From an uncultured Gemmatimonadales bacterium (GTDB taxonomy: Bacteria; Gemmatimonadota; Gemmatimonadetes; Gemmatimonadales; Gemmatimonadaceae): 64,000 nt of DNA. Within the stretch, counting starts at the first letter, position 1, and each line of letters starts with the position of its first letter. The position numbers were made by a program, and so were the translations under genes. The DNA is taken from positions 64,001 through 128,000 of the forward strand of contig CAVPQB010000002.1 of assembly GCA_963707505.1 (NCBI GenBank). Direction: 5' to 3'. Below are positions 1-64,000 of the stretch, piece after piece. Under the pieces are notes generated by a model, which saw nothing but the letters and a program-made list of their open reading frames with translations, did not search any database and was not told the origin of the DNA.

Positions 1-2
1 AC

Positions 3-983
3 CTCATCGCATTTGATGGGGCCGGAAACATCCGTTGGTACCATGACTGTGGCCCGTCGTACGTGCAGGAAGCGAAGCAGCAGACCAACGGCGACATGAC
101 CGTGTACGTGGGCAATTCGAGGGGAGGCGATCCCGACCCTGGTGCATTCGTCGAGATCACACCAAAAGGCGACTCGGTAAGGAGTATCACCGCAACGGGC
201 AGTGAGTACACCGACGGTCACGAGCTGATCGTCACAAGCGACGCAAGCGGAGCGCATACCGCGGACTATCTGTATGGATACGACATCCGCGATGTCGATC
301 AGTCAGCGTATGGCGGAGGCACCGATGACCAGATTGCGGGGCATCAACTCATTCGGATCAGCGCAACCGGCGCGGTCGACACGCTCATGCAGGGATGGGC
401 ATACTGGACCCCTACCGATAAGGTCGATCCTCCCCTCGACGACCAGTCCATCGACCATCCCAACGCCATCGATTTCGACCTTGACGGCGGTATCATAGCG
501 TCGTTTCGCAACCTCGGTGCGATCGTAAAGATCGATCCGAACACACACAAGGTCCTCTGGCAACTCGGCGGCGCGCGCAATCAATTCACGTTTATCAACG
601 ATCCGCTAAACGGGTTCAGCGGGCAACATTCAGTGCGTGTGTTACCGAACGGCCATTTCCTCGTGTTCGACAACGGCGTGTCCAATACACCCGGAGTGTC
701 GCGGGCCGTCGAATACGCTGTCGATGAATCCGCGAAGACCGCGACCATGGTGTGGCAGTACCTCCCACAACCATCCGTGTTCAATCAGTTCACCGGATCG
801 GTGCAGCGACTTGCGAGCGGTAATACGGTAGTCGCGTGGACCAACTTCGGCCTTATCGACGAAGTCGCCCCAAGCGGCGCGCTCGTGAATCGTATGCAGC
901 TCAACTCCGCACCCGGCGTCGCCGCTACCGCAGCGTATCGGGCAATTCGTATCGACAACCTGTATCGATACGTCAAACCATGA
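3..983 (+). CDS. Aryl-sulfate sulfotransferase (ASST)-like beta-propeller, 5' partial
   Basis: Frame is open from the window start. ASST-like motifs DHPNAID, FSGQHSVR, LVFDNG, SRAVEY, GSVQRLASGNT. Confidence 0.75.
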   Translation, partial: LIAFDGAGNIRWYHDCGPSYVQEAKQQTNGDMTVYVGNSRGGDPDPGAFVEITPKGDSVRSITATGSEYTDGHELIVTSDASGAHTADYLYGYDIRDVDQSAYGGGTDDQIAGHQLIRISATGAVDTLMQGWAYWTPTDKVDPPLDDQSIDHPNAIDFDLDGGIIASFRNLGAIVKIDPNTHKVLWQLGGARNQFTFINDPLNGFSGQHSVRVLPNGHFLVFDNGVSNTPGVSRAVEYAVDESAKTATMVWQYLPQPSVFNQFTGSVQRLASGNTVVAWTNFGLIDEVAPSGALVNRMQLNSAPGVAATAAYRAIRIDNLYRYVKP

Positions 984-998
984 TTGCCATGCTACCGG

Positions 999-2075
999 TC
1001 AACGAGGCGCCGGTTGTCCACCGGGATTCCAGTGCGGCACCGGGCCATCCGCCAGGATTCGCACCGCCTTCACACCAGCCATAATGACGCGCGTCATGTG
1101 ATCGAAATCGATACGTGACAGCTCATCGGACGGCTTGTGGTAGTCCGTGTGCATGTTGTAGCTGGACAGCGTGTGTGCCGGAATGCCCATCTGCGCATAT
1201 GCGATGTTGTCACTTCGCTCGAAGAAGTGCTGGTCCGGTCTCTTGTCGGCAACAATTGGCAGGCTCGCTGCCGTGAACGTGGCGCCCATCGTCGAGCGGT
1301 CGTAACCCGTCAGCCATGCGTGTCCCACTCCACCTGACAACGAGTCCGGACGACCAATCATCTCGATCTCGAGATTCGACACGATCGCCTTGAGCGCAAC
1401 CGGCGGATGCTGGATGAACCAGCGAGTACCTAACAGGCCAACTTCCTCGCCTGTCGTTGCAACGAAGAGAATGCTCCGGTGTGGCGCACGGCCCGCCGCG
1501 ATCGATCTGGCGATCTCGAGGACCGCAGTCGTGCCGGAAGCATCGTCATCGGCGCCGTTGTAGATCGAATCGCCGTCAACGGGCTTGCCAATGCCGAGGT
1601 GGTCGTAGTGAGCGTCGACGAGCACGACTTCCTGGGAGAGTGCCGGATCACTTCCGCGGATCATCCCTACCACGTTGACTCCAAGCTTGCGATGGTCGGC
1701 GGGAAAGGTGTCCAGTGCCGCGAAACTGGCCGCCAGCGTCAGCCGCTCCTGCCCGTTGGCCCGGCGCGTGATGGCGATCGGAACGCGCTGGAAATAGCCA
1801 CTATCACCCTGTGGAACCAACCCGATCGACCTCATTTGCCCAGCGATGAATGCCGCGGCCTTCGCGGAGCCCGGCGAGGCGGTCATGCGCCCTTCCATGG
1901 AGTCGTCAGCCAGCGCCGACATGACCGCCCGCACCTGCGATCCGGCCACCATATCCTGATCCTGCGCCGCTGACGTCGCTGATTGTCTTGAAACGCCAGT
2001 GGATGCACACGCAATGGCCCCGAAAATGGCCATCACGCCGGTCGTACCCAGGCATCGTTTTATCATTCTATTCAT
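999..2075 (-). CDS. M28 family Zn peptidase, probable lipoprotein
   Basis: Motifs AHYDHLG, NGADDDASG, GEEVGLLG, RSDN, HTDYHKPSD. N-terminal signal with lipobox-like AIAC. Confidence 0.9.
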   Translation of the reverse strand: MNRMIKRCLGTTGVMAIFGAIACASTGVSRQSATSAAQDQDMVAGSQVRAVMSALADDSMEGRMTASPGSAKAAAFIAGQMRSIGLVPQGDSGYFQRVPIAITRRANGQERLTLAASFAALDTFPADHRKLGVNVVGMIRGSDPALSQEVVLVDAHYDHLGIGKPVDGDSIYNGADDDASGTTAVLEIARSIAAGRAPHRSILFVATTGEEVGLLGTRWFIQHPPVALKAIVSNLEIEMIGRPDSLSGGVGHAWLTGYDRSTMGATFTAASLPIVADKRPDQHFFERSDNIAYAQMGIPAHTLSSYNMHTDYHKPSDELSRIDFDHMTRVIMAGVKAVRILADGPVPHWNPGGQPAPR

Positions 2076-2165
2076 CTACTGATGTCTCACTCGAATGAAA
2101 TTCCGCTGTAACAGGAACAGATCCAGTCACAAACGCGGTGGAATTGTCGTGCATATTGGTCATCA

Positions 2166-2888
2166 ATGCAACGTGCTACAGTTAAGGCGAGCGCCAAGCT
2201 CGGACTTCTTGTCGTCATACTGGCAGCGACTTTCATCGTCGCGCGCCATCTTGGGCTGTCGCACGGGGGGATGATCAAATTCGCCCAGCGTGCGCGGGCG
2301 CTGCGCGATGCCCCGTACGCTGTGCCGCTCTTCCTTCTCGTTTATGCAGTCGCCGGCACACTGGGCGTGCCCGGCTCAGTCCTTACGCTTACGGGCGGAG
2401 CAGTGTTCGGCTTCGAGCTGGGCACGCTCCTCAACTGGATCGGGGCCTCGATCGCCGCGATCGGTGGCTACTGGCTCGCGAGGTTGCTCGGCAAGGATGC
2501 CGTCGAGCGACTCGGCGGGAGAAAGATCTACGCCCTCGAAAAGCTGGCCGATGCTCACGCTTTTTCTACGGTCCTCCGGCTGCGGCTGATACCCGTGCTG
2601 CCGTTCAACGCCCTGAATTTCGCCTGCGGCCTCGTCGGGCTCGATTTCGCGTCGTATGTCGCTGGCACAATGATCGGGGACTTGCCGGTGACAGCCGCCT
2701 ACACCTACTTCGCCGACGCCTTGCTGTCCGGCGTGGCCGGCGCCCGGCGCACTGCATTGTTCCACGCGTCAATCGCCGGTGCACTTCTGATCGCTCCTCT
2801 CCTTCGTCCCCGGGCTGATCAAACGGGCGAGGGAACGCCGGGCGAAAGAAATCCGCGAGAAAGAAAGTCAAGCTTGACACGCAGTTGA
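2166..2888 (+). CDS. TVP38/TMEM64 (VTT/DedA-like) membrane protein; probable +1 indel near 2797 alters the C-terminus
   Basis: Motifs PGSVLTLTGGAVFG and LRLIPVLPFNALNFACGL. An alternative frame continues LSFVPGLIKRARERRAKE to a stop at 2877. Confidence 0.85.
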   Translation: MQRATVKASAKLGLLVVILAATFIVARHLGLSHGGMIKFAQRARALRDAPYAVPLFLLVYAVAGTLGVPGSVLTLTGGAVFGFELGTLLNWIGASIAAIGGYWLARLLGKDAVERLGGRKIYALEKLADAHAFSTVLRLRLIPVLPFNALNFACGLVGLDFASYVAGTMIGDLPVTAAYTYFADALLSGVAGARRTALFHASIAGALLIAPLLRPRADQTGEGTPGERNPRERKSSLTRS

Positions 2889-2920
2889 GTGAGATATAGT
2901 GTATTAGGCAACTGGTACAC
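2874..2920 (+). promoter_or_regulatory. Sigma70-like promoter overlapped by a YtrA/GntR-type operator
   Basis: TTGACA (2874-2879), N17, TAGTGT. Imperfect palindrome GTGTAttAG-gcaa-CTggTACAC (2899-2920) directly upstream of the GntR gene. Confidence 0.65.
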
Positions 2921-2935
2921 CATAACACCCTTGTT

Positions 2936-3322
2936 ATGCTAATCTCGCTGGATCCACAAGACACCAGGCCCATCTACATCCAGATCGTGGATGAGGTACG
3001 ACGTGCGCTCGTTCTCGGCACGCTGGCGCCGGACGGCCCTCTCCCATCGGTCAGGGATCTCGCTGTCAAGCTGCGAGTCAATCCGAACACCGTGAGCCAG
3101 GCTTATCGTGAGCTCGAGCGGCAGGGGATGGTTTACGTGCGCCGAGGACAGGGGACGTATGCGTCACCAGGTCAGACGGATGGAGCGGAGCGTCGCGCAC
3201 TGGCTCGAGGGGTTGCGCAGCGAGCCCTGCATGACGCAAGACGCAACGGGCTTGGAGTGGATGAGCTCGTCGACGCAATCCGAAGCTACGAAGGCCAACG
3301 CAAGCACGAGGAACCACTATGA
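2936..3322 (+). CDS. GntR family (YtrA subfamily) transcriptional regulator
   Basis: PIYIQI...LPSVRDLA...VNPNTVSQAYRELE...RRGQGT. Short C-terminal domain; sits ahead of ABC genes. Confidence 0.92.
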   Translation: MLISLDPQDTRPIYIQIVDEVRRALVLGTLAPDGPLPSVRDLAVKLRVNPNTVSQAYRELERQGMVYVRRGQGTYASPGQTDGAERRALARGVAQRALHDARRNGLGVDELVDAIRSYEGQRKHEEPL

Positions 3323-4242
3323 CGAGCTCCCTACCAACGCGACTCCGCGACGGCGAGCTCGCCGTCGATACGCGAGGACTCACCAAGCGATTCGGTGATC
3401 AGGTCGCACTGAACGACGTGACGCTGCAGGTTCCGACAGGTGCTGTCTATCTGCTAGTTGGACCGAATGGCGCGGGCAAGAGCACGACGCTCAAGGTGCT
3501 GCTCGATCTGGTGCGCGCCGAGCAGGGAGCCGCCGAGGTGTTCGGACTGGACACGCGGGAACGTGCGCCGGAAGTACGCGCGAACGTCGGCTACGTGCCG
3601 GAGCGTCCCGATTGGGGATATGGATGGATGCGCGTCGGTCGTCTGCTGGGGCATCATGCGCTGTACTATCCAACATGGGACGCGAGCTACGCCGCAAGGC
3701 TCGCGCAGAAGTTCGAGCTGCGCCTGGACCGGAAGATGGGAGTGTTGTCCAAGGGACAGGCACGTCGCGTTCATCTCACCATGGCGCTCGCGCATCGTCC
3801 GCCGCTTCTACTGCTCGATGAGCCGACCGACGGTCTCGATCCATTCATGCGCGACGAGACGCTCGGCGTAATCGCCGACCATCTTGCGGAATCTCCAACG
3901 ACGGTCGTGCTCTCGACGCATCACGTGGAAGAAGTCGAGGGGTTGGCGGATCACATCGGTGTGCTGCGCAACGGCGAGCTACGCGCGCAGATGTCGCGCG
4001 ATGATCTCAACGCCAACCTGCGCCGATACCGTGTGGAAGTGCCCGATGGATGGAGTGGCGTCGCGTCGCTCAATGGTACCGTGCTTCGTCGCGTCACAGC
4101 GCCGCGCGAGGTCCAGTGGACTGTGTGGGGACAGGAAGCCGAGATAGTTCAGAAACTGTCCGGCTCGGGAGGAACAGTACGCGAAGTCGTGCCGCTTTCA
4201 CTGATCGACGCAACGCTCGCTCTTCTCAACCCGAACGACTGA
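3319..4242 (+). CDS. ABC-2 type ATP-binding protein (YtrB-like)
   Basis: Walker A GPNGAGKST, signature LSKGQ, Walker B LLLLDEPT. ATGA overlap with the GntR gene. Confidence 0.92.
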   Translation: MTSSLPTRLRDGELAVDTRGLTKRFGDQVALNDVTLQVPTGAVYLLVGPNGAGKSTTLKVLLDLVRAEQGAAEVFGLDTRERAPEVRANVGYVPERPDWGYGWMRVGRLLGHHALYYPTWDASYAARLAQKFELRLDRKMGVLSKGQARRVHLTMALAHRPPLLLLDEPTDGLDPFMRDETLGVIADHLAESPTTVVLSTHHVEEVEGLADHIGVLRNGELRAQMSRDDLNANLRRYRVEVPDGWSGVASLNGTVLRRVTAPREVQWTVWGQEAEIVQKLSGSGGTVREVVPLSLIDATLALLNPND

Positions 4243-4248
4243 CATACG

Positions 4249-5070
4249 ATGACATCCACATCATTGCATCCAACGCCATCGTCGCGGACCGTGGCGACCG
4301 AGCAGTTCCGCGCCGTGGGATTGGCTCTGCGGACGGAGATGATCTTCTTCATCTGTGTGCTGATCCTTTTATCCGTGTTGATAATCGGCAACACGATCCA
4401 CGGAGTACAGGCTCATCCGGCCGGACACTGGCATACGGGCTTCACTTATGGCGCGCCGGTCGCGGTTCCGATATTCCTGATCGCGTTGCTCATTCCATTC
4501 GGTGTCTGGCGGGCTGAAGATCCATCACGGCGTGCATACCACTGGTCAATGCCGGTGGCGAGAGGGCCACACACCATCGCAAAAGTATTTGCGGGCTGGG
4601 CGTGGATGATGATTGCGGCAGCAGTCTATCTCGCGTTCGTGATCGCACTGGCGATGATAGTGCCGAAGATTACGGGAGAGGCAGTCCGTCTGGGTGACAC
4701 GGCTGGATGGGAGTGGGTCGTTGCATTCACTGCACCGACACTTGGATATCTACTCACATCGATCGCTGTAATCGGCAGCGATCACGCGTGGCGCTGGATC
4801 GGTGGCCTGTATGTCGGCTACTGGGTGCTCATTGGCTGCCTATCCGCATTCGGGATGCAGGACGCCGGTCACGCGGTACGGACGATCACTGACGGAGCCT
4901 ACGGGCTGAACGCCGCAATGATCGGCGCCGCGCGTGACGCGGCTAGTGCGTCATCGGGACGCATGGTAGTTCGCGGGTTGAGCATGAGCAACTGGTTGAT
5001 CGCGATGCCGCTATGGATCGTCGCCTCGGCGATAGGAGTCACGATAGCATCATATCGCCATCGCGAGTAA
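4249..5070 (+). CDS. ABC transporter permease (about 6 TM)
   Basis: Multiple hydrophobic helices. Follows the ATPase in the operon. Confidence 0.75.
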   Translation: MTSTSLHPTPSSRTVATEQFRAVGLALRTEMIFFICVLILLSVLIIGNTIHGVQAHPAGHWHTGFTYGAPVAVPIFLIALLIPFGVWRAEDPSRRAYHWSMPVARGPHTIAKVFAGWAWMMIAAAVYLAFVIALAMIVPKITGEAVRLGDTAGWEWVVAFTAPTLGYLLTSIAVIGSDHAWRWIGGLYVGYWVLIGCLSAFGMQDAGHAVRTITDGAYGLNAAMIGAARDAASASSGRMVVRGLSMSNWLIAMPLWIVASAIGVTIASYRHRE

Positions 5071-5081
5071 TCGCGACGTGG

Positions 5082-5474
5082 CTATACAACCAGTTCGGCG
5101 AACAACGCGTCCAGCTCGGCATTGACGTCGGCGGTGACGCCCTCGTGCACGGGACCACTCTGAATCACGTCAGAGCGCGGAGCGGTCAGCCAGTGGAATC
5201 GCTCGGATGGAGACCCGAAGGCGAGTGTCCCGCCTTCGCCCTCGGAATTGCACACTGCTCTGTACGTCATCAGGTAGCGCATCAACAACTCGACGTCCAC
5301 GTGCGGCGCGCGCGCAGACAGCGCCGCACGCTCAACCAGTACACGCATTCCGACGAACTCAACGGTTGGCGCGTGCAAGATGACGCCGACCGGTACCGAC
5401 GACCCGATGTGAACGTGCGGCACGACACGGAGCACGGCGAAGTTGTACGGGATGGTGCGCGCAGGGGTCGTCAT
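5082..5474 (-). CDS. DUF3037 domain protein
   Basis: YNFAVLRVVPH...VGVIL...SERFHWLTAPRSDVIQSGPVHEG. ATG at 5474, just downstream of the kinase gene. Confidence 0.85.
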   Translation of the reverse strand: MTTPARTIPYNFAVLRVVPHVHIGSSVPVGVILHAPTVEFVGMRVLVERAALSARAPHVDVELLMRYLMTYRAVCNSEGEGGTLAFGSPSERFHWLTAPRSDVIQSGPVHEGVTADVNAELDALFAELVV

Positions 5475-5481
5475 CTGCCCA

Positions 5482-6324
5482 TCACCTGCGCGCGGTGCGT
5501 TGACGCGGCACGTCGGTGAGCCGCTCGGCTCGCATTCTGCTGGCGGTCTCCGCAAACGCGCGCGGTGCGGCGAGACGCGTCGTGAGATATTCGACGTAAC
5601 GTGCGCGCGCCGCAGCAGTGGTATCTCCGTCAGCCCTGTACGCCTCGTCTTCCAGCAAACCGTCAGGAATGCGAGCGATGATGTCTCTCAATACATCTCC
5701 GCCGAGCATCGCCGCCATCTCAGCATCCACGGCGCTCACGTCGGCCGCGTGCGTCAGCAGCACGTGGTCACGAATCAAAGGGAATGGCGATTGCATGCGC
5801 GCCGTGTTCACGGATTGCCAATCATGATGGGCATAGAGCGCAGCACCATGGTCGATGAGCCACGGACTGCGCTCCCAGATCATGAGATTGGTGTTGCGTG
5901 CGGTACGATCGGGGTTCGTCAGAAACGCATCGAGCCAAACGATCCGCGTGGCAAGAGGAACGGGTATGAGCTCGCCCGCTGCGGTCGCGTCGAAGTTGAA
6001 CGCACCGTCGAGATAACGAAGGCCGACGTTGATGCCGTGACTCTTCCGCAGTACCTCGCCGATCTCCGGATCTGGCTCGCTGCGCCCAAATGTCTCCGAG
6101 ACGTGCACGAGTGCGAGCGATGGCACGGGAAGACCGAGTGCGTCGGCCAACATCCCACCGATGAGCTCGGCGACAAGAGCCTTCGCACCCTGCCCAGCCC
6201 CGCGGAACTTGACGACAAACATGCCGTCGTCCGTGTCCACTACGGCCGGAAGCGAGCCACCCTCACGTAGTGGCTGGACGTATCTCTGCGCAGCGAGAGT
6301 GGGTAATGAATTCGGGCTCGGCAT
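5482..6324 (-). CDS. HipA-like (HipA_2-type) Ser/Thr kinase
   Basis: RYVQPLREGGSLP, VVKFRGAGQG, AELIG, NPDRTARNTN, WLIDHGAAL. Usual partner of DUF3037. Confidence 0.85.
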   Translation of the reverse strand: MPSPNSLPTLAAQRYVQPLREGGSLPAVVDTDDGMFVVKFRGAGQGAKALVAELIGGMLADALGLPVPSLALVHVSETFGRSEPDPEIGEVLRKSHGINVGLRYLDGAFNFDATAAGELIPVPLATRIVWLDAFLTNPDRTARNTNLMIWERSPWLIDHGAALYAHHDWQSVNTARMQSPFPLIRDHVLLTHAADVSAVDAEMAAMLGGDVLRDIIARIPDGLLEDEAYRADGDTTAAARARYVEYLTTRLAAPRAFAETASRMRAERLTDVPRQRTARR

Positions 6325-6384
6325 TGAGGAGAATATAGCGCGCCGGGTGGTTCCGGCGCTCATATTCTCACCGGTATTGCATCG

Positions 6385-7468
6385 CTATGCGGCCACTTCG
6401 CTCGAACGGTGAGCGGCGGCGGACACACCAGCCGTCATCACCTGCGCAGAGAACCGTTCCATCTCTTCGAGCTGCGGGCTGCACTGCAGCAGTAGAAGAT
6501 CGACTCCAGCATCGGCGAATCTTCCACGCGCGTCGCGACCTGCTCGGGAGTTCCAGTCAGCCCCGCGCGAAGACCGCGATTCGACACCGAGTAATCCTCG
6601 AGGCTGACGCGCTGCTCGAGCTTCGTGTTTGCGATCCAGTCTGATAGTTCCCATAGCCGGGTGAGCCTGGTGCTACCTTCGTGATGCGCGCGATCTCCTC
6701 GCGTACTTCCGCTTCCTGTCGCGCACGATCGCATACGCGGCAACGCCGAATTGCAGCGGCGGCAGCTCGATACCGAGCGCTTCGCTCGCCTGTTCGCGCC
6801 GGCGACGCATGTCCGCGATCTTCGGCGCGATGCGCTCCGGCGGATCGCCGTGCATGACGTACGCGTCGCACTGGCGCGCGATCAGCGCTTCGCCGCCTCC
6901 GACTCGCCGCCGGCGTAGATCGTCGGACGCGGACGCTCCGCACGCGAAACGGGCTTCGGCTCGAGAACCAGATCGTCGATCGTGTAGTACTTCCCGCTAT
7001 AGTCGAGCTTCGCCTCGCGCCACGCGCGCTCACGACGTCGAGCCACTCGCTCGTGCGCGCGTAGCGATCGTCGTGCTCGTCGAATGCGACGCCGTAGCGA
7101 CGCGCTTCGTCCTTCCACCAGGCCGACACGACGTTGAGCGCGAGGCGACCGTTCGAGATGCGATCGATGTTCGCCGCCTGCTTCGCGAGAATCGCCGGCG
7201 GATGAAACGACGGACGCACGGCGACCATCAGCTCGAGCGTTCGCGTCACCGCCGCGAGTGCCGCCGCGGTCGACCACGCGTCGAGCGACGGCGCCTCGAT
7301 TCCCTTGATGTCGTTGAGCAGTAGCTCGGCGACGAGCGTGATGTCGTAGCCGATCTCTTCGCTGCGCTGCGCGAGCCGCTTGACGTAGTCCCACGACGCC
7401 TCCATGTCCTCGTCCTCGACGTTGCGCAGCCAGCCGCCGAACACCGGAAGCCAGTAGCCGTATCGCAT
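6385..7468 (-). pseudogene. Luciferase-like (LLM) flavin-dependent monooxygenase, SfnG/SsuD-like, with several frameshifts
   Basis: MRYGYWLPVFGGWLRNV...LVAELLLNDIKG...LMVAVRP...NVVSAWW. Continues in other frames: PTIYAGGES, MHGDPPE, YSVSNRGLRAGL, QCSPQLEEMERF. Confidence 0.8.
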
Positions 7469-8458
7469 CACGCCACCTCTTCCGCAACGACGCCAGCGCG
7501 CTCGGCCAGATAGTCGACAAGCCGCACGAACGGATCGAAGCCGATCACGTTCTGCGCGTCGGCGACGAAGTTCGAGAGCGCGTTGATGTCGTAGAAGTAG
7601 TGCTTGCCATCGCGATCGTCGACGAGATACTCGATGCCGCCGACGTCCAGATGCGCCGCGCGCGAGATCTCCTCGACCTGTGCGATGATCTCGCGGCGGC
7701 GTCGCCGCTTCGACACGCAGGCCGGTCTTCGGCGCATCGACCGCGCACGCGCCGCGCACGAGCTCGACGCCGTCCGTCGTCTGGCACGCGTCGGCCGGGC
7801 AGAGATCGAACGAGCCCGCCGCCGGATACACGTTGATCGCGTACAGGTATTTGCCGCCGAGCGTCTCGACGCGCGTGATGTGACCGTCGCGGAGCGGTGC
7901 CGCCTCCTGCACGAGCGCGGTGCCATCGATGCCCAGAACGACGTTCCCACTCGCGACTTCTCGCGCAGCGCTTCGGATGTCTCGTACCTCACGATGCCCG
8001 CGCCGCTACCGCCGATGTTCGCCTTCACGAGCACCGGATAGCGCAGGCCCTCGGCAGCGCGAACAGCCTGCGCTGGATTGTTGATCACGCGCGACCGCGG
8101 GTACGGCAGGCCGAGCGCCTCGAGCAGGTCGAGCTGCGACGCCTTTGACAGCTCGTAAGCGTAGCACTCGACTGCCGTTCACGACCGGAATGCCGAGCCG
8201 CTCGAGATGGCGCAGCCAGTGCAGCGTGTAGAACGTGGACTGCGCGTGGCCGCGCAGGTACGCCGACGGGCTCGCGCGATTGACGACGAGCGAATACGGT
8301 GCTGCCCGCTCGGACGGATCGAACGTGTGCGCGGCGGCGTCGAGTCGGACGTACGGAATGCCGCGTCGATCCAGCTCGGCGAAGAGCGGCCGGAACCAGT
8401 CCGGATGCTCGTGGTAGATCGCGATCGGTTTTGCTGCGAATGAATCGATGCTTGGCAT
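7468..8458 (-). pseudogene. ATP-grasp (RimK/GshB-like) ligase, with several frameshifts
   Basis: Fragments across frames: IYHEHPDWFRPLF...VNRASPSAYLRG; YPVLVKANIGGSGAGI; ITRVETLGGKYLYA; DVGGIEYL...YFYDINALSNFV. TGATG overlap with the LLM gene. Confidence 0.8.
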
Positions 8459-8540
8459 GGCGGTTGTTCCGTGAGGCCGCCAACACGATTCGGTGCACCG
8501 CCAGTGAGAGTCTCTCCAAGCACTCACCGCTGGCAACGAC

Positions 8541-8571
8541 AAAGCCCGGGCTACGTGTTGTCGCCCGGGCT
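8541..8571 (-). terminator. Hairpin plus short U-rich tail in the leader, possible riboswitch-controlled terminator
   Basis: Minus strand AGCCCGGGC-gacaacacgta-GCCCGGGCU followed by UUGUCGUU. Confidence 0.45.
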
Positions 8572-8573
8572 AT

Positions 8574-8630
8574 CTCGCGTTTTAGCTCATTTTTTTACGT
8601 GGCGGCAATTGGCGGCAAATCACCACGAAA
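8574..8630 (-). ncRNA. SAM-II (SAM_alpha)-like riboswitch
   Basis: Minus strand CGUGGUGAUUUG-CCGCCAA-UUGCCGCCACG-UAAAAAAAUGA-GCUAAAA matches the SAM-II pattern (P1 CGUGG/CCACG, UGAUUU, UUGC, GCUAAA). Lies between a promoter and sulfur-related genes. Confidence 0.75.
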
Positions 8631-8644
8631 TCAGTTGTACTCTG

Positions 8645-8673
8645 ATCGTAATCGGAACGCCGAGGCATGTCAA
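8645..8673 (-). promoter_or_regulatory. Sigma70 promoter for the riboswitch leader
   Basis: Minus strand TTGACA-N17-TACGAT, about 15 nt before the aptamer. Confidence 0.7.
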
Positions 8674-8769
8674 CACGACCGAGTTTGCATGTCGCCGAAA
8701 TTGCGTAACGGGTCGATGAGCGGACTTTACACGAGCACGAATGGTAGAGGGACTTAAAATCCCTCGTGG

Positions 8770-9027
8770 CTAATTGCCGGCGAGCACACGGTGAATGTCA
8801 CTCGCATATGCCTTTCTATACGCATCGCTGAGACGACGATCGTCGCTGTCCAGACGATTTCTGTATTCCCGCGCGGTCGTTCGGGACGAGTCGGCGGTGC
8901 TGCCGCCGCCCTTCTCCTCGATCGCACGTGCGCGGCCATACCAGTAGTCGCGCTTCTCCTCGTGCCGATTGAACTCGTCTATGACAGAATGGTCGGCGGG
9001 GAAAGCTGGATCGAGGGGGATGGGCAT
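8770..9027 (-). CDS. Small hypothetical protein (85 aa)
   Basis: ATG ORF MPIPLDPAFP...HRVLAGN filling the gap downstream of the sulfurtransferase. No family recognised. Confidence 0.35.
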   Translation of the reverse strand: MPIPLDPAFPADHSVIDEFNRHEEKRDYWYGRARAIEEKGGGSTADSSRTTAREYRNRLDSDDRRLSDAYRKAYASDIHRVLAGN

Positions 9028-9137
9028 CGAGGGCTCGGCGGAGGGATGGAAGGAGGCGGATTCGGCTCCTTCTGATTGCTCCGGACAAGCAACCGTGTTG
9101 AAAGGTACTACGTTGGCAGGGCCGTGACCCGATTCGG

Positions 9138-10049
9138 TTACGGATCCACGCCGGAAACGACCGGATAGTCGCTGTGGCGGCTCCAATCCTCGAATGAGCC
9201 ATCGTACAGGCGAACCGGGACGCCAAGCCGCCGGAGCTGCACATAATCGACGCTGGCGGTCTGTCCGATGTGGCAATAAACGACGACCGGCTTGTCGAGC
9301 GACACACCAGCGGCGGTGAATCTCGCGCGGGCCTGTTCCGGTGTGAGATAGACGTTCGTTACGCTATCGGCCAGGGTCAGGAAATAGACGTTGCGGGCGC
9401 CTGGCACGTGGCCGACCCGAGCCGCGCTGTGACCTTGCGCCGAACCGTTGTAAAACTCGGGAGCGCGTGCGTCGACGATCGTCATGTTCCCGTCCGCGAG
9501 GTGCGCTCGAACGTAGGCACCGTTCGTTACGGCGTCTTCGCGCGGTGTGATGTGAAGACTTCCGCGCGCAATCCTCGGGGCCGTCATCTCGGACGCGCCA
9601 CCGGCGGCCTTCCACGCGTCATATCCACCGTCGAGGATGTGCGTCCGATCGCCGAGTCCGATATAGTCGAGGGTAACGTAGGCTCGTGCGACCGGGCTCA
9701 GCCATCGCGACGTACTGTAAAGCACGATGGTGCTCCTGTCCGACACGCCAAGTGTCTCGAGGACCTTGCGCAGCGAATCCGCCGGAACCAGTTCCATCGT
9801 CAGAGCACCCTTGCTTCCATCGCCCGCGAAGATGGAATGAAAATCAAGCTTTCGCGCGCCTGGTATGTGACCGGATTCGTACGGATCTGGCGAGTCCATG
9901 CCAGACATCGTGAGATCGAGTATGACGAGATTCGGGTCGTCGACGTGAGCACGGAGCCACGCCGCCGTCACGACTATATCCGGCCTGGGTGACGGACGGC
10001 TGGACGGGGCGATCGCTGACAGCGATGCGAGTAGCAGGAGTCGAATCAT
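9138..10049 (-). CDS. Exported tandem-rhodanese sulfurtransferase (SseA/TST-like)
   Basis: Signal peptide MIRLLLLASLSAIA. Motifs YESGHIPGA, ILDGG, GHVPGA, active loop YCHIGQTAS, LYDGSFEDW. Confidence 0.9.
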   Translation of the reverse strand: MIRLLLLASLSAIAPSSRPSPRPDIVVTAAWLRAHVDDPNLVILDLTMSGMDSPDPYESGHIPGARKLDFHSIFAGDGSKGALTMELVPADSLRKVLETLGVSDRSTIVLYSTSRWLSPVARAYVTLDYIGLGDRTHILDGGYDAWKAAGGASEMTAPRIARGSLHITPREDAVTNGAYVRAHLADGNMTIVDARAPEFYNGSAQGHSAARVGHVPGARNVYFLTLADSVTNVYLTPEQARARFTAAGVSLDKPVVVYCHIGQTASVDYVQLRRLGVPVRLYDGSFEDWSRHSDYPVVSGVDP

Positions 10050-10273
10050 GATTTGCGGTGTCTGGGGGACTGGTGTACCGGAGTCAATGATTCCACGCAG
10101 GTGGGATACGCACAATCGCAAATGCGACGAATGACGCCATGGAGCCGATGAACGACGCTCCTCCACGACGAGTCCGCGCGAGAATCCCGGGGCAACCATC
10201 GCAGGCGCAAGGGGTCTAATCTGGTGCAAGCTTCACTCTTGCGAGGAATGCGCCTCCCGCATATTGGTATCGC

Positions 10274-11050
10274 ATGCGTCTCATAGTTGTAGAAGATGAA
10301 CCGATCGCGCGTGATGGCCTCTGCGCCCTGCTCGCAGCCGAGCAATCGGTTGAGGTCGTCGGCTCGTTCGCGAGCGCCGAAGCGGCGCGGCGCGGAGTCC
10401 GCAGCGCCCTGCCTGACGGAATGTTCGTCGACGTCGAGATGCCCGGTGAAGGAGGCATGGACTTCGTGCGCTCCATACCTGCCGCTTCGCGTCCACACGT
10501 CGTCTTCGTAACCGCGCACGAGAACTACGCGGCGAAAGCGTTCGACGTCGAGGCAATCGACTATGTTCTCAAGCCGATAGATGAACGACGGCTCGCCGAG
10601 GCTGTCGAGCGTGTTCGACGGGCGATCGACACAGGTGCGAACGCGCGCATGCATGCACGTATGCATGCACGACTGAAAGAAGTGCTTGCAGACGGCCTTG
10701 AACATGATAGTGAATATCTCACACGGATATCCACGCGTGTCGGGGATAGGCTCGTTGTCGTGAAGCTGTCCGACGTATCATGGATCGAGGCCGATGGCGA
10801 CTACATGCGCGTGCATTCGAAAGGGCGTGCGCTGCTCGTACGCATGACGATGCGAGAACTGGAGCGCCGTCTCGACCCTTCCCTGTTCATGAGAGCGCAT
10901 CGATCGGCGCTCGTGAACATCGAGTTCGTAGCTGGCGTGGAGCTGCTTCCGCACGGCGAGCACGTAGCCATGTTGTGTGACGGCGCTCGGGTTCGTATTG
11001 GCAGAACCTACAGGTCGGCGTTGTTCGAGGCACTGGGAGAACGGACGTGA
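10274..11050 (+). CDS. LytTR family response regulator
   Basis: REC domain (VEDEP, DVEMP, FVTAH, DYVLKP) plus LytTR domain (WIEADGDY, FMRAHRSALVN). Confidence 0.93.
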   Translation: MRLIVVEDEPIARDGLCALLAAEQSVEVVGSFASAEAARRGVRSALPDGMFVDVEMPGEGGMDFVRSIPAASRPHVVFVTAHENYAAKAFDVEAIDYVLKPIDERRLAEAVERVRRAIDTGANARMHARMHARLKEVLADGLEHDSEYLTRISTRVGDRLVVVKLSDVSWIEADGDYMRVHSKGRALLVRMTMRELERRLDPSLFMRAHRSALVNIEFVAGVELLPHGEHVAMLCDGARVRIGRTYRSALFEALGERT

Positions 11051-12177
11051 AAATACATCGCACTGCGATCACCGCTGCACTTGTCTCATTCTCCATCGCC
11101 ACAGTACTCGGCATTATTGCCAGCGCGCATCATCATGCGATGATGATTGCGGAAGGAAGCCCAATGCCGTGGCGGCATGCTGCGGTGATGGAGATGCCAT
11201 TCTGGTACGCTGCAGCGATACTGACTCCCGCACTCGTGTGGATACTGCATCGCCTTCCCGACCGCACGCATGGCCTGACGAGAGTGGCTGAACATGTAGC
11301 GATCGCACTGGCGTGGGTGACCTTGCAAACCGCGCTCGAGATGGGAGCGCGTACGATGCTTGGGACTGGTCTCAGCGGCCCCAGCCCCACGCTTTTGCAA
11401 CTGATCGTCGACTCGCTCGCGAATGGATTTACGGGCAGGCTGCTCATATACGGCCAGGTGGTGGGAGCCATCTATGCCTTCACGTATTACGATCGGTATC
11501 GCGAGCGCGAGCTGGCAGCTGCGCAACTGGAGACGCAGCTTGCGGAGGCACGGCTGCGCATGTTGCGCATGCAGCTCAATCCGCACTTTCTATTCAATTC
11601 GATGAACACGATTGCTATGCTCGTCAGAGCTGGACGGTCATCGGAGTCCGTGACGATGCTCCTTGCATTGAGCACGTTGATGCGAGACGCGCTGCGCGAT
11701 GACGCGCCTGACAGTGGCCCGCTGGAAGATGAGCTGAACCTTCTCAACCGCTATGTCGGCGTCGAGCAGGTGCGCTTTGGTGGAAGGCTCGCCTTCGACG
11801 TTGACGTTCCCGAGTCGCTCATGACTGTAACGGTGCCGAGCTTTCTGTTGCAGCCACTCGTGGAGAACGCGATTCGGCATGGCCGAGCGGCGTCGGATGG
11901 CGCCGCAGCCATAGGGGTTCACGCGGAGCGTATTCAGGACAGGCTCGTGCTATCGGTCTGGGATGACGGAGCCGCGGTCACGGTTCCGGCCAACGAGCCG
12001 CACGAGCCGCACGAGCGGCACGAGCCGTGCGAGCCTCACGGCGTCGGCCTTACGAACGTGCGCGATCGTCTGCTGCAGCTTTACGGCGCGGCGCACTCGT
12101 TCGAGATCGGACGGATGGACAGCCGCACCATTGCGAGGATCTCGATTCCGATTCAGTTCGCGGCTGCGGTGAGCTGA
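11047..12177 (+). CDS. LytS/YehU-type sensor histidine kinase
   Basis: N-terminal TM segments. QLNPHFLFNSMN, LLQPLVENAIRHG, GVGLTNVRDRL. Confidence 0.92.
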   Translation: MKIHRTAITAALVSFSIATVLGIIASAHHHAMMIAEGSPMPWRHAAVMEMPFWYAAAILTPALVWILHRLPDRTHGLTRVAEHVAIALAWVTLQTALEMGARTMLGTGLSGPSPTLLQLIVDSLANGFTGRLLIYGQVVGAIYAFTYYDRYRERELAAAQLETQLAEARLRMLRMQLNPHFLFNSMNTIAMLVRAGRSSESVTMLLALSTLMRDALRDDAPDSGPLEDELNLLNRYVGVEQVRFGGRLAFDVDVPESLMTVTVPSFLLQPLVENAIRHGRAASDGAAAIGVHAERIQDRLVLSVWDDGAAVTVPANEPHEPHERHEPCEPHGVGLTNVRDRLLQLYGAAHSFEIGRMDSRTIARISIPIQFAAAVS

Positions 12178-12182
12178 CTGAG

Positions 12183-12279
12183 GCATAATCAACATATATG
12201 TTGATTATGCATTATTATACATATGAGTTTAAGAATCTTCTACCTGGAGGTTGAATCATGCAGATTAAATCTATAGATT
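12183..12279. promoter_or_regulatory. AT-rich palindromic operator region upstream of hipBA
   Basis: Perfect 28-bp palindrome GCATAATCAACATATATGTTGATTATGC (12183-12210) and AATCTATAGATT (12268-12279). Confidence 0.6.
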
Positions 12280-12304
12280 GAATTTATCCAACAGGAGAGC
12301 TCTC

Positions 12305-12577
12305 GTGGATTATCCCGTGCAGTCACCCGAACAGCTGGGCATCTACTTGCGCTCTCTGCGCAAGTCGCGTGGACTCACCCAGGGAGCACTCGGCAAAATG
12401 CTCGGAGTTTCTACGGCACGAGTCGCGTACATCGAACATCATCCTGGCACGGTCGGGAGCGGACAACTCCTTAAAATCCTGCACTTGCTCGGCGCACATC
12501 TCTACCTGGATGACGGAACGGCCAAACGTGACGCGCGCGCCAACACGCGGCAGCCAACAGCTGTAGGCGAGTGGTGA
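12305..12577 (+). CDS. hipB: HipB-like XRE antitoxin
   Basis: GTG start after AGGAGA. HTH LRSLRKSRGLTQGALG...VAYIE; C-terminal EW; TGATG overlap with hipA. Confidence 0.85.
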   Translation: MDYPVQSPEQLGIYLRSLRKSRGLTQGALGKMLGVSTARVAYIEHHPGTVGSGQLLKILHLLGAHLYLDDGTAKRDARANTRQPTAVGEW

Positions 12578-13953
12578 TGGCCCGAGCCATCAAGGCCCTC
12601 GATGTCTGGATGAACGGAGAACGTGTCGGAGTCTGGCAACCAAGCCGATCGGGGAATCCGACCTTTCAATACCACGAAGAGTGGCTCGCATCGGACATGG
12701 CTCGCCCGATCTCGCTATCGCTTCCATTCACGCCGGGGAATGAGCCACATCGAGGAGAATACGTCTCCGCTTGGTTCGACAATCTGCTCCCCGATAGCGA
12801 GCCGATTCGGAAGCGCATTGGGCAGCGATTTCACACGCCATCTCTGCAGACATTCGATCTTCTTGCTTCAATTGGAAGAGACTGCGTAGGCGCTGTACAG
12901 ATCGTTCCTGCCGGCGTCGATCCAGGCGACGTGAGACGTATCGACGCCGAGCAGATGACGGATGCCGAAGTCGCCGCTGTGCTGCGCGGTGTCACCGTGT
13001 CGCAGCCGTTTGGCGCGAACGATGACGACGAGCTCCGGATCTCCATCGCCGGTGCCCAGGAGAAAACGGCACTTCTGCGTATCGGTGACCGCTGGCATCG
13101 ACCGCGAGGTGCCACGCCGACAACACATATTCTGAAGCTACCTCTCGGCCTGATCGGGAACATGCGCGCGAACATGCGCGACTCCGTTGAGAACGAGTGG
13201 CTGTGTCTTGAATTCCTTCGTCTGCTCGGGCTCCCCGTGGCCAATGCCTCGATCGCGTCCTTCGAAGACGATGTGAGCGATGAAAAGGCACTGGTGGTCG
13301 AACGCTTCGATCGACAGCGCGTAAGTGCGACGGCAGATACGCCGGAGTGGATCGTACGCCTGCCGCAGGAAGACTTCTGTCAGGCAACCCGAACACCGCC
13401 TGACAGGAGATACGAAGGCGACGGCGGTCCCGGTATTTCGACAGGCCTCGCGTTGCTTGGCGGTGGAGAGAGATACCACGACGACGCTCTGACGTTCGCC
13501 AAGGCCCAACTGGCATTCTGGCTTCTGGCGGCGCCTGACGGGCACGCGAAGAACTTCTCCGTCTTTCTCAGGCGCAGCGGACACATCATGACGCCGCTTT
13601 ACGATGTGTTGTCGGCGTGGCCAATCATCGGCAGAGGACCGAACAAATGGGCGCAGCAGGATGTCAAGCTGGCAATGGCATTGCGCGGCAGACACACGCA
13701 TCGTCGTCTACACGAGATTGCCACTCGGCATTGGCGCTCGTTGGCCGCGAAAACCGGAACGAGGAACGCGTTCCAGCAAATGGTCTCGATGGTGGATACC
13801 GTCGACTCCGCGCTCGATGCGCTGGAGTCCTCTCTCGATGCCAACTTTCCCGAGCACGTGTGGTCGAGTATATCGAAAGGCGTCCGGTCGCAACGAGTCC
13901 GCTTCAAGAAGGGGCTCGAACATGGCAACGTCGGTGATACGATGCTCGCGTAG
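12577..13953 (+). CDS. hipA: HipA toxin kinase
   Basis: PISLSLP, FDNLLPD, IGRDCVGA, ISIAGAQEKTAL, THILK, LVVERFDR, QEDFCQA, DGHAKNFS, TPLYDV. Confidence 0.95.
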   Translation: MARAIKALDVWMNGERVGVWQPSRSGNPTFQYHEEWLASDMARPISLSLPFTPGNEPHRGEYVSAWFDNLLPDSEPIRKRIGQRFHTPSLQTFDLLASIGRDCVGAVQIVPAGVDPGDVRRIDAEQMTDAEVAAVLRGVTVSQPFGANDDDELRISIAGAQEKTALLRIGDRWHRPRGATPTTHILKLPLGLIGNMRANMRDSVENEWLCLEFLRLLGLPVANASIASFEDDVSDEKALVVERFDRQRVSATADTPEWIVRLPQEDFCQATRTPPDRRYEGDGGPGISTGLALLGGGERYHDDALTFAKAQLAFWLLAAPDGHAKNFSVFLRRSGHIMTPLYDVLSAWPIIGRGPNKWAQQDVKLAMALRGRHTHRRLHEIATRHWRSLAAKTGTRNAFQQMVSMVDTVDSALDALESSLDANFPEHVWSSISKGVRSQRVRFKKGLEHGNVGDTMLA

Positions 13954-13960
13954 CGTCGAA

Positions 13961-14006
13961 CCAGAGGCACCGGTCGGAATCGAACCGACGAATAGGAGAT
14001 TTGCAG
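13961..14006 (-). repeat. Displaced 3' half of tRNA-Cys (outer att site)
   Basis: 46-nt match to 48538-48583, from the anticodon loop to past the 3' end, with 2 compensatory T-stem differences. Confidence 0.92.
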
Positions 14007-14135
14007 GTTTCGACCGGGGTTTGCGACCTGTTGGAAACCTCTGCGATCGTCGGTGGCACCCGGTAGATATCGAGCTGACCTTTGCGATCCGTCAGGATAC
14101 GATGCGCGGACTTGCGCCTTTATGTACCCGAAAGG

Positions 14136-14226
14136 TGACGTGAGCCCCGAAAGCTGATCCAAAAGTTAGGTTGGTCCTCGAGCAAGGAGGACCGATGCGG
14201 AAGAGCAGATTTACGAACGAACGATC
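14136..14226 (+). mobile_element. IS3-family (IS407-like) left-end remnant
   Basis: TGACGTGAGCCCC.. end, GGAGG RBS, ATG at 14195 encoding MRKSRFTNE (cf. MRKSRFT-E/D-EQI of IS407-group OrfA), then broken. Confidence 0.6.
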
Positions 14227-14367
14227 GGGGCGGCTATATCGCTTGGCGCGGGCTCAAAAAGTGATATAATTTACACATACCCACATTATTGTGATTATTT
14301 TTCGCGATTAGTGAATGAATTAGGGCTTTTTCGATTCGTAAGAACCGAAAGCACCAAAGGTGAATAA

Positions 14368-16314
14368 ATGTCTGATCGAAACACTATGCGTGATGGAATT
14401 TCACAGAATGTGATGTCTTTTCACGGACGTCCACTCCCCGAACTTGCCTCACCTGTCGGATACGCCCGGCTCATCCACCTGTATGACCTTCAGCTGCCCA
14501 TCCCGCCTAGGCTAGCTGCCGTAGCGGTGCGGCACCACCCACAGTCAACCGACGAATGGTTGTTGGTTACCCCCAGACACAGGCCCGAGGAGACGCTGGC
14601 AGGGCAGTTGGAGTTTGCGCTCAAGTGGGAGGGCGTTGATCTCGGCGTAATCAACGCTCTGACCATGATTGTCCCGCCGGTAGAATTTGAGGCACTCATC
14701 CGAGCAACGCCGACCGGCAGCTACGCACGAAGGATTTGGTTCTTATATGAGTGGCTCACAGGTCAAACACTGGCACTTCCGAATGCGGGGAAGGTCCGTG
14801 CGGTGCCAGTGCTGAACCCGGTCCAGCAGTTCGCCCTTTCGAAGGGGACCATGTCGACACGACATCGCGTCATCGACAACCTTCCCGGTACGCGTGCATT
14901 CAGCCCACTTGTACGAAGGACGCAGGCCCTCAACGCAGTTGCCGCAAAACAGTTAAACCGCCGGGCCCGCGAGGTGCTGGGCCGCACGCATGGCGACGTC
15001 ATCGCGAGAGCAGCTGCATTTCTGCTCCTGAGCGATAGCCGCTCGTCTTTCGACATCGAGGGCGAGCACCCTTCGCGCCAGAGGACTGCGCGCTGGGCTC
15101 AGGCGATCGGGCAAGCTGGCGCTCGCCCGTTGAGCATCGACGAACTCGAACGCCTCCAGCAAATCGTCATTGGCGATGCCCGCTTCGTCCATCTCGGACT
15201 GAGGGAAGACGGCGGTTTTGTTGGCGACCATGACCGTCTCACCCAGGAGCCATTACCCGAGCACATAAGTGCACGTGCCAAAGACCTCCGAGATCTACTC
15301 ACCGGGGTCGTCGACTATGTATCCCGAGCCGTGGCAGGAGGTCTCGACCCTGTAGTTGCAGCAGCAACCGCGGCGTTCGGCTTTGTGTACATCCATCCAT
15401 TCGAAGACGGCAATGGTCGACTACACAGATGGTTGATCCATCATGCGTTGGCGATCACCGGTTATAACCCGCCCGGCGTCGTCTTTCCGGTAAGCGCAGC
15501 AATACTTCGTGAGCTTGATACCTACAAGCGCGTGCTCGAATCGTATTCCAAGCCGCTACTTCCATACATCAATTGGGAACCCACCGAACGCGGCAACGTG
15601 AACGTGCTGAACGAGACGGCTCAATATTACCGATACTTCGATGCCACCGCGCATGCCGAGTTTCTGTATCAGTGTGTCGCTACGACGGTGGAGCGGGACC
15701 TTCCAGACGAAGTTGCGTATCTCGAAGGCTATGATCGATTCGCGGCACGAGTACAGCTGATTGTAGACTTGCCAGCTCGCATGGTCGAGCTACTGCATGG
15801 CTTCCTGCAACAGGGACACGGTCATTTTTCCAAACGGGCGAGGGAGAAGGAGTTCGCAGCACTTACGGAAGAAGAAGTCAGAAGCATCGAGCAACTCTAC
15901 GCGGACTGCTTCACGCGCGAGCCCGCATCAAACACTCCAGTAACTCAGGAGAACAACGCTGCGGCTGCATCCTCGCCGCCCTCTGCGGCTGTGCTCTCCC
16001 CACTCCCAATATCGTTGCAACGGGGGCAACTGGTCGCCATCGCACGGCAACTTGTCACTCCAGTCGACATTCCAGCGCTAATAGCAGAAGGAATTATCGC
16101 GAAAGCGCGCGGCGCATGGTACGAAGTGATCGATGGGAAACGGTTGCCAGAACACGTCACCGCGCAAATTCACGAGTTCCGATTAGAAGTGGGAGAACAA
16201 GGGCAGCAACGCCAATTCGTCAAGATTCCACCGGTTCGCAAGAAAGCCCTGCGTCTTTATCGAGAACTCACGGGAGAAGACGCACCTATCGTTCCCCGCG
16301 AACCACGCACATAA
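14368..16314 (+). CDS. Fic family AMPylase (class II) with C-terminal extension, copy 1
   Basis: Catalytic motif HPFEDGNGRLHR and inhibitory motif SFDIEG. Confidence 0.93.
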   Translation: MSDRNTMRDGISQNVMSFHGRPLPELASPVGYARLIHLYDLQLPIPPRLAAVAVRHHPQSTDEWLLVTPRHRPEETLAGQLEFALKWEGVDLGVINALTMIVPPVEFEALIRATPTGSYARRIWFLYEWLTGQTLALPNAGKVRAVPVLNPVQQFALSKGTMSTRHRVIDNLPGTRAFSPLVRRTQALNAVAAKQLNRRAREVLGRTHGDVIARAAAFLLLSDSRSSFDIEGEHPSRQRTARWAQAIGQAGARPLSIDELERLQQIVIGDARFVHLGLREDGGFVGDHDRLTQEPLPEHISARAKDLRDLLTGVVDYVSRAVAGGLDPVVAAATAAFGFVYIHPFEDGNGRLHRWLIHHALAITGYNPPGVVFPVSAAILRELDTYKRVLESYSKPLLPYINWEPTERGNVNVLNETAQYYRYFDATAHAEFLYQCVATTVERDLPDEVAYLEGYDRFAARVQLIVDLPARMVELLHGFLQQGHGHFSKRAREKEFAALTEEEVRSIEQLYADCFTREPASNTPVTQENNAAAASSPPSAAVLSPLPISLQRGQLVAIARQLVTPVDIPALIAEGIIAKARGAWYEVIDGKRLPEHVTAQIHEFRLEVGEQGQQRQFVKIPPVRKKALRLYRELTGEDAPIVPREPRT

Positions 16315-16536
16315 ATTCGCATTGACACGACGAATTCGGTGCTCGGCCCATTATGCGCACGACACGAGTGGAGTATGTAGCGAGTCACAATCCGGACCGC
16401 TCTATCAACCCGAGACCGCGCCCTTGCAGGACCACACCCGCGCGCGACAGAGCGAAATACGCTTAGTCGTTTGCGAAGCCGAGCGTAAACTCAGATAGCT
16501 ATGCCACGTAGTCGGTGTTAGCACTTCCCCGCCCAC

Positions 16537-16579
16537 GCTTCGGGAGCAAGAGGTCGCCGGTTCAAATCCGGCCACCCGA
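16537..16579 (+). repeat. tRNA-Pro(CGG) 3'-half fragment (att relic), copy 1
   Basis: GC-TTCGGGA-GCAAGAGGTC-GCCGG-TTCAAAT-CCGGC-CACCCGA. No D-arm or 5' acceptor strand. Confidence 0.8.
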
Positions 16580-16901
16580 CTGTGTAAGATGAAGCCTCAC
16601 GGCGCGCTGCCCGAGCCGTTCAGCAACTATTCAACCTTCCTTACGCTGTCTCAGGATTCGAGGACACCGGCGCCCGAGCTTCAAGGGGCCAGTCATCCGC
16701 ATTGAAGCCGTACGATGATTATCTCACGGCCGGGCCTCGCATCTATTCAGTCGAGACGCGACGCGCGTCGGATGTCAGACGCATTCACGGCGAGGGGAGA
16801 GGGGTTAAGGGAAACCATGGCTTCGTACCCTGTTTTTGCACCCAATCCCATTGCACAGCAATGGCGCTGCGCTCTAAATTGGCTTCCCACAATCACTTGC
16901 T

Positions 16902-16946
16902 CAGAGGCACCGGTCGGAATCGAACCGACGAATAGGAGATTTGCAG
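16902..16946 (-). repeat. Displaced 3' half of tRNA-Cys (junction att between the two elements)
   Basis: Identical to 13962-14006. Confidence 0.92.
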
Positions 16947-17443
16947 GTTTCGACCGGGGTTTGCGATCCATTGCTAATCTCTCCGATATTACCACGCGAC
17001 GCCCGGGCCAATCGTGGTGGCTTCTTGCGATCCATGAGGATGCGATGCGTCCATATGCGGCGATATGTACCCCGGGTGTACCCAACTTCGAGCGAACTCT
17101 AAAAACTGAGGATTCTTGTCGACGGGCGGCCTGAGGCACGCCTGAGTGTATGGATCTGAAATTTGGCGTCGCTACCTGATAAGAGCCTGTCGCCGGGCCG
17201 GATGCCTGTGGAGACGCTGCCGATCAGGTGCGGTTCCTAGCTCGCCCCCCAGGTCTTTCCTTGCTTCGTGCATCCACATACGGCGTCCTCGAAACCGGCT
17301 TCATGACAAATCTTCGCTGCGACGACCGGATCATCCGGTTTGGCGTACTGTGCCGAACGTCCATGCGCGCTGCGGGACGGTGTCGCGCGACCAATCGAGA
17401 GCGTGCGACAGTGGAACGTTAAGGGTCAGTGTGCGACACGAGA

Positions 17444-19276
17444 CTACATAGTTAAAGCGACTGCGTTCTGAGGGCTCAGTTGAAAGTCACCGTGCTTGGC
17501 TCGTGCACCTGATAGTTCCGCGTACAACCCTTCTGCTGTAACCAGTCGACGATGGGAACCTCGTTCTACAATTTCTCCGCCATCCACCACGCAGATTTCA
17601 TCGGCGTCCTCGATAGTACTTAACCGATGCGCGACGACTAAAACGGTACGGCCGACTCTAAGGCGTTCCATAGCGCGCTGAATAAATCGCTCACCGAGCG
17701 CGTCGATAGCCGACGTAGCCTCGTCAAATAACACGATCGGAGCGTTACGCAGGAATGCTCGCGCGATTGCGATCCGCTGTCGTTGACCGCCGCTCAGCGT
17801 CATTCCTCCCTCGCCGACGAGTGTGTTCAGCCCGTCAGGCAACTGCATTGCAAACTCGTTGACATATGCATCGGCCGCCGCCCTGTGGACCTCATCTTCT
17901 GTGGCACTAAGGCGTCCGTACAGGATATTCTCACGAATCGTTCCATAGAAGAGCTGGACTTCTTGAGGCACCAGAGCGATATGCGCCCGAAGAGATCTAA
18001 TTGTGAGTTTCCGAATATCAGTTCCATCAATGCAGATTGTCCCTTGCGATGGATCAGCGAAACGCAGGACTAAATTGACAATTGTAGATTTGCCCGCCCC
18101 GCTGACTCCAACGAGTGCGATTGTCTTGCCGGGCGACGCCACGAGCGTCACGCCGCGCAAGACTGTGCGCTGGTTCCCGTAACCAAACCATACGTTGTTA
18201 AAGCGAATTTCCCCATACGGATTGACTAAGACTCGTGCGTCCGAAGCGTCGACGACATCCGGCATCGCGTCGAGAAGTTCGAAGATGCGCACGGAAGCGC
18301 CGGTCGCTGCGCTTGTTGTGCTGTAGACTTGAGTCAATTCGGAGAAACACTGAGCAATAGTTTGCGAGTAAAAAAGAAAGGCAATCACATCTCCCGCAGA
18401 CAGTCGTCCAGCGATGACCTCTCGTCCTCCGAACCAAAAGAGCGCCACCAGCGAAAGGACCGAAATGAACTCGATTACCGCACCGAATACGGCGCCCGTA
18501 TATGCGACTCGACATGACTTTTGGAAAACCCCGTCAACTTCTTTTCGATATCGCTGTGCCTCGAACGGCTCGCGTGTGAACGCCTTGACAATACGGATCG
18601 ACACCAATGATTCGTGGGCGACCGCGCTAGCCTTTGCTAGGCCGTCTTGTACATCACGCGATAAGAACCGTACCCGCCGGCCAAAGTGCTTAGAAGTGAG
18701 AGTCGCAGCTGGGGCGCTTAATAACGTAATGACAGCCAGACGCCAATTGAGTGTGAGCATCACCCCAAGGGCGCCAACAAGTTTCGCAGATTGCAATATG
18801 GCGGCGATAATTACGTCGGTCACCACAGTACGGACGGCCGCAACATCGCTTGTGAGACGTGATGATAGGTCGCCTATACGTTCGGATGCAAAGTAGGACA
18901 CGCCGAGACTCTGCAAGTGTTCGTACACTCGCGCTCGAAGATCGGCGACGATGCGTTCACCCGTGGTTTTGAGCAATACACCACCGAGTGCCGAAAGGGC
19001 GCTTCGCGACGCAAGTAATGCGAGAAGCCAGACAGCGACGACAGTCAACTGCGCTGCGTTCCGATTCGTAAGCACTGAATCAAGTAACTTCTTCAAGCCC
19101 AGCGGAAAGACTAAGCCAACAAGGGCTCCGCTTACGGCAAGTGTTCCGGCCACGCTAATCCGTTTCCAATGACCGCGCCCAATGAAGAACAAGCGCCTCC
19201 ATGGCACCGTACTGTTCAGCGGGGAACGACGAGACTTAGCGTTACGAGCCTCATCGTTCGCCATTATGCGAATCAT
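17444..19276 (-). CDS. ABC exporter, fused TMD-NBD (LanT-like, no peptidase domain)
   Basis: GVSGAGKST, LSGGQRQRIAIARA, FDEATSA, VAHRLST. ATG at 19276 overlaps the LanKC stop (ATGA). Confidence 0.9.
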   Translation of the reverse strand: MIRIMANDEARNAKSRRSPLNSTVPWRRLFFIGRGHWKRISVAGTLAVSGALVGLVFPLGLKKLLDSVLTNRNAAQLTVVAVWLLALLASRSALSALGGVLLKTTGERIVADLRARVYEHLQSLGVSYFASERIGDLSSRLTSDVAAVRTVVTDVIIAAILQSAKLVGALGVMLTLNWRLAVITLLSAPAATLTSKHFGRRVRFLSRDVQDGLAKASAVAHESLVSIRIVKAFTREPFEAQRYRKEVDGVFQKSCRVAYTGAVFGAVIEFISVLSLVALFWFGGREVIAGRLSAGDVIAFLFYSQTIAQCFSELTQVYSTTSAATGASVRIFELLDAMPDVVDASDARVLVNPYGEIRFNNVWFGYGNQRTVLRGVTLVASPGKTIALVGVSGAGKSTIVNLVLRFADPSQGTICIDGTDIRKLTIRSLRAHIALVPQEVQLFYGTIRENILYGRLSATEDEVHRAAADAYVNEFAMQLPDGLNTLVGEGGMTLSGGQRQRIAIARAFLRNAPIVLFDEATSAIDALGERFIQRAMERLRVGRTVLVVAHRLSTIEDADEICVVDGGEIVERGSHRRLVTAEGLYAELSGARAKHGDFQLSPQNAVALTM

Positions 19277-22065
19277 AGGCTCACCGTAGAACGCATACGG
19301 CTCCCAGAGACCTCCGTGTCGCAGGCCGCCACACCCACTTCGCTCCAACCTCGTGAGTGCACGCCGGTGTCGAACAATTCGTCAAGCATCAAGTAACGCG
19401 GCGTCGAAGGATACGTGAGCCTGTGGAGAAATAAGCCAATCCCCGCTGAACCCATCCCGTAGTCGCAGCTCACGCGAAGTAGTTCACTACCAGGAAATGC
19501 ATACCCCCCAAGGCGGTCCATTCGATGCTTTAGGATGAACTCGGCGAGATGGTAGGCATTCGTGCGATAGCGCTCGTCACCGAATACCGAATACATATCA
19601 AGTAGTAGTTCGCCGTATCCCGATGCTCCGTAGTCGTGCCAGAGTTTGTTGGTGTGGCGATTGGCGACGGTATGAGCACATTGTTCCAGGAAGGCGCGAA
19701 TGTCCTGGTCACCTGTCGCTCGGACGTATCTAAGGGCCGCCGTCCCTATTCCAGCTGTGCCGTGCCGGATATGCGGCGACTTCGGACCGCTGACGCGTGC
19801 ATTAACATTAGCAAACCAGATCAGTCGCGTATCAACTTCCTGCCGCTGGCCAATCTCGAAGTTCAGCGCTCGTCGCGCGAGGGCCATCCAGGCTTCCTCA
19901 CGTGTGGCGAGGCTGAGATAAGTCAGGAACAAGGCTATCCCACTCGCCCCGTGACCGTAACCAATCGGTGTTCCGCCGTCCTCGGGCCAGGAGGCAGCCG
20001 CGCCTTCGTACTTGGCAGATCTCGCGAGCGCGTTCCCGATAGTAATCGCAGTATCTAATCCACGCTCGTCGCCTGCCTTCAGCCAGTAGTGAAGGTTAGC
20101 AAGTCCCCATCCAGCTTGACCGTAATACAATCCCGTGACATCCGTTGACGTAGGGGATAGTGGGGTCCCGTGCGCGGCCTCAAATACGGTGCGAGCATCA
20201 TCATGCAGGCCCAAATCAAGAAGTGTAACTGCCAAACCGCCGAGACCCACGTGCAATCCACGAGGGGCAAGTCGTCGGCGCCAATTGCGACGAATCCACG
20301 TAATCGCATCATGGGGCACTTCACCTGATTCCCTCCACAGAAAGTATGCGGTACCGGCTGCACCGTATTGCACACTAATGGCGTTTGTGGAAAAAATATC
20401 TCCAGACGCGGGCCAGAGCCGGTCCGTCCGTTCCGGTGTGGCAGCGGCACGAATGTGCCGACTTAAGCCACGCAAAGTCTCCACCACGCCGTCCTGCAAC
20501 GCCTGGGATGGAGCTTCTCTTTCTGGCACAACGGGCCGTGGCTCATGGTCTTCCACACGTGCCGTCGACCGCAAAAGAGCCGTGTCCACCGAGTCAAGGA
20601 GCGCCATTGCCTCCCGCAGGTTCCACCGGGACGAAGGATCCTCATCTAGAAGCCCTTCTACCACACGAAGGAGGACATCAGGCAATTCGAAGTCCTTCAG
20701 CGTGAGCATTAGCGAATCGAGGACTCCACGTTTGTTCAACGGAAGGCCTGACGCTGAAAAAGCAATCATGTCAACAATTAAGGCACCGAGAGCATAATAG
20801 TCGTCTTGTGGGGATGGTGTCTTGCTACGAAGTTGTGCTTCTGACGCATAGCCGGTCGTCCAACCCGAAATCACCTTATCGTTCCGGTCTGTTTCGAAAG
20901 AAAGTTCCAAGTCGATGAATCGCACGTGTTCCGTATCAAGTGTGAACATGACGTTCGACTTGGTTAAGTCGCGGAGAATTACGTTGTGAGCGTGAACGAT
21001 CTCCAAGCCCTCCGCGATTTTCTTTATTGTTGCCCGTAATTTGTCGAACATGGCGGCAGGAGTTGTTTGCGCATTGCTGCCGTGTGTAAAGTTGATCGCG
21101 TACCCCCACAGCGACTCCGCATCCAATCGCTCTTGCACCAAGAACCAGTGCTCCCACTCCTGAAACAACTCGATGAAGCGTGGTGTGAAGCCTGTGGGTC
21201 CAAGCTTCGTCAGAATGCGTGCTTCTTTGCGAAGAATGGCGAGCGGATTGTACCCGGAGGCGCGCGTCCCGAGTCTCGGGCGAGTCTCACGAATTATTAC
21301 GTTCTTGCCGCTGTGCGTGTCAACGGCTCCATAGATGCCGCCGATACTTGAAAACCGCTCGGCACTTGTGACACGATAGCGATTGTTGAGAAGTACTCCA
21401 TCTTCACCCGGCTTAGTAATCGGCGGATCGTTCGAGACTGTGTCCGTCACCCAGGGAGGAAGTGCAAAGTACGCCTGCCGATCGTCACTCACACATTCTC
21501 CCGATGGTCCTACAAGTAACGGAGTGCGTGTGCCCGATGGTCCCACGAAAGGGCGCGGCGAATGTTCTCCATACCTGTAGAACACAACCTTACTATCGCG
21601 AAACGGCCGATCAGATAGGATGTAGGGTCCTTCCATGCCCGCGGTGAGAGTGCTGCAGGCCTCCAGCAGACTGAAAAACTGATCGTCGTCGCTTGGATAA
21701 ATCGTAATAAACTTTCCCGCACCAGTGCGTGGCCAGTTCTTGTTAAGGCTTAAATCCAACATGGCCGGATCAGAGCAGAACTTGAACGGAACGCTGCGTC
21801 TATTCAACTCCGGCACAATTTGCGCTAGAGTCGATATCGCCGTTGAGCTGACGGCCGAAATGTGGATTTTCCAACCCTGTTCAAGAAACTTGTGCCCTGC
21901 TGGGGTGCACTGGGTCCAGAAACCGACACAGTGTATTTCCCAAGATTCGTCGATGCGCTCACGAACAACATCGCCATACTCGCTCTTCGGCTTGTACTGG
22001 CTGATAGCTTCGAAATATTCCGAATCAAGCAACGTATAAAAGTAAGCTGGATTATCGCTAACCAC
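19273..22065 (-). CDS. lanKC: Class III lanthipeptide synthetase (lyase-kinase-cyclase)
   Basis: Lyase QGWKIHIS, GKFITIYP, GPYILSDRP, FYRYG. Kinase RDLTKSNV, FIDLE, TTGYA. LanC-like domain with GYGHG but no WC-G or CHG Zn ligands; RVSCDYGMGSAG. Confidence 0.93.
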   Translation of the reverse strand: MVSDNPAYFYTLLDSEYFEAISQYKPKSEYGDVVRERIDESWEIHCVGFWTQCTPAGHKFLEQGWKIHISAVSSTAISTLAQIVPELNRRSVPFKFCSDPAMLDLSLNKNWPRTGAGKFITIYPSDDDQFFSLLEACSTLTAGMEGPYILSDRPFRDSKVVFYRYGEHSPRPFVGPSGTRTPLLVGPSGECVSDDRQAYFALPPWVTDTVSNDPPITKPGEDGVLLNNRYRVTSAERFSSIGGIYGAVDTHSGKNVIIRETRPRLGTRASGYNPLAILRKEARILTKLGPTGFTPRFIELFQEWEHWFLVQERLDAESLWGYAINFTHGSNAQTTPAAMFDKLRATIKKIAEGLEIVHAHNVILRDLTKSNVMFTLDTEHVRFIDLELSFETDRNDKVISGWTTGYASEAQLRSKTPSPQDDYYALGALIVDMIAFSASGLPLNKRGVLDSLMLTLKDFELPDVLLRVVEGLLDEDPSSRWNLREAMALLDSVDTALLRSTARVEDHEPRPVVPEREAPSQALQDGVVETLRGLSRHIRAAATPERTDRLWPASGDIFSTNAISVQYGAAGTAYFLWRESGEVPHDAITWIRRNWRRRLAPRGLHVGLGGLAVTLLDLGLHDDARTVFEAAHGTPLSPTSTDVTGLYYGQAGWGLANLHYWLKAGDERGLDTAITIGNALARSAKYEGAAASWPEDGGTPIGYGHGASGIALFLTYLSLATREEAWMALARRALNFEIGQRQEVDTRLIWFANVNARVSGPKSPHIRHGTAGIGTAALRYVRATGDQDIRAFLEQCAHTVANRHTNKLWHDYGASGYGELLLDMYSVFGDERYRTNAYHLAEFILKHRMDRLGGYAFPGSELLRVSCDYGMGSAGIGLFLHRLTYPSTPRYLMLDELFDTGVHSRGWSEVGVAACDTEVSGSRMRSTVSL

Positions 22066-22272
22066 GTGAATCTCGGCGTGAAGGTAAAGTCCTGCCTCGT
22101 GAGCACTTCGGTGCTGTGGATCGGCGAGTCATTGCGAGGTCTCGCCGGCAATACACTATCGCGTTTCCCTAAGGCAAACCCGGGGGTGAGCTACCGGAAC
22201 GCCTGTTAATCGCTGCGCTGCTTACGTACCGCGGGCGACATACGGCGTCCCAATAGCGCCCCAGAATCGAGG

Positions 22273-22401
22273 TCAGAACGAGGTCGTAGTGGAACTAAGA
22301 TTCGACGAGCAACTCTGGTCAGATACACAACTCACCCCGGAGCCAAGGCACGGATCTAGGGGCGACGAATCCAGAGTCTGAAGTGAAAGGACGATCGACA
22401 T
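22273..22401 (-). CDS. Lanthipeptide precursor A4: MSIVLSLQTLDSSPLDP-CLGSGVSCVSDQSCSSNLSSTTTSF
   Basis: Translated by hand. AGGA RBS; VLxLQ class III leader motif; conserved core pattern. Confidence 0.92.
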   Translation of the reverse strand: MSIVLSLQTLDSSPLDPCLGSGVSCVSDQSCSSNLSSTTTSF

Positions 22402-22500
22402 GGTTGGAATTCCTGAAAGATGGTAAGAGATGATGGGGTTGATTGGTTATCGGAGTGACAACCAATCAACATTCCACCGCGTGCAACGAATGGTGATTTC

Positions 22501-22635
22501 TTAGTCGATCGTTGTATCTGCCGAACTAAGATGAGAGTCACAGCTGGCGTTAGAAGAGCAGCTGACGCTTGACAGGATGCAGGGATCCATACCTGGCTTT
22601 GCAGCGATCTGCTGTAGTGCTAGCACGTTATACAT
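22501..22635 (-). CDS. Lanthipeptide precursor A3: MYNVLALQQIAAKPGMDP-CILSSVSCSSNASCDSHLSSADTTID
   Basis: C-terminal 44 aa of track ORF 22501..22800. GAGAGG RBS before the ATG at 22635. Confidence 0.92.
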   Translation of the reverse strand: MYNVLALQQIAAKPGMDPCILSSVSCSSNASCDSHLSSADTTID

Positions 22636-22721
22636 AGGAGCCTCTCTTTGTTGGATTATGAAGAATTGCCTTAACAGAGAACACCGCCGCCGCCGGTTTT
22701 TCCGACAGCGAATGGATTGAT

Positions 22722-22850
22722 CTATACCGTTGTGTCTGTCGTGCTGTTTTGGGAAATGCAGCTGTTGTGCGACTCGCAGCTGACATTCGACATCAAACAT
22801 GGATCAAGCGCCGAAATAGTTAGCTGTTGGAGCCTAAGTACGTGTATCAT
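22722..22850 (-). CDS. Lanthipeptide precursor A2: MIHVLRLQQLTISALDP-CLMSNVSCESHNSCISQNSTTDTTV
   Basis: Translated by hand. AGGA RBS; same leader and core pattern. Confidence 0.92.
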   Translation of the reverse strand: MIHVLRLQQLTISALDPCLMSNVSCESHNSCISQNSTTDTTV

Positions 22851-22905
22851 TGGTTCTGTTCCTAGTTAATTGTGAGTATTGCAGGCGATGCGTACCAACC
22901 GCGAC

Positions 22906-23037
22906 TTAGGCGATTGTGGTATCCATACCACTTATCATTGAGACGCAGCTCAACTCCGAGCTACAGCTAACCGCTGAGAAATTGCATGGATCGAGGGACG
23001 ATTGATGCAACTGCTGAAGAGCCAGAACACTGTACAC
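22906..23037 (-). CDS. Lanthipeptide precursor A1 (GTG start): MYSVLALQQLHQSSLDP-CNFSAVSCSSELSCVSMISGMDTTIA
   Basis: Translated by hand. GGAGG RBS; same leader and core pattern. Confidence 0.92.
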   Translation of the reverse strand: MYSVLALQQLHQSSLDPCNFSAVSCSSELSCVSMISGMDTTIA

Positions 23038-23354
23038 GTAACCTCCGTAGCTGATGGTGTGTGACCGCGCGGTATGACATGACGTGTCGTCATGTGTGCT
23101 CGGTCGGTTGAACGAATCTCACGCGATCTTGAAGTTCGCGTGATGCCAAAATCGGTCTAAGAGCTGCGTGTTCCGGCCAATCACAACAGACGCGTGGTTC
23201 GTTTCGGCGTCGTCATTCCTTTGTCGATCGGGTTGATTTTGATTGCATCTGGCCCGATGGCGTTCGTTCGTGCATACTTATAGATGCTGATGCGCTCCGC
23301 TCTGATCAGAGTGCGAATCGCAGCTCTATCCTCAGACGCTTGGCTTGGCCGACC

Positions 23355-24734
23355 ATGAACCAACCGGAGCCCGACCCGAACATCGGAAGCGGAAAGCGCG
23401 TGCTCGTCGCAGACGATCAAGTGCATGTCGTACACGCAATTCGGCTGATGCTGAAAACAGCGGGATATTCGGTCGATACGGCAACAAGTGTTGCGGAAGC
23501 ACAAACTGCTCTCGACCTAAAACACTACGATCTACTGTTATTGGACTTGAACTACACTGCAGATACAACGTCCGGGCGCGAAGGTCTTGATCTTCTGCCG
23601 TCGATTCACAGAAGACATCCGACCCTTCCAGTTGTAGTCATGACAGCTTGGGGTTCCGTCCCAAGCGCAGTCGAAGCCGTTCGCGCCGGGGCGGTGAATT
23701 ATGTGGAAAAGCCGTGGGACAACAGAAAGCTGCTAACGATCGTCGCGCTGCATACTGGACGGTCGATCAGTCACGCTGAGGCGGGCGCGCAGAGCGAAAC
23801 TGGTACTACGGCGTCTTTATTACCAGACATGATGTATCGGTCCGCGGCGATGGAGCGGATATTGGCGCTTGCCGCCCGCATCGCGCCGTCCGACGCCAAC
23901 GTTCTGATTACAGGCGAGCATGGTACCGGTAAAGAATTGCTTGCAAGGTGGATACACGTCAACTCTCCTCGGCGAAACGAATCCTTTATTGCTGTCAATA
24001 TGGGTGGCCTTCCAGAAGGCGTGGTCGAAAGTGAATTGTTCGGCCACGTGCGAGGTGCATATACTGACGCGAAATCGGATCGGACGGGGCGGTTTGAACT
24101 TGCGAACAAGGGCTCGCTCTTTCTAGATGAAATTGCCAATACCCCTCTATCGCTTCAGGCAAAGCTCCTGAGAGTACTGCAAACCGGTGACGTCGAAAAA
24201 GTGGGCGCGTCGACTCCCAGTCACGTGGACATCCGTGTGATCGCTGCCACGAACGTGAATCCGCGGCTTGAGGTCGTAGCAGGCCGCTTTCGGGAAGACT
24301 TGCTGTTCCGACTCAACACGATCGCGATTCATTTGCCGCCGCTTAGAGAGCGGCTGGAGGATCTGGAATTACTCGCAACCCATTTCTTGTTGCGTCACGC
24401 CGGACGGTACGGACGGACATTCTCCGGCTTCAGTGAGTCGGCACTTACTGCACTCCGGCAATATCCCTGGCCGGGGAATGTCCGAGAACTAGATCATGTA
24501 GTCGAGAGGTCTGTTCTTCTAGCGGACGGGACTCAAGTGGATGTGACTGATCTCATTCCCGACGCAACGGATCCACAGGTGGCTCTCGAGAATGGGACGC
24601 TCGATGACGTTGAGCGGATTATGATTCGCCGCGCCCTCGAGCGCGCGGGTGGAAACGTGGCTCAGGCCGCTAAGGCGCTAGGCGTCAGTAGAAGCGCGCT
24701 GTACCGGCGAATGTCAAACGAGCCTAATAAATGA
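23355..24734 (+). CDS. Sigma54-dependent response regulator (NtrC/AtoC family)
   Basis: REC domain (DLNY, MTAWG), GEHGTGKE, ESELFGH-GAYTDA (GAFTGA variant), FLDEI, WPGNVREL, Fis-type HTH. Confidence 0.92.
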   Translation: MNQPEPDPNIGSGKRVLVADDQVHVVHAIRLMLKTAGYSVDTATSVAEAQTALDLKHYDLLLLDLNYTADTTSGREGLDLLPSIHRRHPTLPVVVMTAWGSVPSAVEAVRAGAVNYVEKPWDNRKLLTIVALHTGRSISHAEAGAQSETGTTASLLPDMMYRSAAMERILALAARIAPSDANVLITGEHGTGKELLARWIHVNSPRRNESFIAVNMGGLPEGVVESELFGHVRGAYTDAKSDRTGRFELANKGSLFLDEIANTPLSLQAKLLRVLQTGDVEKVGASTPSHVDIRVIAATNVNPRLEVVAGRFREDLLFRLNTIAIHLPPLRERLEDLELLATHFLLRHAGRYGRTFSGFSESALTALRQYPWPGNVRELDHVVERSVLLADGTQVDVTDLIPDATDPQVALENGTLDDVERIMIRRALERAGGNVAQAAKALGVSRSALYRRMSNEPNK

Positions 24735-26104
24735 GGAAAGACAAGCGCATACCAAGTATCCCTTGGTCCGACCGTCGATTCGGACTCTTGGTCATCGCGA
24801 GCACTGCTCCTCTCGCGGTTCTTGCGTTCGGAGCGGTCGCGTATCTTGTTGATGAGCGCTTATTAATTCGCCAACACACACTATTCGCTGTGGGGACAGC
24901 CTTAGTCGTGGTGGTTGCATTATGGTTGTGGTCTATAGCACACCTTTGGCGTATCGTCATCTGGCCATTGCGAACGTTATCCAATGGAATTGCCGCGATC
25001 CGCCAGCATGACTATGCAATACGGCTTAAGCGAAACAACCCGAGTGATGCACTTGGCCTGGCGTTCGTTGAGCTCAACCTGTTAGCAGAAACACTGATGG
25101 ATGAGCGCACCCATGCGGTGGAGGCGCAGGCACTCGTGGCGACTGTATTAGAAGAAATTGACGTGGCGGTATTTGCATTCGATAGTGGTACACACATGCG
25201 ATTCGTGAATCGCCGCGCCGAATTGCTTCTCGGTCGAACGACCGGGGAGCTCACACTTTGTGCTGCGAGTGAGCTCGGATTGGGTTTTTGTCTTGAGGGC
25301 CCGCCGGATCGCACAATGACGATCCCTCTAGACGGAGGCTCCAGCCGGTGGAGAGTCCGACGCAGCAGCTTTCGCCAAGACGGTTTACCGCATCAACTGG
25401 TAACGCTTAGTGATGTCGGGTCAACACTTCGTGCAGAAGAGCAATCGGCCTGGCAGCGCCTGGTCCGCGTCCTCGGGCACGAAATCAACAACTCGCTTGG
25501 ACCAATCCGTTCTATTGCCGATACGCTTGCGTCCTTACTTGCTCGCACATCTCGACCGTTGGACTGGGAAGAAGATGCAACCGCCGGTCTAGAAGTCATA
25601 CGGGATCGGGCTACAGGCCTTAGTCGATTCCTTGAGTCATACTCTCTCCTCGCGCGCCTTCCTCGACCTTTACCCACAGTGGTTCGTATTGGTGACGTCA
25701 TCTCCCATGTGGTACGGCTAGAACAACGCGTAGCGATTGAGGTTCGCGGTGATCCTGAACTGCGGGTTCGCGTGGACAGTGATCAGCTTCAGCATTTGCT
25801 GATTAACCTAGTCCGGAATGCATGTGATGCCCTCGCAGCCGCACCAGGTCACATCCAAGTAGGTTGGCAACGCCACAACACCGATCTTGATTTGACAGTA
25901 ACGGATTCGGGGTCAGGCGTTGCCAATATGGCGAACCTCTTTGTCCCGTTCTTCACTACGAAAGGCACTGGATCTGGCATAGGACTAGCTTTGAGTCGAC
26001 AGATTGCAGAGAATCACGGAGGGACACTCACCCTCGCCAACCGAGCAGATTCACCAGGAGCCATAGCGCGACTGCTCATCCCAAACGCCGTCGTCAATGT
26101 GTAG
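24731..26104 (+). CDS. Sensor histidine kinase (NtrY-like, HAMP/PAS)
   Basis: Two TM segments; LGHEINNSL, INLVRNA, PFFTTK, GIGL. Confidence 0.9.
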   Translation: MRKDKRIPSIPWSDRRFGLLVIASTAPLAVLAFGAVAYLVDERLLIRQHTLFAVGTALVVVVALWLWSIAHLWRIVIWPLRTLSNGIAAIRQHDYAIRLKRNNPSDALGLAFVELNLLAETLMDERTHAVEAQALVATVLEEIDVAVFAFDSGTHMRFVNRRAELLLGRTTGELTLCAASELGLGFCLEGPPDRTMTIPLDGGSSRWRVRRSSFRQDGLPHQLVTLSDVGSTLRAEEQSAWQRLVRVLGHEINNSLGPIRSIADTLASLLARTSRPLDWEEDATAGLEVIRDRATGLSRFLESYSLLARLPRPLPTVVRIGDVISHVVRLEQRVAIEVRGDPELRVRVDSDQLQHLLINLVRNACDALAAAPGHIQVGWQRHNTDLDLTVTDSGSGVANMANLFVPFFTTKGTGSGIGLALSRQIAENHGGTLTLANRADSPGAIARLLIPNAVVNV

Positions 26105-26538
26105 AAGCGTTCGTCCTGTGACGGAACCACGTGTGTCATGAAAGACCAAACACTTTGATGTAACTGCGCGCTGCATTTAAGCGCGCGAAGTCCCGCGACT
26201 TCATTCAGACGTAAGTTGTCCGGCGCGGTTGCGCTTAGCTGACGGGAAAGATTAGACGGGGAGGTGCTATGCCGTCGCCGCTGCTTGAGACGGCATGTGC
26301 CCGCGTAGCTGGGGACACACATGCGAATGGATCCGCTATCAAGTTGAAGTCACCCTCACGAGAACAACACTTATATCCCGATTTTGTTCGATTATGGGAT
26401 TCGCAGTCCCGAATCCGAACAAATTGCCTGTCTTCGTAACGGGACCCGTGGATTCCTTGTTCCGTTAAGATTAGGCGTAGCATAGACTTACCGAACAACG
26501 CCTCAGCGCTAGGCGAAGCGGCACAAGGTTTCCATTGA

Positions 26539-27930
26539 TTGGTCCACGTGAAACCTAATCTTACATCGTCGCGCGATTTCTTAGATGTCGCTCAAATGGA
26601 GTCAGAGGATCACCGCGGCAACGCGAGTTCGACCTCGACTGGCGACCCTTTCGCAAGCCACCACCCGCACGCCATTGGCGTAATGGATGTCCCGCGGACT
26701 CGCACCGGGACCGCAACGCGCCGCGCTTGGACAATTGGGGGAGGGGCCGCTGTTGTCATGTTGATTATTGCAGGTCTTACCACACGCCACTCTGGCACCG
26801 CATCGGTTGAGCGGTCAGCCATTTGGATCGATACCGTGCGACGTGGAGATATGGTACGCGAGGTGCGCGCGCCCGGCGTCCTTGCACCGGAGCGCTTGCA
26901 TATAATCGCAGCGGCGAGCCCCGGTCGGGTCGATATGATTTTCGTTCGCCCTGGAACCGCCGTTGTTGATTCGACTACGCTCGCCATTCTTAGTAATCCG
27001 GACGTGCAGCTCGAAGCAGTGAGTGCAAACGAACAAGTGTCTAACGCGGAGGCCGCGCTTGTTGCTTTAGAGACAAGCCTTGAAAGCCAGCGCCTAGCAC
27101 AGGTGGGCGTCGTAGCGAGTGCGCGCAGCAGCTCCACTAGCGCGGTCCGTACTGCCGCAGCCACAACAGAGCTGGGTCGACGAGGCTTTGCCGCGTCGCT
27201 CGATGTAAGCAAAGCAACGGACCAAGCTGCCGAAATGGAGACACGACTGAAGGCAGAAGAATCTCGCTTGAGGCTAATTGAGACGTCTACTCATAGTCAG
27301 CTTCAACTTCAACGTGACCAGATTCAACGCCTCAAAGACGTCGCCAAATACCAAACGGATCGCCTAGCGGCAATGCGGATTACCTCAGGGAGTAGTGGGG
27401 TAGTGCAAGAAATTCCGCTTTCGCTAGGGCAATGGGTCACGCCCGGGACCTTACTTGCGAAAGTGGTTGACCCTACCCGCCTGAAGGCCGTGCTTAGAGT
27501 GCCAGCGACCGAGGCTGATGAGATAACAATTGGCAAACGCGTCGTTGTCGACACGCACACTGGCAAGATACGTGGTCAAGTAAGCCGACTCGACCCCGGA
27601 GTAAGTGAAGGTACGGTGGGTATAGATATCACTTTCGACGATACGCTTCCAAGGGGGGCACGCGTTGATATGAGCATCGACGGATCAGTTGTAATCGATC
27701 GTATTGTAAACGCCCTTTACATGAATCGCCCAGCGGGCACGAGTGGAAATAGCTCCGCCACTGTCTTTGTTCTTTCACCAGATGGGAAGAGTGCTATCCC
27801 ACGCGTCGTTCAACTAGGACGACTGTCAGCAACAACCATTGAAGTTCTAAAAGGCCTTAATCCCGGGGACAAGGTAATTGTATCGGACATGAGCGCGTTC
27901 GCCCGCGCACAGGAAGTAGCGGTACACTGA
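26539..27930 (+). CDS. Efflux periplasmic adaptor (HlyD/MacA-like); true start uncertain
   Basis: TM anchor; IWIDTVRRGDMVREVRAPG; coiled coil; GLNPGDKVIVSD. Confidence 0.88.
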   Translation: MVHVKPNLTSSRDFLDVAQMESEDHRGNASSTSTGDPFASHHPHAIGVMDVPRTRTGTATRRAWTIGGGAAVVMLIIAGLTTRHSGTASVERSAIWIDTVRRGDMVREVRAPGVLAPERLHIIAAASPGRVDMIFVRPGTAVVDSTTLAILSNPDVQLEAVSANEQVSNAEAALVALETSLESQRLAQVGVVASARSSSTSAVRTAAATTELGRRGFAASLDVSKATDQAAEMETRLKAEESRLRLIETSTHSQLQLQRDQIQRLKDVAKYQTDRLAAMRITSGSSGVVQEIPLSLGQWVTPGTLLAKVVDPTRLKAVLRVPATEADEITIGKRVVVDTHTGKIRGQVSRLDPGVSEGTVGIDITFDDTLPRGARVDMSIDGSVVIDRIVNALYMNRPAGTSGNSSATVFVLSPDGKSAIPRVVQLGRLSATTIEVLKGLNPGDKVIVSDMSAFARAQEVAVH

Positions 27931-28043
27931 GACGCATGACTACGTCGATTTCAGACGACTAATGATTGGACGATAACTGATATGCGCATAAAAGATGTCA
28001 ATGATCATCTTCACGCTAATCGCGCCGCAGTATTCTATGGCGT

Positions 28044-28796
28044 ATGGAGCATTCTATGCTAGTCAACGAAGTAACGCCGATCACACCGCAACTCGCCGAT
28101 ACTGTGTTAGTAAAGTTAACAAATGTAGGTAAGGTATTTTCCACTGATGAAATCGAGACTCATGCACTTTCACGAGTGCAGCTAACTATCGAACGTGGAG
28201 AGTACGTTGCCATAGCTGGTCCATCTGGGTGTGGCAAGTCTACTCTGCTCTCGATTCTCGGCCTGTTGGAACGACCATCATCGGGGGACTATTACTTGGA
28301 TGGGAACGACATTCGAAGTCTCGATCGTGCCCAACGTGCACACATCCGTAACCGCTACCTCGGGTTCGTCTTTCAGGCGTTTAACCTGATTGGCGATATG
28401 ACAGTGTACGAGAACGTTGAACTTCCGTTGACGTATCGTGAGAAGACGGAGAGTCGACGCCGTGAAGCGGTTGAAGAAGCCCTGGAGCGAGTCGGAATGT
28501 CGCACCGACAGAAGCACTACCCAGCTCAGCTGTCTGGCGGACAGCAGCAGCGTGTCGCGGTTGCGCGAGCCGTCACCGGCAAGCCGGCGCTACTTCTAGC
28601 GGACGAGCCAACCGGCAACTTGGATTCGACTAATAGCGAGTCCGTAATGAGTCTTCTCAGTCAATTTCACTCTCAAGGTACAACCGTGTGCATAGTAACG
28701 CACGATCCCCGGTTCGCTGCACATGCAACTCGAACTATTCGACTATTTGACGGCAATATCGTCGATGAGAAACTTGCGCACTCGGGACCCATCTGA
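28044..28796 (+). CDS. MacB/LolD-type ABC ATP-binding protein
   Basis: GPSGCGKST, QLSGGQQQRVAVARA, LADEPTGNLD. Confidence 0.93.
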   Translation: MEHSMLVNEVTPITPQLADTVLVKLTNVGKVFSTDEIETHALSRVQLTIERGEYVAIAGPSGCGKSTLLSILGLLERPSSGDYYLDGNDIRSLDRAQRAHIRNRYLGFVFQAFNLIGDMTVYENVELPLTYREKTESRRREAVEEALERVGMSHRQKHYPAQLSGGQQQRVAVARAVTGKPALLLADEPTGNLDSTNSESVMSLLSQFHSQGTTVCIVTHDPRFAAHATRTIRLFDGNIVDEKLAHSGPI

Positions 28797-28930
28797 TTCA
28801 CGAATATTCGCCGACTCAAGTCACGGGACGCAACGGATATCTGGCTAGGTCACCGAAGGTCTTATCGCGTGGCGCAATATACGACTTCGCTCCCCGACTT
28901 ATAGCAGCAACAAACCATTGGAGGTTGTGA

Positions 28931-31369
28931 ATGCACGGGTGGATAAATGATACGCGGTATGCACTCCGGCGGATGCGGCGACATGGCGGTCTCATACTGA
29001 TCGCGACGGGAACGCTCGCGATTGGTATCGGGACAATTATTGCGCTTATGTCCATTGCACGACCGGTGATACTAGCACCACTACCCTTTCCTGATGGGAA
29101 CGCGCTAGTCGCGGTGAAGCAGAACAATCCGATGCTGGGAGGCATTAACTCTTTCTCGACGGGGAATTATTTGGCGCTCGTACGATCGACACATTCGCTT
29201 TCATCTGTCGGCGCATACACGCCGATCGATCGTACATTGACCGGGCAGGGAGCGCCTCGCGTGTTGCACGGTGCACGCGTAACGCCTTCTTTCATCGGGG
29301 TGCTCGGAGTGCAGCCGGTATCGGGTTCCACTTTCTCCCTCACGGATAGTATTCCAGGTGATCCGAGAGGTATGATCGTTGGCGACAACCCTACCGTTTT
29401 GCTCAGCTACGCAACATGGACCCAGGTATTTGGGCGCGGAGATGTAGTCGGTAGCAGCATTGCGCTTGATGGTAAGCCGTATCGAGTTGTAGGAGTAATG
29501 CCTGCCGGGTTTGCAATACCCGATCACGCTGACTTCTGGGTGCCGATGGTATTCGGAGCAATAGCGCCGGTAGATTGGGGAACGTTTTCCCTAGGCGTTG
29601 TTGGCCGACTTGCCGCTGGGAGTTCCCAAGCAGCTGCACAAACCGAGCTGAACACTATCGCTACGCATCTCCACGATCGTGGTGGTCGGATCAATCACGA
29701 CCTCACATTTCCTCTTACATCACTGAAAGAGAGCCTGCTCGGTGATTACGGCGTAGCTGTGATCGCGCTGTTATGTGTGTCCATTGCAATGCTCGTGTTG
29801 ATTTGCGCAAACTTAGGAACCATGCTGTTGGCTCAGGGGATTGAGCGGACAGGTGAGTTGGCGGTCCGTTCCGCGCTCGGAAGTCCTCGATGGCAGGTAA
29901 TGCGTCCTTTAATGCTAGAAAGTATGAGTCTAGCGATCGTGGGCGCTTTCGCTGGTTGTGCACTAGCGCCGGTAATTATTGCGGGTTTAGTCGCAGTAGC
30001 CCCTTCGGGAATTCTGACGGTTTGGAATATTCATACAGACATAACAGCAGTTGGCATCGGTGTTGGTGCAGCGATTATTAGCGGATTGCTCTTTGGCGTT
30101 GGGCCTGCTTTTCACCTTGCCAGAATGGCAGAAAACCCCCGTACGTTAATGCACGGCCGAGCAGTGGTAGGCAACCGAGTGCAGCGGCGGTTCCAAGGCC
30201 CACTCGTCGCATTGCAGCTGGCAATCGCGGTGGTTCTTGTCACTGGGACCTTTGGCCTCGGCAAAGTCTACCACCAATTGGTGACGCGCCCAATCGGCGT
30301 CGACCCGCAAGGCGTGGTCACCGCGGACCTGACCTTGCCTGGCGACCGATACTCTACGCCGCAAGCGGTAACCACCTTTGCTGCGACCGCTGCGCGCCAG
30401 TTTTCACACACAGGCGAGGTCAGTGATGTTGCCGTCGCCTTGAGGTTGCCTGTGCTTGATTCTGGAGGAGGGGTCTGGGCACACGTTGGCTCTAGTAGGC
30501 CAAAGGAGAACGACGGTTCGCCCGAAGTAACCTTCAATGTCATTACCGCTGACTATTTCCGCGTGCTGAATGTACCAATTCAACGCGGTCAGGCCTTCCA
30601 AGCAGACGCCGGAAATGAACCGAGCGTAGTGGTGAGTGAAAGTTTCGCTCGCTCGTTCTTCGGAACGTCCGACCCGATTGGTCAGTACGTGACACTAACA
30701 CCTTGGCCGACTACTCCACGCCGGGTTATAGGGGTTGCGGGCGATGTGTTACAAGGAGGAATGCGAGGGGCGACTCAACCGGCAGTATACGTAACATACG
30801 ATCAGGTGAAGAACTTTCCCCTTCCAACTATGCACCTGCTCGTTAAAGGGCGTAACAACAAAGCCGTGTCCCTCTCTCTAGTTCAGCAGCAACTCTTGCA
30901 GATAGATCCATTGCTTGCATTTGGAGTAATCGCGCCGCTCACTGCGCGTGTGCAAGCGTTGTCGCGTGACAACCTGGTCACATTGTGGCTTGTTGGAATG
31001 TTTGGGCTTTTAGGGCTCGCGCTCGCGAGCGCAGGCACCTATGCCGTTACATCGCTCAACATAGCCCAACAAACCCGGGAGATAGGAATTCGCGGGGCGC
31101 TAGGTGCCTCGCCGCGACAACTTTGGCATCTGTTGCTCGCGCGCGTGAGTCGGCGCGCCTTCATTGGAATTGGCTGCGGCGTGATAGCAACGTTTGTGTT
31201 ATACGTGACAACACCTCGCTGGATACCACTCGGGGGACGAGACCTGCTTTATGTCCTTGCGCCGACCACAATAGTATTGATTGGTACTTCGTTCGCCGCT
31301 ATCGCGATTCCGTTGTGGCGCGCCACGCAAGCGGAGCCGGCGGAAGCTCTGCGGCGCAGTGATGGATAG
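28931..31369 (+). CDS. ADOP-type duplicated MacB/FtsX permease
   Basis: DTRYALR, LAIGIG, LICANL, ELAVRSALGS, TREIGIRGALGA, P.EALR. Two MacB_PCD/FtsX repeats. Confidence 0.88.
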   Translation: MHGWINDTRYALRRMRRHGGLILIATGTLAIGIGTIIALMSIARPVILAPLPFPDGNALVAVKQNNPMLGGINSFSTGNYLALVRSTHSLSSVGAYTPIDRTLTGQGAPRVLHGARVTPSFIGVLGVQPVSGSTFSLTDSIPGDPRGMIVGDNPTVLLSYATWTQVFGRGDVVGSSIALDGKPYRVVGVMPAGFAIPDHADFWVPMVFGAIAPVDWGTFSLGVVGRLAAGSSQAAAQTELNTIATHLHDRGGRINHDLTFPLTSLKESLLGDYGVAVIALLCVSIAMLVLICANLGTMLLAQGIERTGELAVRSALGSPRWQVMRPLMLESMSLAIVGAFAGCALAPVIIAGLVAVAPSGILTVWNIHTDITAVGIGVGAAIISGLLFGVGPAFHLARMAENPRTLMHGRAVVGNRVQRRFQGPLVALQLAIAVVLVTGTFGLGKVYHQLVTRPIGVDPQGVVTADLTLPGDRYSTPQAVTTFAATAARQFSHTGEVSDVAVALRLPVLDSGGGVWAHVGSSRPKENDGSPEVTFNVITADYFRVLNVPIQRGQAFQADAGNEPSVVVSESFARSFFGTSDPIGQYVTLTPWPTTPRRVIGVAGDVLQGGMRGATQPAVYVTYDQVKNFPLPTMHLLVKGRNNKAVSLSLVQQQLLQIDPLLAFGVIAPLTARVQALSRDNLVTLWLVGMFGLLGLALASAGTYAVTSLNIAQQTREIGIRGALGASPRQLWHLLLARVSRRAFIGIGCGVIATFVLYVTTPRWIPLGGRDLLYVLAPTTIVLIGTSFAAIAIPLWRATQAEPAEALRRSDG

Positions 31370-31485
31370 CTGTATAGCAAGGCAATCAAATGTCATCGCC
31401 GGTTTCCGCTAACCCCTGGAGCGTCGAAATGCTATACCGCTTGGGATCAACGTGGTGCGGCAGTGTTACGAATACCCCAGGAGTT

Positions 31486-33933
31486 ATGTCTTTGGCAGTT
31501 AGACAGCTGAGTGCATTCGTTTGTACAATTCTCTTATGGCACGCATCTGTTACCGCCGCCCAAAGCGGCCCGCGATCGCTGACTCAAGCAACGGCTGAAT
31601 TCCCGTCTATAACGCAAATAGGAATCTGGCCCGATCGTTGGGATGATAGCGACGGTCTTGTGTACAGTGATAAGACCGCTGGCACAGACGAGTGGCGCTC
31701 TCTATGTATTCGCGATGGATCGTCGGTGCCACTTCTTGGACCTCGTAAATGCAACGCAAGCCCGATGTTATTCACCCACACTGATTTCGCATTCGGACCC
31801 GTGGTAGACGCCCATCAGAAAGAGTGCAAGATATGCCGATTCGACGCGTGGTACCTTGATTTCGCGAGCGACACGTCTATCGCTGTAAGACAGTCTTCCA
31901 GCTTATTTATTGTTAATCGCAGAACCGGCCGAGTCTTAGCCCGTGAACACATTCAGCCACACACCTGGTCGGCTCAAGACGCAGAGCATGGAGTAGCGGG
32001 ACCACGTTTCTCTGGGAATTACTCCAACGTCGCATTCGTTCGTGGATTCAACATCTATGTGCGGACAGTCGGGTCTGGTGGTGCGTATCGTGTAACTGCT
32101 GATGGACATGAGATGCGGCGACACGGACTGTCAGATTGGATCTACACGGAGGAATTTGGTCAGGGTGAAGGGTTATGGTGGTCACCTAACGCACGATACC
32201 TTGCGTTTGTCACTTTGGACGAGAGTCGAGTGCGACGAGTGAATGTGACGCGTCGCTTCGAAAAGGGTGAGCTCGATTCGTATCGCTACGCGTTACCAGG
32301 GGAGCCGATCGCGCGACCATCGCTGAGCGTCGTAAATCTTCGCACTCATCACGTAGCGAGACTATGGTCGGCACCCGCGCAAGACGGATACATCCTAGCG
32401 CCCACCTGGACAGGCGCACATGGTGAGATCGCCTTTGAGTGGCTGACCAGGGACCAACGTAGCATTTCGTTGATTTCGATCAATGCTAGCACCGGTCGGG
32501 TGCGACAACTGGCTCATGAATCCGATCGATCGTACTTGGAGGCGCGGATCCGGCCAGTATTCTTCGGGAAAGGTCGCTTCTTTTTGTGGCCATCCGAGCG
32601 CTCCGGTGTCATGGCTCTCTACCTATACGACAGACAAAACGACAGTTACCGGCTTGTCAGTGGCACAAGTCGAAGCCCAGTGACAAGTATCGATGGAGTG
32701 GACGAAACCGGTTGGGTGTATTTCACCGCAGCTACGAACGACGGTCTTGAACGACAGAGTTTTCGCACATCAATTACGGGTGGGGAGCCGACCAAACTGA
32801 CGTTGGAAAAAGGTACTCACCGAGTCGTGCTAAGTCCATCGCGGCACTTCTTCTTGGACTACTGGTCGTCGAAAGAGCAGCCGCTAACTGTTAGTGTGCG
32901 CGCCGTTGACGGTAATTGGTTTCGTTTGCTTGGCGTAACGGATATCCATCAAAGCCGACCGTCGCGTGCGGCTACCACAGTTCTAGAGACTGTGATAGCT
33001 GCGGATGGCTACACCAGACTGAATGCGCAGGTGCTCTTCCCAGCGGATTTCGACACTGCCAGACGCTATCCGCTGGTACTCTACGTTTATGGTGGTCCGC
33101 ACGCGCAGCTCGTCCGGGACCAGTACGGCACGGATGCCGCAATGGAGCGACTAACTCAAAGCGGATTTGTTGTTTTGGTCGCCGATAACAGAGGGACTGC
33201 GAACCGCGATCGAGCCTTCGGTCGCGCTACATATCTTGGGCTCGGCCAAGTAGATCTAGCGGATCAAATCGCGGCGGTACAACAAGTCCTCCGGCAGTAT
33301 CCGCAACTTGATAAAACGCGCGTCGGTGTATATGGCGGATCTTTTGGTGGGTACCTATCGATCCTGGCGCTCACTCACGCACCATGTCTATTTGCGGCGG
33401 GCGTTTCGATGTTTCCGGTAACAGATTGGGCTCTCTACGACGCAGCCTACTCTGAACGGTATCTGAAGCAGCCAAAAGACGCTCCACTCGCATACCAGAA
33501 GGGATCGGCTCTTACTTCGATTAATCGACTCTCTGGGCATTTGCTACTCATGTTCGGCAGCGCAGATCCAAACGTCCACGTCATCCATAGCTTGGCTGCA
33601 ATCCGGGTTGCGGCACAAAATAGAAAGGCCATTGATGTCGTTGAATTTCCTGACATGGCGCATGGCACGACACCGGCCGCTATGGATAGCGTGATCACTA
33701 CAGGGATTAATTATCTACGCGGGCATCTACTGCCTTCAGGTATAGCTGTCGAGTTGAAACAAGGGACCGACGGTTCGAGAGGAGCTCCCGCATTCGGAAT
33801 GGCATGCGACGGTACGGCAGGATCAAACACAGAACCTTCTGCCTTTCAAGCGATGGATTTGCTTGGCAAAGTCTCTAACATCGATCGTCAGCGTGCTCTC
33901 GGGCATGCTCCCTATATTCAGGTCACACAATGA
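31486..33933 (+). CDS. S9B dipeptidyl-peptidase IV / prolyl oligopeptidase-like serine peptidase with signal peptide
   Basis: AGGAG RBS. DWIYTEE, WWSP, YVYGGP, nucleophile GGSFGG, Asp in DPNV, His in MAHG. Confidence 0.9.
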   Translation: MSLAVRQLSAFVCTILLWHASVTAAQSGPRSLTQATAEFPSITQIGIWPDRWDDSDGLVYSDKTAGTDEWRSLCIRDGSSVPLLGPRKCNASPMLFTHTDFAFGPVVDAHQKECKICRFDAWYLDFASDTSIAVRQSSSLFIVNRRTGRVLAREHIQPHTWSAQDAEHGVAGPRFSGNYSNVAFVRGFNIYVRTVGSGGAYRVTADGHEMRRHGLSDWIYTEEFGQGEGLWWSPNARYLAFVTLDESRVRRVNVTRRFEKGELDSYRYALPGEPIARPSLSVVNLRTHHVARLWSAPAQDGYILAPTWTGAHGEIAFEWLTRDQRSISLISINASTGRVRQLAHESDRSYLEARIRPVFFGKGRFFLWPSERSGVMALYLYDRQNDSYRLVSGTSRSPVTSIDGVDETGWVYFTAATNDGLERQSFRTSITGGEPTKLTLEKGTHRVVLSPSRHFFLDYWSSKEQPLTVSVRAVDGNWFRLLGVTDIHQSRPSRAATTVLETVIAADGYTRLNAQVLFPADFDTARRYPLVLYVYGGPHAQLVRDQYGTDAAMERLTQSGFVVLVADNRGTANRDRAFGRATYLGLGQVDLADQIAAVQQVLRQYPQLDKTRVGVYGGSFGGYLSILALTHAPCLFAAGVSMFPVTDWALYDAAYSERYLKQPKDAPLAYQKGSALTSINRLSGHLLLMFGSADPNVHVIHSLAAIRVAAQNRKAIDVVEFPDMAHGTTPAAMDSVITTGINYLRGHLLPSGIAVELKQGTDGSRGAPAFGMACDGTAGSNTEPSAFQAMDLLGKVSNIDRQRALGHAPYIQVTQ

Positions 33934-34802
33934 GCGCGGTTATCGGGCTTCTTAGCGACCGCACGTGGGAAGCTTGGTCGAGCGTGATAAGAGGATCCAC
34001 ATCAAGCGAATTATCTATTGCAACATCCTTTGAGCGTGTAGCTTCTCTTGAGGAGATGCTAATGAGAGTGCGTACCCGCCAATCTAGGCTGTTTATCGTG
34101 GATGCGGCGGCCGTTAATCCAATTACCTTACAAGAGTATCACCAGCAAATCGTCAATACCGATGTTCCGTTCGCCGTTTACGTTGGGCAAGCGGGGGAGC
34201 GGCTTGGCGGTATGCTCAGACTTGCGACATGCGATCGCTGTCGGTTCGTGCTTGACCCACCGCACGGGAACGGCTGGATCGACCTAGTAGCGTGGTACCA
34301 CGAAACAGTGAGTACTGAACTTGGCACGCGTCTCCTCGACATCATCGCGCCTATTGTGGAGCAGCTGCCTTATATGATGAAACGAAACATCCAACAGTTG
34401 TTAAAGACTGGTGGGCCCTGGATCGAAGTGCAGCAGCTAGCCTGCGACAGCGCACTCTCAGTCCGTTCTCTGAGTCGGGTGTGCAGTAATGTTGGCCTGG
34501 CGCCGCCTCACGTGATCATTGCTGCAGCTCGACTTCTCCAGGCGTATCGCTTGACTACTACGACAAATTATTCCGTCGCGAGAGTCTCAAGAAGCTGTGG
34601 GTACGACTCGCTTAGAGCAGCGAATCGGCACGCTCGTAGGGTGTGTGGTAAATCATTGACACATCTTCGAACCATGCACGATGACACTCTGGTTTTAACG
34701 CGTCTGGCTGACACGCTTCTGAGAAGTAGCGATGCCGATTACCTACAGGCGCTTGATGGTACTGATGTTTTTAGCCGAGTTATGGTGCCATGTCCTGCAT
34801 AA
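33930..34802 (+). CDS. AraC family regulator (divergent)
   Basis: C-terminal double HTH: VQQLA...SVRSLSR...ARLLQA...SVARVSRSCGY. Confidence 0.7.
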   Translation: MSAVIGLLSDRTWEAWSSVIRGSTSSELSIATSFERVASLEEMLMRVRTRQSRLFIVDAAAVNPITLQEYHQQIVNTDVPFAVYVGQAGERLGGMLRLATCDRCRFVLDPPHGNGWIDLVAWYHETVSTELGTRLLDIIAPIVEQLPYMMKRNIQQLLKTGGPWIEVQQLACDSALSVRSLSRVCSNVGLAPPHVIIAAARLLQAYRLTTTTNYSVARVSRSCGYDSLRAANRHARRVCGKSLTHLRTMHDDTLVLTRLADTLLRSSDADYLQALDGTDVFSRVMVPCPA

Positions 34803-34946
34803 CTCGGAACAGTCATCGCGCCAATCACAATGAGCGTATTACCAGCTCCACAGCAGTGTTTGTTGGCATTATCTGGAACCAAAGTAACATTCGCAGCGAC
34901 ACTCTTATGGGAGCATCGGTGTTCGCAAGAGCGACGGGCAGTCGAG

Positions 34947-35450
34947 CTAATCGGCGTCTTCCTCGTAACGTCGCCTCGCAGCTATTCGAGAGCGTTTGTA
35001 GAACTCGTCATACAAGTCGTATGCTTTTGCACGTGACAATCCGGCCGCCCGGAGTGCAATCGCTGTCGGATCTCGATAAAGCGACAAAACCGCCAAGAGA
35101 AAGTGATCTGGTCCAACGAGGCCGCTACCCAACATTGCAGCCTCTTCGCCCGCGCGGCGTACCAAAGCCTTTAGTTGAACCGTTTCGTGGTGCCATGGAC
35201 GATACCAATGGGGCTGCTCCGGCGCTTCGACTGGCGGCACGCTAGGAATGAACCTGTCCAGTGCGATCCCTGTTGCAGCCCAAAGCATACTCTGTGACGG
35301 AGTCTGACTTGCGATCGCAACCACCACTGCGAGGCTTGCCGGGGCTGAAGAATGTTCCTTCAGCCAAGCGGCAGCGTCATCGATAACGTACTTGCTACTT
35401 CCACTTACTCGCCTTTTGCCCATCAGCATTTGAACCTCCGTAATATGCAT
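34947..35450 (-). CDS. ORF with a Clp N-terminal (ClpN repeat)-like segment, possibly a remnant
   Basis: KALVRRAGEEAAMLGSGLVGPDHFLLAVL...AIALRAAG resembles the Clp_N consensus. Start uncertain. Confidence 0.45.
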   Translation of the reverse strand: MHITEVQMLMGKRRVSGSSKYVIDDAAAWLKEHSSAPASLAVVVAIASQTPSQSMLWAATGIALDRFIPSVPPVEAPEQPHWYRPWHHETVQLKALVRRAGEEAAMLGSGLVGPDHFLLAVLSLYRDPTAIALRAAGLSRAKAYDLYDEFYKRSRIAARRRYEEDAD

Positions 35451-35585
35451 TAAGAGTTCTATGCATGAGACACCTAATTGAATGGTTGGGTTGCCGTTTG
35501 CAAGTACCAGATACTGCCGGTGTCGAAGCAGCCATGTTTAAGGCTACTAATGACAGTACGCACAAGTCAGATCTTTTCTTTCATT

Positions 35586-36245
35586 GACTATGATTTTATC
35601 AATGGACTCGTCGGGGCCGCAGGATACGCACTTTAGCGACCGCCCACCGAGTTCACGCGAAAAATTGTTCGACGAATCGTAGATCTGTTATCCAACTTTG
35701 CGGAGATTTCAAACACCGAGATCGAGTAGCGTACAGCACCGGGAATGTTGGCGCCCCTGACACATGTACTCTATCCGTGTGGCTACTATAACGTTGGATT
35801 AGCACATGGCATTCCCGGGATTATCTGCGTGCTCGCTAATTTCCTGAGCGCTGGCGAAGATGCGACACGTGTCAAGGCACTATTGACTGGCACTGTGAAT
35901 TGGCTACGTGCGCAAGACCAACACGTCCCGAACCCGTCAGGTTTTGCTTGATACGTAACAAACGACTGCCCTCCAACAGGTTCCGCACGTCTTGCGTGGT
36001 GTTATGGCGACCATGGAATTGCTGTTGCACTCCGAATCGCTGGCAATGTCATGGATTGTGTTGACTGGGTTCTCGCCGCGGAAAATATCGAGAGATTCGC
36101 GGTTGTAGCAAATGCGATTCACGAAGATTTCGCTTCGGGGTTTACTGACGCCGCTCTTTGCCATGGAGCTGGCGGGCTGCCACATATATACAACCGGCTC
36201 TACCAAGTTACCGACACTTACCGCAGCCCGCACCGATGTGTTTGA
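35586..36245 (+). pseudogene. LanC-type Zn-dependent cyclase pseudogene
   Basis: One frame with three internal stops: DYDFINGLVG, NVGLAHGIPG, RLAWCYGDHG, DAALCHGAGG. Confidence 0.85.
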
Positions 36246-36431
36246 TTGCGTCGAGCGCTTCTACAATCCGGAGGCACTCAACCCTGGGCTACCTGAGCCC
36301 TATGGACTTCGAGCAGCAAGCACGTGTAGCTTAGCCGTGTGTCCACGGAACCGGCAGCAACTCCACCGCTCGGCTCTATCAACGAACTTTTTGACTCACA
36401 CCACTAGCCTCATCGAAGGCGCGGCGTATTC

Positions 36432-38405
36432 ATGAGCAACGACCCGACTGACAGTAAAGCATTTGACGCCCGCGCGGTACCAGATAGAACTGTATCGATG
36501 GACCAAGACGAGAGTGCGGCATCCCGTGCCGCAGACGCCACGCTCTCAACTTCCGAGCCACCTGCCGTATTAGCGCTCCAAGCGCTTCTTACCGAGCTTG
36601 ACGCCGACCCTAGTCTCACGTCAGAGGAAGATTGCGCGGCAAAGCTCCGTGCGCTGCGCGAGTACTACACGACTGCAGACGTGTCGGCGCCTGATGCATT
36701 CTTCGCGGAGCTCATCGCCTTTTCGGTTCACGCACCGTACCCGGACACACCCTCCCGCTGGGGAACGTACTTTGGCCCTATCATGACGGGCCAGACAGCG
36801 ACCGGAGAGCCGTGGGAATCACCGAGCCGAGCAGATATCACGGACGAAATGCTCTTATACTGGCGTCGGCGTGCGCCTGAGGCACGGAATCCCATTATGC
36901 GTGCGCGGTATGCCGATCTCGTGTGGGAGCTACCACCAGTTCTGAATCATCTGAATGATCGCCAACGTGACGCGGCGTTTGCTCGGGCGGCGATCGATGC
37001 GTACCTCGAAGCTACGTCACCACGCTGGTATGATCACGAAATGGTTGCTAAGCACCGAGTCGAGCGTGCCCTCGCACTTAGCGCGCTTCTTCGTGATCCA
37101 GAACGGATTGTCCGTTCACGCGACGCACTCGTCGACTTGGAGGACTCGATTGCAAGTGACGAGTTTGCCGATCTTTGGGGCGTTAGCTTCGACACACTTG
37201 TTGAGTCTCCCAGCAAACACATTCCCGTCCCCGATGCTCTCCGAGACCGCCTCGTCGATGATCTGGAGCAGCGACTTACGAGATTTGCTAGCGGGCCGCC
37301 AGACCAGTATCACCCGAACGGTCCCGAAGCAGCGGCACTACGCCTAGCGGAGCATTATCGCCGACAGAACCGCCTCGGAGACGTGGAGCGCGTGCTCGTG
37401 GCTTACGAGATTGTCGTTTTGCGGATGGAAGGGACGGCGGCTCCGCTGGTGGCTGCGCACTCGGTTGAGCAGCTTTACAGGACATATGTCAATTTTGGTC
37501 TGCGTGACCGGGCCGACGCTCTGAACGCAATAATACAACGGCTTGGCAAGGCGACTCATGAAGCCATGAGCGAGCACACGGTGTCTGTGGAGATATCTCG
37601 CGAGAAGGTTGACGCCTACTTCGACGAGCTACTTGAGGGAGACCCAGCGGAAGTTCTCGGACGAATCATGGTCCAATTTCTCCCCCGCCGAGCGCAGATC
37701 CAGGCACAAGTTCTTGATCTAGCGAAGAAGACACCTTTTCTGGCGATGCTCGGTCGGAAAATCACCGATGCGAGCGGGCGTACGATTGCAATCATCGGTT
37801 CCGTTGACGAGGATATCAACGGAAATGTTGTGCGCCAAATGGCAGAGAACCTCCGTATTGGCGCTGGCTTCCTCCATGAGGCTTTCCACCGTGGTTTAGA
37901 ACGGACTTCATTTACCCGTGACGACCTGATGGCTGCGGTGTTCGAGTCTGCCGTCATCCGTCAAGATCGGCGCACAATAGTTGAGCGTGGCCTCCGGGCA
38001 GCGCTAGACGGGGATGATCTCATCGCCGCGCACTTGCTCATTCCGCAGGTCGAAGCAGGTCTCCGTGAAGCAGCAGGCCTTACCGGCGTCGCAATCTACA
38101 AAGCACGCCAGGGTGGTGGGCTGCAGCTTCGGGTGCTGGATGATTTGCTCCGCGATCATGGGATGACAGAGGCTCTGGGGGAGGATCTCACATTCTATTT
38201 CCGCGCGTTGTTCACAGACCAGCGCGCATGGAACCTGCGAAACACGGTCGCTCACGGCTTACTTGCCGCCGATGCATTCGGTCCGGTCGCATCTGATAGG
38301 CTCATTCACGCATTCCTAATGTTAGGCGGGGTTCGTGCTGTCGAAGACGGAGGCGACAAGGAGGCTGCTGATGTCGCAACAGACGAATTCGGAGACTCAC
38401 CGTAA
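36432..38405 (+). CDS. DUF4209-like protein with C-terminal HEPN-type RxxxxH motif
   Basis: HLLIPQVEAGLR and WNLRNTVAHGLL. Long helical N-terminus (RARYADLVW). Confidence 0.7.
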   Translation: MSNDPTDSKAFDARAVPDRTVSMDQDESAASRAADATLSTSEPPAVLALQALLTELDADPSLTSEEDCAAKLRALREYYTTADVSAPDAFFAELIAFSVHAPYPDTPSRWGTYFGPIMTGQTATGEPWESPSRADITDEMLLYWRRRAPEARNPIMRARYADLVWELPPVLNHLNDRQRDAAFARAAIDAYLEATSPRWYDHEMVAKHRVERALALSALLRDPERIVRSRDALVDLEDSIASDEFADLWGVSFDTLVESPSKHIPVPDALRDRLVDDLEQRLTRFASGPPDQYHPNGPEAAALRLAEHYRRQNRLGDVERVLVAYEIVVLRMEGTAAPLVAAHSVEQLYRTYVNFGLRDRADALNAIIQRLGKATHEAMSEHTVSVEISREKVDAYFDELLEGDPAEVLGRIMVQFLPRRAQIQAQVLDLAKKTPFLAMLGRKITDASGRTIAIIGSVDEDINGNVVRQMAENLRIGAGFLHEAFHRGLERTSFTRDDLMAAVFESAVIRQDRRTIVERGLRAALDGDDLIAAHLLIPQVEAGLREAAGLTGVAIYKARQGGGLQLRVLDDLLRDHGMTEALGEDLTFYFRALFTDQRAWNLRNTVAHGLLAADAFGPVASDRLIHAFLMLGGVRAVEDGGDKEAADVATDEFGDSP

Positions 38406-38983
38406 ACATTGTGAAGGCGAGCCTCCGCTACTCATGGTTCTGACGATCTCCAATTGCGTACTGCCAGGCCCACAGTCATTACATTTGGCAGTATTCTCAT
38501 CGGAGCACCCACGTTCTCGACTTGCTGTATCGCACGTACGACTGCTTCGCGCACCGTACACAGCTGTCGAGCACGGATACAAACTCCCGTAGCGTCGGGT
38601 TTTTACGTTGCTGCCATCCAGCAGGCGTTTAGCGAGTCACTCCCCTCAAACAGTACAATCCGTCGCGCGCTCCGGAACAAGTCTGTGCCGAACTCGGTCC
38701 GGTTCGAGTTGGAGCGATGCAGGTCGGCAATGACTTGCGGCTGCCCCGGTATCCCTAGGTCGGACGCCTCCGAGCTACACCTTCATCCAAATACGATCAG
38801 AACCCATTTTCACAATTGGCGCGAGTACGAAATGCTGGCATCTGCAATGAGATTGACTGGCGCACGGCGATCCGCACTGCAGGCGGAACGGCGCGCTCCA
38901 GCTTCCAGCAGCGCACCATTGTCAATTGCGACCTGTTCACAGGTGCAGCAACATTCCTAAGGAACAAAAGAAGATAGAGTGCG

Positions 38984-40195
38984 CTACCGACTCGCCGGCG
39001 GCAACACTCCCCGACCGTCCTTTGTCACTCTCTCACTCTCAGAGCGCCACCATCCGTCGATACTCTCCGTCCCGGTGAGTCCTACAAACTCTGGCACTCG
39101 CGCAAGCACCGCGTCGCTCGCGCCAGTTACCTTTGCAAATTTGAGTAATCCCGGTATCCCGGAACGGCGGAAGATTGCCTGAACGATCAACGCATCAGTT
39201 GTGTACATAGCATCGCTTGCAGCAGAACCGCCAGGAGCACCACCATGCAGTAGCTGAGCTATCGTGACAGTGGGGTGATCCGATTGGTACTTCCGCAACA
39301 ACGGATACATCTGTAATGCGGGGTGTCCGTCGTGACCACCGAGCCATACTGCAACCCCTTCGTTGAATAAGGCGTTCCCGGGGTGTAAGGTTGGCGAGAG
39401 TACTACATGCACGAATTCGTGCAGATAGTCTTCGCCCACTCTTGGATCTCCAATCAGGACGATCCCCGAGGGCGGGATTGAACGCCCGCCAAATCCTGTG
39501 TCTGGGCCTGAGCCATCAGGAAAGAAGTCGAGGCCAACAGCGCGCCATGCCTCATCGGTCGAAGCTGTGACATAGGCGTCGATATGCGCTGGCGGCGTCA
39601 CGGCGAAGAGCTTGGCGACCGAGTCGACGAATCGAGCAGTCTCGGTCGCCTTGCTGGGAGATTCTTTCTGACCGGGAGCGTACCAGAATGTGATTCGCCC
39701 AACATCCCGCCTCCGCCAATCACGCGTGACTCGAGGGAGAGCATTCGCCAGTTGCCATCCAAAAGGTGATCCTGGCGCCCGTACGGCGAACAGCCGTTGA
39801 AGTGCCAGCGCAGACACAGGCTTGCCGCTCGTCGAGCTCGTCGCGTGTAAGATCTTCACAGCATAAACGCTGTCTCCAGGGAATGCGGGAGTAACGGCGA
39901 CGATTGTAGCATTGAAACCCTGGTAAGCGGTCAATGCAATGTCGCCGAATCCCGCATCAAGCTTGGTCCCCATACTCCACAACCCACGAGCGCGAGCGGA
40001 TGAATCCGGCTTTGCCAGATAAGCACTGGTGAGCGAGACGATGCTATGGACTTCGGCTATCGTAGTGTCCACACCGAATCCAATGCCGATAGCCTTCGCG
40101 GGAACTTGCGCGTCGGCGCGCGAAGAAGGTACGAACGACGTCGCAACAAGAGCTACAGCGATACAAAATTGACGACAGGCTAAATGGCGAACCAT
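38984..40195 (-). CDS. Secreted gluzincin-like metallopeptidase or hypothetical protein
   Basis: Signal peptide ending ADA-Q; HEFVH...NEGVA; GGAGG RBS before the ATG at 40195. Confidence 0.65.
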   Translation of the reverse strand: MVRHLACRQFCIAVALVATSFVPSSRADAQVPAKAIGIGFGVDTTIAEVHSIVSLTSAYLAKPDSSARARGLWSMGTKLDAGFGDIALTAYQGFNATIVAVTPAFPGDSVYAVKILHATSSTSGKPVSALALQRLFAVRAPGSPFGWQLANALPRVTRDWRRRDVGRITFWYAPGQKESPSKATETARFVDSVAKLFAVTPPAHIDAYVTASTDEAWRAVGLDFFPDGSGPDTGFGGRSIPPSGIVLIGDPRVGEDYLHEFVHVVLSPTLHPGNALFNEGVAVWLGGHDGHPALQMYPLLRKYQSDHPTVTIAQLLHGGAPGGSAASDAMYTTDALIVQAIFRRSGIPGLLKFAKVTGASDAVLARVPEFVGLTGTESIDGWWRSESERVTKDGRGVLPPASR

Positions 40196-40446
40196 GCTCG
40201 CCCCTCCATGAGACATCGAGTTCATGCCCACAAGGCGCAATTCACGAAAGTGAATTGCGCCTTGCTCTTTCACTCTTGGCAAGTAGTGTAAGGACGATAC
40301 ACGCCACCATTACGTTTGTCGATGATTCGCAATCAACTCGGCTGTCGGCCTAGAATTGGACTCATCAGTGGGGGAACGTCGCGGATCCTTAAGTCATTAC
40401 CTGTCCATCAAACGGGGTATACACTCCAAAAAAAAGCCGCGGAATT

Positions 40447-40971
40447 TTACGGAGATATTCTTTCCTCTACCTTCTTCCCCGCATGCGTAGCCGCCGCTAG
40501 GACCGCCGGTGTCTTGCCTCTCGGAAATACAGTCGCGGACGTTGACCATCTTCCATGTGGGTCGCCGCCAATGATGAAGAGTACGGGTTCGGGACAGTTG
40601 TAGAGGTAGGATCCTGCAATGCGTCGCATCGAATTATGATCTTTGGGGCTGGGTGTCGGAGCCGCACTCGGATGGAAGTGCCACTCGCCGAGATAGAAGC
40701 CCTCTCCCTGTCGCCAGTAGTGGTCCAGCATGCGTTGGAGTCCATTAACGCCTCTGTAGAACCACGTCGAGCCGAACTTCGAGTCAATGGAGGGAGAAGT
40801 AATTCGATCTACGATCGCGCAATCGTGCCCATCGCTGTAATGACCGATGAGAATTCCTCCAGTCTCCCGTGAGCGAGCTCGCACGCACTCTTCGAGCATC
40901 AATTTCACACTAGCATCGCCAACGCATAGGCCGAAACGCAAGTCTTCAGACCAGTGTTCCAGATCAGACAC
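40447..40971 (-). CDS. cap3: CBASS Cap3 JAB/MPN deconjugase
   Basis: ETGGILIG, YLGEWHFHP...PS..D. GTG start overlapping the cap2 end. Confidence 0.9.
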   Translation of the reverse strand: MSDLEHWSEDLRFGLCVGDASVKLMLEECVRARSRETGGILIGHYSDGHDCAIVDRITSPSIDSKFGSTWFYRGVNGLQRMLDHYWRQGEGFYLGEWHFHPSAAPTPSPKDHNSMRRIAGSYLYNCPEPVLFIIGGDPHGRWSTSATVFPRGKTPAVLAAATHAGKKVEERISP

Positions 40972-42808
40972 TGAGCACACGCCGGAGTCCCAAGAATAGA
41001 CCATTTTCTTCCACGCGCTCAAATACCACAAGCTCAGATGCATCCGACTCTGACTGCACAAGCTCTACCAGATGCTGCAGTGCGGATGATGCCAATATCC
41101 ACACTTCATCACCGCGCGCTGGGAATACCGGATGCCAGCAACCGACACCTTCGCGAGGCCACTCTGCGTCGCGAAACCGCTCTGCTTGTCGATCGAGCCA
41201 TGGGCGTAACGCAGTCAACATATCCTCCATTGGAAATGATTCGCCAATAGAAAAGAACGAAAACCCTGCCCATGCGAATAGTCCAAGCGAAATTGAGACA
41301 AATATCTTCGGGCTGTTCCACCGGTACGTAGACAGCGCATGAGCGACCGCATTCTCGCCTGTGGCATCAATAACGATGTCCGCCGTGCGCAACGACGCAT
41401 GGGATAGCTCGTCATCTGGTGGGAATGCCTGAGTGATTGCACGGACTTCAGTACTGGCTGATATTGCGTTGAGTCGATTCGCAAGCGCTGCGGCCTTAAA
41501 GCTGCCTACGTCCGACAGCGTGAGCGTATGGCGGACGAGATTTCCCGCCATTACGAGGTCGTGATCGTATACGGTCAGGCGACGCAACCCACCGCGCACC
41601 AGCATATCTCCTATAGCCGACCCAAGCGCACCAGCACCGATCAAGACCACCTCTGCGTCGGTCAGTACTTCAGGAAGCTGCCCGCGTGCGGCCACTGTAT
41701 CCGCATGCCAATTTTCGGAATGGAGCCATGTTAGCGAACATTCGTCACGGAAGGCCGCCAATCGGGTCACGTCGGTGGGGCGTGCTCGTCCGGGTCTGAA
41801 CCCAGGCGATGACATACCTGTTTCGATAGGAATCTCAGGTAGTTGTAGCGCCTGCCAGAACATGTTCCTCGCCGCGCCATCCACCACTGCCGGAATCGGG
41901 AAGCCAACCAAGAGGCGCGACGCACCGCCAAAGCGTGTGCGCTCCAGAAGCCGCTGCAGCGCCTCGTCTAGATTGATATCTTGCTCGGCTGCTGCTCGGC
42001 GAAGTTCACCCCAAGTCATCGGAGCCTTCCACGGCTCGATGTGCGGGGTTCCATTGAACCGAAGCCACAATCCATCTTCGGACGGACGCTCAGGATCGTT
42101 GATATAAGTACCCCAACGTGGCGCGTACACCTCGCGGCCTCCCGGATCGTGGAAGCTTGTCGCGACCAGCACCGGTGGCCGCTGCCGAAGCCGCACTAGT
42201 CTGACCACACCATAGCGGGCCTTCTCACCATCCCATGTCTCCAGCGAATCGACGTTCTCGCCGAACGCGACGAGCGGCTTCGGTAACGAGCCGAAGTCCG
42301 GGAGCTCGAATGGGTCACCGGGCCGAACGAGCTCGCCACACGCCGCCACTTCAAGCCATCGGCGTGTTCGCTCCAGCCGCCAACGTAGGCGCCCGGCGAC
42401 TGAAAATGGTTCCCGGCCGACGCCTTGGCGGCCCAAGGCACGTACGCCTGTGTCGACGCAGATTCGCCCAGTTCGCCAAGGGCGACCGACGTTGGCTGGA
42501 CGGTTCAAAAGCTGGTGCGGAAATGTGGCTTCGACACTGTTCCGCATGGCCGGCTGGAGATGGATGTAACCCCACGGATATGTGGCTTCGACAAGCACCA
42601 CCCAGTCGCTTCGCTTGGGCACACCGTGCCCTTCAGTAGGAATGGTGAATCGACAGCGTATCGTCCAGCAGCGCTCGACAGTGTTCCATTGCCACGCATC
42701 GAGCACATCGACGCCATCGAGCACATCGAGTGCGTCACGCGCATCGTTGAGTGCTTGCGAAGGTACAGGCGCTGCTAACTCGGGCGACAGCCGGCGCCTT
42801 AACCCCAT
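40964..42808 (-). CDS. cap2: CBASS Cap2 E2-E1(ThiF) conjugating enzyme
   Basis: E2 region TFPHQ...GRICV. E1 region IGAGALGS, DHD..NLVRH, IVIDATG, GVGCWHP. Confidence 0.92.
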   Translation of the reverse strand: MGLRRRLSPELAAPVPSQALNDARDALDVLDGVDVLDAWQWNTVERCWTIRCRFTIPTEGHGVPKRSDWVVLVEATYPWGYIHLQPAMRNSVEATFPHQLLNRPANVGRPWRTGRICVDTGVRALGRQGVGREPFSVAGRLRWRLERTRRWLEVAACGELVRPGDPFELPDFGSLPKPLVAFGENVDSLETWDGEKARYGVVRLVRLRQRPPVLVATSFHDPGGREVYAPRWGTYINDPERPSEDGLWLRFNGTPHIEPWKAPMTWGELRRAAAEQDINLDEALQRLLERTRFGGASRLLVGFPIPAVVDGAARNMFWQALQLPEIPIETGMSSPGFRPGRARPTDVTRLAAFRDECSLTWLHSENWHADTVAARGQLPEVLTDAEVVLIGAGALGSAIGDMLVRGGLRRLTVYDHDLVMAGNLVRHTLTLSDVGSFKAAALANRLNAISASTEVRAITQAFPPDDELSHASLRTADIVIDATGENAVAHALSTYRWNSPKIFVSISLGLFAWAGFSFFSIGESFPMEDMLTALRPWLDRQAERFRDAEWPREGVGCWHPVFPARGDEVWILASSALQHLVELVQSESDASELVVFERVEENGLFLGLRRVLSV

Positions 42809-43923
42809 CGCTCTCCAGACGTTGGGATGATCGTCGGTCCGCCCCGTGGAGAATACCCGCCATCGTCACCTCCTTCGTTATTCCCACCGCGCGCAGGTCC
42901 AAGTGGAAATGTCGTGCCGAAGAGTTTCTGCCAAAGCTGCGTCGCCGTCTCGCGAGAGTCGCTATCGAATGCCTGCCTAGCGATGGATGCGGCTGGCTCG
43001 ATCTTCTCATAAAACACCTTAAAGTCGGCGGGAGTAAGACGATGAAGAACATTGTGAGCTGGCACCCCATGATCCGAAACAACGGGAGTGCGCTCGAGCG
43101 CGACATCAATCTTATATCGGCGCACCATCTCTTCGAGCGCTAACGTCACGCCTTCTGCAACGCTCGAAATGCTGTTCGGACAGCAGACGCCGATCAGATG
43201 TTCGACCGGATATCCCTTGGGATATTTCGGTTCTGGATTGATCCGTCTCCACCACTTAACCGCTTTCACCACGTTCACGTAGTGCTTGCTACATGCCCGG
43301 TTTTTATCCCAGGTGAACCTAATCTGCTCCAGCGGATTCGTATCGTCCCATTCCTTGGCATCGCGATCAGGAATGCGGAGCGGGTCGAGTTTCCACTGTG
43401 GGGTCTGCCCTGCGCGCTGTAGGCGATTAGCACGCATCGCGCTCGGTACCCACTCCAGCGACGGTTGCCAATCTTCCTCGTCTAGCGCCGCTTCAGAACG
43501 AATGCTTTCGGCGCGGAGTGCTTTGGCGAGTATCTCAGACGGAGCTGACGTCACCACAACGTCAAGGCTCACTTGGGACATCGTAATGCCAATCGAGCGG
43601 CCTTGGAATTCCCATTTCCCCGCATAATGCGTGTTAAGAAAAGGAACGAAGACATTCATCGCCTGTTGTGGCGTGTACTCGGCCTCAGACAGGGTGGTGA
43701 CAACGACGATGTCCACGTCAGCACGGTTGTCGTTCTTGGGCCGCGTCGCCGTTTTGCGTCGGTAGCTGCCTTGCAGAAAATCGCCGATGATGACGCCTTT
43801 CATCGTTGCATGGCTGTTGAGACGCTCCCGTAATAACCGGTGGGCATCTCGCAGTTCGGCTTCTTGACTTGTCGTCAGCCGAATATCTGCGAGGAACTTG
43901 TCAAACTGAGATTTTAGATCCAC
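42799..43923 (-). CDS. cdnD: CBASS CD-NTase, CdnD-like
   Basis: FLQGSYRR.T..RP...DVDIVVVT, QGRSIGI, KAVKWWR, YPKGYP.EH, DHGV. Resembles Enterobacter cloacae CdnD as I recall it. Flexible tail ending in Gly. Confidence 0.9.
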   Translation of the reverse strand: MDLKSQFDKFLADIRLTTSQEAELRDAHRLLRERLNSHATMKGVIIGDFLQGSYRRKTATRPKNDNRADVDIVVVTTLSEAEYTPQQAMNVFVPFLNTHYAGKWEFQGRSIGITMSQVSLDVVVTSAPSEILAKALRAESIRSEAALDEEDWQPSLEWVPSAMRANRLQRAGQTPQWKLDPLRIPDRDAKEWDDTNPLEQIRFTWDKNRACSKHYVNVVKAVKWWRRINPEPKYPKGYPVEHLIGVCCPNSISSVAEGVTLALEEMVRRYKIDVALERTPVVSDHGVPAHNVLHRLTPADFKVFYEKIEPAASIARQAFDSDSRETATQLWQKLFGTTFPLGPARGGNNEGGDDGGYSPRGGPTIIPTSGERWG

Positions 43924-45487
43924 GACTAGGTACCCCTCCAGAAATCGTGGTTAATGGAAACGGTAGAGACACAGAAGGTGTATACGCCGTGGGCTGAGTC
44001 CGATCGAAGTCGTGCTCATACATTATGCAGCGCCCCCAAACACGCGCGACCTGGCCCAAAAAGAACATCAGTCCGTTGGGGGCCGCGCCAAAGACGTGCA
44101 CTACTGCGTTGCGCGGACGTTGCTGTTGCGCTGCTGCAACTATCTCAGCCGCGTCGTCAGCCAAGCGACGCGCGTGCGCTGCATCGCGAATCGATCCGCT
44201 GCCAGTACCACTACACGGATTTAATTCAATGATTTGTCCAACGGCTGGCAGATGCTCGCGAATGAACAATTCGGCCTCGGCGATCGCCGCCCGCGACACG
44301 CTCAGGACGACCGCGACATCGGGTGCGCCGGTAAGTTCGATAACACGCTGTGTCCAGACATGCTCGTCATGGCATGGGGGGCCGTCGGCAAGACACCATG
44401 TCGTGCGCCCGTTCACACCGCGTTGGACCGGGTTAGCAACGACACCCGTCTTCGGATCGAGGCACCACCCTGCGGTGAATGCAACGGACAAGTGCGTATC
44501 CAGATGCAGGTCGACCGCTTCCGCACCGTTTATCGCATCTTGGAGGTAGTCCCGCACCGCTGGTGCCAACTGTTTGTTCCAAAGCGATGCGTCGCGGATA
44601 TTCCGACCATCAAAATGCGGCAAGAGACACAGAATGCGCTCTGTTTCGTCGTCCATGTTTTCCGCCCAACGCCGAAAGCTCCGAATCCCGATCTGACGAC
44701 CTGCCTCTCGCGCTGTCGCAGGTCGCGGCTGATGTAAGCCTTCTCGGGCAATCACCTCGGCAAGTTGGTCGCGTGTAAACTGACGCTGTCCTGTCTGCAT
44801 CAATTTTCCCGGCAACCCATCGTACAGATTGGCCACTTTCCCATCAGGATATGGCTTCATCCCAGCGTTGATCAGTAGCGGATTCAAGTACCTGAGCAGT
44901 CCGTCGAGCGGTGGATGGCTCGTCCGAATACGCAATGTCCGAAGCACCAGAAACAGCTCCTCGTCAGTACTAAGACCGAGGTGGGACCGCCACATGGCGC
45001 GCGTGCGTCCCATCTTGCTCTTTGGGCCACCGGCTGCCAATCGGTCAAGGCGCAGGGACTCGTTTGCGTTGCTGTAGAGTTCTCCCAAGACGTCGTCGTG
45101 GGCAATCGGCCACGGTGCAAGGATGATGAACCTCGCCTCGCGGCCGGTAGGCGCGTGCCGCCGCTGGGCGTCGCGGAGCCGTTGCAGGAGCGAAACCATC
45201 TCAGCTCCGATAAAGGCTGGGTCGGTCAGGGCTGCTGCAGTGAACGCGCCATCCTGGGCGACGTGAAACTTGACCTGGAAGTAGTCCGCACGGACGTCGG
45301 GGTCCGTCCCGTCACGGTGCATACCACCATAGAACACCGCGACGTCGTCAAAGACACGTATCCCATCGACTTCAAATCCCACGGCCGTGACAATGGGGTT
45401 GTCCTGGAATAATCGGGTCGCCTCCGTCCAAAAGACTCGGGCTTGATATTCGTCGCCTTGGAGACGCGGAACGATTGCGTTCGCCAT
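43901..45487 (-). CDS. cap4: CBASS Cap4 effector (restriction-like endonuclease plus SAVED)
   Basis: G.EYQARVFW, FDDV...YFQVKFH nuclease. SAVED region HLSVAF.AG, VHVFGAAPNGLMFFLGQ, YEHDF, Y.PS. Confidence 0.9.
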   Translation of the reverse strand: MANAIVPRLQGDEYQARVFWTEATRLFQDNPIVTAVGFEVDGIRVFDDVAVFYGGMHRDGTDPDVRADYFQVKFHVAQDGAFTAAALTDPAFIGAEMVSLLQRLRDAQRRHAPTGREARFIILAPWPIAHDDVLGELYSNANESLRLDRLAAGGPKSKMGRTRAMWRSHLGLSTDEELFLVLRTLRIRTSHPPLDGLLRYLNPLLINAGMKPYPDGKVANLYDGLPGKLMQTGQRQFTRDQLAEVIAREGLHQPRPATAREAGRQIGIRSFRRWAENMDDETERILCLLPHFDGRNIRDASLWNKQLAPAVRDYLQDAINGAEAVDLHLDTHLSVAFTAGWCLDPKTGVVANPVQRGVNGRTTWCLADGPPCHDEHVWTQRVIELTGAPDVAVVLSVSRAAIAEAELFIREHLPAVGQIIELNPCSGTGSGSIRDAAHARRLADDAAEIVAAAQQQRPRNAVVHVFGAAPNGLMFFLGQVARVWGRCIMYEHDFDRTQPTAYTPSVSLPFPLTTISGGVPSRGSKISV

Positions 45488-45900
45488 GTCAGAGATGACG
45501 GCTGGGGAAACTGAGCTACTGCGGTTGACACTGGGTATCGATAATATACCGAAAAAAACCCGGCACTACCTCCTTATGAATCCGTGTTAGGCCCTCGCTG
45601 CCTCACCGCACAATTAGGAAGGTCTGGTCTCTTCTAATCGGCGCCATGGTGGTGCCTTTCGATTTTTGTGAGGAACCAGCCTGCAGCAACCGGGGGCAAC
45701 CTGCCTTAATTGGCGTGCCGATCCAGGGGGCCCGTTAGCCGCCCCGACGCATGGCTAGACTGTCTAGAGAGCTACAGGGTCGTCGACGTACCCGTCCCAC
45801 ATATCCCGGCAGCTTGGCGTCTGGATTGTGTCCTCAACCTAGGGAAAACGTCCCAAAAAGGCGCGCAAATGGCCTGTGACGGAGCTAGTGACCTAGTGAT

Positions 45901-45934
45901 AATATTCACACATATTTATACTTCAGTGAATATT
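45901..45934. promoter_or_regulatory. Inverted repeat, operator candidate upstream of Fic copy 2
   Basis: AATATTCAC-N16-GTGAATATT. A degenerate version lies upstream of copy 1 (about 14265-14300). Confidence 0.5.
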
Positions 45935-46004
45935 TTTCGCAACTAGTGAATAAAGTGGGCTTATTTTTTTGCCTATCCACCTTGCATTCTCCTTGAGTGA
46001 CTAA

Positions 46005-47951
46005 TTGTCTAATAAAGAATTAAAAAGTGAAGGAATTTCACGGAGCGTGATGTCTTTTCACGGACGGCCACTCCATGAGCCTGCCTCGCCTGTCGGCTAC
46101 GCCGGGCTCATTCGCCTGTATGACCTCCAGCTCCCTCTGCCGCCCAGACTAGCGGCCGTAGCGGAGCGGCACCATCCACGGTCAAGCCCAGAATGGCTGC
46201 TGGTTACCCCCCGACACAGGCCCGAGGAGACACTGGCAGGACAGTTGGAGTTTGCGCTCAAGTGGGAGGGCGTTGATCTCGGCGTAATCAACGCTCTGGC
46301 CAAGATTGTCCCGCCGGCAGAATTTGAGACACTCATCCAAGCAACGCCGACCGGCAGCTACGCACGGAGGATTTGGTTCTTGTACGAGTGGCTCACCGGT
46401 CAAACACTGGCACTTCCGAATGCGGGGAAGGTCCGTGCGGCGCCAGTGCTAAACCCGACTCAGCAGTTTGCCCTTTCGAAGGGGGCCATGTCGACACGCC
46501 ACCGCGTCATCGACAACCTTCCTGGTACGCGTGCGTTCAGCCCACTCGTACGCAGGACTCCGGCCCTCAATACAGTTGCCGCAAAACAGTTAAACCGCCG
46601 AGCTCGCGAAGTACTGGGCCGCACGCATGGCGACGTCATTGCGAGAGCTGCGGCATTTCTGCTCCTGAGCGATAGCCGCTCCTCGTTCGACATCGAAGGC
46701 GAGCGTCCTTCGCGCCAGAGGACTGCGCGCTGGGCGCAGGCGATCGGGCAAGCGGGCGCTCGACCGTTGAGTCTCGATGAACTCGAACGCCTCCAGCAAA
46801 TCGTCATTGGCGATGCCCGCTTCGTCCATCTCGGACTGAGGGAAGACGGCGGTTTTGTTGGCGATCGTGACCGCCTCACCCAGGAGCCATTACCCGAGCA
46901 CATAAGTGCACGCGCCAAAGACCTCCGAGACCTACTCACCGGGGTCGTCGACTATGTGTCCCGAGCCGTTGCAGGAGGTCTCGACCCTGTAGTTGCAGCA
47001 GCAACCGCGGCGTTCGGCTTTGTGTACATCCATCCATTCGAAGACGGCAATGGTCGACTACACAGATGGTTGATCCATCATGCGTTGGCGATCGCCGGCT
47101 ATAACCCGCCCGGCGTCGTCTTTCCGGTAAGCGCAGCAATACTTCGTGAGCTTGATACCTACAAGCGCGTGCTCGAATCGTACTCCAAGCCGCTACTTCC
47201 ATACATCAATTGGGAACCCACCGAACGCGGCAACGTGAACGTGCTGAACGAGACGGCTCAATATTACCGATACTTCGATGCCACCGCGCATGCCGAGTTT
47301 CTGTATCAGTGTGTCGCTACGACGGTGGAGCGGGACCTTCCAGACGAAGTTGCGTATCTCGAAGGCTATGATCGATTCGCGGCACGAGTACAGCTGATTG
47401 TAGACTTGCCAGCTCGCATGGTCGAGCTACTGCATGGCTTCCTGCAACAGGGACACGGTCATTTTTCCAAACGGGCGAGGGAGAAGGAGTTCGCAGCACT
47501 TACGGAAGAAGAAGTCAGAAGCATCGAGCAACTCTACGCGGACTGCTTCACGCGCGAGCCCGCATCAAACACTCCAGTAACTCAGGAGAACAACGCTGCG
47601 GCTGCATCCTCGCCGCCCTCTGCGGCTGTGCTCTCCCCACTCCCAATATCGTTGCAACGGGGGCAACTGGTCGCCATCGCACGGCAACTTGTCACTCCAG
47701 TCGACATTCCAGCGCTAATAGCGGAAGGAATTATCGCGAAAGCGCGCGGCGCATGGTACGAAGTGATCGATGGGAAACGGTTGCCAGAACACGTCACCGC
47801 GCAAATTCACGAGTTCCGATTAGAAGTCGGAGAACAAGGGCAGCAACGTCAATTCGTGAAGATCCCACCGGTTCGTAAAAAAGCCGTGCGCCTGTATCGA
47901 GAACTCACGGGAGAAGACGCGCCCATCGTTCCCGAGGAACCGCGCACATAA
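46005..47951 (+). CDS. Fic family AMPylase (class II) with C-terminal extension, copy 2
   Basis: Near-identical to 14368..16314; HPFEDGNGRLHR. Confidence 0.93.
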   Translation: MSNKELKSEGISRSVMSFHGRPLHEPASPVGYAGLIRLYDLQLPLPPRLAAVAERHHPRSSPEWLLVTPRHRPEETLAGQLEFALKWEGVDLGVINALAKIVPPAEFETLIQATPTGSYARRIWFLYEWLTGQTLALPNAGKVRAAPVLNPTQQFALSKGAMSTRHRVIDNLPGTRAFSPLVRRTPALNTVAAKQLNRRAREVLGRTHGDVIARAAAFLLLSDSRSSFDIEGERPSRQRTARWAQAIGQAGARPLSLDELERLQQIVIGDARFVHLGLREDGGFVGDRDRLTQEPLPEHISARAKDLRDLLTGVVDYVSRAVAGGLDPVVAAATAAFGFVYIHPFEDGNGRLHRWLIHHALAIAGYNPPGVVFPVSAAILRELDTYKRVLESYSKPLLPYINWEPTERGNVNVLNETAQYYRYFDATAHAEFLYQCVATTVERDLPDEVAYLEGYDRFAARVQLIVDLPARMVELLHGFLQQGHGHFSKRAREKEFAALTEEEVRSIEQLYADCFTREPASNTPVTQENNAAAASSPPSAAVLSPLPISLQRGQLVAIARQLVTPVDIPALIAEGIIAKARGAWYEVIDGKRLPEHVTAQIHEFRLEVGEQGQQRQFVKIPPVRKKAVRLYRELTGEDAPIVPEEPRT

Positions 47952-48583
47952 ATTCGCATTGACACGACGAATTCGGTGCTCGGCCGATTATGTGCGCGAC
48001 ACGAGTGGAGTATGTAGCGAGTCACAATGCGGACCGCCCTATCAACCCGAGACCGCGCCCTTGCAGGACCGCACCCGCGCGCGACAGAGTGAAATACGCT
48101 TAGTCGTTTGCGAAGCCGAGCGTAAACTCAGATAGCTATGCCACGTAGTCGGTGTTAGCACTTCCCCGCCCACGCTTCGGGGAGCAAGAGGTCGCCGGTT
48201 CAAATCCGGCCACCCGACTGTGTAAGATGAAGCCTCACGGCGCGCTGCCCGAGCCGTTCAGCAACTATTCAACCTTCCTTACGCTGTCTCAGGATTCGAG
48301 GACACCGGCGCCCGAGCTTCAAGGGGCCAGTCATCCGCATTGAAGCCGTACGATGATTATCTCACGGCCGGGCCTCGCATCTATTCGGTCGGAGACGCGA
48401 CGCGCGTCGGATGTCAGACGCATTCACGGCGAGGGGAGAGGGGTTAAGGGAAACCATGGCTTCGTACCCTGTTTTGTACCCAATCCCATCGCACAACAAT
48501 GGCACTGCGCTCTAAATTGGCTTCCCGCAACCACTTACCAGAGGCACCGGTCAGAATCGAACTGACGAATAGGAGATTTGCAG
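46032..48583 (+). repeat. ~2.55 kb direct repeat, copy 2
   Basis: See 14395-16946. Confidence 0.95.
48174..48217 (+). repeat. tRNA-Pro 3'-half fragment, copy 2 (extra G in the anticodon loop)
   Basis: GCTTCGGGGAGCAAGAGGTCGCCGGTTCAAATCCGGCCACCCGA. Confidence 0.78.
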
Positions 48584-48613
48584 TCTCCCGCCTTACCACT
48601 TGGCCACGGTGCC
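48542..48613 (-). tRNA. tRNA-Cys (GCA), CCA not encoded
   Basis: GGCACCG TG GCC AAGTGGTAA GGC G GGAGA CTGCAAA TCTCC TATTC GTCAG TTCGATT CTGAC CGGTGCC T folds as a full cloverleaf with U discriminator. Confidence 0.97.
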
Positions 48614-48681
48614 GTTAACTGCTAACGGTCAGTCCACAAACCTAACCGCCTCACCGCCTCCTTCCCACCCCATTCGCGTCG

Positions 48682-49368
48682 TCACTCACCCATGAGCTGG
48701 CGCAGCGTCGCCAGGTTCAGCGAGTGCCCACCGTTGAAGGCGTGCATCGCGTATGGTACCCCACTGCTCTCGAGAACTGCCCGCTGCTCTTCCACGGCAT
48801 CCTCGCCGATGAACCTGTCCCGCGTCCCGTACACCATGTCGATGGTGAGACGCGGCCTTCGCTCGGCGAGCGCGCGCAGGTTCACGTCCTGAGGGATGGC
48901 ATGGGCCCACGGAACCAGGTTGTCGATCACCGCCGACCCGCGTGCGGCCCACCTCGAAACCGCCGGCCCGCCCTGCGAGAAGCCCAGCGCATGCACCCGG
49001 ATCCGGTCCCGATCGACGCCATGGCTGGCCAGCTCCTCCAGGATCCGCTCATACAGCTTGTCCAGATAGTTGACAATGTCAACTATCTCCGTCTCCCTGT
49101 CCTCGCGGGTCAGCCACAGCGCCCCGACCTTGCTGGCGCCTGAATGGCCAGGTCTCGTATCGAGGTAGAACTTGGACAGGCCCTCGGGGACCACGATCAG
49201 TCTCGAATCGGCTTCCAGAGGCTGGAAAGGAACGGCAAAATCGGCCGCCAGCTGACTGAAGCCGTGCAGAACTACCCACAGATCCCGGACGAGAGGGTTC
49301 GGCGTGCCGATCTGGTAGTAGCGAGCGGTCTTTACGACCGGAAAGTGGATGGGTATGAGTGGTTGCAT
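48682..49368 (-). CDS. Alpha/beta hydrolase (phospholipase/carboxylesterase-like)
   Basis: VLHGFSQ, PEGLSKFY, GFSQG nucleophile, GTRD, FNGGH. Confidence 0.88.
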   Translation of the reverse strand: MQPLIPIHFPVVKTARYYQIGTPNPLVRDLWVVLHGFSQLAADFAVPFQPLEADSRLIVVPEGLSKFYLDTRPGHSGASKVGALWLTREDRETEIVDIVNYLDKLYERILEELASHGVDRDRIRVHALGFSQGGPAVSRWAARGSAVIDNLVPWAHAIPQDVNLRALAERRPRLTIDMVYGTRDRFIGEDAVEEQRAVLESSGVPYAMHAFNGGHSLNLATLRQLMGE

Positions 49369-49492
49369 GTGACGTTGGTCGGTTAGGCCCAATTATAGCG
49401 TTATCCCCGCCTCTGAGGCTGGCCAACCCGGGACATGTCGGGCGCACCGGCCAGCGGGAATTCCTTCGCCCGCCAATTCTACTCAATCCGAC

Positions 49493-51349
49493 GTGTCGCT
49501 TCGTCTCAAGCTCACAGCTGCCCTCGGGGTAGCACTCGTAATTCTGCTCGTCGGTGTCGCGTCACTCTATGCACTGAGGCAATCGACCAACGCCGCAGCC
49601 GCGGTCGAGCATTCGGAGATGGTTCGAGTGCAGCTGGAGCGCGCGCTCACGACCATTGTGAACGCCGAAACAGGCCAGCGCGGCTACCTCATCACACAGG
49701 ACACCGACTACCTCGCACCGTACACTTCCGCGCGCACGGACCTGGACCACGAGATTGCATCGATCCGCGCGCTCACCGCAGACAGTCCGCTCCAGCAAAG
49801 TCGCATCGACTCGCTGGCGCTCATAGCGGACGCCAAGCTGGTCACTATGAACGAAACCGTAGTGTTGACGCAATCGGGCAATCGCGACTCCGCGCTCAAG
49901 ATCGTCATGACGGGGCGCGGGGCCGAGCTGACGCGCCGTGCACGCAGCATGATCGACGAGATGGAAGCGACGCAGGCAGAGCAGCTCACAGAGCGCATCA
50001 ACATCTACAACAGCCGAAAGCTTGCCGTAACGCTCGTGACGGTCATCGGCAGTCTGCTCGCTGCCACGCTCTCCATTCTCACGATGCTGTGGCTGCGCAG
50101 CGGGATAAAACAGCTGGAGGAGGCCAAGGATACGATCGAGGACCAATCGGTGAAGTTGGGGGATGAGCTGAGCAGATCGCAGTCGCTCACAGACAGGCTC
50201 GCAGCCAGCAACGATGATCTGCAACAGGCGAACACCGCTGCCGAGAGCGCGCGCGTGCGCTTCGAGCAACTGCTACAGTCGACGGACGAGGCGATTTTCG
50301 GAATGGACGCCGCTGGCATGTGTACTTTCATCAACGCGTCGGGCGCGCGGTTGCTCGGCTACGAGCGTAACGAATTGCTCGGCAGAAACATGCATGAAGT
50401 CCTGCATCACCACCGCGCCGATGGATCTCCATACCCGATCGAGCAATGCCCCATACACAAGGCGATGCTCGATGGAACTTCAGTTCGAATTGCAGATGAG
50501 GTGTTCTGGACTCGTACCGGTCGCGGGGTGCCGGTGGAGTACACTTCATCGCCAATCCTGAGCAGCGGCCGAACCGTTGGTGCGGTGATCGCCTTCAATG
50601 ACATCACCTTTCGCAAGCGCGCCGAGCGCGAGCGCGAGCGTCTCATCGGCGCACTTGCACGCAGCAATCAGGAACTGGACCAGTTCGCGTACGTTGCATC
50701 GCACGATCTCAAGGCGCCGCTGCGTGGCATCGCGAACCTGTCACAATGGATCGAGGAGGATCTGGGCGACAACGTTCCACCGGACGTCTCGGAGAAGATG
50801 GCACTCGTACGGGGCCGCGTGCAGCGACTGGAATCGCTCATCGACGGTATTCTGCAGTACTCCCGCGCCGGCCGCGTGCGCTCGGCGGTCGAGCCCGTCG
50901 ACGTGGAGCTGCTCGTGAAGGATGTGGTCGAGCTGTTGGCACCACCGCCAGACGTCACCGTTACGATCGAAGCTGGCATGCCGACGATCAGGACCGAGCG
51001 CACGCCGCTTCAACAGGTGTTCATGAACCTCATCAACAACGCGATCAAGTACAACCGGCGTCCTGGTGCCCGAATCACGGTATCGTCGCGCGACGCGGGC
51101 AATATGTATGCATTCAGTGTCACGGACAACGGCCCGGGAATCGAGCCGGAATATCACGACCGAATCTTCGGCATCTTCCAGACGCTCGAATCGCGTGACC
51201 GGGTCGAGGGTACTGGTATAGGACTATCCGTGGTAAAGAAAACCGTCGAGCTACACGGTGGGTCGGTAACCGTACATTCCGCGCTCGGGGAAGGAGCTAT
51301 CTTCACTTTTGAATGGCCCAAGAGCGCCGAGGAGACAACCGCAGCATGA
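49493..51349 (+). CDS. CHASE3-PAS sensor histidine kinase
   Basis: NAETGQRGYL, PAS domain, FAYVASHDLKAPL, NLINNAIKY, GTGIGL. Confidence 0.93.
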   Translation: MSLRLKLTAALGVALVILLVGVASLYALRQSTNAAAAVEHSEMVRVQLERALTTIVNAETGQRGYLITQDTDYLAPYTSARTDLDHEIASIRALTADSPLQQSRIDSLALIADAKLVTMNETVVLTQSGNRDSALKIVMTGRGAELTRRARSMIDEMEATQAEQLTERINIYNSRKLAVTLVTVIGSLLAATLSILTMLWLRSGIKQLEEAKDTIEDQSVKLGDELSRSQSLTDRLAASNDDLQQANTAAESARVRFEQLLQSTDEAIFGMDAAGMCTFINASGARLLGYERNELLGRNMHEVLHHHRADGSPYPIEQCPIHKAMLDGTSVRIADEVFWTRTGRGVPVEYTSSPILSSGRTVGAVIAFNDITFRKRAERERERLIGALARSNQELDQFAYVASHDLKAPLRGIANLSQWIEEDLGDNVPPDVSEKMALVRGRVQRLESLIDGILQYSRAGRVRSAVEPVDVELLVKDVVELLAPPPDVTVTIEAGMPTIRTERTPLQQVFMNLINNAIKYNRRPGARITVSSRDAGNMYAFSVTDNGPGIEPEYHDRIFGIFQTLESRDRVEGTGIGLSVVKKTVELHGGSVTVHSALGEGAIFTFEWPKSAEETTAA

Positions 51350-51774
51350 GTATCGAACGAACGCTGAATCTGGTCCTCGTCGAAGATGACGAGATTGACG
51401 TGATGAATGTCCGACGAGCTCTGGAGCGCGCGCACGTGACGAACCCGGTGTTCGTGGCGCACAACGGACTCGAGGGGTTGGAGCTGCTTCGTAGCAACAC
51501 CGTGCCGAAGGATCGGCGGCTCGTGCTGCTCGATCTCAACATGCCGAGGATGAATGGAATCGAGTTCCTCCGCGAGCTCAGGAAGGATCCATCCCTGCGT
51601 TCCACACCCGTCGTGGTGTTGACAACATCGGACGACGATCGCGACAAGATTCAGGCATACGACCTGAACGTCGCGGGATATCTGCTCAAGCCGGTGACGT
51701 TCGTCAACTTCGTGGATGTGATGGCGGCGCTCAACAAGTACTGGGCGCTGGTCGAGCTACCCGAGCTGCGTTGA
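51346..51774 (+). CDS. Single-domain response regulator (Rcp1-like)
   Basis: VEDDEID, LLDLNMPRMNG, VLTTSDD, YLLKPV. ATGA overlap. Confidence 0.92.
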   Translation: MSIERTLNLVLVEDDEIDVMNVRRALERAHVTNPVFVAHNGLEGLELLRSNTVPKDRRLVLLDLNMPRMNGIEFLRELRKDPSLRSTPVVVLTTSDDDRDKIQAYDLNVAGYLLKPVTFVNFVDVMAALNKYWALVELPELR

Positions 51775-51792
51775 CACGTCACTGATGACTTC

Positions 51793-53310
51793 GTGCACGA
51801 GCCTGCGTTGAGCATGCAACCGCTGTCGATCTTGCTGGTTGACGATGACGAGGTGGACAGGCTTGCTCTTCGCCGCGCGCTCGGCAAGGCGAGCCTCGGC
51901 GAGCTCCTGATCGTCGAAGCGGAGCGGGCGCGCGATGCGTTCACGCAGATCACGAACAAATCGTTCGATTGTGCCTTCTTCGATTTCCGCCTGCCCGATC
52001 GTGACGGTGTGACGTTGTTGCGCGATGTGCGGATGGCGGGCGTGCATACTCCTGTCATCGTGCTGACGGGGTTCGGCGATGAGCAGACGGTACTTGATGC
52101 AATGAAGGCAGGTGCGACCGATTACGTCGCCAAGTCTGCCGTCTCGCCAGAACGTATCGGGCAGGTAGTACGCTCAGCTGTGCGGTTGGCCGCGGCCGAA
52201 CGGCAAGCAGACGCGGCTCGGGCGGCACATGAGCGCTACGCGAATCAGCTACTCGGGTTGACTGATGCAGCAGTTGCTGTCAACCGTGCGGAGAACGTTT
52301 GCGACCTGCTCGACGCGGCCGCCATGCATGCGTGCCTCATCACAGGCGCGCCGGCGGCGTGTGTCACACTCGGCAGAAGCGCGATGAGCGATCTTTTCGA
52401 TGATGATGACAAGGACGGCTGGTATTCGGTCGACGGTAATGCGCCGCAGGACATATCCTCGCCAATAGAGATTCCACTCCCTGGTCGCGGCGATCAGCCT
52501 ATCGGCAAGATCATGCTGGAGGTGTGGGCACATCGTGGGAGTGACGTCGCGGTATTGAATCAGCTTGCGCGTCTGGTTGGTGGCGCACTCGAGACCGTAC
52601 GACTCTACCGCGCGGCGCAACGCGCGACTCAGGCGCGGAATGACGTACTGGCGATCGTCTCGCACGATCTTCGCAATCCGCTGCACACGATTGTTCTCAG
52701 TGCGTCGTATCTGGCCGAGGTGTTTCTTCAGGACCTGCCGGAAGCGGCACTTCAGCAGACGCAGATCATACGGCGCGCGGTCGATCGTGCAAACCGGCTG
52801 ATTCAGGACCTGCTCGACGTCTCACGAATCGACGCGGGGGCATTCTCCGTGGCCAGTGAGCCGATCGCGCCGGAAGTGCTGCTCGCCGACGCATGCGAAG
52901 CGATGGCGCCCGCCGCTGGCGCCGCAAATGTGCAGCTCGCCTGTTGCAGTGACGATACCGATCTGCCCGACGTGATGGCGGATCGCGAGCGGCTGCAACA
53001 GGTATTCAGCAATCTCATCGGAAATGCGATAAAATTCACACCGGCCGGCGGAAGGATCGACGTCACTGCGAGCGCCAACGGCCCATTCAATGTCCGCTTC
53101 TCCGTTCGTGATAGCGGACCGGGCATGAGTCCGGAGAATTTGCCACACATCTTCGACAGGTTCTGGCAGGCGACCCATGGTGAGCGTACTGGTGCAGGGC
53201 TGGGACTCGCGATCGCCAAGGGGATCGTCGAAGCTCATGACGGCACGATCTGGGCGCGTAGCGAACCGGGACACGGTGCCGAGATCGCGTTCGACCTGCC
53301 CGTGGCATGA
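51793..53310 (+). CDS. Hybrid REC-(GAF-like)-histidine kinase
   Basis: N-terminal REC; VSHDLRNPL, NLIGNAIKFT, GAGLGL. Confidence 0.9.
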   Translation: MHEPALSMQPLSILLVDDDEVDRLALRRALGKASLGELLIVEAERARDAFTQITNKSFDCAFFDFRLPDRDGVTLLRDVRMAGVHTPVIVLTGFGDEQTVLDAMKAGATDYVAKSAVSPERIGQVVRSAVRLAAAERQADAARAAHERYANQLLGLTDAAVAVNRAENVCDLLDAAAMHACLITGAPAACVTLGRSAMSDLFDDDDKDGWYSVDGNAPQDISSPIEIPLPGRGDQPIGKIMLEVWAHRGSDVAVLNQLARLVGGALETVRLYRAAQRATQARNDVLAIVSHDLRNPLHTIVLSASYLAEVFLQDLPEAALQQTQIIRRAVDRANRLIQDLLDVSRIDAGAFSVASEPIAPEVLLADACEAMAPAAGAANVQLACCSDDTDLPDVMADRERLQQVFSNLIGNAIKFTPAGGRIDVTASANGPFNVRFSVRDSGPGMSPENLPHIFDRFWQATHGERTGAGLGLAIAKGIVEAHDGTIWARSEPGHGAEIAFDLPVA

Positions 53311-53361
53311 ACGACGGATTGCGAAGCATCGATCGCACCGCCAGCGCACGCGCGTATCACC

Positions 53362-53982
53362 ATGACTGAACGAAAACACGGCATATCAGCTCCAAAGACG
53401 GATAGCAAGATCAGCGGAGAGGATTGGTACGGCCGGGACATCTCGGGCCAGATCCACGAGCGAGTTGCGTTCATCGATCTCGGGTTGACGGAGACAATCG
53501 ATACCGGCGCGACATTCAACGAATGCACATTTCGACGTACCAGGTTCAACGCGTCGGCTCATACCGATGCAGCGTTCGTGAACTGTACATTCGTGGGGTG
53601 TAGTTTCTTCGATGTGACCTTCACTGGATGCAAGCTCGTCGGAAGCATGTTCGACCGATGCAGCTTCGATCTCATGAAGGTCGATGGAGGGAACTGGTCC
53701 TTCGTCGGCCTGCCAGGCGCTGACCTGCGCACCGCGTCATTCAATGACGTGCGGATGCGAGAAGCAGATCTCACCGGAGCTCGATGTCACGGTTCGATCA
53801 TTCGCGGCGTCGATCTGTCGGGTGCGTGGTTACACAGTGCCGATCTTTCAGAGTGTGACTTACGCGGAAGTGACCTGAGTTCGCTCGAGCCGGCCACCGT
53901 CGAGCTCAAGGGAGCGATCATTACAATGAGTCAGGCGACCGCCATCGCGATGGCGCTCGGCCTGGACGTGCAGGCCGAATAG
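53362..53982 (+). CDS. Pentapeptide repeat protein (MfpA/Qnr-like)
   Basis: Repeats ATFNE/CTFRR/TRFNA, ADLRT/ASFND/ADLTG/ADLSE/CDLRG. Confidence 0.88.
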   Translation: MTERKHGISAPKTDSKISGEDWYGRDISGQIHERVAFIDLGLTETIDTGATFNECTFRRTRFNASAHTDAAFVNCTFVGCSFFDVTFTGCKLVGSMFDRCSFDLMKVDGGNWSFVGLPGADLRTASFNDVRMREADLTGARCHGSIIRGVDLSGAWLHSADLSECDLRGSDLSSLEPATVELKGAIITMSQATAIAMALGLDVQAE

Positions 53983-53984
53983 AG

Positions 53985-56927
53985 CTACGAAGACTGTACG
54001 ACCGCTGTTGCGTTGAGTGCTTCACGCACCTTCGCGGTAAGACCTTCCGGTGTGAATGGCTTCTGAATAAAGACACTTCCGGAATCGACCAGCCTCTGGC
54101 GGAGCGATGTCTGCTCCGTATATCCCGACATCACCAGCACCGCGATGTTCGGCTCGCGCTCCCGGATTCGTGTCGTCAGCTCACCGCCGCTCATCTCCGG
54201 CATGATCATGTCAGTCAACAGTAGGTCGACGCTGTGTCCGATCCTGTCGTGAATTGCGAGCGCCTCGCCACCATCGGCCGCAGAGTAGATGGTGTAGCCA
54301 GCACGCTCCAGGATGCGGGTAGCTGTCGTGCGCACTGCGTCGTCGTCTTCAACCAGTAGAATTGTCTCCGCGCCGCGCGTGACCGTGCTCACCGGGGCGT
54401 TAGCGACATTCGCCTCTGGCTCCGACTGTACGAGCGGTAGATAGACCTTGAATGTTGCGCCGATTCCCGGCTCGCTCTGCACCGCGATATAACCGCCGGA
54501 CTGTGTGATGATGCCATGGGCGGTCGATAGACCAAGTCCGGTTCCCTTTCCATACTCCTTGGTCGTGAAGAATGGCTCGAAGATCCGCGACTGAATCGAT
54601 TGTGGGATACCGCAACCTGTATCGCTCACGGCGAGTGTCACGTAGTCACCCGGCGCGGCCCCAGCGCACTCACTGCCATCCACGCCGTCGAGTCGGGCAT
54701 CTCTGGTCTCGATGACGAGCTCGCCGCCTTCGGGCATTGCATCGCGGGCGTTGACTATGAGATTCATCAGCACCTGCTCCAGCTGGCCGGGATCTGCGTT
54801 GACCCATCCAAGCGATCGATCGAGTGTCAGGACGACCTTGATATCTGCCGGAAGGACGCGGCGCAGCATCTGCTCCATCCCTTCCACCACCTCGTTGAGA
54901 TCGAGCACGCGCGGCTCCAACATCTGCTGACGACTGAATGCAAGCAATTGACGCGTGAGCACGCCAGCACGATCGGCAGCGCTCATTATCTCCTTGATGT
55001 CGGGGCGGATCGGCTCGTCCTTGGGAAGCTCGGAGAGAAGTAGCCCGGCGTATCCTGTAACGACGGTCAGAAGATTGTTGAAGTCGTGCGCGATTCCACC
55101 GGCGAGTTGGCCGACGGCGTCCATCTTCTGAGCATGCCGCAACTGAGCCTCGAGCTTCGCACGCTCGGAAAGATCAGCCGCCAGCAACACGAACCCGCTC
55201 GGTTCCGATTGTGCGTTTCTGACAACGCCGACCGAAAGGCTCAGATCAACCAGAGAACCATCGCGGCGCATGCGCTGTGCATGGACGTCGATGAACCGTC
55301 CCTCGCGCAATGCCCGTGTGCGACTGCGCGCAATTTCTGGCAACATTGTTTCCGATGCGAGTGGGTATGGCTTGCCGATGACTTCCTCGGCTGTCCAACC
55401 AAACAGTCGCTCGGCGGCACCGTTCCACTGCATCACCTGGAGGTTCAGATCTGTCGCTATTATCGCCACTGGCGAACTGTCGAACAGAGCGCGAATGAAC
55501 TCGTTCGATGCACGCAATGCGCTTTCCGCTTCCTTACGTGCGTCGATGTCGCGACTTGCAGTCACCAGCTCGATCACGTTGCCCCACACCGGATCGCGTA
55601 TCGCACGCCCAGTGGTCTCCAGCCAGATGGAACGACCATCGGCGTGACGCAAGCGATGCTCCACGCGGTACGCCCCGTCCGTCACACGCAACTGGTCGAG
55701 GATTTGATCCATTGTAGTTGGATCATCGTTGCCGCTCAACTCGGTGAGATGTCGACCTTCCAGTTGGCGCGGCCGATAACCGAGAGTTTGATATACGGCG
55801 GGCGACACGTACACGATGCGGCCGTCCGGAGCATGGCGCACGATGATGTCCGTCGCGTTGTCAGCCAGTAGTCGATACCGAACTTCGGATTCCGCCGTTT
55901 CTCGATGCTTGCGCTCACGCGAGGTCTGGCGGCGCGCGATTGTGATGATCGCGATCATGAAGATGATCGCCGCCGCAGTGGACAACTCCGTGGCAAGCCT
56001 GGAGTCCACTGATGCGAATACAACGTCTGTCAGTTCTCGGCGGCGCAGCCCCCACGGCATATCATCGATGCGCGTCGCGAATTCGACACGCGAGTCAGAG
56101 ACTGTGGCGGTGGTGTCCGGCTGTACCAGGAAAGCCGCGCGCGCCGATCGAGGGGCCAGCGCCGCCGGCCACGCGCCCTGGAGCCTGCCACGCGCGCGAT
56201 CGGGGGTTAGCGTGAGCTCGTAGATCGAATCGTCGATCCCCGCGACGAGAGAGGCTGCTTCGGTTGCAGTGCGGTCTGACCACGCGGAGATAACAGTCAG
56301 CAGCGGCGCAGCATCGCTGGTGAGCACTACCGACCCGATGATCCGACCGGTGATCGGGCTCTGGCCGGTCCGTGGTGGAGCGGCAATGACGCGGTGCGCG
56401 AATGCGACCGCGAGTTTCTGCGGGCCCAGTGGGAATGGTCCGACTATCCGCCCGGAATCGGTAGCGAGCGATGCCATCGCCGCCTTTCGAACCGCGGCAG
56501 GCGGGGGTTGAGAGGAAATTGTTCCGACAACATTTCCCCGGCGGTCCAGGAGCCAGACTCCGTTGAATCCATGGAGCTGGTTGAGCGTTGTCATGCTCTG
56601 CGTCAGCCTGCTCCTGATGGAATCTGGCGACGGTACGGGATGCGTCGGCCGCGGAATACCAAACAGCTCGCTGCTCTGACCAGCCGAGATCGCCAGCAGT
56701 TTCGCATCGGCTTGGCGCGGCCGGAGCCAGTTGGATGCGTTGGCGCCGGCGAGGCGAGCGATCATGGACGACCGCGTTGCCCAGGAGTGCACGGAATCCT
56801 GACGGAGGATATGCCGGCGCAGAGCAGCAGCGGATGCGAAACTGACCGTAGTCGCCGCAATTATCGCGACGGTCCGCCATGGACGGCTACGGAATGATTC
56901 CACAAGCTGCAACTGGTCCTCAGGCAT
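53985..56927 (-). CDS. Membrane PAS-PAS hybrid histidine kinase/response regulator (CckA-like)
   Basis: QKMDAVGQLAGGIAHDFNNLL, NARDAMP, FFTTKE.GKGTGLGL, C-terminal REC domain. Confidence 0.93.
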   Translation of the reverse strand: MPEDQLQLVESFRSRPWRTVAIIAATTVSFASAAALRRHILRQDSVHSWATRSSMIARLAGANASNWLRPRQADAKLLAISAGQSSELFGIPRPTHPVPSPDSIRSRLTQSMTTLNQLHGFNGVWLLDRRGNVVGTISSQPPPAAVRKAAMASLATDSGRIVGPFPLGPQKLAVAFAHRVIAAPPRTGQSPITGRIIGSVVLTSDAAPLLTVISAWSDRTATEAASLVAGIDDSIYELTLTPDRARGRLQGAWPAALAPRSARAAFLVQPDTTATVSDSRVEFATRIDDMPWGLRRRELTDVVFASVDSRLATELSTAAAIIFMIAIITIARRQTSRERKHRETAESEVRYRLLADNATDIIVRHAPDGRIVYVSPAVYQTLGYRPRQLEGRHLTELSGNDDPTTMDQILDQLRVTDGAYRVEHRLRHADGRSIWLETTGRAIRDPVWGNVIELVTASRDIDARKEAESALRASNEFIRALFDSSPVAIIATDLNLQVMQWNGAAERLFGWTAEEVIGKPYPLASETMLPEIARSRTRALREGRFIDVHAQRMRRDGSLVDLSLSVGVVRNAQSEPSGFVLLAADLSERAKLEAQLRHAQKMDAVGQLAGGIAHDFNNLLTVVTGYAGLLLSELPKDEPIRPDIKEIMSAADRAGVLTRQLLAFSRQQMLEPRVLDLNEVVEGMEQMLRRVLPADIKVVLTLDRSLGWVNADPGQLEQVLMNLIVNARDAMPEGGELVIETRDARLDGVDGSECAGAAPGDYVTLAVSDTGCGIPQSIQSRIFEPFFTTKEYGKGTGLGLSTAHGIITQSGGYIAVQSEPGIGATFKVYLPLVQSEPEANVANAPVSTVTRGAETILLVEDDDAVRTTATRILERAGYTIYSAADGGEALAIHDRIGHSVDLLLTDMIMPEMSGGELTTRIREREPNIAVLVMSGYTEQTSLRQRLVDSGSVFIQKPFTPEGLTAKVREALNATAVVQSS

Positions 56928-57120
56928 CAGATTGTCCTGGGAAATAAAAAGTGCTTGGCTCGGACTAAGACAGTCAAACGGATGCTTACGCTACGGCCGG
57001 ATCTCCTTCTGAGGTCTCGGCGCCTTGCAACCAGACTTGACCGCTGCTGGTAATCGGCAGCGCAGTTTCCACTCGATCACCACATCCCCAATCTATCTCC
57101 CCTTATTCCGCCCGCCATCG

Positions 57121-57705
57121 CTACACGCGATCCTTCGGCCGCAGGACCAGACCCAGGCTCACAAGGGCCAGTATCAGTGCAATCCATTGCACCCACTGCA
57201 CGGAGGTTTCGGAGGTTACTGGTGCCGACGAGGCGATCGAATCAACGGGCGCGATAGTCGTGACGGACGCCGGGGTCCTGGATCCCTTCTCACCAGTCCA
57301 ATCGACGCGCTCGATGCCCGTGTAGGTCTGGTAAACCGGCCAGATCAGTTGCGTTGCCGTCTTGGGGTTCGCCGCCATGAATGGGAACTCCACAAATCGT
57401 TGCGGCGCGAGCGTGCCTGTCCACACCGCCCCCACGATTCGTTTCGCCGAATCGGTAAGAATCTGGAGCTGCCATCCGGGAACGTCCTCGAATGCGGTGA
57501 TGCGCACTCCATCGGGGAAATGGATCTCCACCCGTGTCGTGGCGACCGCCTTCTCATTCGGAACACGCAGCACGTAACGCTCGTACGCGCCGGTCGCAGA
57601 TTTCTTGGGATACACGACAGCGTGCGCCAACGCGATCGACGGCGCTAGCGATGCAATCGCGCTGACCAGTATGAGTACATGAAGCAAGCGACGCTGGACG
57701 TTCAT
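57121..57705 (-). CDS. YcnI/DUF1775 copper-binding protein
   Basis: Signal ALA-HAVV, LRVPNE, PGW, W..YQTY....DW, C-terminal TM segment. ATGA overlap with copCD. Confidence 0.88.
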   Translation of the reverse strand: MNVQRRLLHVLILVSAIASLAPSIALAHAVVYPKKSATGAYERYVLRVPNEKAVATTRVEIHFPDGVRITAFEDVPGWQLQILTDSAKRIVGAVWTGTLAPQRFVEFPFMAANPKTATQLIWPVYQTYTGIERVDWTGEKGSRTPASVTTIAPVDSIASSAPVTSETSVQWVQWIALILALVSLGLVLRPKDRV

Positions 57706-59087
57706 TGATCGGATGTGTGAATGTGTGAAGAAGAGTGCACTACTGCGTGATGCGGAGGCGATACATACGCGAGCAATCCTCCGAGCAACACGACGATACA
57801 CATCACCGCGACTTCGCTGCGTATCGCAGCGGTAAAGCGGCCGGAAATGGCGGCTCCGTTTGCCAGACGGGGCAACACCCGATAGCGATGATTAGCGCCG
57901 AAGGCAAGGAGAACAAGAAGCCCCACGATCTTGGCGAGCAACACTGCGCCATACGCAGACCGGAACAGATCCCATGGGGATGACATGAACAGCAACGCTT
58001 GCAACACGCCAGAAAGGATTACCGCGATTGCGGCAACGAGTGCAATCGTCGAGACACGTAACGCATCGCGTATGAATGTGTCAGTCGCGTCGCGATCATA
58101 CGCAATGAGATAGAGCAACGCGCCGAGCCACGCTCCGCCCGCCAGAAGATGCAGTGCCCTTGCCGGCTCGGTCCACATCGGGTCGATTGCTGCCGAATGA
58201 CCGCTCGCACCGCTCACCACGAGTGCAGCAACCGCGAAGAACAGCGCAAGCCGCGGACGCCTCGCGATCGCAACGGCCCACAGAACGAGGATGGCGAGTC
58301 CGGTACGCCAGATCTCGATCCTCCCGATGCTGCTTGCAAGAAGCGCCGATGTCGAATCACTTGCAAGCCGGTGATCCGGCGTCGCATTCATGATCCAGGC
58401 GCCGAAGTGCAACGCGAGTAGAATCGCCGCAGCGATCGAGAGCCGGGTCGCAAGTCGTGCCGGTCTGCGCTGCACGCGCACAGTCGCCGTGCGCGGCCAC
58501 GACAGGCAGAAAAGCAAACCCGCGACCGCCATGAGAAATCCGAGTCCGAGCCCGCGCAGCGCGGCTGGCACGATCGGAGCTCCGATAACGGTCGGGCCCC
58601 AGGTCGATGGTGTGTTCAGAGCGGCGGGCGAAACCGGCGGAGCCTGTGCAGAGGAATCGCCTATCCAGAAGATGATATTGCCTTCGACCGGATGACCGTC
58701 GGCCGAAACGACTCGCCATACAAGCCGATAGGATCCCGGTGCGAGCGATCCGACCGGCGCAGCTATCGCGTGTACGTCATGCGGATCTCCGGCAACGACA
58801 AGCCGCGTGACGCTGCCGTCATCCGCGACGAGCGAAAGTCGCGCCAGCGTCGGCTCGATTTCCTCACTGAACAGCAGGCGCACGCGTGACGGCCCAACCG
58901 ACAGATGCGCGTTGGCGGCCGGCGCGGAGCTTACGAGCGAGGCATGCGCGTGCGCGACGGACCTGGTGGCAAACAGCATGACCAGGCTACCGAAAACGAC
59001 GAATGCAACACTCTGCACACATGCCATGCACCGCGCGTGCGCAAAATGGCGTACGTTCGTTCGTTTCGCGCTGGTCACGTGTGGCAT
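57702..59087 (-). CDS. CopC-CopD fusion (YcnJ-like) copper uptake protein
   Basis: AHA-HASLVSSAP, WRVVSADGH, SGHS, HLLAGGAWLG, YG.VLLAK. Confidence 0.9.
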   Translation of the reverse strand: MPHVTSAKRTNVRHFAHARCMACVQSVAFVVFGSLVMLFATRSVAHAHASLVSSAPAANAHLSVGPSRVRLLFSEEIEPTLARLSLVADDGSVTRLVVAGDPHDVHAIAAPVGSLAPGSYRLVWRVVSADGHPVEGNIIFWIGDSSAQAPPVSPAALNTPSTWGPTVIGAPIVPAALRGLGLGFLMAVAGLLFCLSWPRTATVRVQRRPARLATRLSIAAAILLALHFGAWIMNATPDHRLASDSTSALLASSIGRIEIWRTGLAILVLWAVAIARRPRLALFFAVAALVVSGASGHSAAIDPMWTEPARALHLLAGGAWLGALLYLIAYDRDATDTFIRDALRVSTIALVAAIAVILSGVLQALLFMSSPWDLFRSAYGAVLLAKIVGLLVLLAFGANHRYRVLPRLANGAAISGRFTAAIRSEVAVMCIVVLLGGLLAYVSPPHHAVVHSSSHIHTSDQ

Positions 59088-59088
59088 A

Positions 59089-61428
59089 CTACAGCGAATA
59101 CTTCACGCCCGCCACAACGGTACGCTGCGGAAATGGATGAAACAGAAAGTACTTTCGGTCGAGAAGATTATCGACTCCGACAGACGCTCCCCAGTGACGA
59201 TCGACCCGGAAACTTGCGCGCGCATCCATTACGAACCACTCGCTGAATCCCTGATACGTGTTGGGGTTGACGTCCGTGTTATCCAGCGTGGTAAACATCT
59301 TGTCGCTGTAGCGCCCCGCAAGCGAGAAGGCGATTCGCGTATCAGGGTGATAGGTGGCCAGAAATGTCGCGCGCCACTTTGGTATGTTCGGCAGAAACTT
59401 GCCAACCGCAGTACCCGCCTGCGCCGATGCGCTCGCGCGCCCCGAGAGTGCAAGTGTACGTGCGTCGAGATATGTCACGCTTCCGGACAGATCCAGTCCG
59501 TGAAACAGTATTCCCGTGCTGTTACCGGTCAGCTCGACACCACGCGCCCTCACATGATCGACGTTGGAGAGAAACGAGTACAACGTCGGTGAGCTCGGCA
59601 CGAGCGGAAGAAACTGCGAGATGATCGCGTCGTGCACGTCGTCCTGGAACAGCGACAGCTGCACGTCTCCGCGAGCGAAGGAACGTGTTGCACGCAGCTC
59701 GGCGGCCAGATCGTTGTCCGGCTTCAGGTCCGGATCCGGCGACGTGAACGTCGCGCCAGTCGAGACGAGCTGATACAGCTCCGCGGGTGTTGCAAAGCGA
59801 TACGCTTTCGCGACAGACGCGGTGATCTTCCAATCCGGAGCTGCATCCCATGCAAGTACCGCCTTGGGCGAAAACTTCGACGATGTGACTGTGGGTTGAA
59901 TGATGCTCGTGGATCCGTTCACGTTGAATCCGTCGTAACCACGCCAATCCTCGTAGCGACCACCCAGGGTGAGATTCACGGTTGGACTGATGAGCCAATG
60001 CTCCTGCGCCCACAACGCGTACGTGCGCGTCTTGCCGTCGCCCTCGGTCGCTACCGTAGTAAGCGGGCCATTGCGCCAGTCGGGAGTGTTGAATGTCGGG
60101 TTCGCAAGCGCGTAACGGTCCGCGTGCACACCGAACGTCACCGTATGTCTCGCGCCCGGACCTCCGCGATGCCACGCGCCCTTGAGATCGAGCGTGGACC
60201 AGCCGGTGCCATCCAGCACAGCGACCTTGCCCGCGGTTCCGAACGACGCACCGCCCGACACTGTCCCCGGTGTGCGTTGCCGATCCTTGTCGTACTGATA
60301 CAGCGTCCCAACAGCTTCGAAGTCCCAATCGCTCTTCGTATCGGTCCGAAGTGAGAAACTCTGCGACGTATGTGTCTCGTCGAGAGCGTAGAAACCGCTC
60401 GCGAACCCCGTTTGTCCGCCGAATGTCGGTTGACCAGAGTCAGCCAGATACGTATCCACGCTCGACTTTCCGTCATTGTGCCAGAAGCCGACCGTGTACG
60501 CCGCACGAAGCACGGGCGTGATATCGTACGCGAGCTTGATCTTCCCGTTGGTCATTCCGGTGTGAAGCAGACCCGACGCCCCGGGTACGTTGGTCGGCGC
60601 ACCAAGCTTGTTCGCGCTCGCGTAACCACCAGTGGCACCGGTCGGTAGGCTGGCGCTCGTGACGTAGAGCAGCGGCTGACTCTGGCTGTTCTGGTAGCTG
60701 CCGCTTACCCAGAACGAGAACTTGCCGAACCGGTCCCCGACGGTGGCGTTGGTCTGCGAGGTCCCGAAACTTCTGTCGGTCCCGTAGAGATTGAAGTGCT
60801 GCAGCGCCTGCGTCTGCTGCACCGATCCTTCGAGCGAGCTGGGCTGGCGCGTCGTGATCTCCATGACTGCGCCCATCGAGTTGCCTGGGTACGCAGCTGA
60901 GAAAGGCCCATACATCATGTCGATGCGCGCGATCTCCTCAGGAGATATGAGACCCCATCGCGGTCCGCCGATCGTGTTGTTGTTGGCGATCAGCGCGGAA
61001 AGCGGAACGCCGTCGGCGAATACCAGACTGCGCGCACTGGAGCTCACGCCCCAGACGCGCGTTCCGATCGTCGCCTGCGTGTCACCGTAGTTCCGCTTGC
61101 GAATATAGATGCTCGGCAGATACTTCACCGCGTCTTCGGGATCGACGAGATTGACCGTCTCCTTCGCCTTCTGGGCGGTTATGCTCGCCGTCACTGGCAA
61201 CGTGAGAAGCTGGAGCGGAGCGACGTGAGTTTCGCTACCGCGCTTCGCCGTAACCTGGACGGCACGGAGCTTTGCGGTGCTGTCTCGGGCGGTGGTGTCA
61301 CGGACCGGCTGTTGAGCAGCCGGACTGGTCTGTGCACCCAATCGCCCTGCATGCGCCAACAGGCACGCAATAGCTATCAGCAGCACCGAGTGCCGCTTGA
61401 ATGTCCTACCCAACAATTGCGAAATCAT
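59089..61428 (-). CDS. TonB-dependent receptor, probably copper-related
   Basis: Signal peptide; plug EDAVKYLPS..RKRNYGD; YGPFSAAYPGNSMG; C-terminal DNLLDRKYFLFHPFPQRT. Confidence 0.9.
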   Translation of the reverse strand: MISQLLGRTFKRHSVLLIAIACLLAHAGRLGAQTSPAAQQPVRDTTARDSTAKLRAVQVTAKRGSETHVAPLQLLTLPVTASITAQKAKETVNLVDPEDAVKYLPSIYIRKRNYGDTQATIGTRVWGVSSSARSLVFADGVPLSALIANNNTIGGPRWGLISPEEIARIDMMYGPFSAAYPGNSMGAVMEITTRQPSSLEGSVQQTQALQHFNLYGTDRSFGTSQTNATVGDRFGKFSFWVSGSYQNSQSQPLLYVTSASLPTGATGGYASANKLGAPTNVPGASGLLHTGMTNGKIKLAYDITPVLRAAYTVGFWHNDGKSSVDTYLADSGQPTFGGQTGFASGFYALDETHTSQSFSLRTDTKSDWDFEAVGTLYQYDKDRQRTPGTVSGGASFGTAGKVAVLDGTGWSTLDLKGAWHRGGPGARHTVTFGVHADRYALANPTFNTPDWRNGPLTTVATEGDGKTRTYALWAQEHWLISPTVNLTLGGRYEDWRGYDGFNVNGSTSIIQPTVTSSKFSPKAVLAWDAAPDWKITASVAKAYRFATPAELYQLVSTGATFTSPDPDLKPDNDLAAELRATRSFARGDVQLSLFQDDVHDAIISQFLPLVPSSPTLYSFLSNVDHVRARGVELTGNSTGILFHGLDLSGSVTYLDARTLALSGRASASAQAGTAVGKFLPNIPKWRATFLATYHPDTRIAFSLAGRYSDKMFTTLDNTDVNPNTYQGFSEWFVMDARASFRVDRHWGASVGVDNLLDRKYFLFHPFPQRTVVAGVKYSL

Positions 61429-61629
61429 TTATATGGCTCTGAAAACGGCCGGCCGCACTCGCGCGCGCACCTTCCGTGAATCGGTTGTAGTACACGACAC
61501 CGGGCGTCGGATGACGCACTGGTGATGATCGAGTGATGTTATGTGATGATGTTCGTACGAGTAACGCCACCACATTCCATGGCGCGTGAGCCGTACGCGA
61601 GCTACGCTGTCGAGCTGCCGATCAGCGCG

Positions 61630-62052
61630 TCAGATCGAGAGCGCTACGGGAGGACCGTTGGCGAACGGGTGCGCGTAGGGCACCGTCGCGACGGGAGTGC
61701 TCACATCACACGACGGTGCGATCGTCGCGTATTCCATGGTCCTGCTGGCAGCCACGTCCGCGCGCGCGGAAGCCGGCACCAACACCGGCGGCGCACAACA
61801 ACAATCGCTGAGACAGGTGCAGGTTGTGCCAGACCCCTGCGACGGCGTTTCATGATGGCCAGTGCGCTGGGCAGTGCCGCTCTGCGCCGTGGTACCGCCA
61901 GCCATCCCCGGCATTTCGGGCATGCCAACCATCTGCGCTGCGTTGCCACCGTGCATGGCGCACGGGTGCAGCATCATGGGCTCGGTCACTGCAACACCGA
62001 GCCAGATGCCCCACATGGCGGTAACTATGCGAATCCAGAGAGCGCGTCGCAT
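61630..62052 (-). CDS. DUF2946/CruR-like Cys/His-rich upstream leader protein
   Basis: N-terminal hydrophobic helix, HPCAMHG, TCTCLSDCCC, C-terminal PFANGPP. Directly upstream of the TBDR-copCD-ycnI genes. Confidence 0.65.
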   Translation of the reverse strand: MRRALWIRIVTAMWGIWLGVAVTEPMMLHPCAMHGGNAAQMVGMPEMPGMAGGTTAQSGTAQRTGHHETPSQGSGTTCTCLSDCCCAPPVLVPASARADVAASRTMEYATIAPSCDVSTPVATVPYAHPFANGPPVALSI

Positions 62053-62249
62053 CCCGAAACTTACAGAAGAACCTTTGCAAAAGACATCCTCGTCCGCTCG
62101 GGAATGGCGCGCCCGGGGCGAATCGGTGGTGAAACCGCCGACAAAGTGGTCAGGCGATCTCTGACCGGATGATGATCTTCGGCTCCTTCGGGCGGCCTGG
62201 CTTCGGAGTGAGCCAGTCGTTCGAGCCGACGGACGGAGGTACCCTGCGA

Positions 62250-62864
62250 ATGATAAATTCCGGGATGATCCTGAATCAGCTGTTCACAGATCTATTCGTC
62301 CCTGGTGTATCGATCGCAGAGAAGGTTCTGCGCACCGTTCTGGTATACGGCTTTCTCGTCATCCTGCTGAGAGTGGCCGGCAAGCGTACACTCGGGCAGG
62401 TCACATCGTTCGATCTCGTAGTTCTGCTGTTGCTGTCGAATACCGTGCAGAACGCGATAATCGGCAACGACAACTCACTCCTTGGTGGTCTGATTGGTGC
62501 AGTTGTGCTGATCGTGGGTGACTACGTGGTTGTCAGGGCGTTGTACAATCACAGAAAGTTGGATCGCGTAATCGAAGGAGCCACGTCGGTGCTGGTTCAC
62601 CACGGCAAGTTCGTGGACGCAAACATGAAGCATCAGTTGATCACGCGGGCGGAACTCGAAGCCGACATGCGCAAACAGGGCATCGCGCACATGTCAGATG
62701 TGCGCTGCGCGCGAATCGAGACTGGCGGTGCAATCACTTTCGAGCTCGAAAGCCCTACGGAACATGAAAGGCATCTCACTGATCTCGTCGCACGACTCGA
62801 GCGAATCGAGACCATGTTGGAAAGACTGGAAGCGTCGGGCAATGATCAGCAGGCCGATGCATAA
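62250..62864 (+). CDS. DUF421 (YetF) membrane protein
   Basis: LRVAGKRTLGQVTSFDLVVLLLLSNTVQNA, RIETGGAI. Confidence 0.9.
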   Translation: MINSGMILNQLFTDLFVPGVSIAEKVLRTVLVYGFLVILLRVAGKRTLGQVTSFDLVVLLLLSNTVQNAIIGNDNSLLGGLIGAVVLIVGDYVVVRALYNHRKLDRVIEGATSVLVHHGKFVDANMKHQLITRAELEADMRKQGIAHMSDVRCARIETGGAITFELESPTEHERHLTDLVARLERIETMLERLEASGNDQQADA

Positions 62865-62879
62865 CCGCACGGAGCACGG

Positions 62880-63146
62880 GTGAGGATCTGGCACGGACGA
62901 CACGCTGCACCCTTGATCGCCATCTGGCTATTCGCGTTGATCGTCGCGGCGATTCTCTACAGGATCGAGGACATTCAGCCTGCGCTGTCGGATCTCATCC
63001 GGCCAGTCTACGTCATTTTGCTTGCGCTGGCCGTGCTGGTCACGTGGAAGTGGTTCCGAGCGCGCGCAATCGGGACGCAGCACGATCGCAGGCAGGCTGA
63101 TCGCAGACATACGGATCGGCGCGAGGACAGCGACGCCGATCTCTGA
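62880..63146 (+). CDS. Small two-TM membrane protein
   Basis: Two hydrophobic helices and a DRR-repeat tail; GGAG RBS. Confidence 0.6.
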   Translation: MRIWHGRHAAPLIAIWLFALIVAAILYRIEDIQPALSDLIRPVYVILLALAVLVTWKWFRARAIGTQHDRRQADRRHTDRREDSDADL

Positions 63147-63152
63147 TCATGA

Positions 63153-64000
63153 CTACGCCGCTACGGCGTTCTTTACTCCGGTGAGCTGCTCGTTTACCCA
63201 GGTCAGAGACTTGGTATAGAGCCAGGCCATCTGCATCGGCAGCACGCCCAGCGACGACGCGAGCACATCAACCTGGTCCCACTCGCCACGCTGGTACGCA
63301 TCTGCGAGCAACAACGGCTCGGCGTACGGACCACTTCCCTCCATTACAGCCTGGCGAATCTCGTCCGATATACTGACGCGCGCCAGCACGTCGCGCATGG
63401 GCATGCGCAGAAGCACGTCGAGCATGGAGAACAATCCAGTCATGAACAACGCCTGCGGATGCCGTACCTGTGGACTGGATTCCGCGATCAACTCGCAGAG
63501 GCGTGCACGCAACAGCGCCGCGTACACGAGCTGATCGGTGACATCGTTGCCTGTCACCATCGACGAGACCATGAGCAGCGCGAGCCAGCGATACAACATC
63601 TGGCGCCCAACGATGCGGATCGCATAGCCGATCGAGTCGATTCCGCGGCCACCAACCGACGCGGAATTCACGATGCGCAATAGCTTGTACGTGAGCGTTG
63701 GATCGGAACGGAAGCCGCTCTCGATAGATGCATCCGGTGTCTCGTGATCGCGCAACATGTTGAGCAGACGCAGCATCGCCGTCTGTCCTACCTCGATCTC
63801 CTTGCGCGTCACGAGCTCGGGACGGCGATAGAAGTATCCTTGAAAGAGATCGAAGCCGAGCTTCATGCACTCCTGGTGCATGTCCATCGTCTCGACGCGC
63901 TCTGCGAGAATCTGCACCTTGAACGGCCGCAAACGCCGCATCAACGCGGCCAGCTCGCCCGGCTTTCTATGTAGTACGTCGAGTTTGACGATGCCGACGG
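63153..64000 (-). CDS. EAL-HDOD (YuxH-like) protein, 5' partial
   Basis: IVKLDV, LAERVET, GFDLFQGYFY, DPTLTYKLLRIVNSA, FMTGLFSMLD. Confidence 0.9.
   Translation of the reverse strand, partial: VGIVKLDVLHRKPGELAALMRRLRPFKVQILAERVETMDMHQECMKLGFDLFQGYFYRRPELVTRKEIEVGQTAMLRLLNMLRDHETPDASIESGFRSDPTLTYKLLRIVNSASVGGRGIDSIGYAIRIVGRQMLYRWLALLMVSSMVTGNDVTDQLVYAALLRARLCELIAESSPQVRHPQALFMTGLFSMLDVLLRMPMRDVLARVSISDEIRQAVMEGSGPYAEPLLLADAYQRGEWDQVDVLASSLGVLPMQMAWLYTKSLTWVNEQLTGVKNAVAA

Follow-up and report, generated by a model that had tools for sequence, protein, structure and literature searches.

The window, the whole 64,000-nucleotide stretch of Gemmatimonadales DNA analysed here, holds a minus-strand gene group in which four short precursor genes precede a lanthipeptide synthetase and an exporter:

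22906..23037, minus strand: lanA1 precursor, 43 aa, GTG start, three Cys-first units
22722..22850, minus strand: lanA2 precursor, 42 aa
22501..22635, minus strand: lanA3 precursor, 44 aa, nested in ORF 22501-22800 and starting at an internal ATG at 22635
22273..22401, minus strand: lanA4 precursor, 42 aa
19273..22065, minus strand: lanKC, 930 aa, with RamC_N lyase, kinase and LanC-like cyclase (from NF038151, Pfam, alignments and an AlphaFold model)
17444..19276, minus strand: MsbA-like ABC exporter without a peptidase domain, its start overlapping the lanKC stop

The first-pass annotation had described four tandem ORFs of 42–44 residues directly upstream of lanKC, each with its own ribosome-binding site (RBS) and one of them hidden in a longer frame, and this layout is borne out: 208 nt separate the last lanA stop from the lanKC start, and purine-rich, RBS-like sites lie 5–9 nt ahead of all four lanA starts (GGAGG at lanA1, GAGAGG at lanA3, and a weaker AGGAA at lanA2 and lanA4). 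In an alignment of the four peptides (48–58% identity for the pairs reported), the leader columns M1, V4, L5, L7, Q8 and a D-P pair are invariant, as is the core C1-x2-S4-x-V-S7-C8-x-S10-x2-S13-C14-x-S16-x2-S19, which is followed by a Thr-containing tail. The core is built of three Cys-first units of the form C-x(1-2)-S-x2-S. The canonical labionin motif, S-x2-S-x(2-5)-C, is absent from the aligned cores, and a chance T-x2-S occurs in the leader of lanA4 alone. None of the peptides reaches the cut-off of any NCBIfam or Pfam model; the lanA3 leader scores weakly against NF038154 (14.9 bits, under the cut-off of 22). The LxLQ leader, the Ser/Cys core and the adjoining LanKC support the earlier assignment of the ORFs as class III lanthipeptide precursors, and precursors, synthetase and exporter together are, as judged from sequence, a class III lanthipeptide operon.

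Six-frame translation of the genome (7.3 million residues) contains the three-unit motif four times, against 0.0006 occurrences expected under independence, an expectation that is post hoc because the motif was derived from these same peptides. A search of the same genome for further precursors returned nothing convincing besides the four (two weak matches, E 0.03 and 0.57), and promoter and terminator scans stayed at chance level. A contig from another public run covers the whole lanA stretch with 74 differing letters over 1501 nt. All three of its indels fall between the lanA ORFs; among the differences listed, nine are substitutions within ORFs, of which six are synonymous, and all nine leave the motif Cys and Ser unchanged (34 further differences lie beyond that list).

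The synthetase carries the Pfam domains PF25816, PF00069 and PF05147 and scores 601 bits against the class III model NF038151, above its cut-off of 575. Its AlphaFold model (mean pLDDT 89.8) finds its best matches in the folds of CuvL and ThurKC. Class IV (LanL) membership was considered and rejected: the class IV model NF038150 gives 572 bits, below its cut-off of 650, and the zinc-ligand positions are replaced, the zinc-ligand Cys of CuvL corresponding to R767, D811 and Y812 in a phmmer alignment. The window cyclase is, by this alignment, free of zinc ligands. His705 was likewise discarded as a class IV-like hallmark, being retained by only 9 of the 33 enzymes of the branch described below.

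Genomic setting

The lan operon lies between partial tRNA-Cys copies at about 13960, 16900 and 48540, and most 2-kb intervals from 14 to 40 kb have a GC content of 0.52–0.57, against about 0.60 outside. A 2.7-kb direct repeat (93.6%) at 14260-16946 and 45895-48583 holds a Fic-domain gene (PADLOC PDC-S24) and part of the tRNA-Cys, of which a third piece of 47 nt is found at 13960-14006. This arrangement suggests tandem integrations at the tRNA-Cys at 48541-48613. A full-length homolog turned up neither in 40 related genomes nor among the 400 other phylum genomes searched, an absence consistent with horizontal acquisition, and a plasmid collection gave eight matching records, every one below 35% identity. 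In 3 of the 400 genomes, apparently split LanKC-like systems have the lyase-kinase apart from the cyclase (G016:C11 67485-72844, G350:C1 722090-724745 and G213:C237).

Other genes of the window include a type II CBASS operon at 40447-45487 on the minus strand (SAVED-endonuclease effector, CD-NTase, E1-E2 (Cap2) and JAB (Cap3), with strong PADLOC matches), a HipA-like kinase at 12571-13953, and a DUF7380/DUF4209 protein at 36432-38405 that matches the PADLOC candidate PDC-S39. A divergent plus-strand block at 23340-34802 encodes a sigma-54 response regulator, a histidine kinase, an adaptor, an ABC ATPase, an ADOP-like permease, a DPP-IV-like S9 peptidase and an AraC regulator. Near lanKC in the related branch loci, ADOP-like permeases occur in 6 of 26 cases and the S9 peptidase in none. 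The S9/DPP-IV peptidase (31390-33933) was considered as a dedicated leader protease cutting after D-P but is not supported in that role: tblastn gave no match in the 26 loci (the longest flanks about 5 kb, some of them short), and the position ahead of Cys1 is variable. No protease conserved across these 26 loci was found; an exporter homolog adjoins lanKC in 18 of them, several loci being short.

Cys-first units across the family

Related loci were gathered from genomes (20 loci) and metagenomes (80 of 205 matches), and LxLQ-type small ORFs were extracted. After exclusion of duplicates and of loci without a visible precursor, 74 of the 100 loci were labelled by hand; a profile search added 35 matches, and 76–77 unique precursors enter the counts. 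Since this set was selected by motif, the unit counts describe the family and do not test it.

The motif noted in the window recurs near LanKC genes with one to four units per precursor: one in 10, two in 23, three in 23 and four in 20 (n = 76). A Cys beyond the last unit is present in only 6 of the 76. Within units, the spacer from Cys to first Ser is one residue in 176 of 205, two in 28 and three in a single case, and at 115 of 129 junctions the next Cys follows the second Ser directly (gap range 0–6). The first Ser is never replaced by Thr (208 of 208). It is encoded by TCN in 119 of 119 units, the second Ser by AGY in 115 of 119. This codon pattern, together with the invariant first Ser, marks the units as homologous modules under strict selection. 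Canonical motifs of the sister loci use AGY for the Ser nearest the Cys in 55 of 55 cases, the codon class of the second Ser in Cys-first units.

The leader and core signature proposed for the window needs one amendment: every column is invariant in lanA1–lanA4, but the D-P ahead of Cys1 is not a family-wide feature, as the residue before Cys1 is variable and is Pro in 12 of 77 precursors. In 19 of the 77, no Ser or Thr lies between the leader motif and the Cys of the first unit, and in the L001 and L072 precursors the only Cys stands ahead of all core serines. Both precursors of L051 contain one unit without its first Ser.

Several side observations concern precursor architecture. Two loci (L047 and L048) have arrays of seven and eight precursors, nearly all four-unit with hypervariable x positions, and six of those in L047 are on the strand opposite lanKC. 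In P0153 and in WP_046714561.1 of Myxococcus fulvus, an extra N-terminal double-Gly leader segment precedes VLxLQ, which suggests a two-part leader. On the sister branch, seven loci (L090, L104, L112, L095, L117, L120 and L125) have Cys-rich cores that neither motif fits cleanly, such as C-W-S-T-C or S-C-S-S-S-x2-C-C, and these possibly represent further ring patterns. Loci L086–L088 hold tandem canonical repeats in which the next S-x2-S directly follows each Cys; a register shift in repeats of this kind is a speculative origin for the Cys-first unit.

A single LanKC branch

Cys-first units occur in loci with the enzymes most similar to the window LanKC, and distant loci mostly have canonical S-x2-S-x(n)-C cores. 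Fourteen further loci were dropped because no full-length enzyme frame was extracted, leaving a tree of 68 rows, made up of 60 loci, seven database proteins and the window enzyme (quick search, midpoint root). All 27 Cys-first rows fall to the same side of a single branch (SH-aLRT 100), and core type changes once on the tree, compared with about 20 times in shuffles. The branch also holds enzymes of M. fulvus, Melittangium boletus, Corallococcus, Luteimonas and Longimicrobium; LanKC P0122, from one M. boletus strain, belongs to it. Among the matches listed, cultured carriers include M. fulvus, Corallococcus carmarthensis, Stigmatella hybrida, Archangium primigenium and Luteimonas aquatica. By regular expression, 24 of 27 branch loci have x(1-3)-S-x2-S after the last Cys (23 once a spurious L057 ORF is discounted), as against 0 of 33 sister loci, and a canonical S/T-x2-S/T stands ahead of the first Cys in 2 of the 27 branch loci and 25 of the 33 sister loci; no P value is attached to these counts because the loci are kin and the counts non-independent.

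The enzymes themselves differ in a few cyclase residues. The loop N806-K807-x-W809 is present in 33 of 33 branch enzymes and in 0 of 34 others (frameshifted L065 excluded), and His765 in 30 of 33, where 33 of 34 others have Tyr. The window enzyme carries both, and with its repeated C-x(1-3)-S-x2-S core the window system sits within the Cys-first branch on substrate and enzyme alike. Because branch-specific positions also abound outside the cyclase, His765 and Asn806-Lys807-Trp809 are candidates for the residues that set ring direction. The window system is a member of a LanKC branch for which no description as such was found in the literature.

Direction of ring closure

In class III systems the synthetase binds the LxLQ helix of the leader, and its kinase and lyase activities generate Dha. 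The window LanKC would likely engage the leader helix in this manner and dehydrate the motif serines, after which the Cys of each unit would likely join a Dha downstream within that unit. Ring closure would then run N-to-C, opposite to the familiar S-x2-S-x(2-5)-C. The ABC transporter would export the product, and the leader would presumably be removed by a protease encoded elsewhere. With four variant cores and an exporter, all on a mobile segment, the locus may encode a set of secreted peptides.

One member of the family has been expressed, so the family is not unpublished, a status that the first-pass annotation could not confirm. The M. fulvus 'LanIII' precursor WP_046714561.1 was produced in 2022 with the LanKC WP_083560159.1, and cyclisation was assessed with NEM and DTT (PMC9576775). 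Table 1 of that report gives 7 dehydrations and 3 (methyl)lanthionines, with no ring map beside the entry and the product not pursued further there. These three rings, if they use all three Cys, imply that Cys1 bonds downstream. The single-Cys members, with Cys before all serines, imply the same for a Cys1-type residue, and wherever no Ser or Thr lies upstream, the first-unit Cys can react downstream only. Units are gained and lost whole while their ends and the Cys-Ser distance stay fixed, from which we infer that each Cys probably stays in its own unit. On balance, the core is probably closed into three tandem N-to-C rings, each Cys adding to a downstream Dha of its own C-x(1-2)-S-x2-S unit. 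This agrees with the first-pass preference for a reversed parse: precursors hold one to four units, begin with Cys and end with S-x2-S nearly always, and belong to one LanKC branch.

Several observations count against this unit-wise reading. The spacer is mostly one residue, below the 2–5 of known labionins, so that attack on the first Ser would give a tight ring. The second Ser is AGY like the canonical Cys-proximal Ser, and an inherited forward S-x2-S-C polarity would fit that equally. The next Cys abuts the second Ser at 115 of 129 junctions, and each L051 precursor has a unit that lacks the first Ser. Some single-unit precursors (L057, L069, L075 and L076) also have a further C-terminal Cys.

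Within the unit-wise reading, the second Ser would be captured by the enolate, giving a labionin-type link, or left as Dha beside a lanthionine, the mirror image of SapB, with about even chances. A labionin has the same mass as a lanthionine plus Dha. Taken by itself, the lanthionine with a free Dha is less likely than not, though in keeping with the published M. fulvus wording, the tight one-residue spacer and the L051 unit that lacks its first Ser; the single published result favours it in wording only. The labionin-type link is only slightly less likely than that. It is favoured by the 7 dehydrations among 11 Ser/Thr in M. fulvus, close to the 6 motif serines, and by the units themselves, in which neither Ser varies, Thr never stands in for the first and the two-residue gap is fixed. 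Should this link be formed, the N-terminal Cys would add to a downstream Dha and the resulting enolate would capture a second Dha, either as a mirror-image labionin or with Cys on the distal Ser and the carbacycle nested inside the thioether ring. We regard it as possible, but would not presume, that the branch makes a new crosslink of this sort, a tandem array of back-to-front labionin-type triamino acids built on a stackable six-residue unit, with the His and Asn-Lys-Trp loops reversing direction.

Alternative topologies

A nested arrangement is unlikely. Here the inner S-x2-S-C motifs would react forward without a spacer (Cys8 to S4/S7, Cys14 to S10/S13) and Cys1 would close a single large outer ring to S16/S19. 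Such a topology uses all three Cys and so fits the M. fulvus result, and both the adjacent S-C at 115 of 129 junctions and the shared codon class of the second Ser and the canonical Cys-proximal Ser agree with it. Oppositely oriented nested rings are reportedly found in the class III product nocardiopeptin A2, and the bridging pattern of the nocardiopeptins is said to be unusual. It would, however, require two neighbouring residues of a labionin-type motif to be joined in a ring, and one conserved enzyme would have to close outer rings ranging from 6 to about 25 residues. The gap from Ser to the next Cys varies from 0 to 6, yet the Cys-to-Ser distance is 1–2 in 204 of 205 units, the first unit included, and single-unit members would still need N-to-C closure.

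Interlocked or heterogeneous products, in which every Cys pairs with a Dha from an adjoining unit or a mixture is formed, are distinctly unlikely. Cys and Ser are spaced densely enough for this, and mixtures have precedent in EryKC and StaKC (PMC8341899), but the free gain and loss of whole units (1–4) and inter-unit spacers of up to 6 residues favour independent modules.

Canonical class III chemistry, with Ser joined only to downstream Cys, Cys1 left free to bind metal, form a disulfide or be acylated, and the final S-x2-S kept as Dha, is very improbable. Every labionin characterised in a 2020 review derives from S-x2-S-x(2-5)-C (PMC8341899); against this, the motif is missing in three of the four window cores, the M. 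fulvus product is listed with three rings for three Cys (PMC9576775), and single-Cys members would be ringless. Least credible is a silent lan cluster, carried along on a mobile island and yielding no product: it does lie in a lower-GC segment between tRNA-Cys repeats, with a full-length homolog in 0 of 400 other phylum genomes (3 with split two-piece relatives), but its genes are intact, the differences in the related contig are mostly synonymous, and an active homolog is on record in M. fulvus (PMC9576775).

Neighbouring enzyme groups that differ cleanly in substrate polarity and in a few cyclase-loop residues make the choice of Cys partner, ring direction and crosslink type testable by residue and substrate swaps, and one branch system, that of M. 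fulvus, already works in E. coli (PMC9576775). As a compact, repeatable ring module tolerant of varied x residues, the unit would provide a polycyclic scaffold of a new kind. Genome-mining software built around Ser-before-Cys motifs may tend to miss Cys-first precursors.

Relation to known systems

Canonical class III systems (SapB, labyrinthopeptin, stackepeptin and andalusicin; ThurKC, PneKC and TherKC) share with the window a zinc-ligand-free lyase-kinase-cyclase, the LxLQ leader and the fixed S-x2-S spacing, and motif multiplication is described for stackepeptin. Unlike them, the window cores place Cys before the serines with a spacer of 1–2. In a sequence alignment, R609, D666 and S725 of TherKC correspond to Y647, H705 and R767 of the window enzyme, and the F769-D770 region to a W-H-D-Y loop where the alignment is gapped. 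From its core sequence, the window system is placed outside the canonical labionin-motif group. Compared by description, the substrate motifs given for subclasses III-a to III-d exclude the Cys-first unit (PMC13504147); catalytic residues and substrate motifs of other LanKC subclasses are given in PMC10604976 and PMC13504147. Among solved structures, CuvL, the class IV curvocidin synthetase (PDB 8CAR/8CAV), is the best match in both sequence (E 4.5e-58) and fold; the window enzyme keeps its GxxHG His but not its zinc-ligand Cys.

The 2020 review that derives all known labionins from S-x2-S-x(2-5)-C adds that the same motif can yield lanthionine plus Dha and that the choice between them is not understood (PMC8341899), with product mixtures known for EryKC and StaKC. 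For zinc-free class III cyclases, the Cys partner, the ring direction and the labionin/lanthionine choice are stated as open (PMC8341899, PMC10604976). For four single-Cys Streptomyces peptides, subfamily C, a 'reverse labionin', CxSxxS, has been put forward on computational grounds (PMC11251773). These resemble the window peptides in unit motif and in the idea of reversal, and differ in having a single Cys and in coming from clusters that encode type II as well as type III cyclases. A further peptide there, with the ASC repeat present three times, is mentioned but left unparsed. Boletupeptin, from M. boletus, is a class III product of a myxobacterium. A survey of mainly openly accessible literature, whose scope ends short of the boletupeptin, melittapeptin and nocardiopeptin reports, yielded neither an experimentally shown reverse labionin nor a class III Cys-first ring that had been mapped. 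Within that scope, the ring pattern has no mapped precedent, and the three-unit core itself has one expressed example, from M. fulvus.

That M. fulvus system is among the closest known systems. Its precursor has the same three-unit core and VLxLQ leader motif, but is a single peptide with the extra double-Gly extension, compared with four short-leader precursors in the window. The first 52 shared residues of WP_083560159.1, read by eye, match the branch protein P0121, which sits in the 90% cluster of P0076, an M. fulvus LanKC on the Cys-first branch that is 44% identical to the window LanKC. The enzyme branch has one representative that has been expressed and is reported without a ring map. 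One expressed family member and one in silico 'reverse labionin' were already on record (PMC9576775, PMC11251773); what the present comparison appears to add is the tie between the Cys-first unit and one LanKC branch marked by N-K-x-W.
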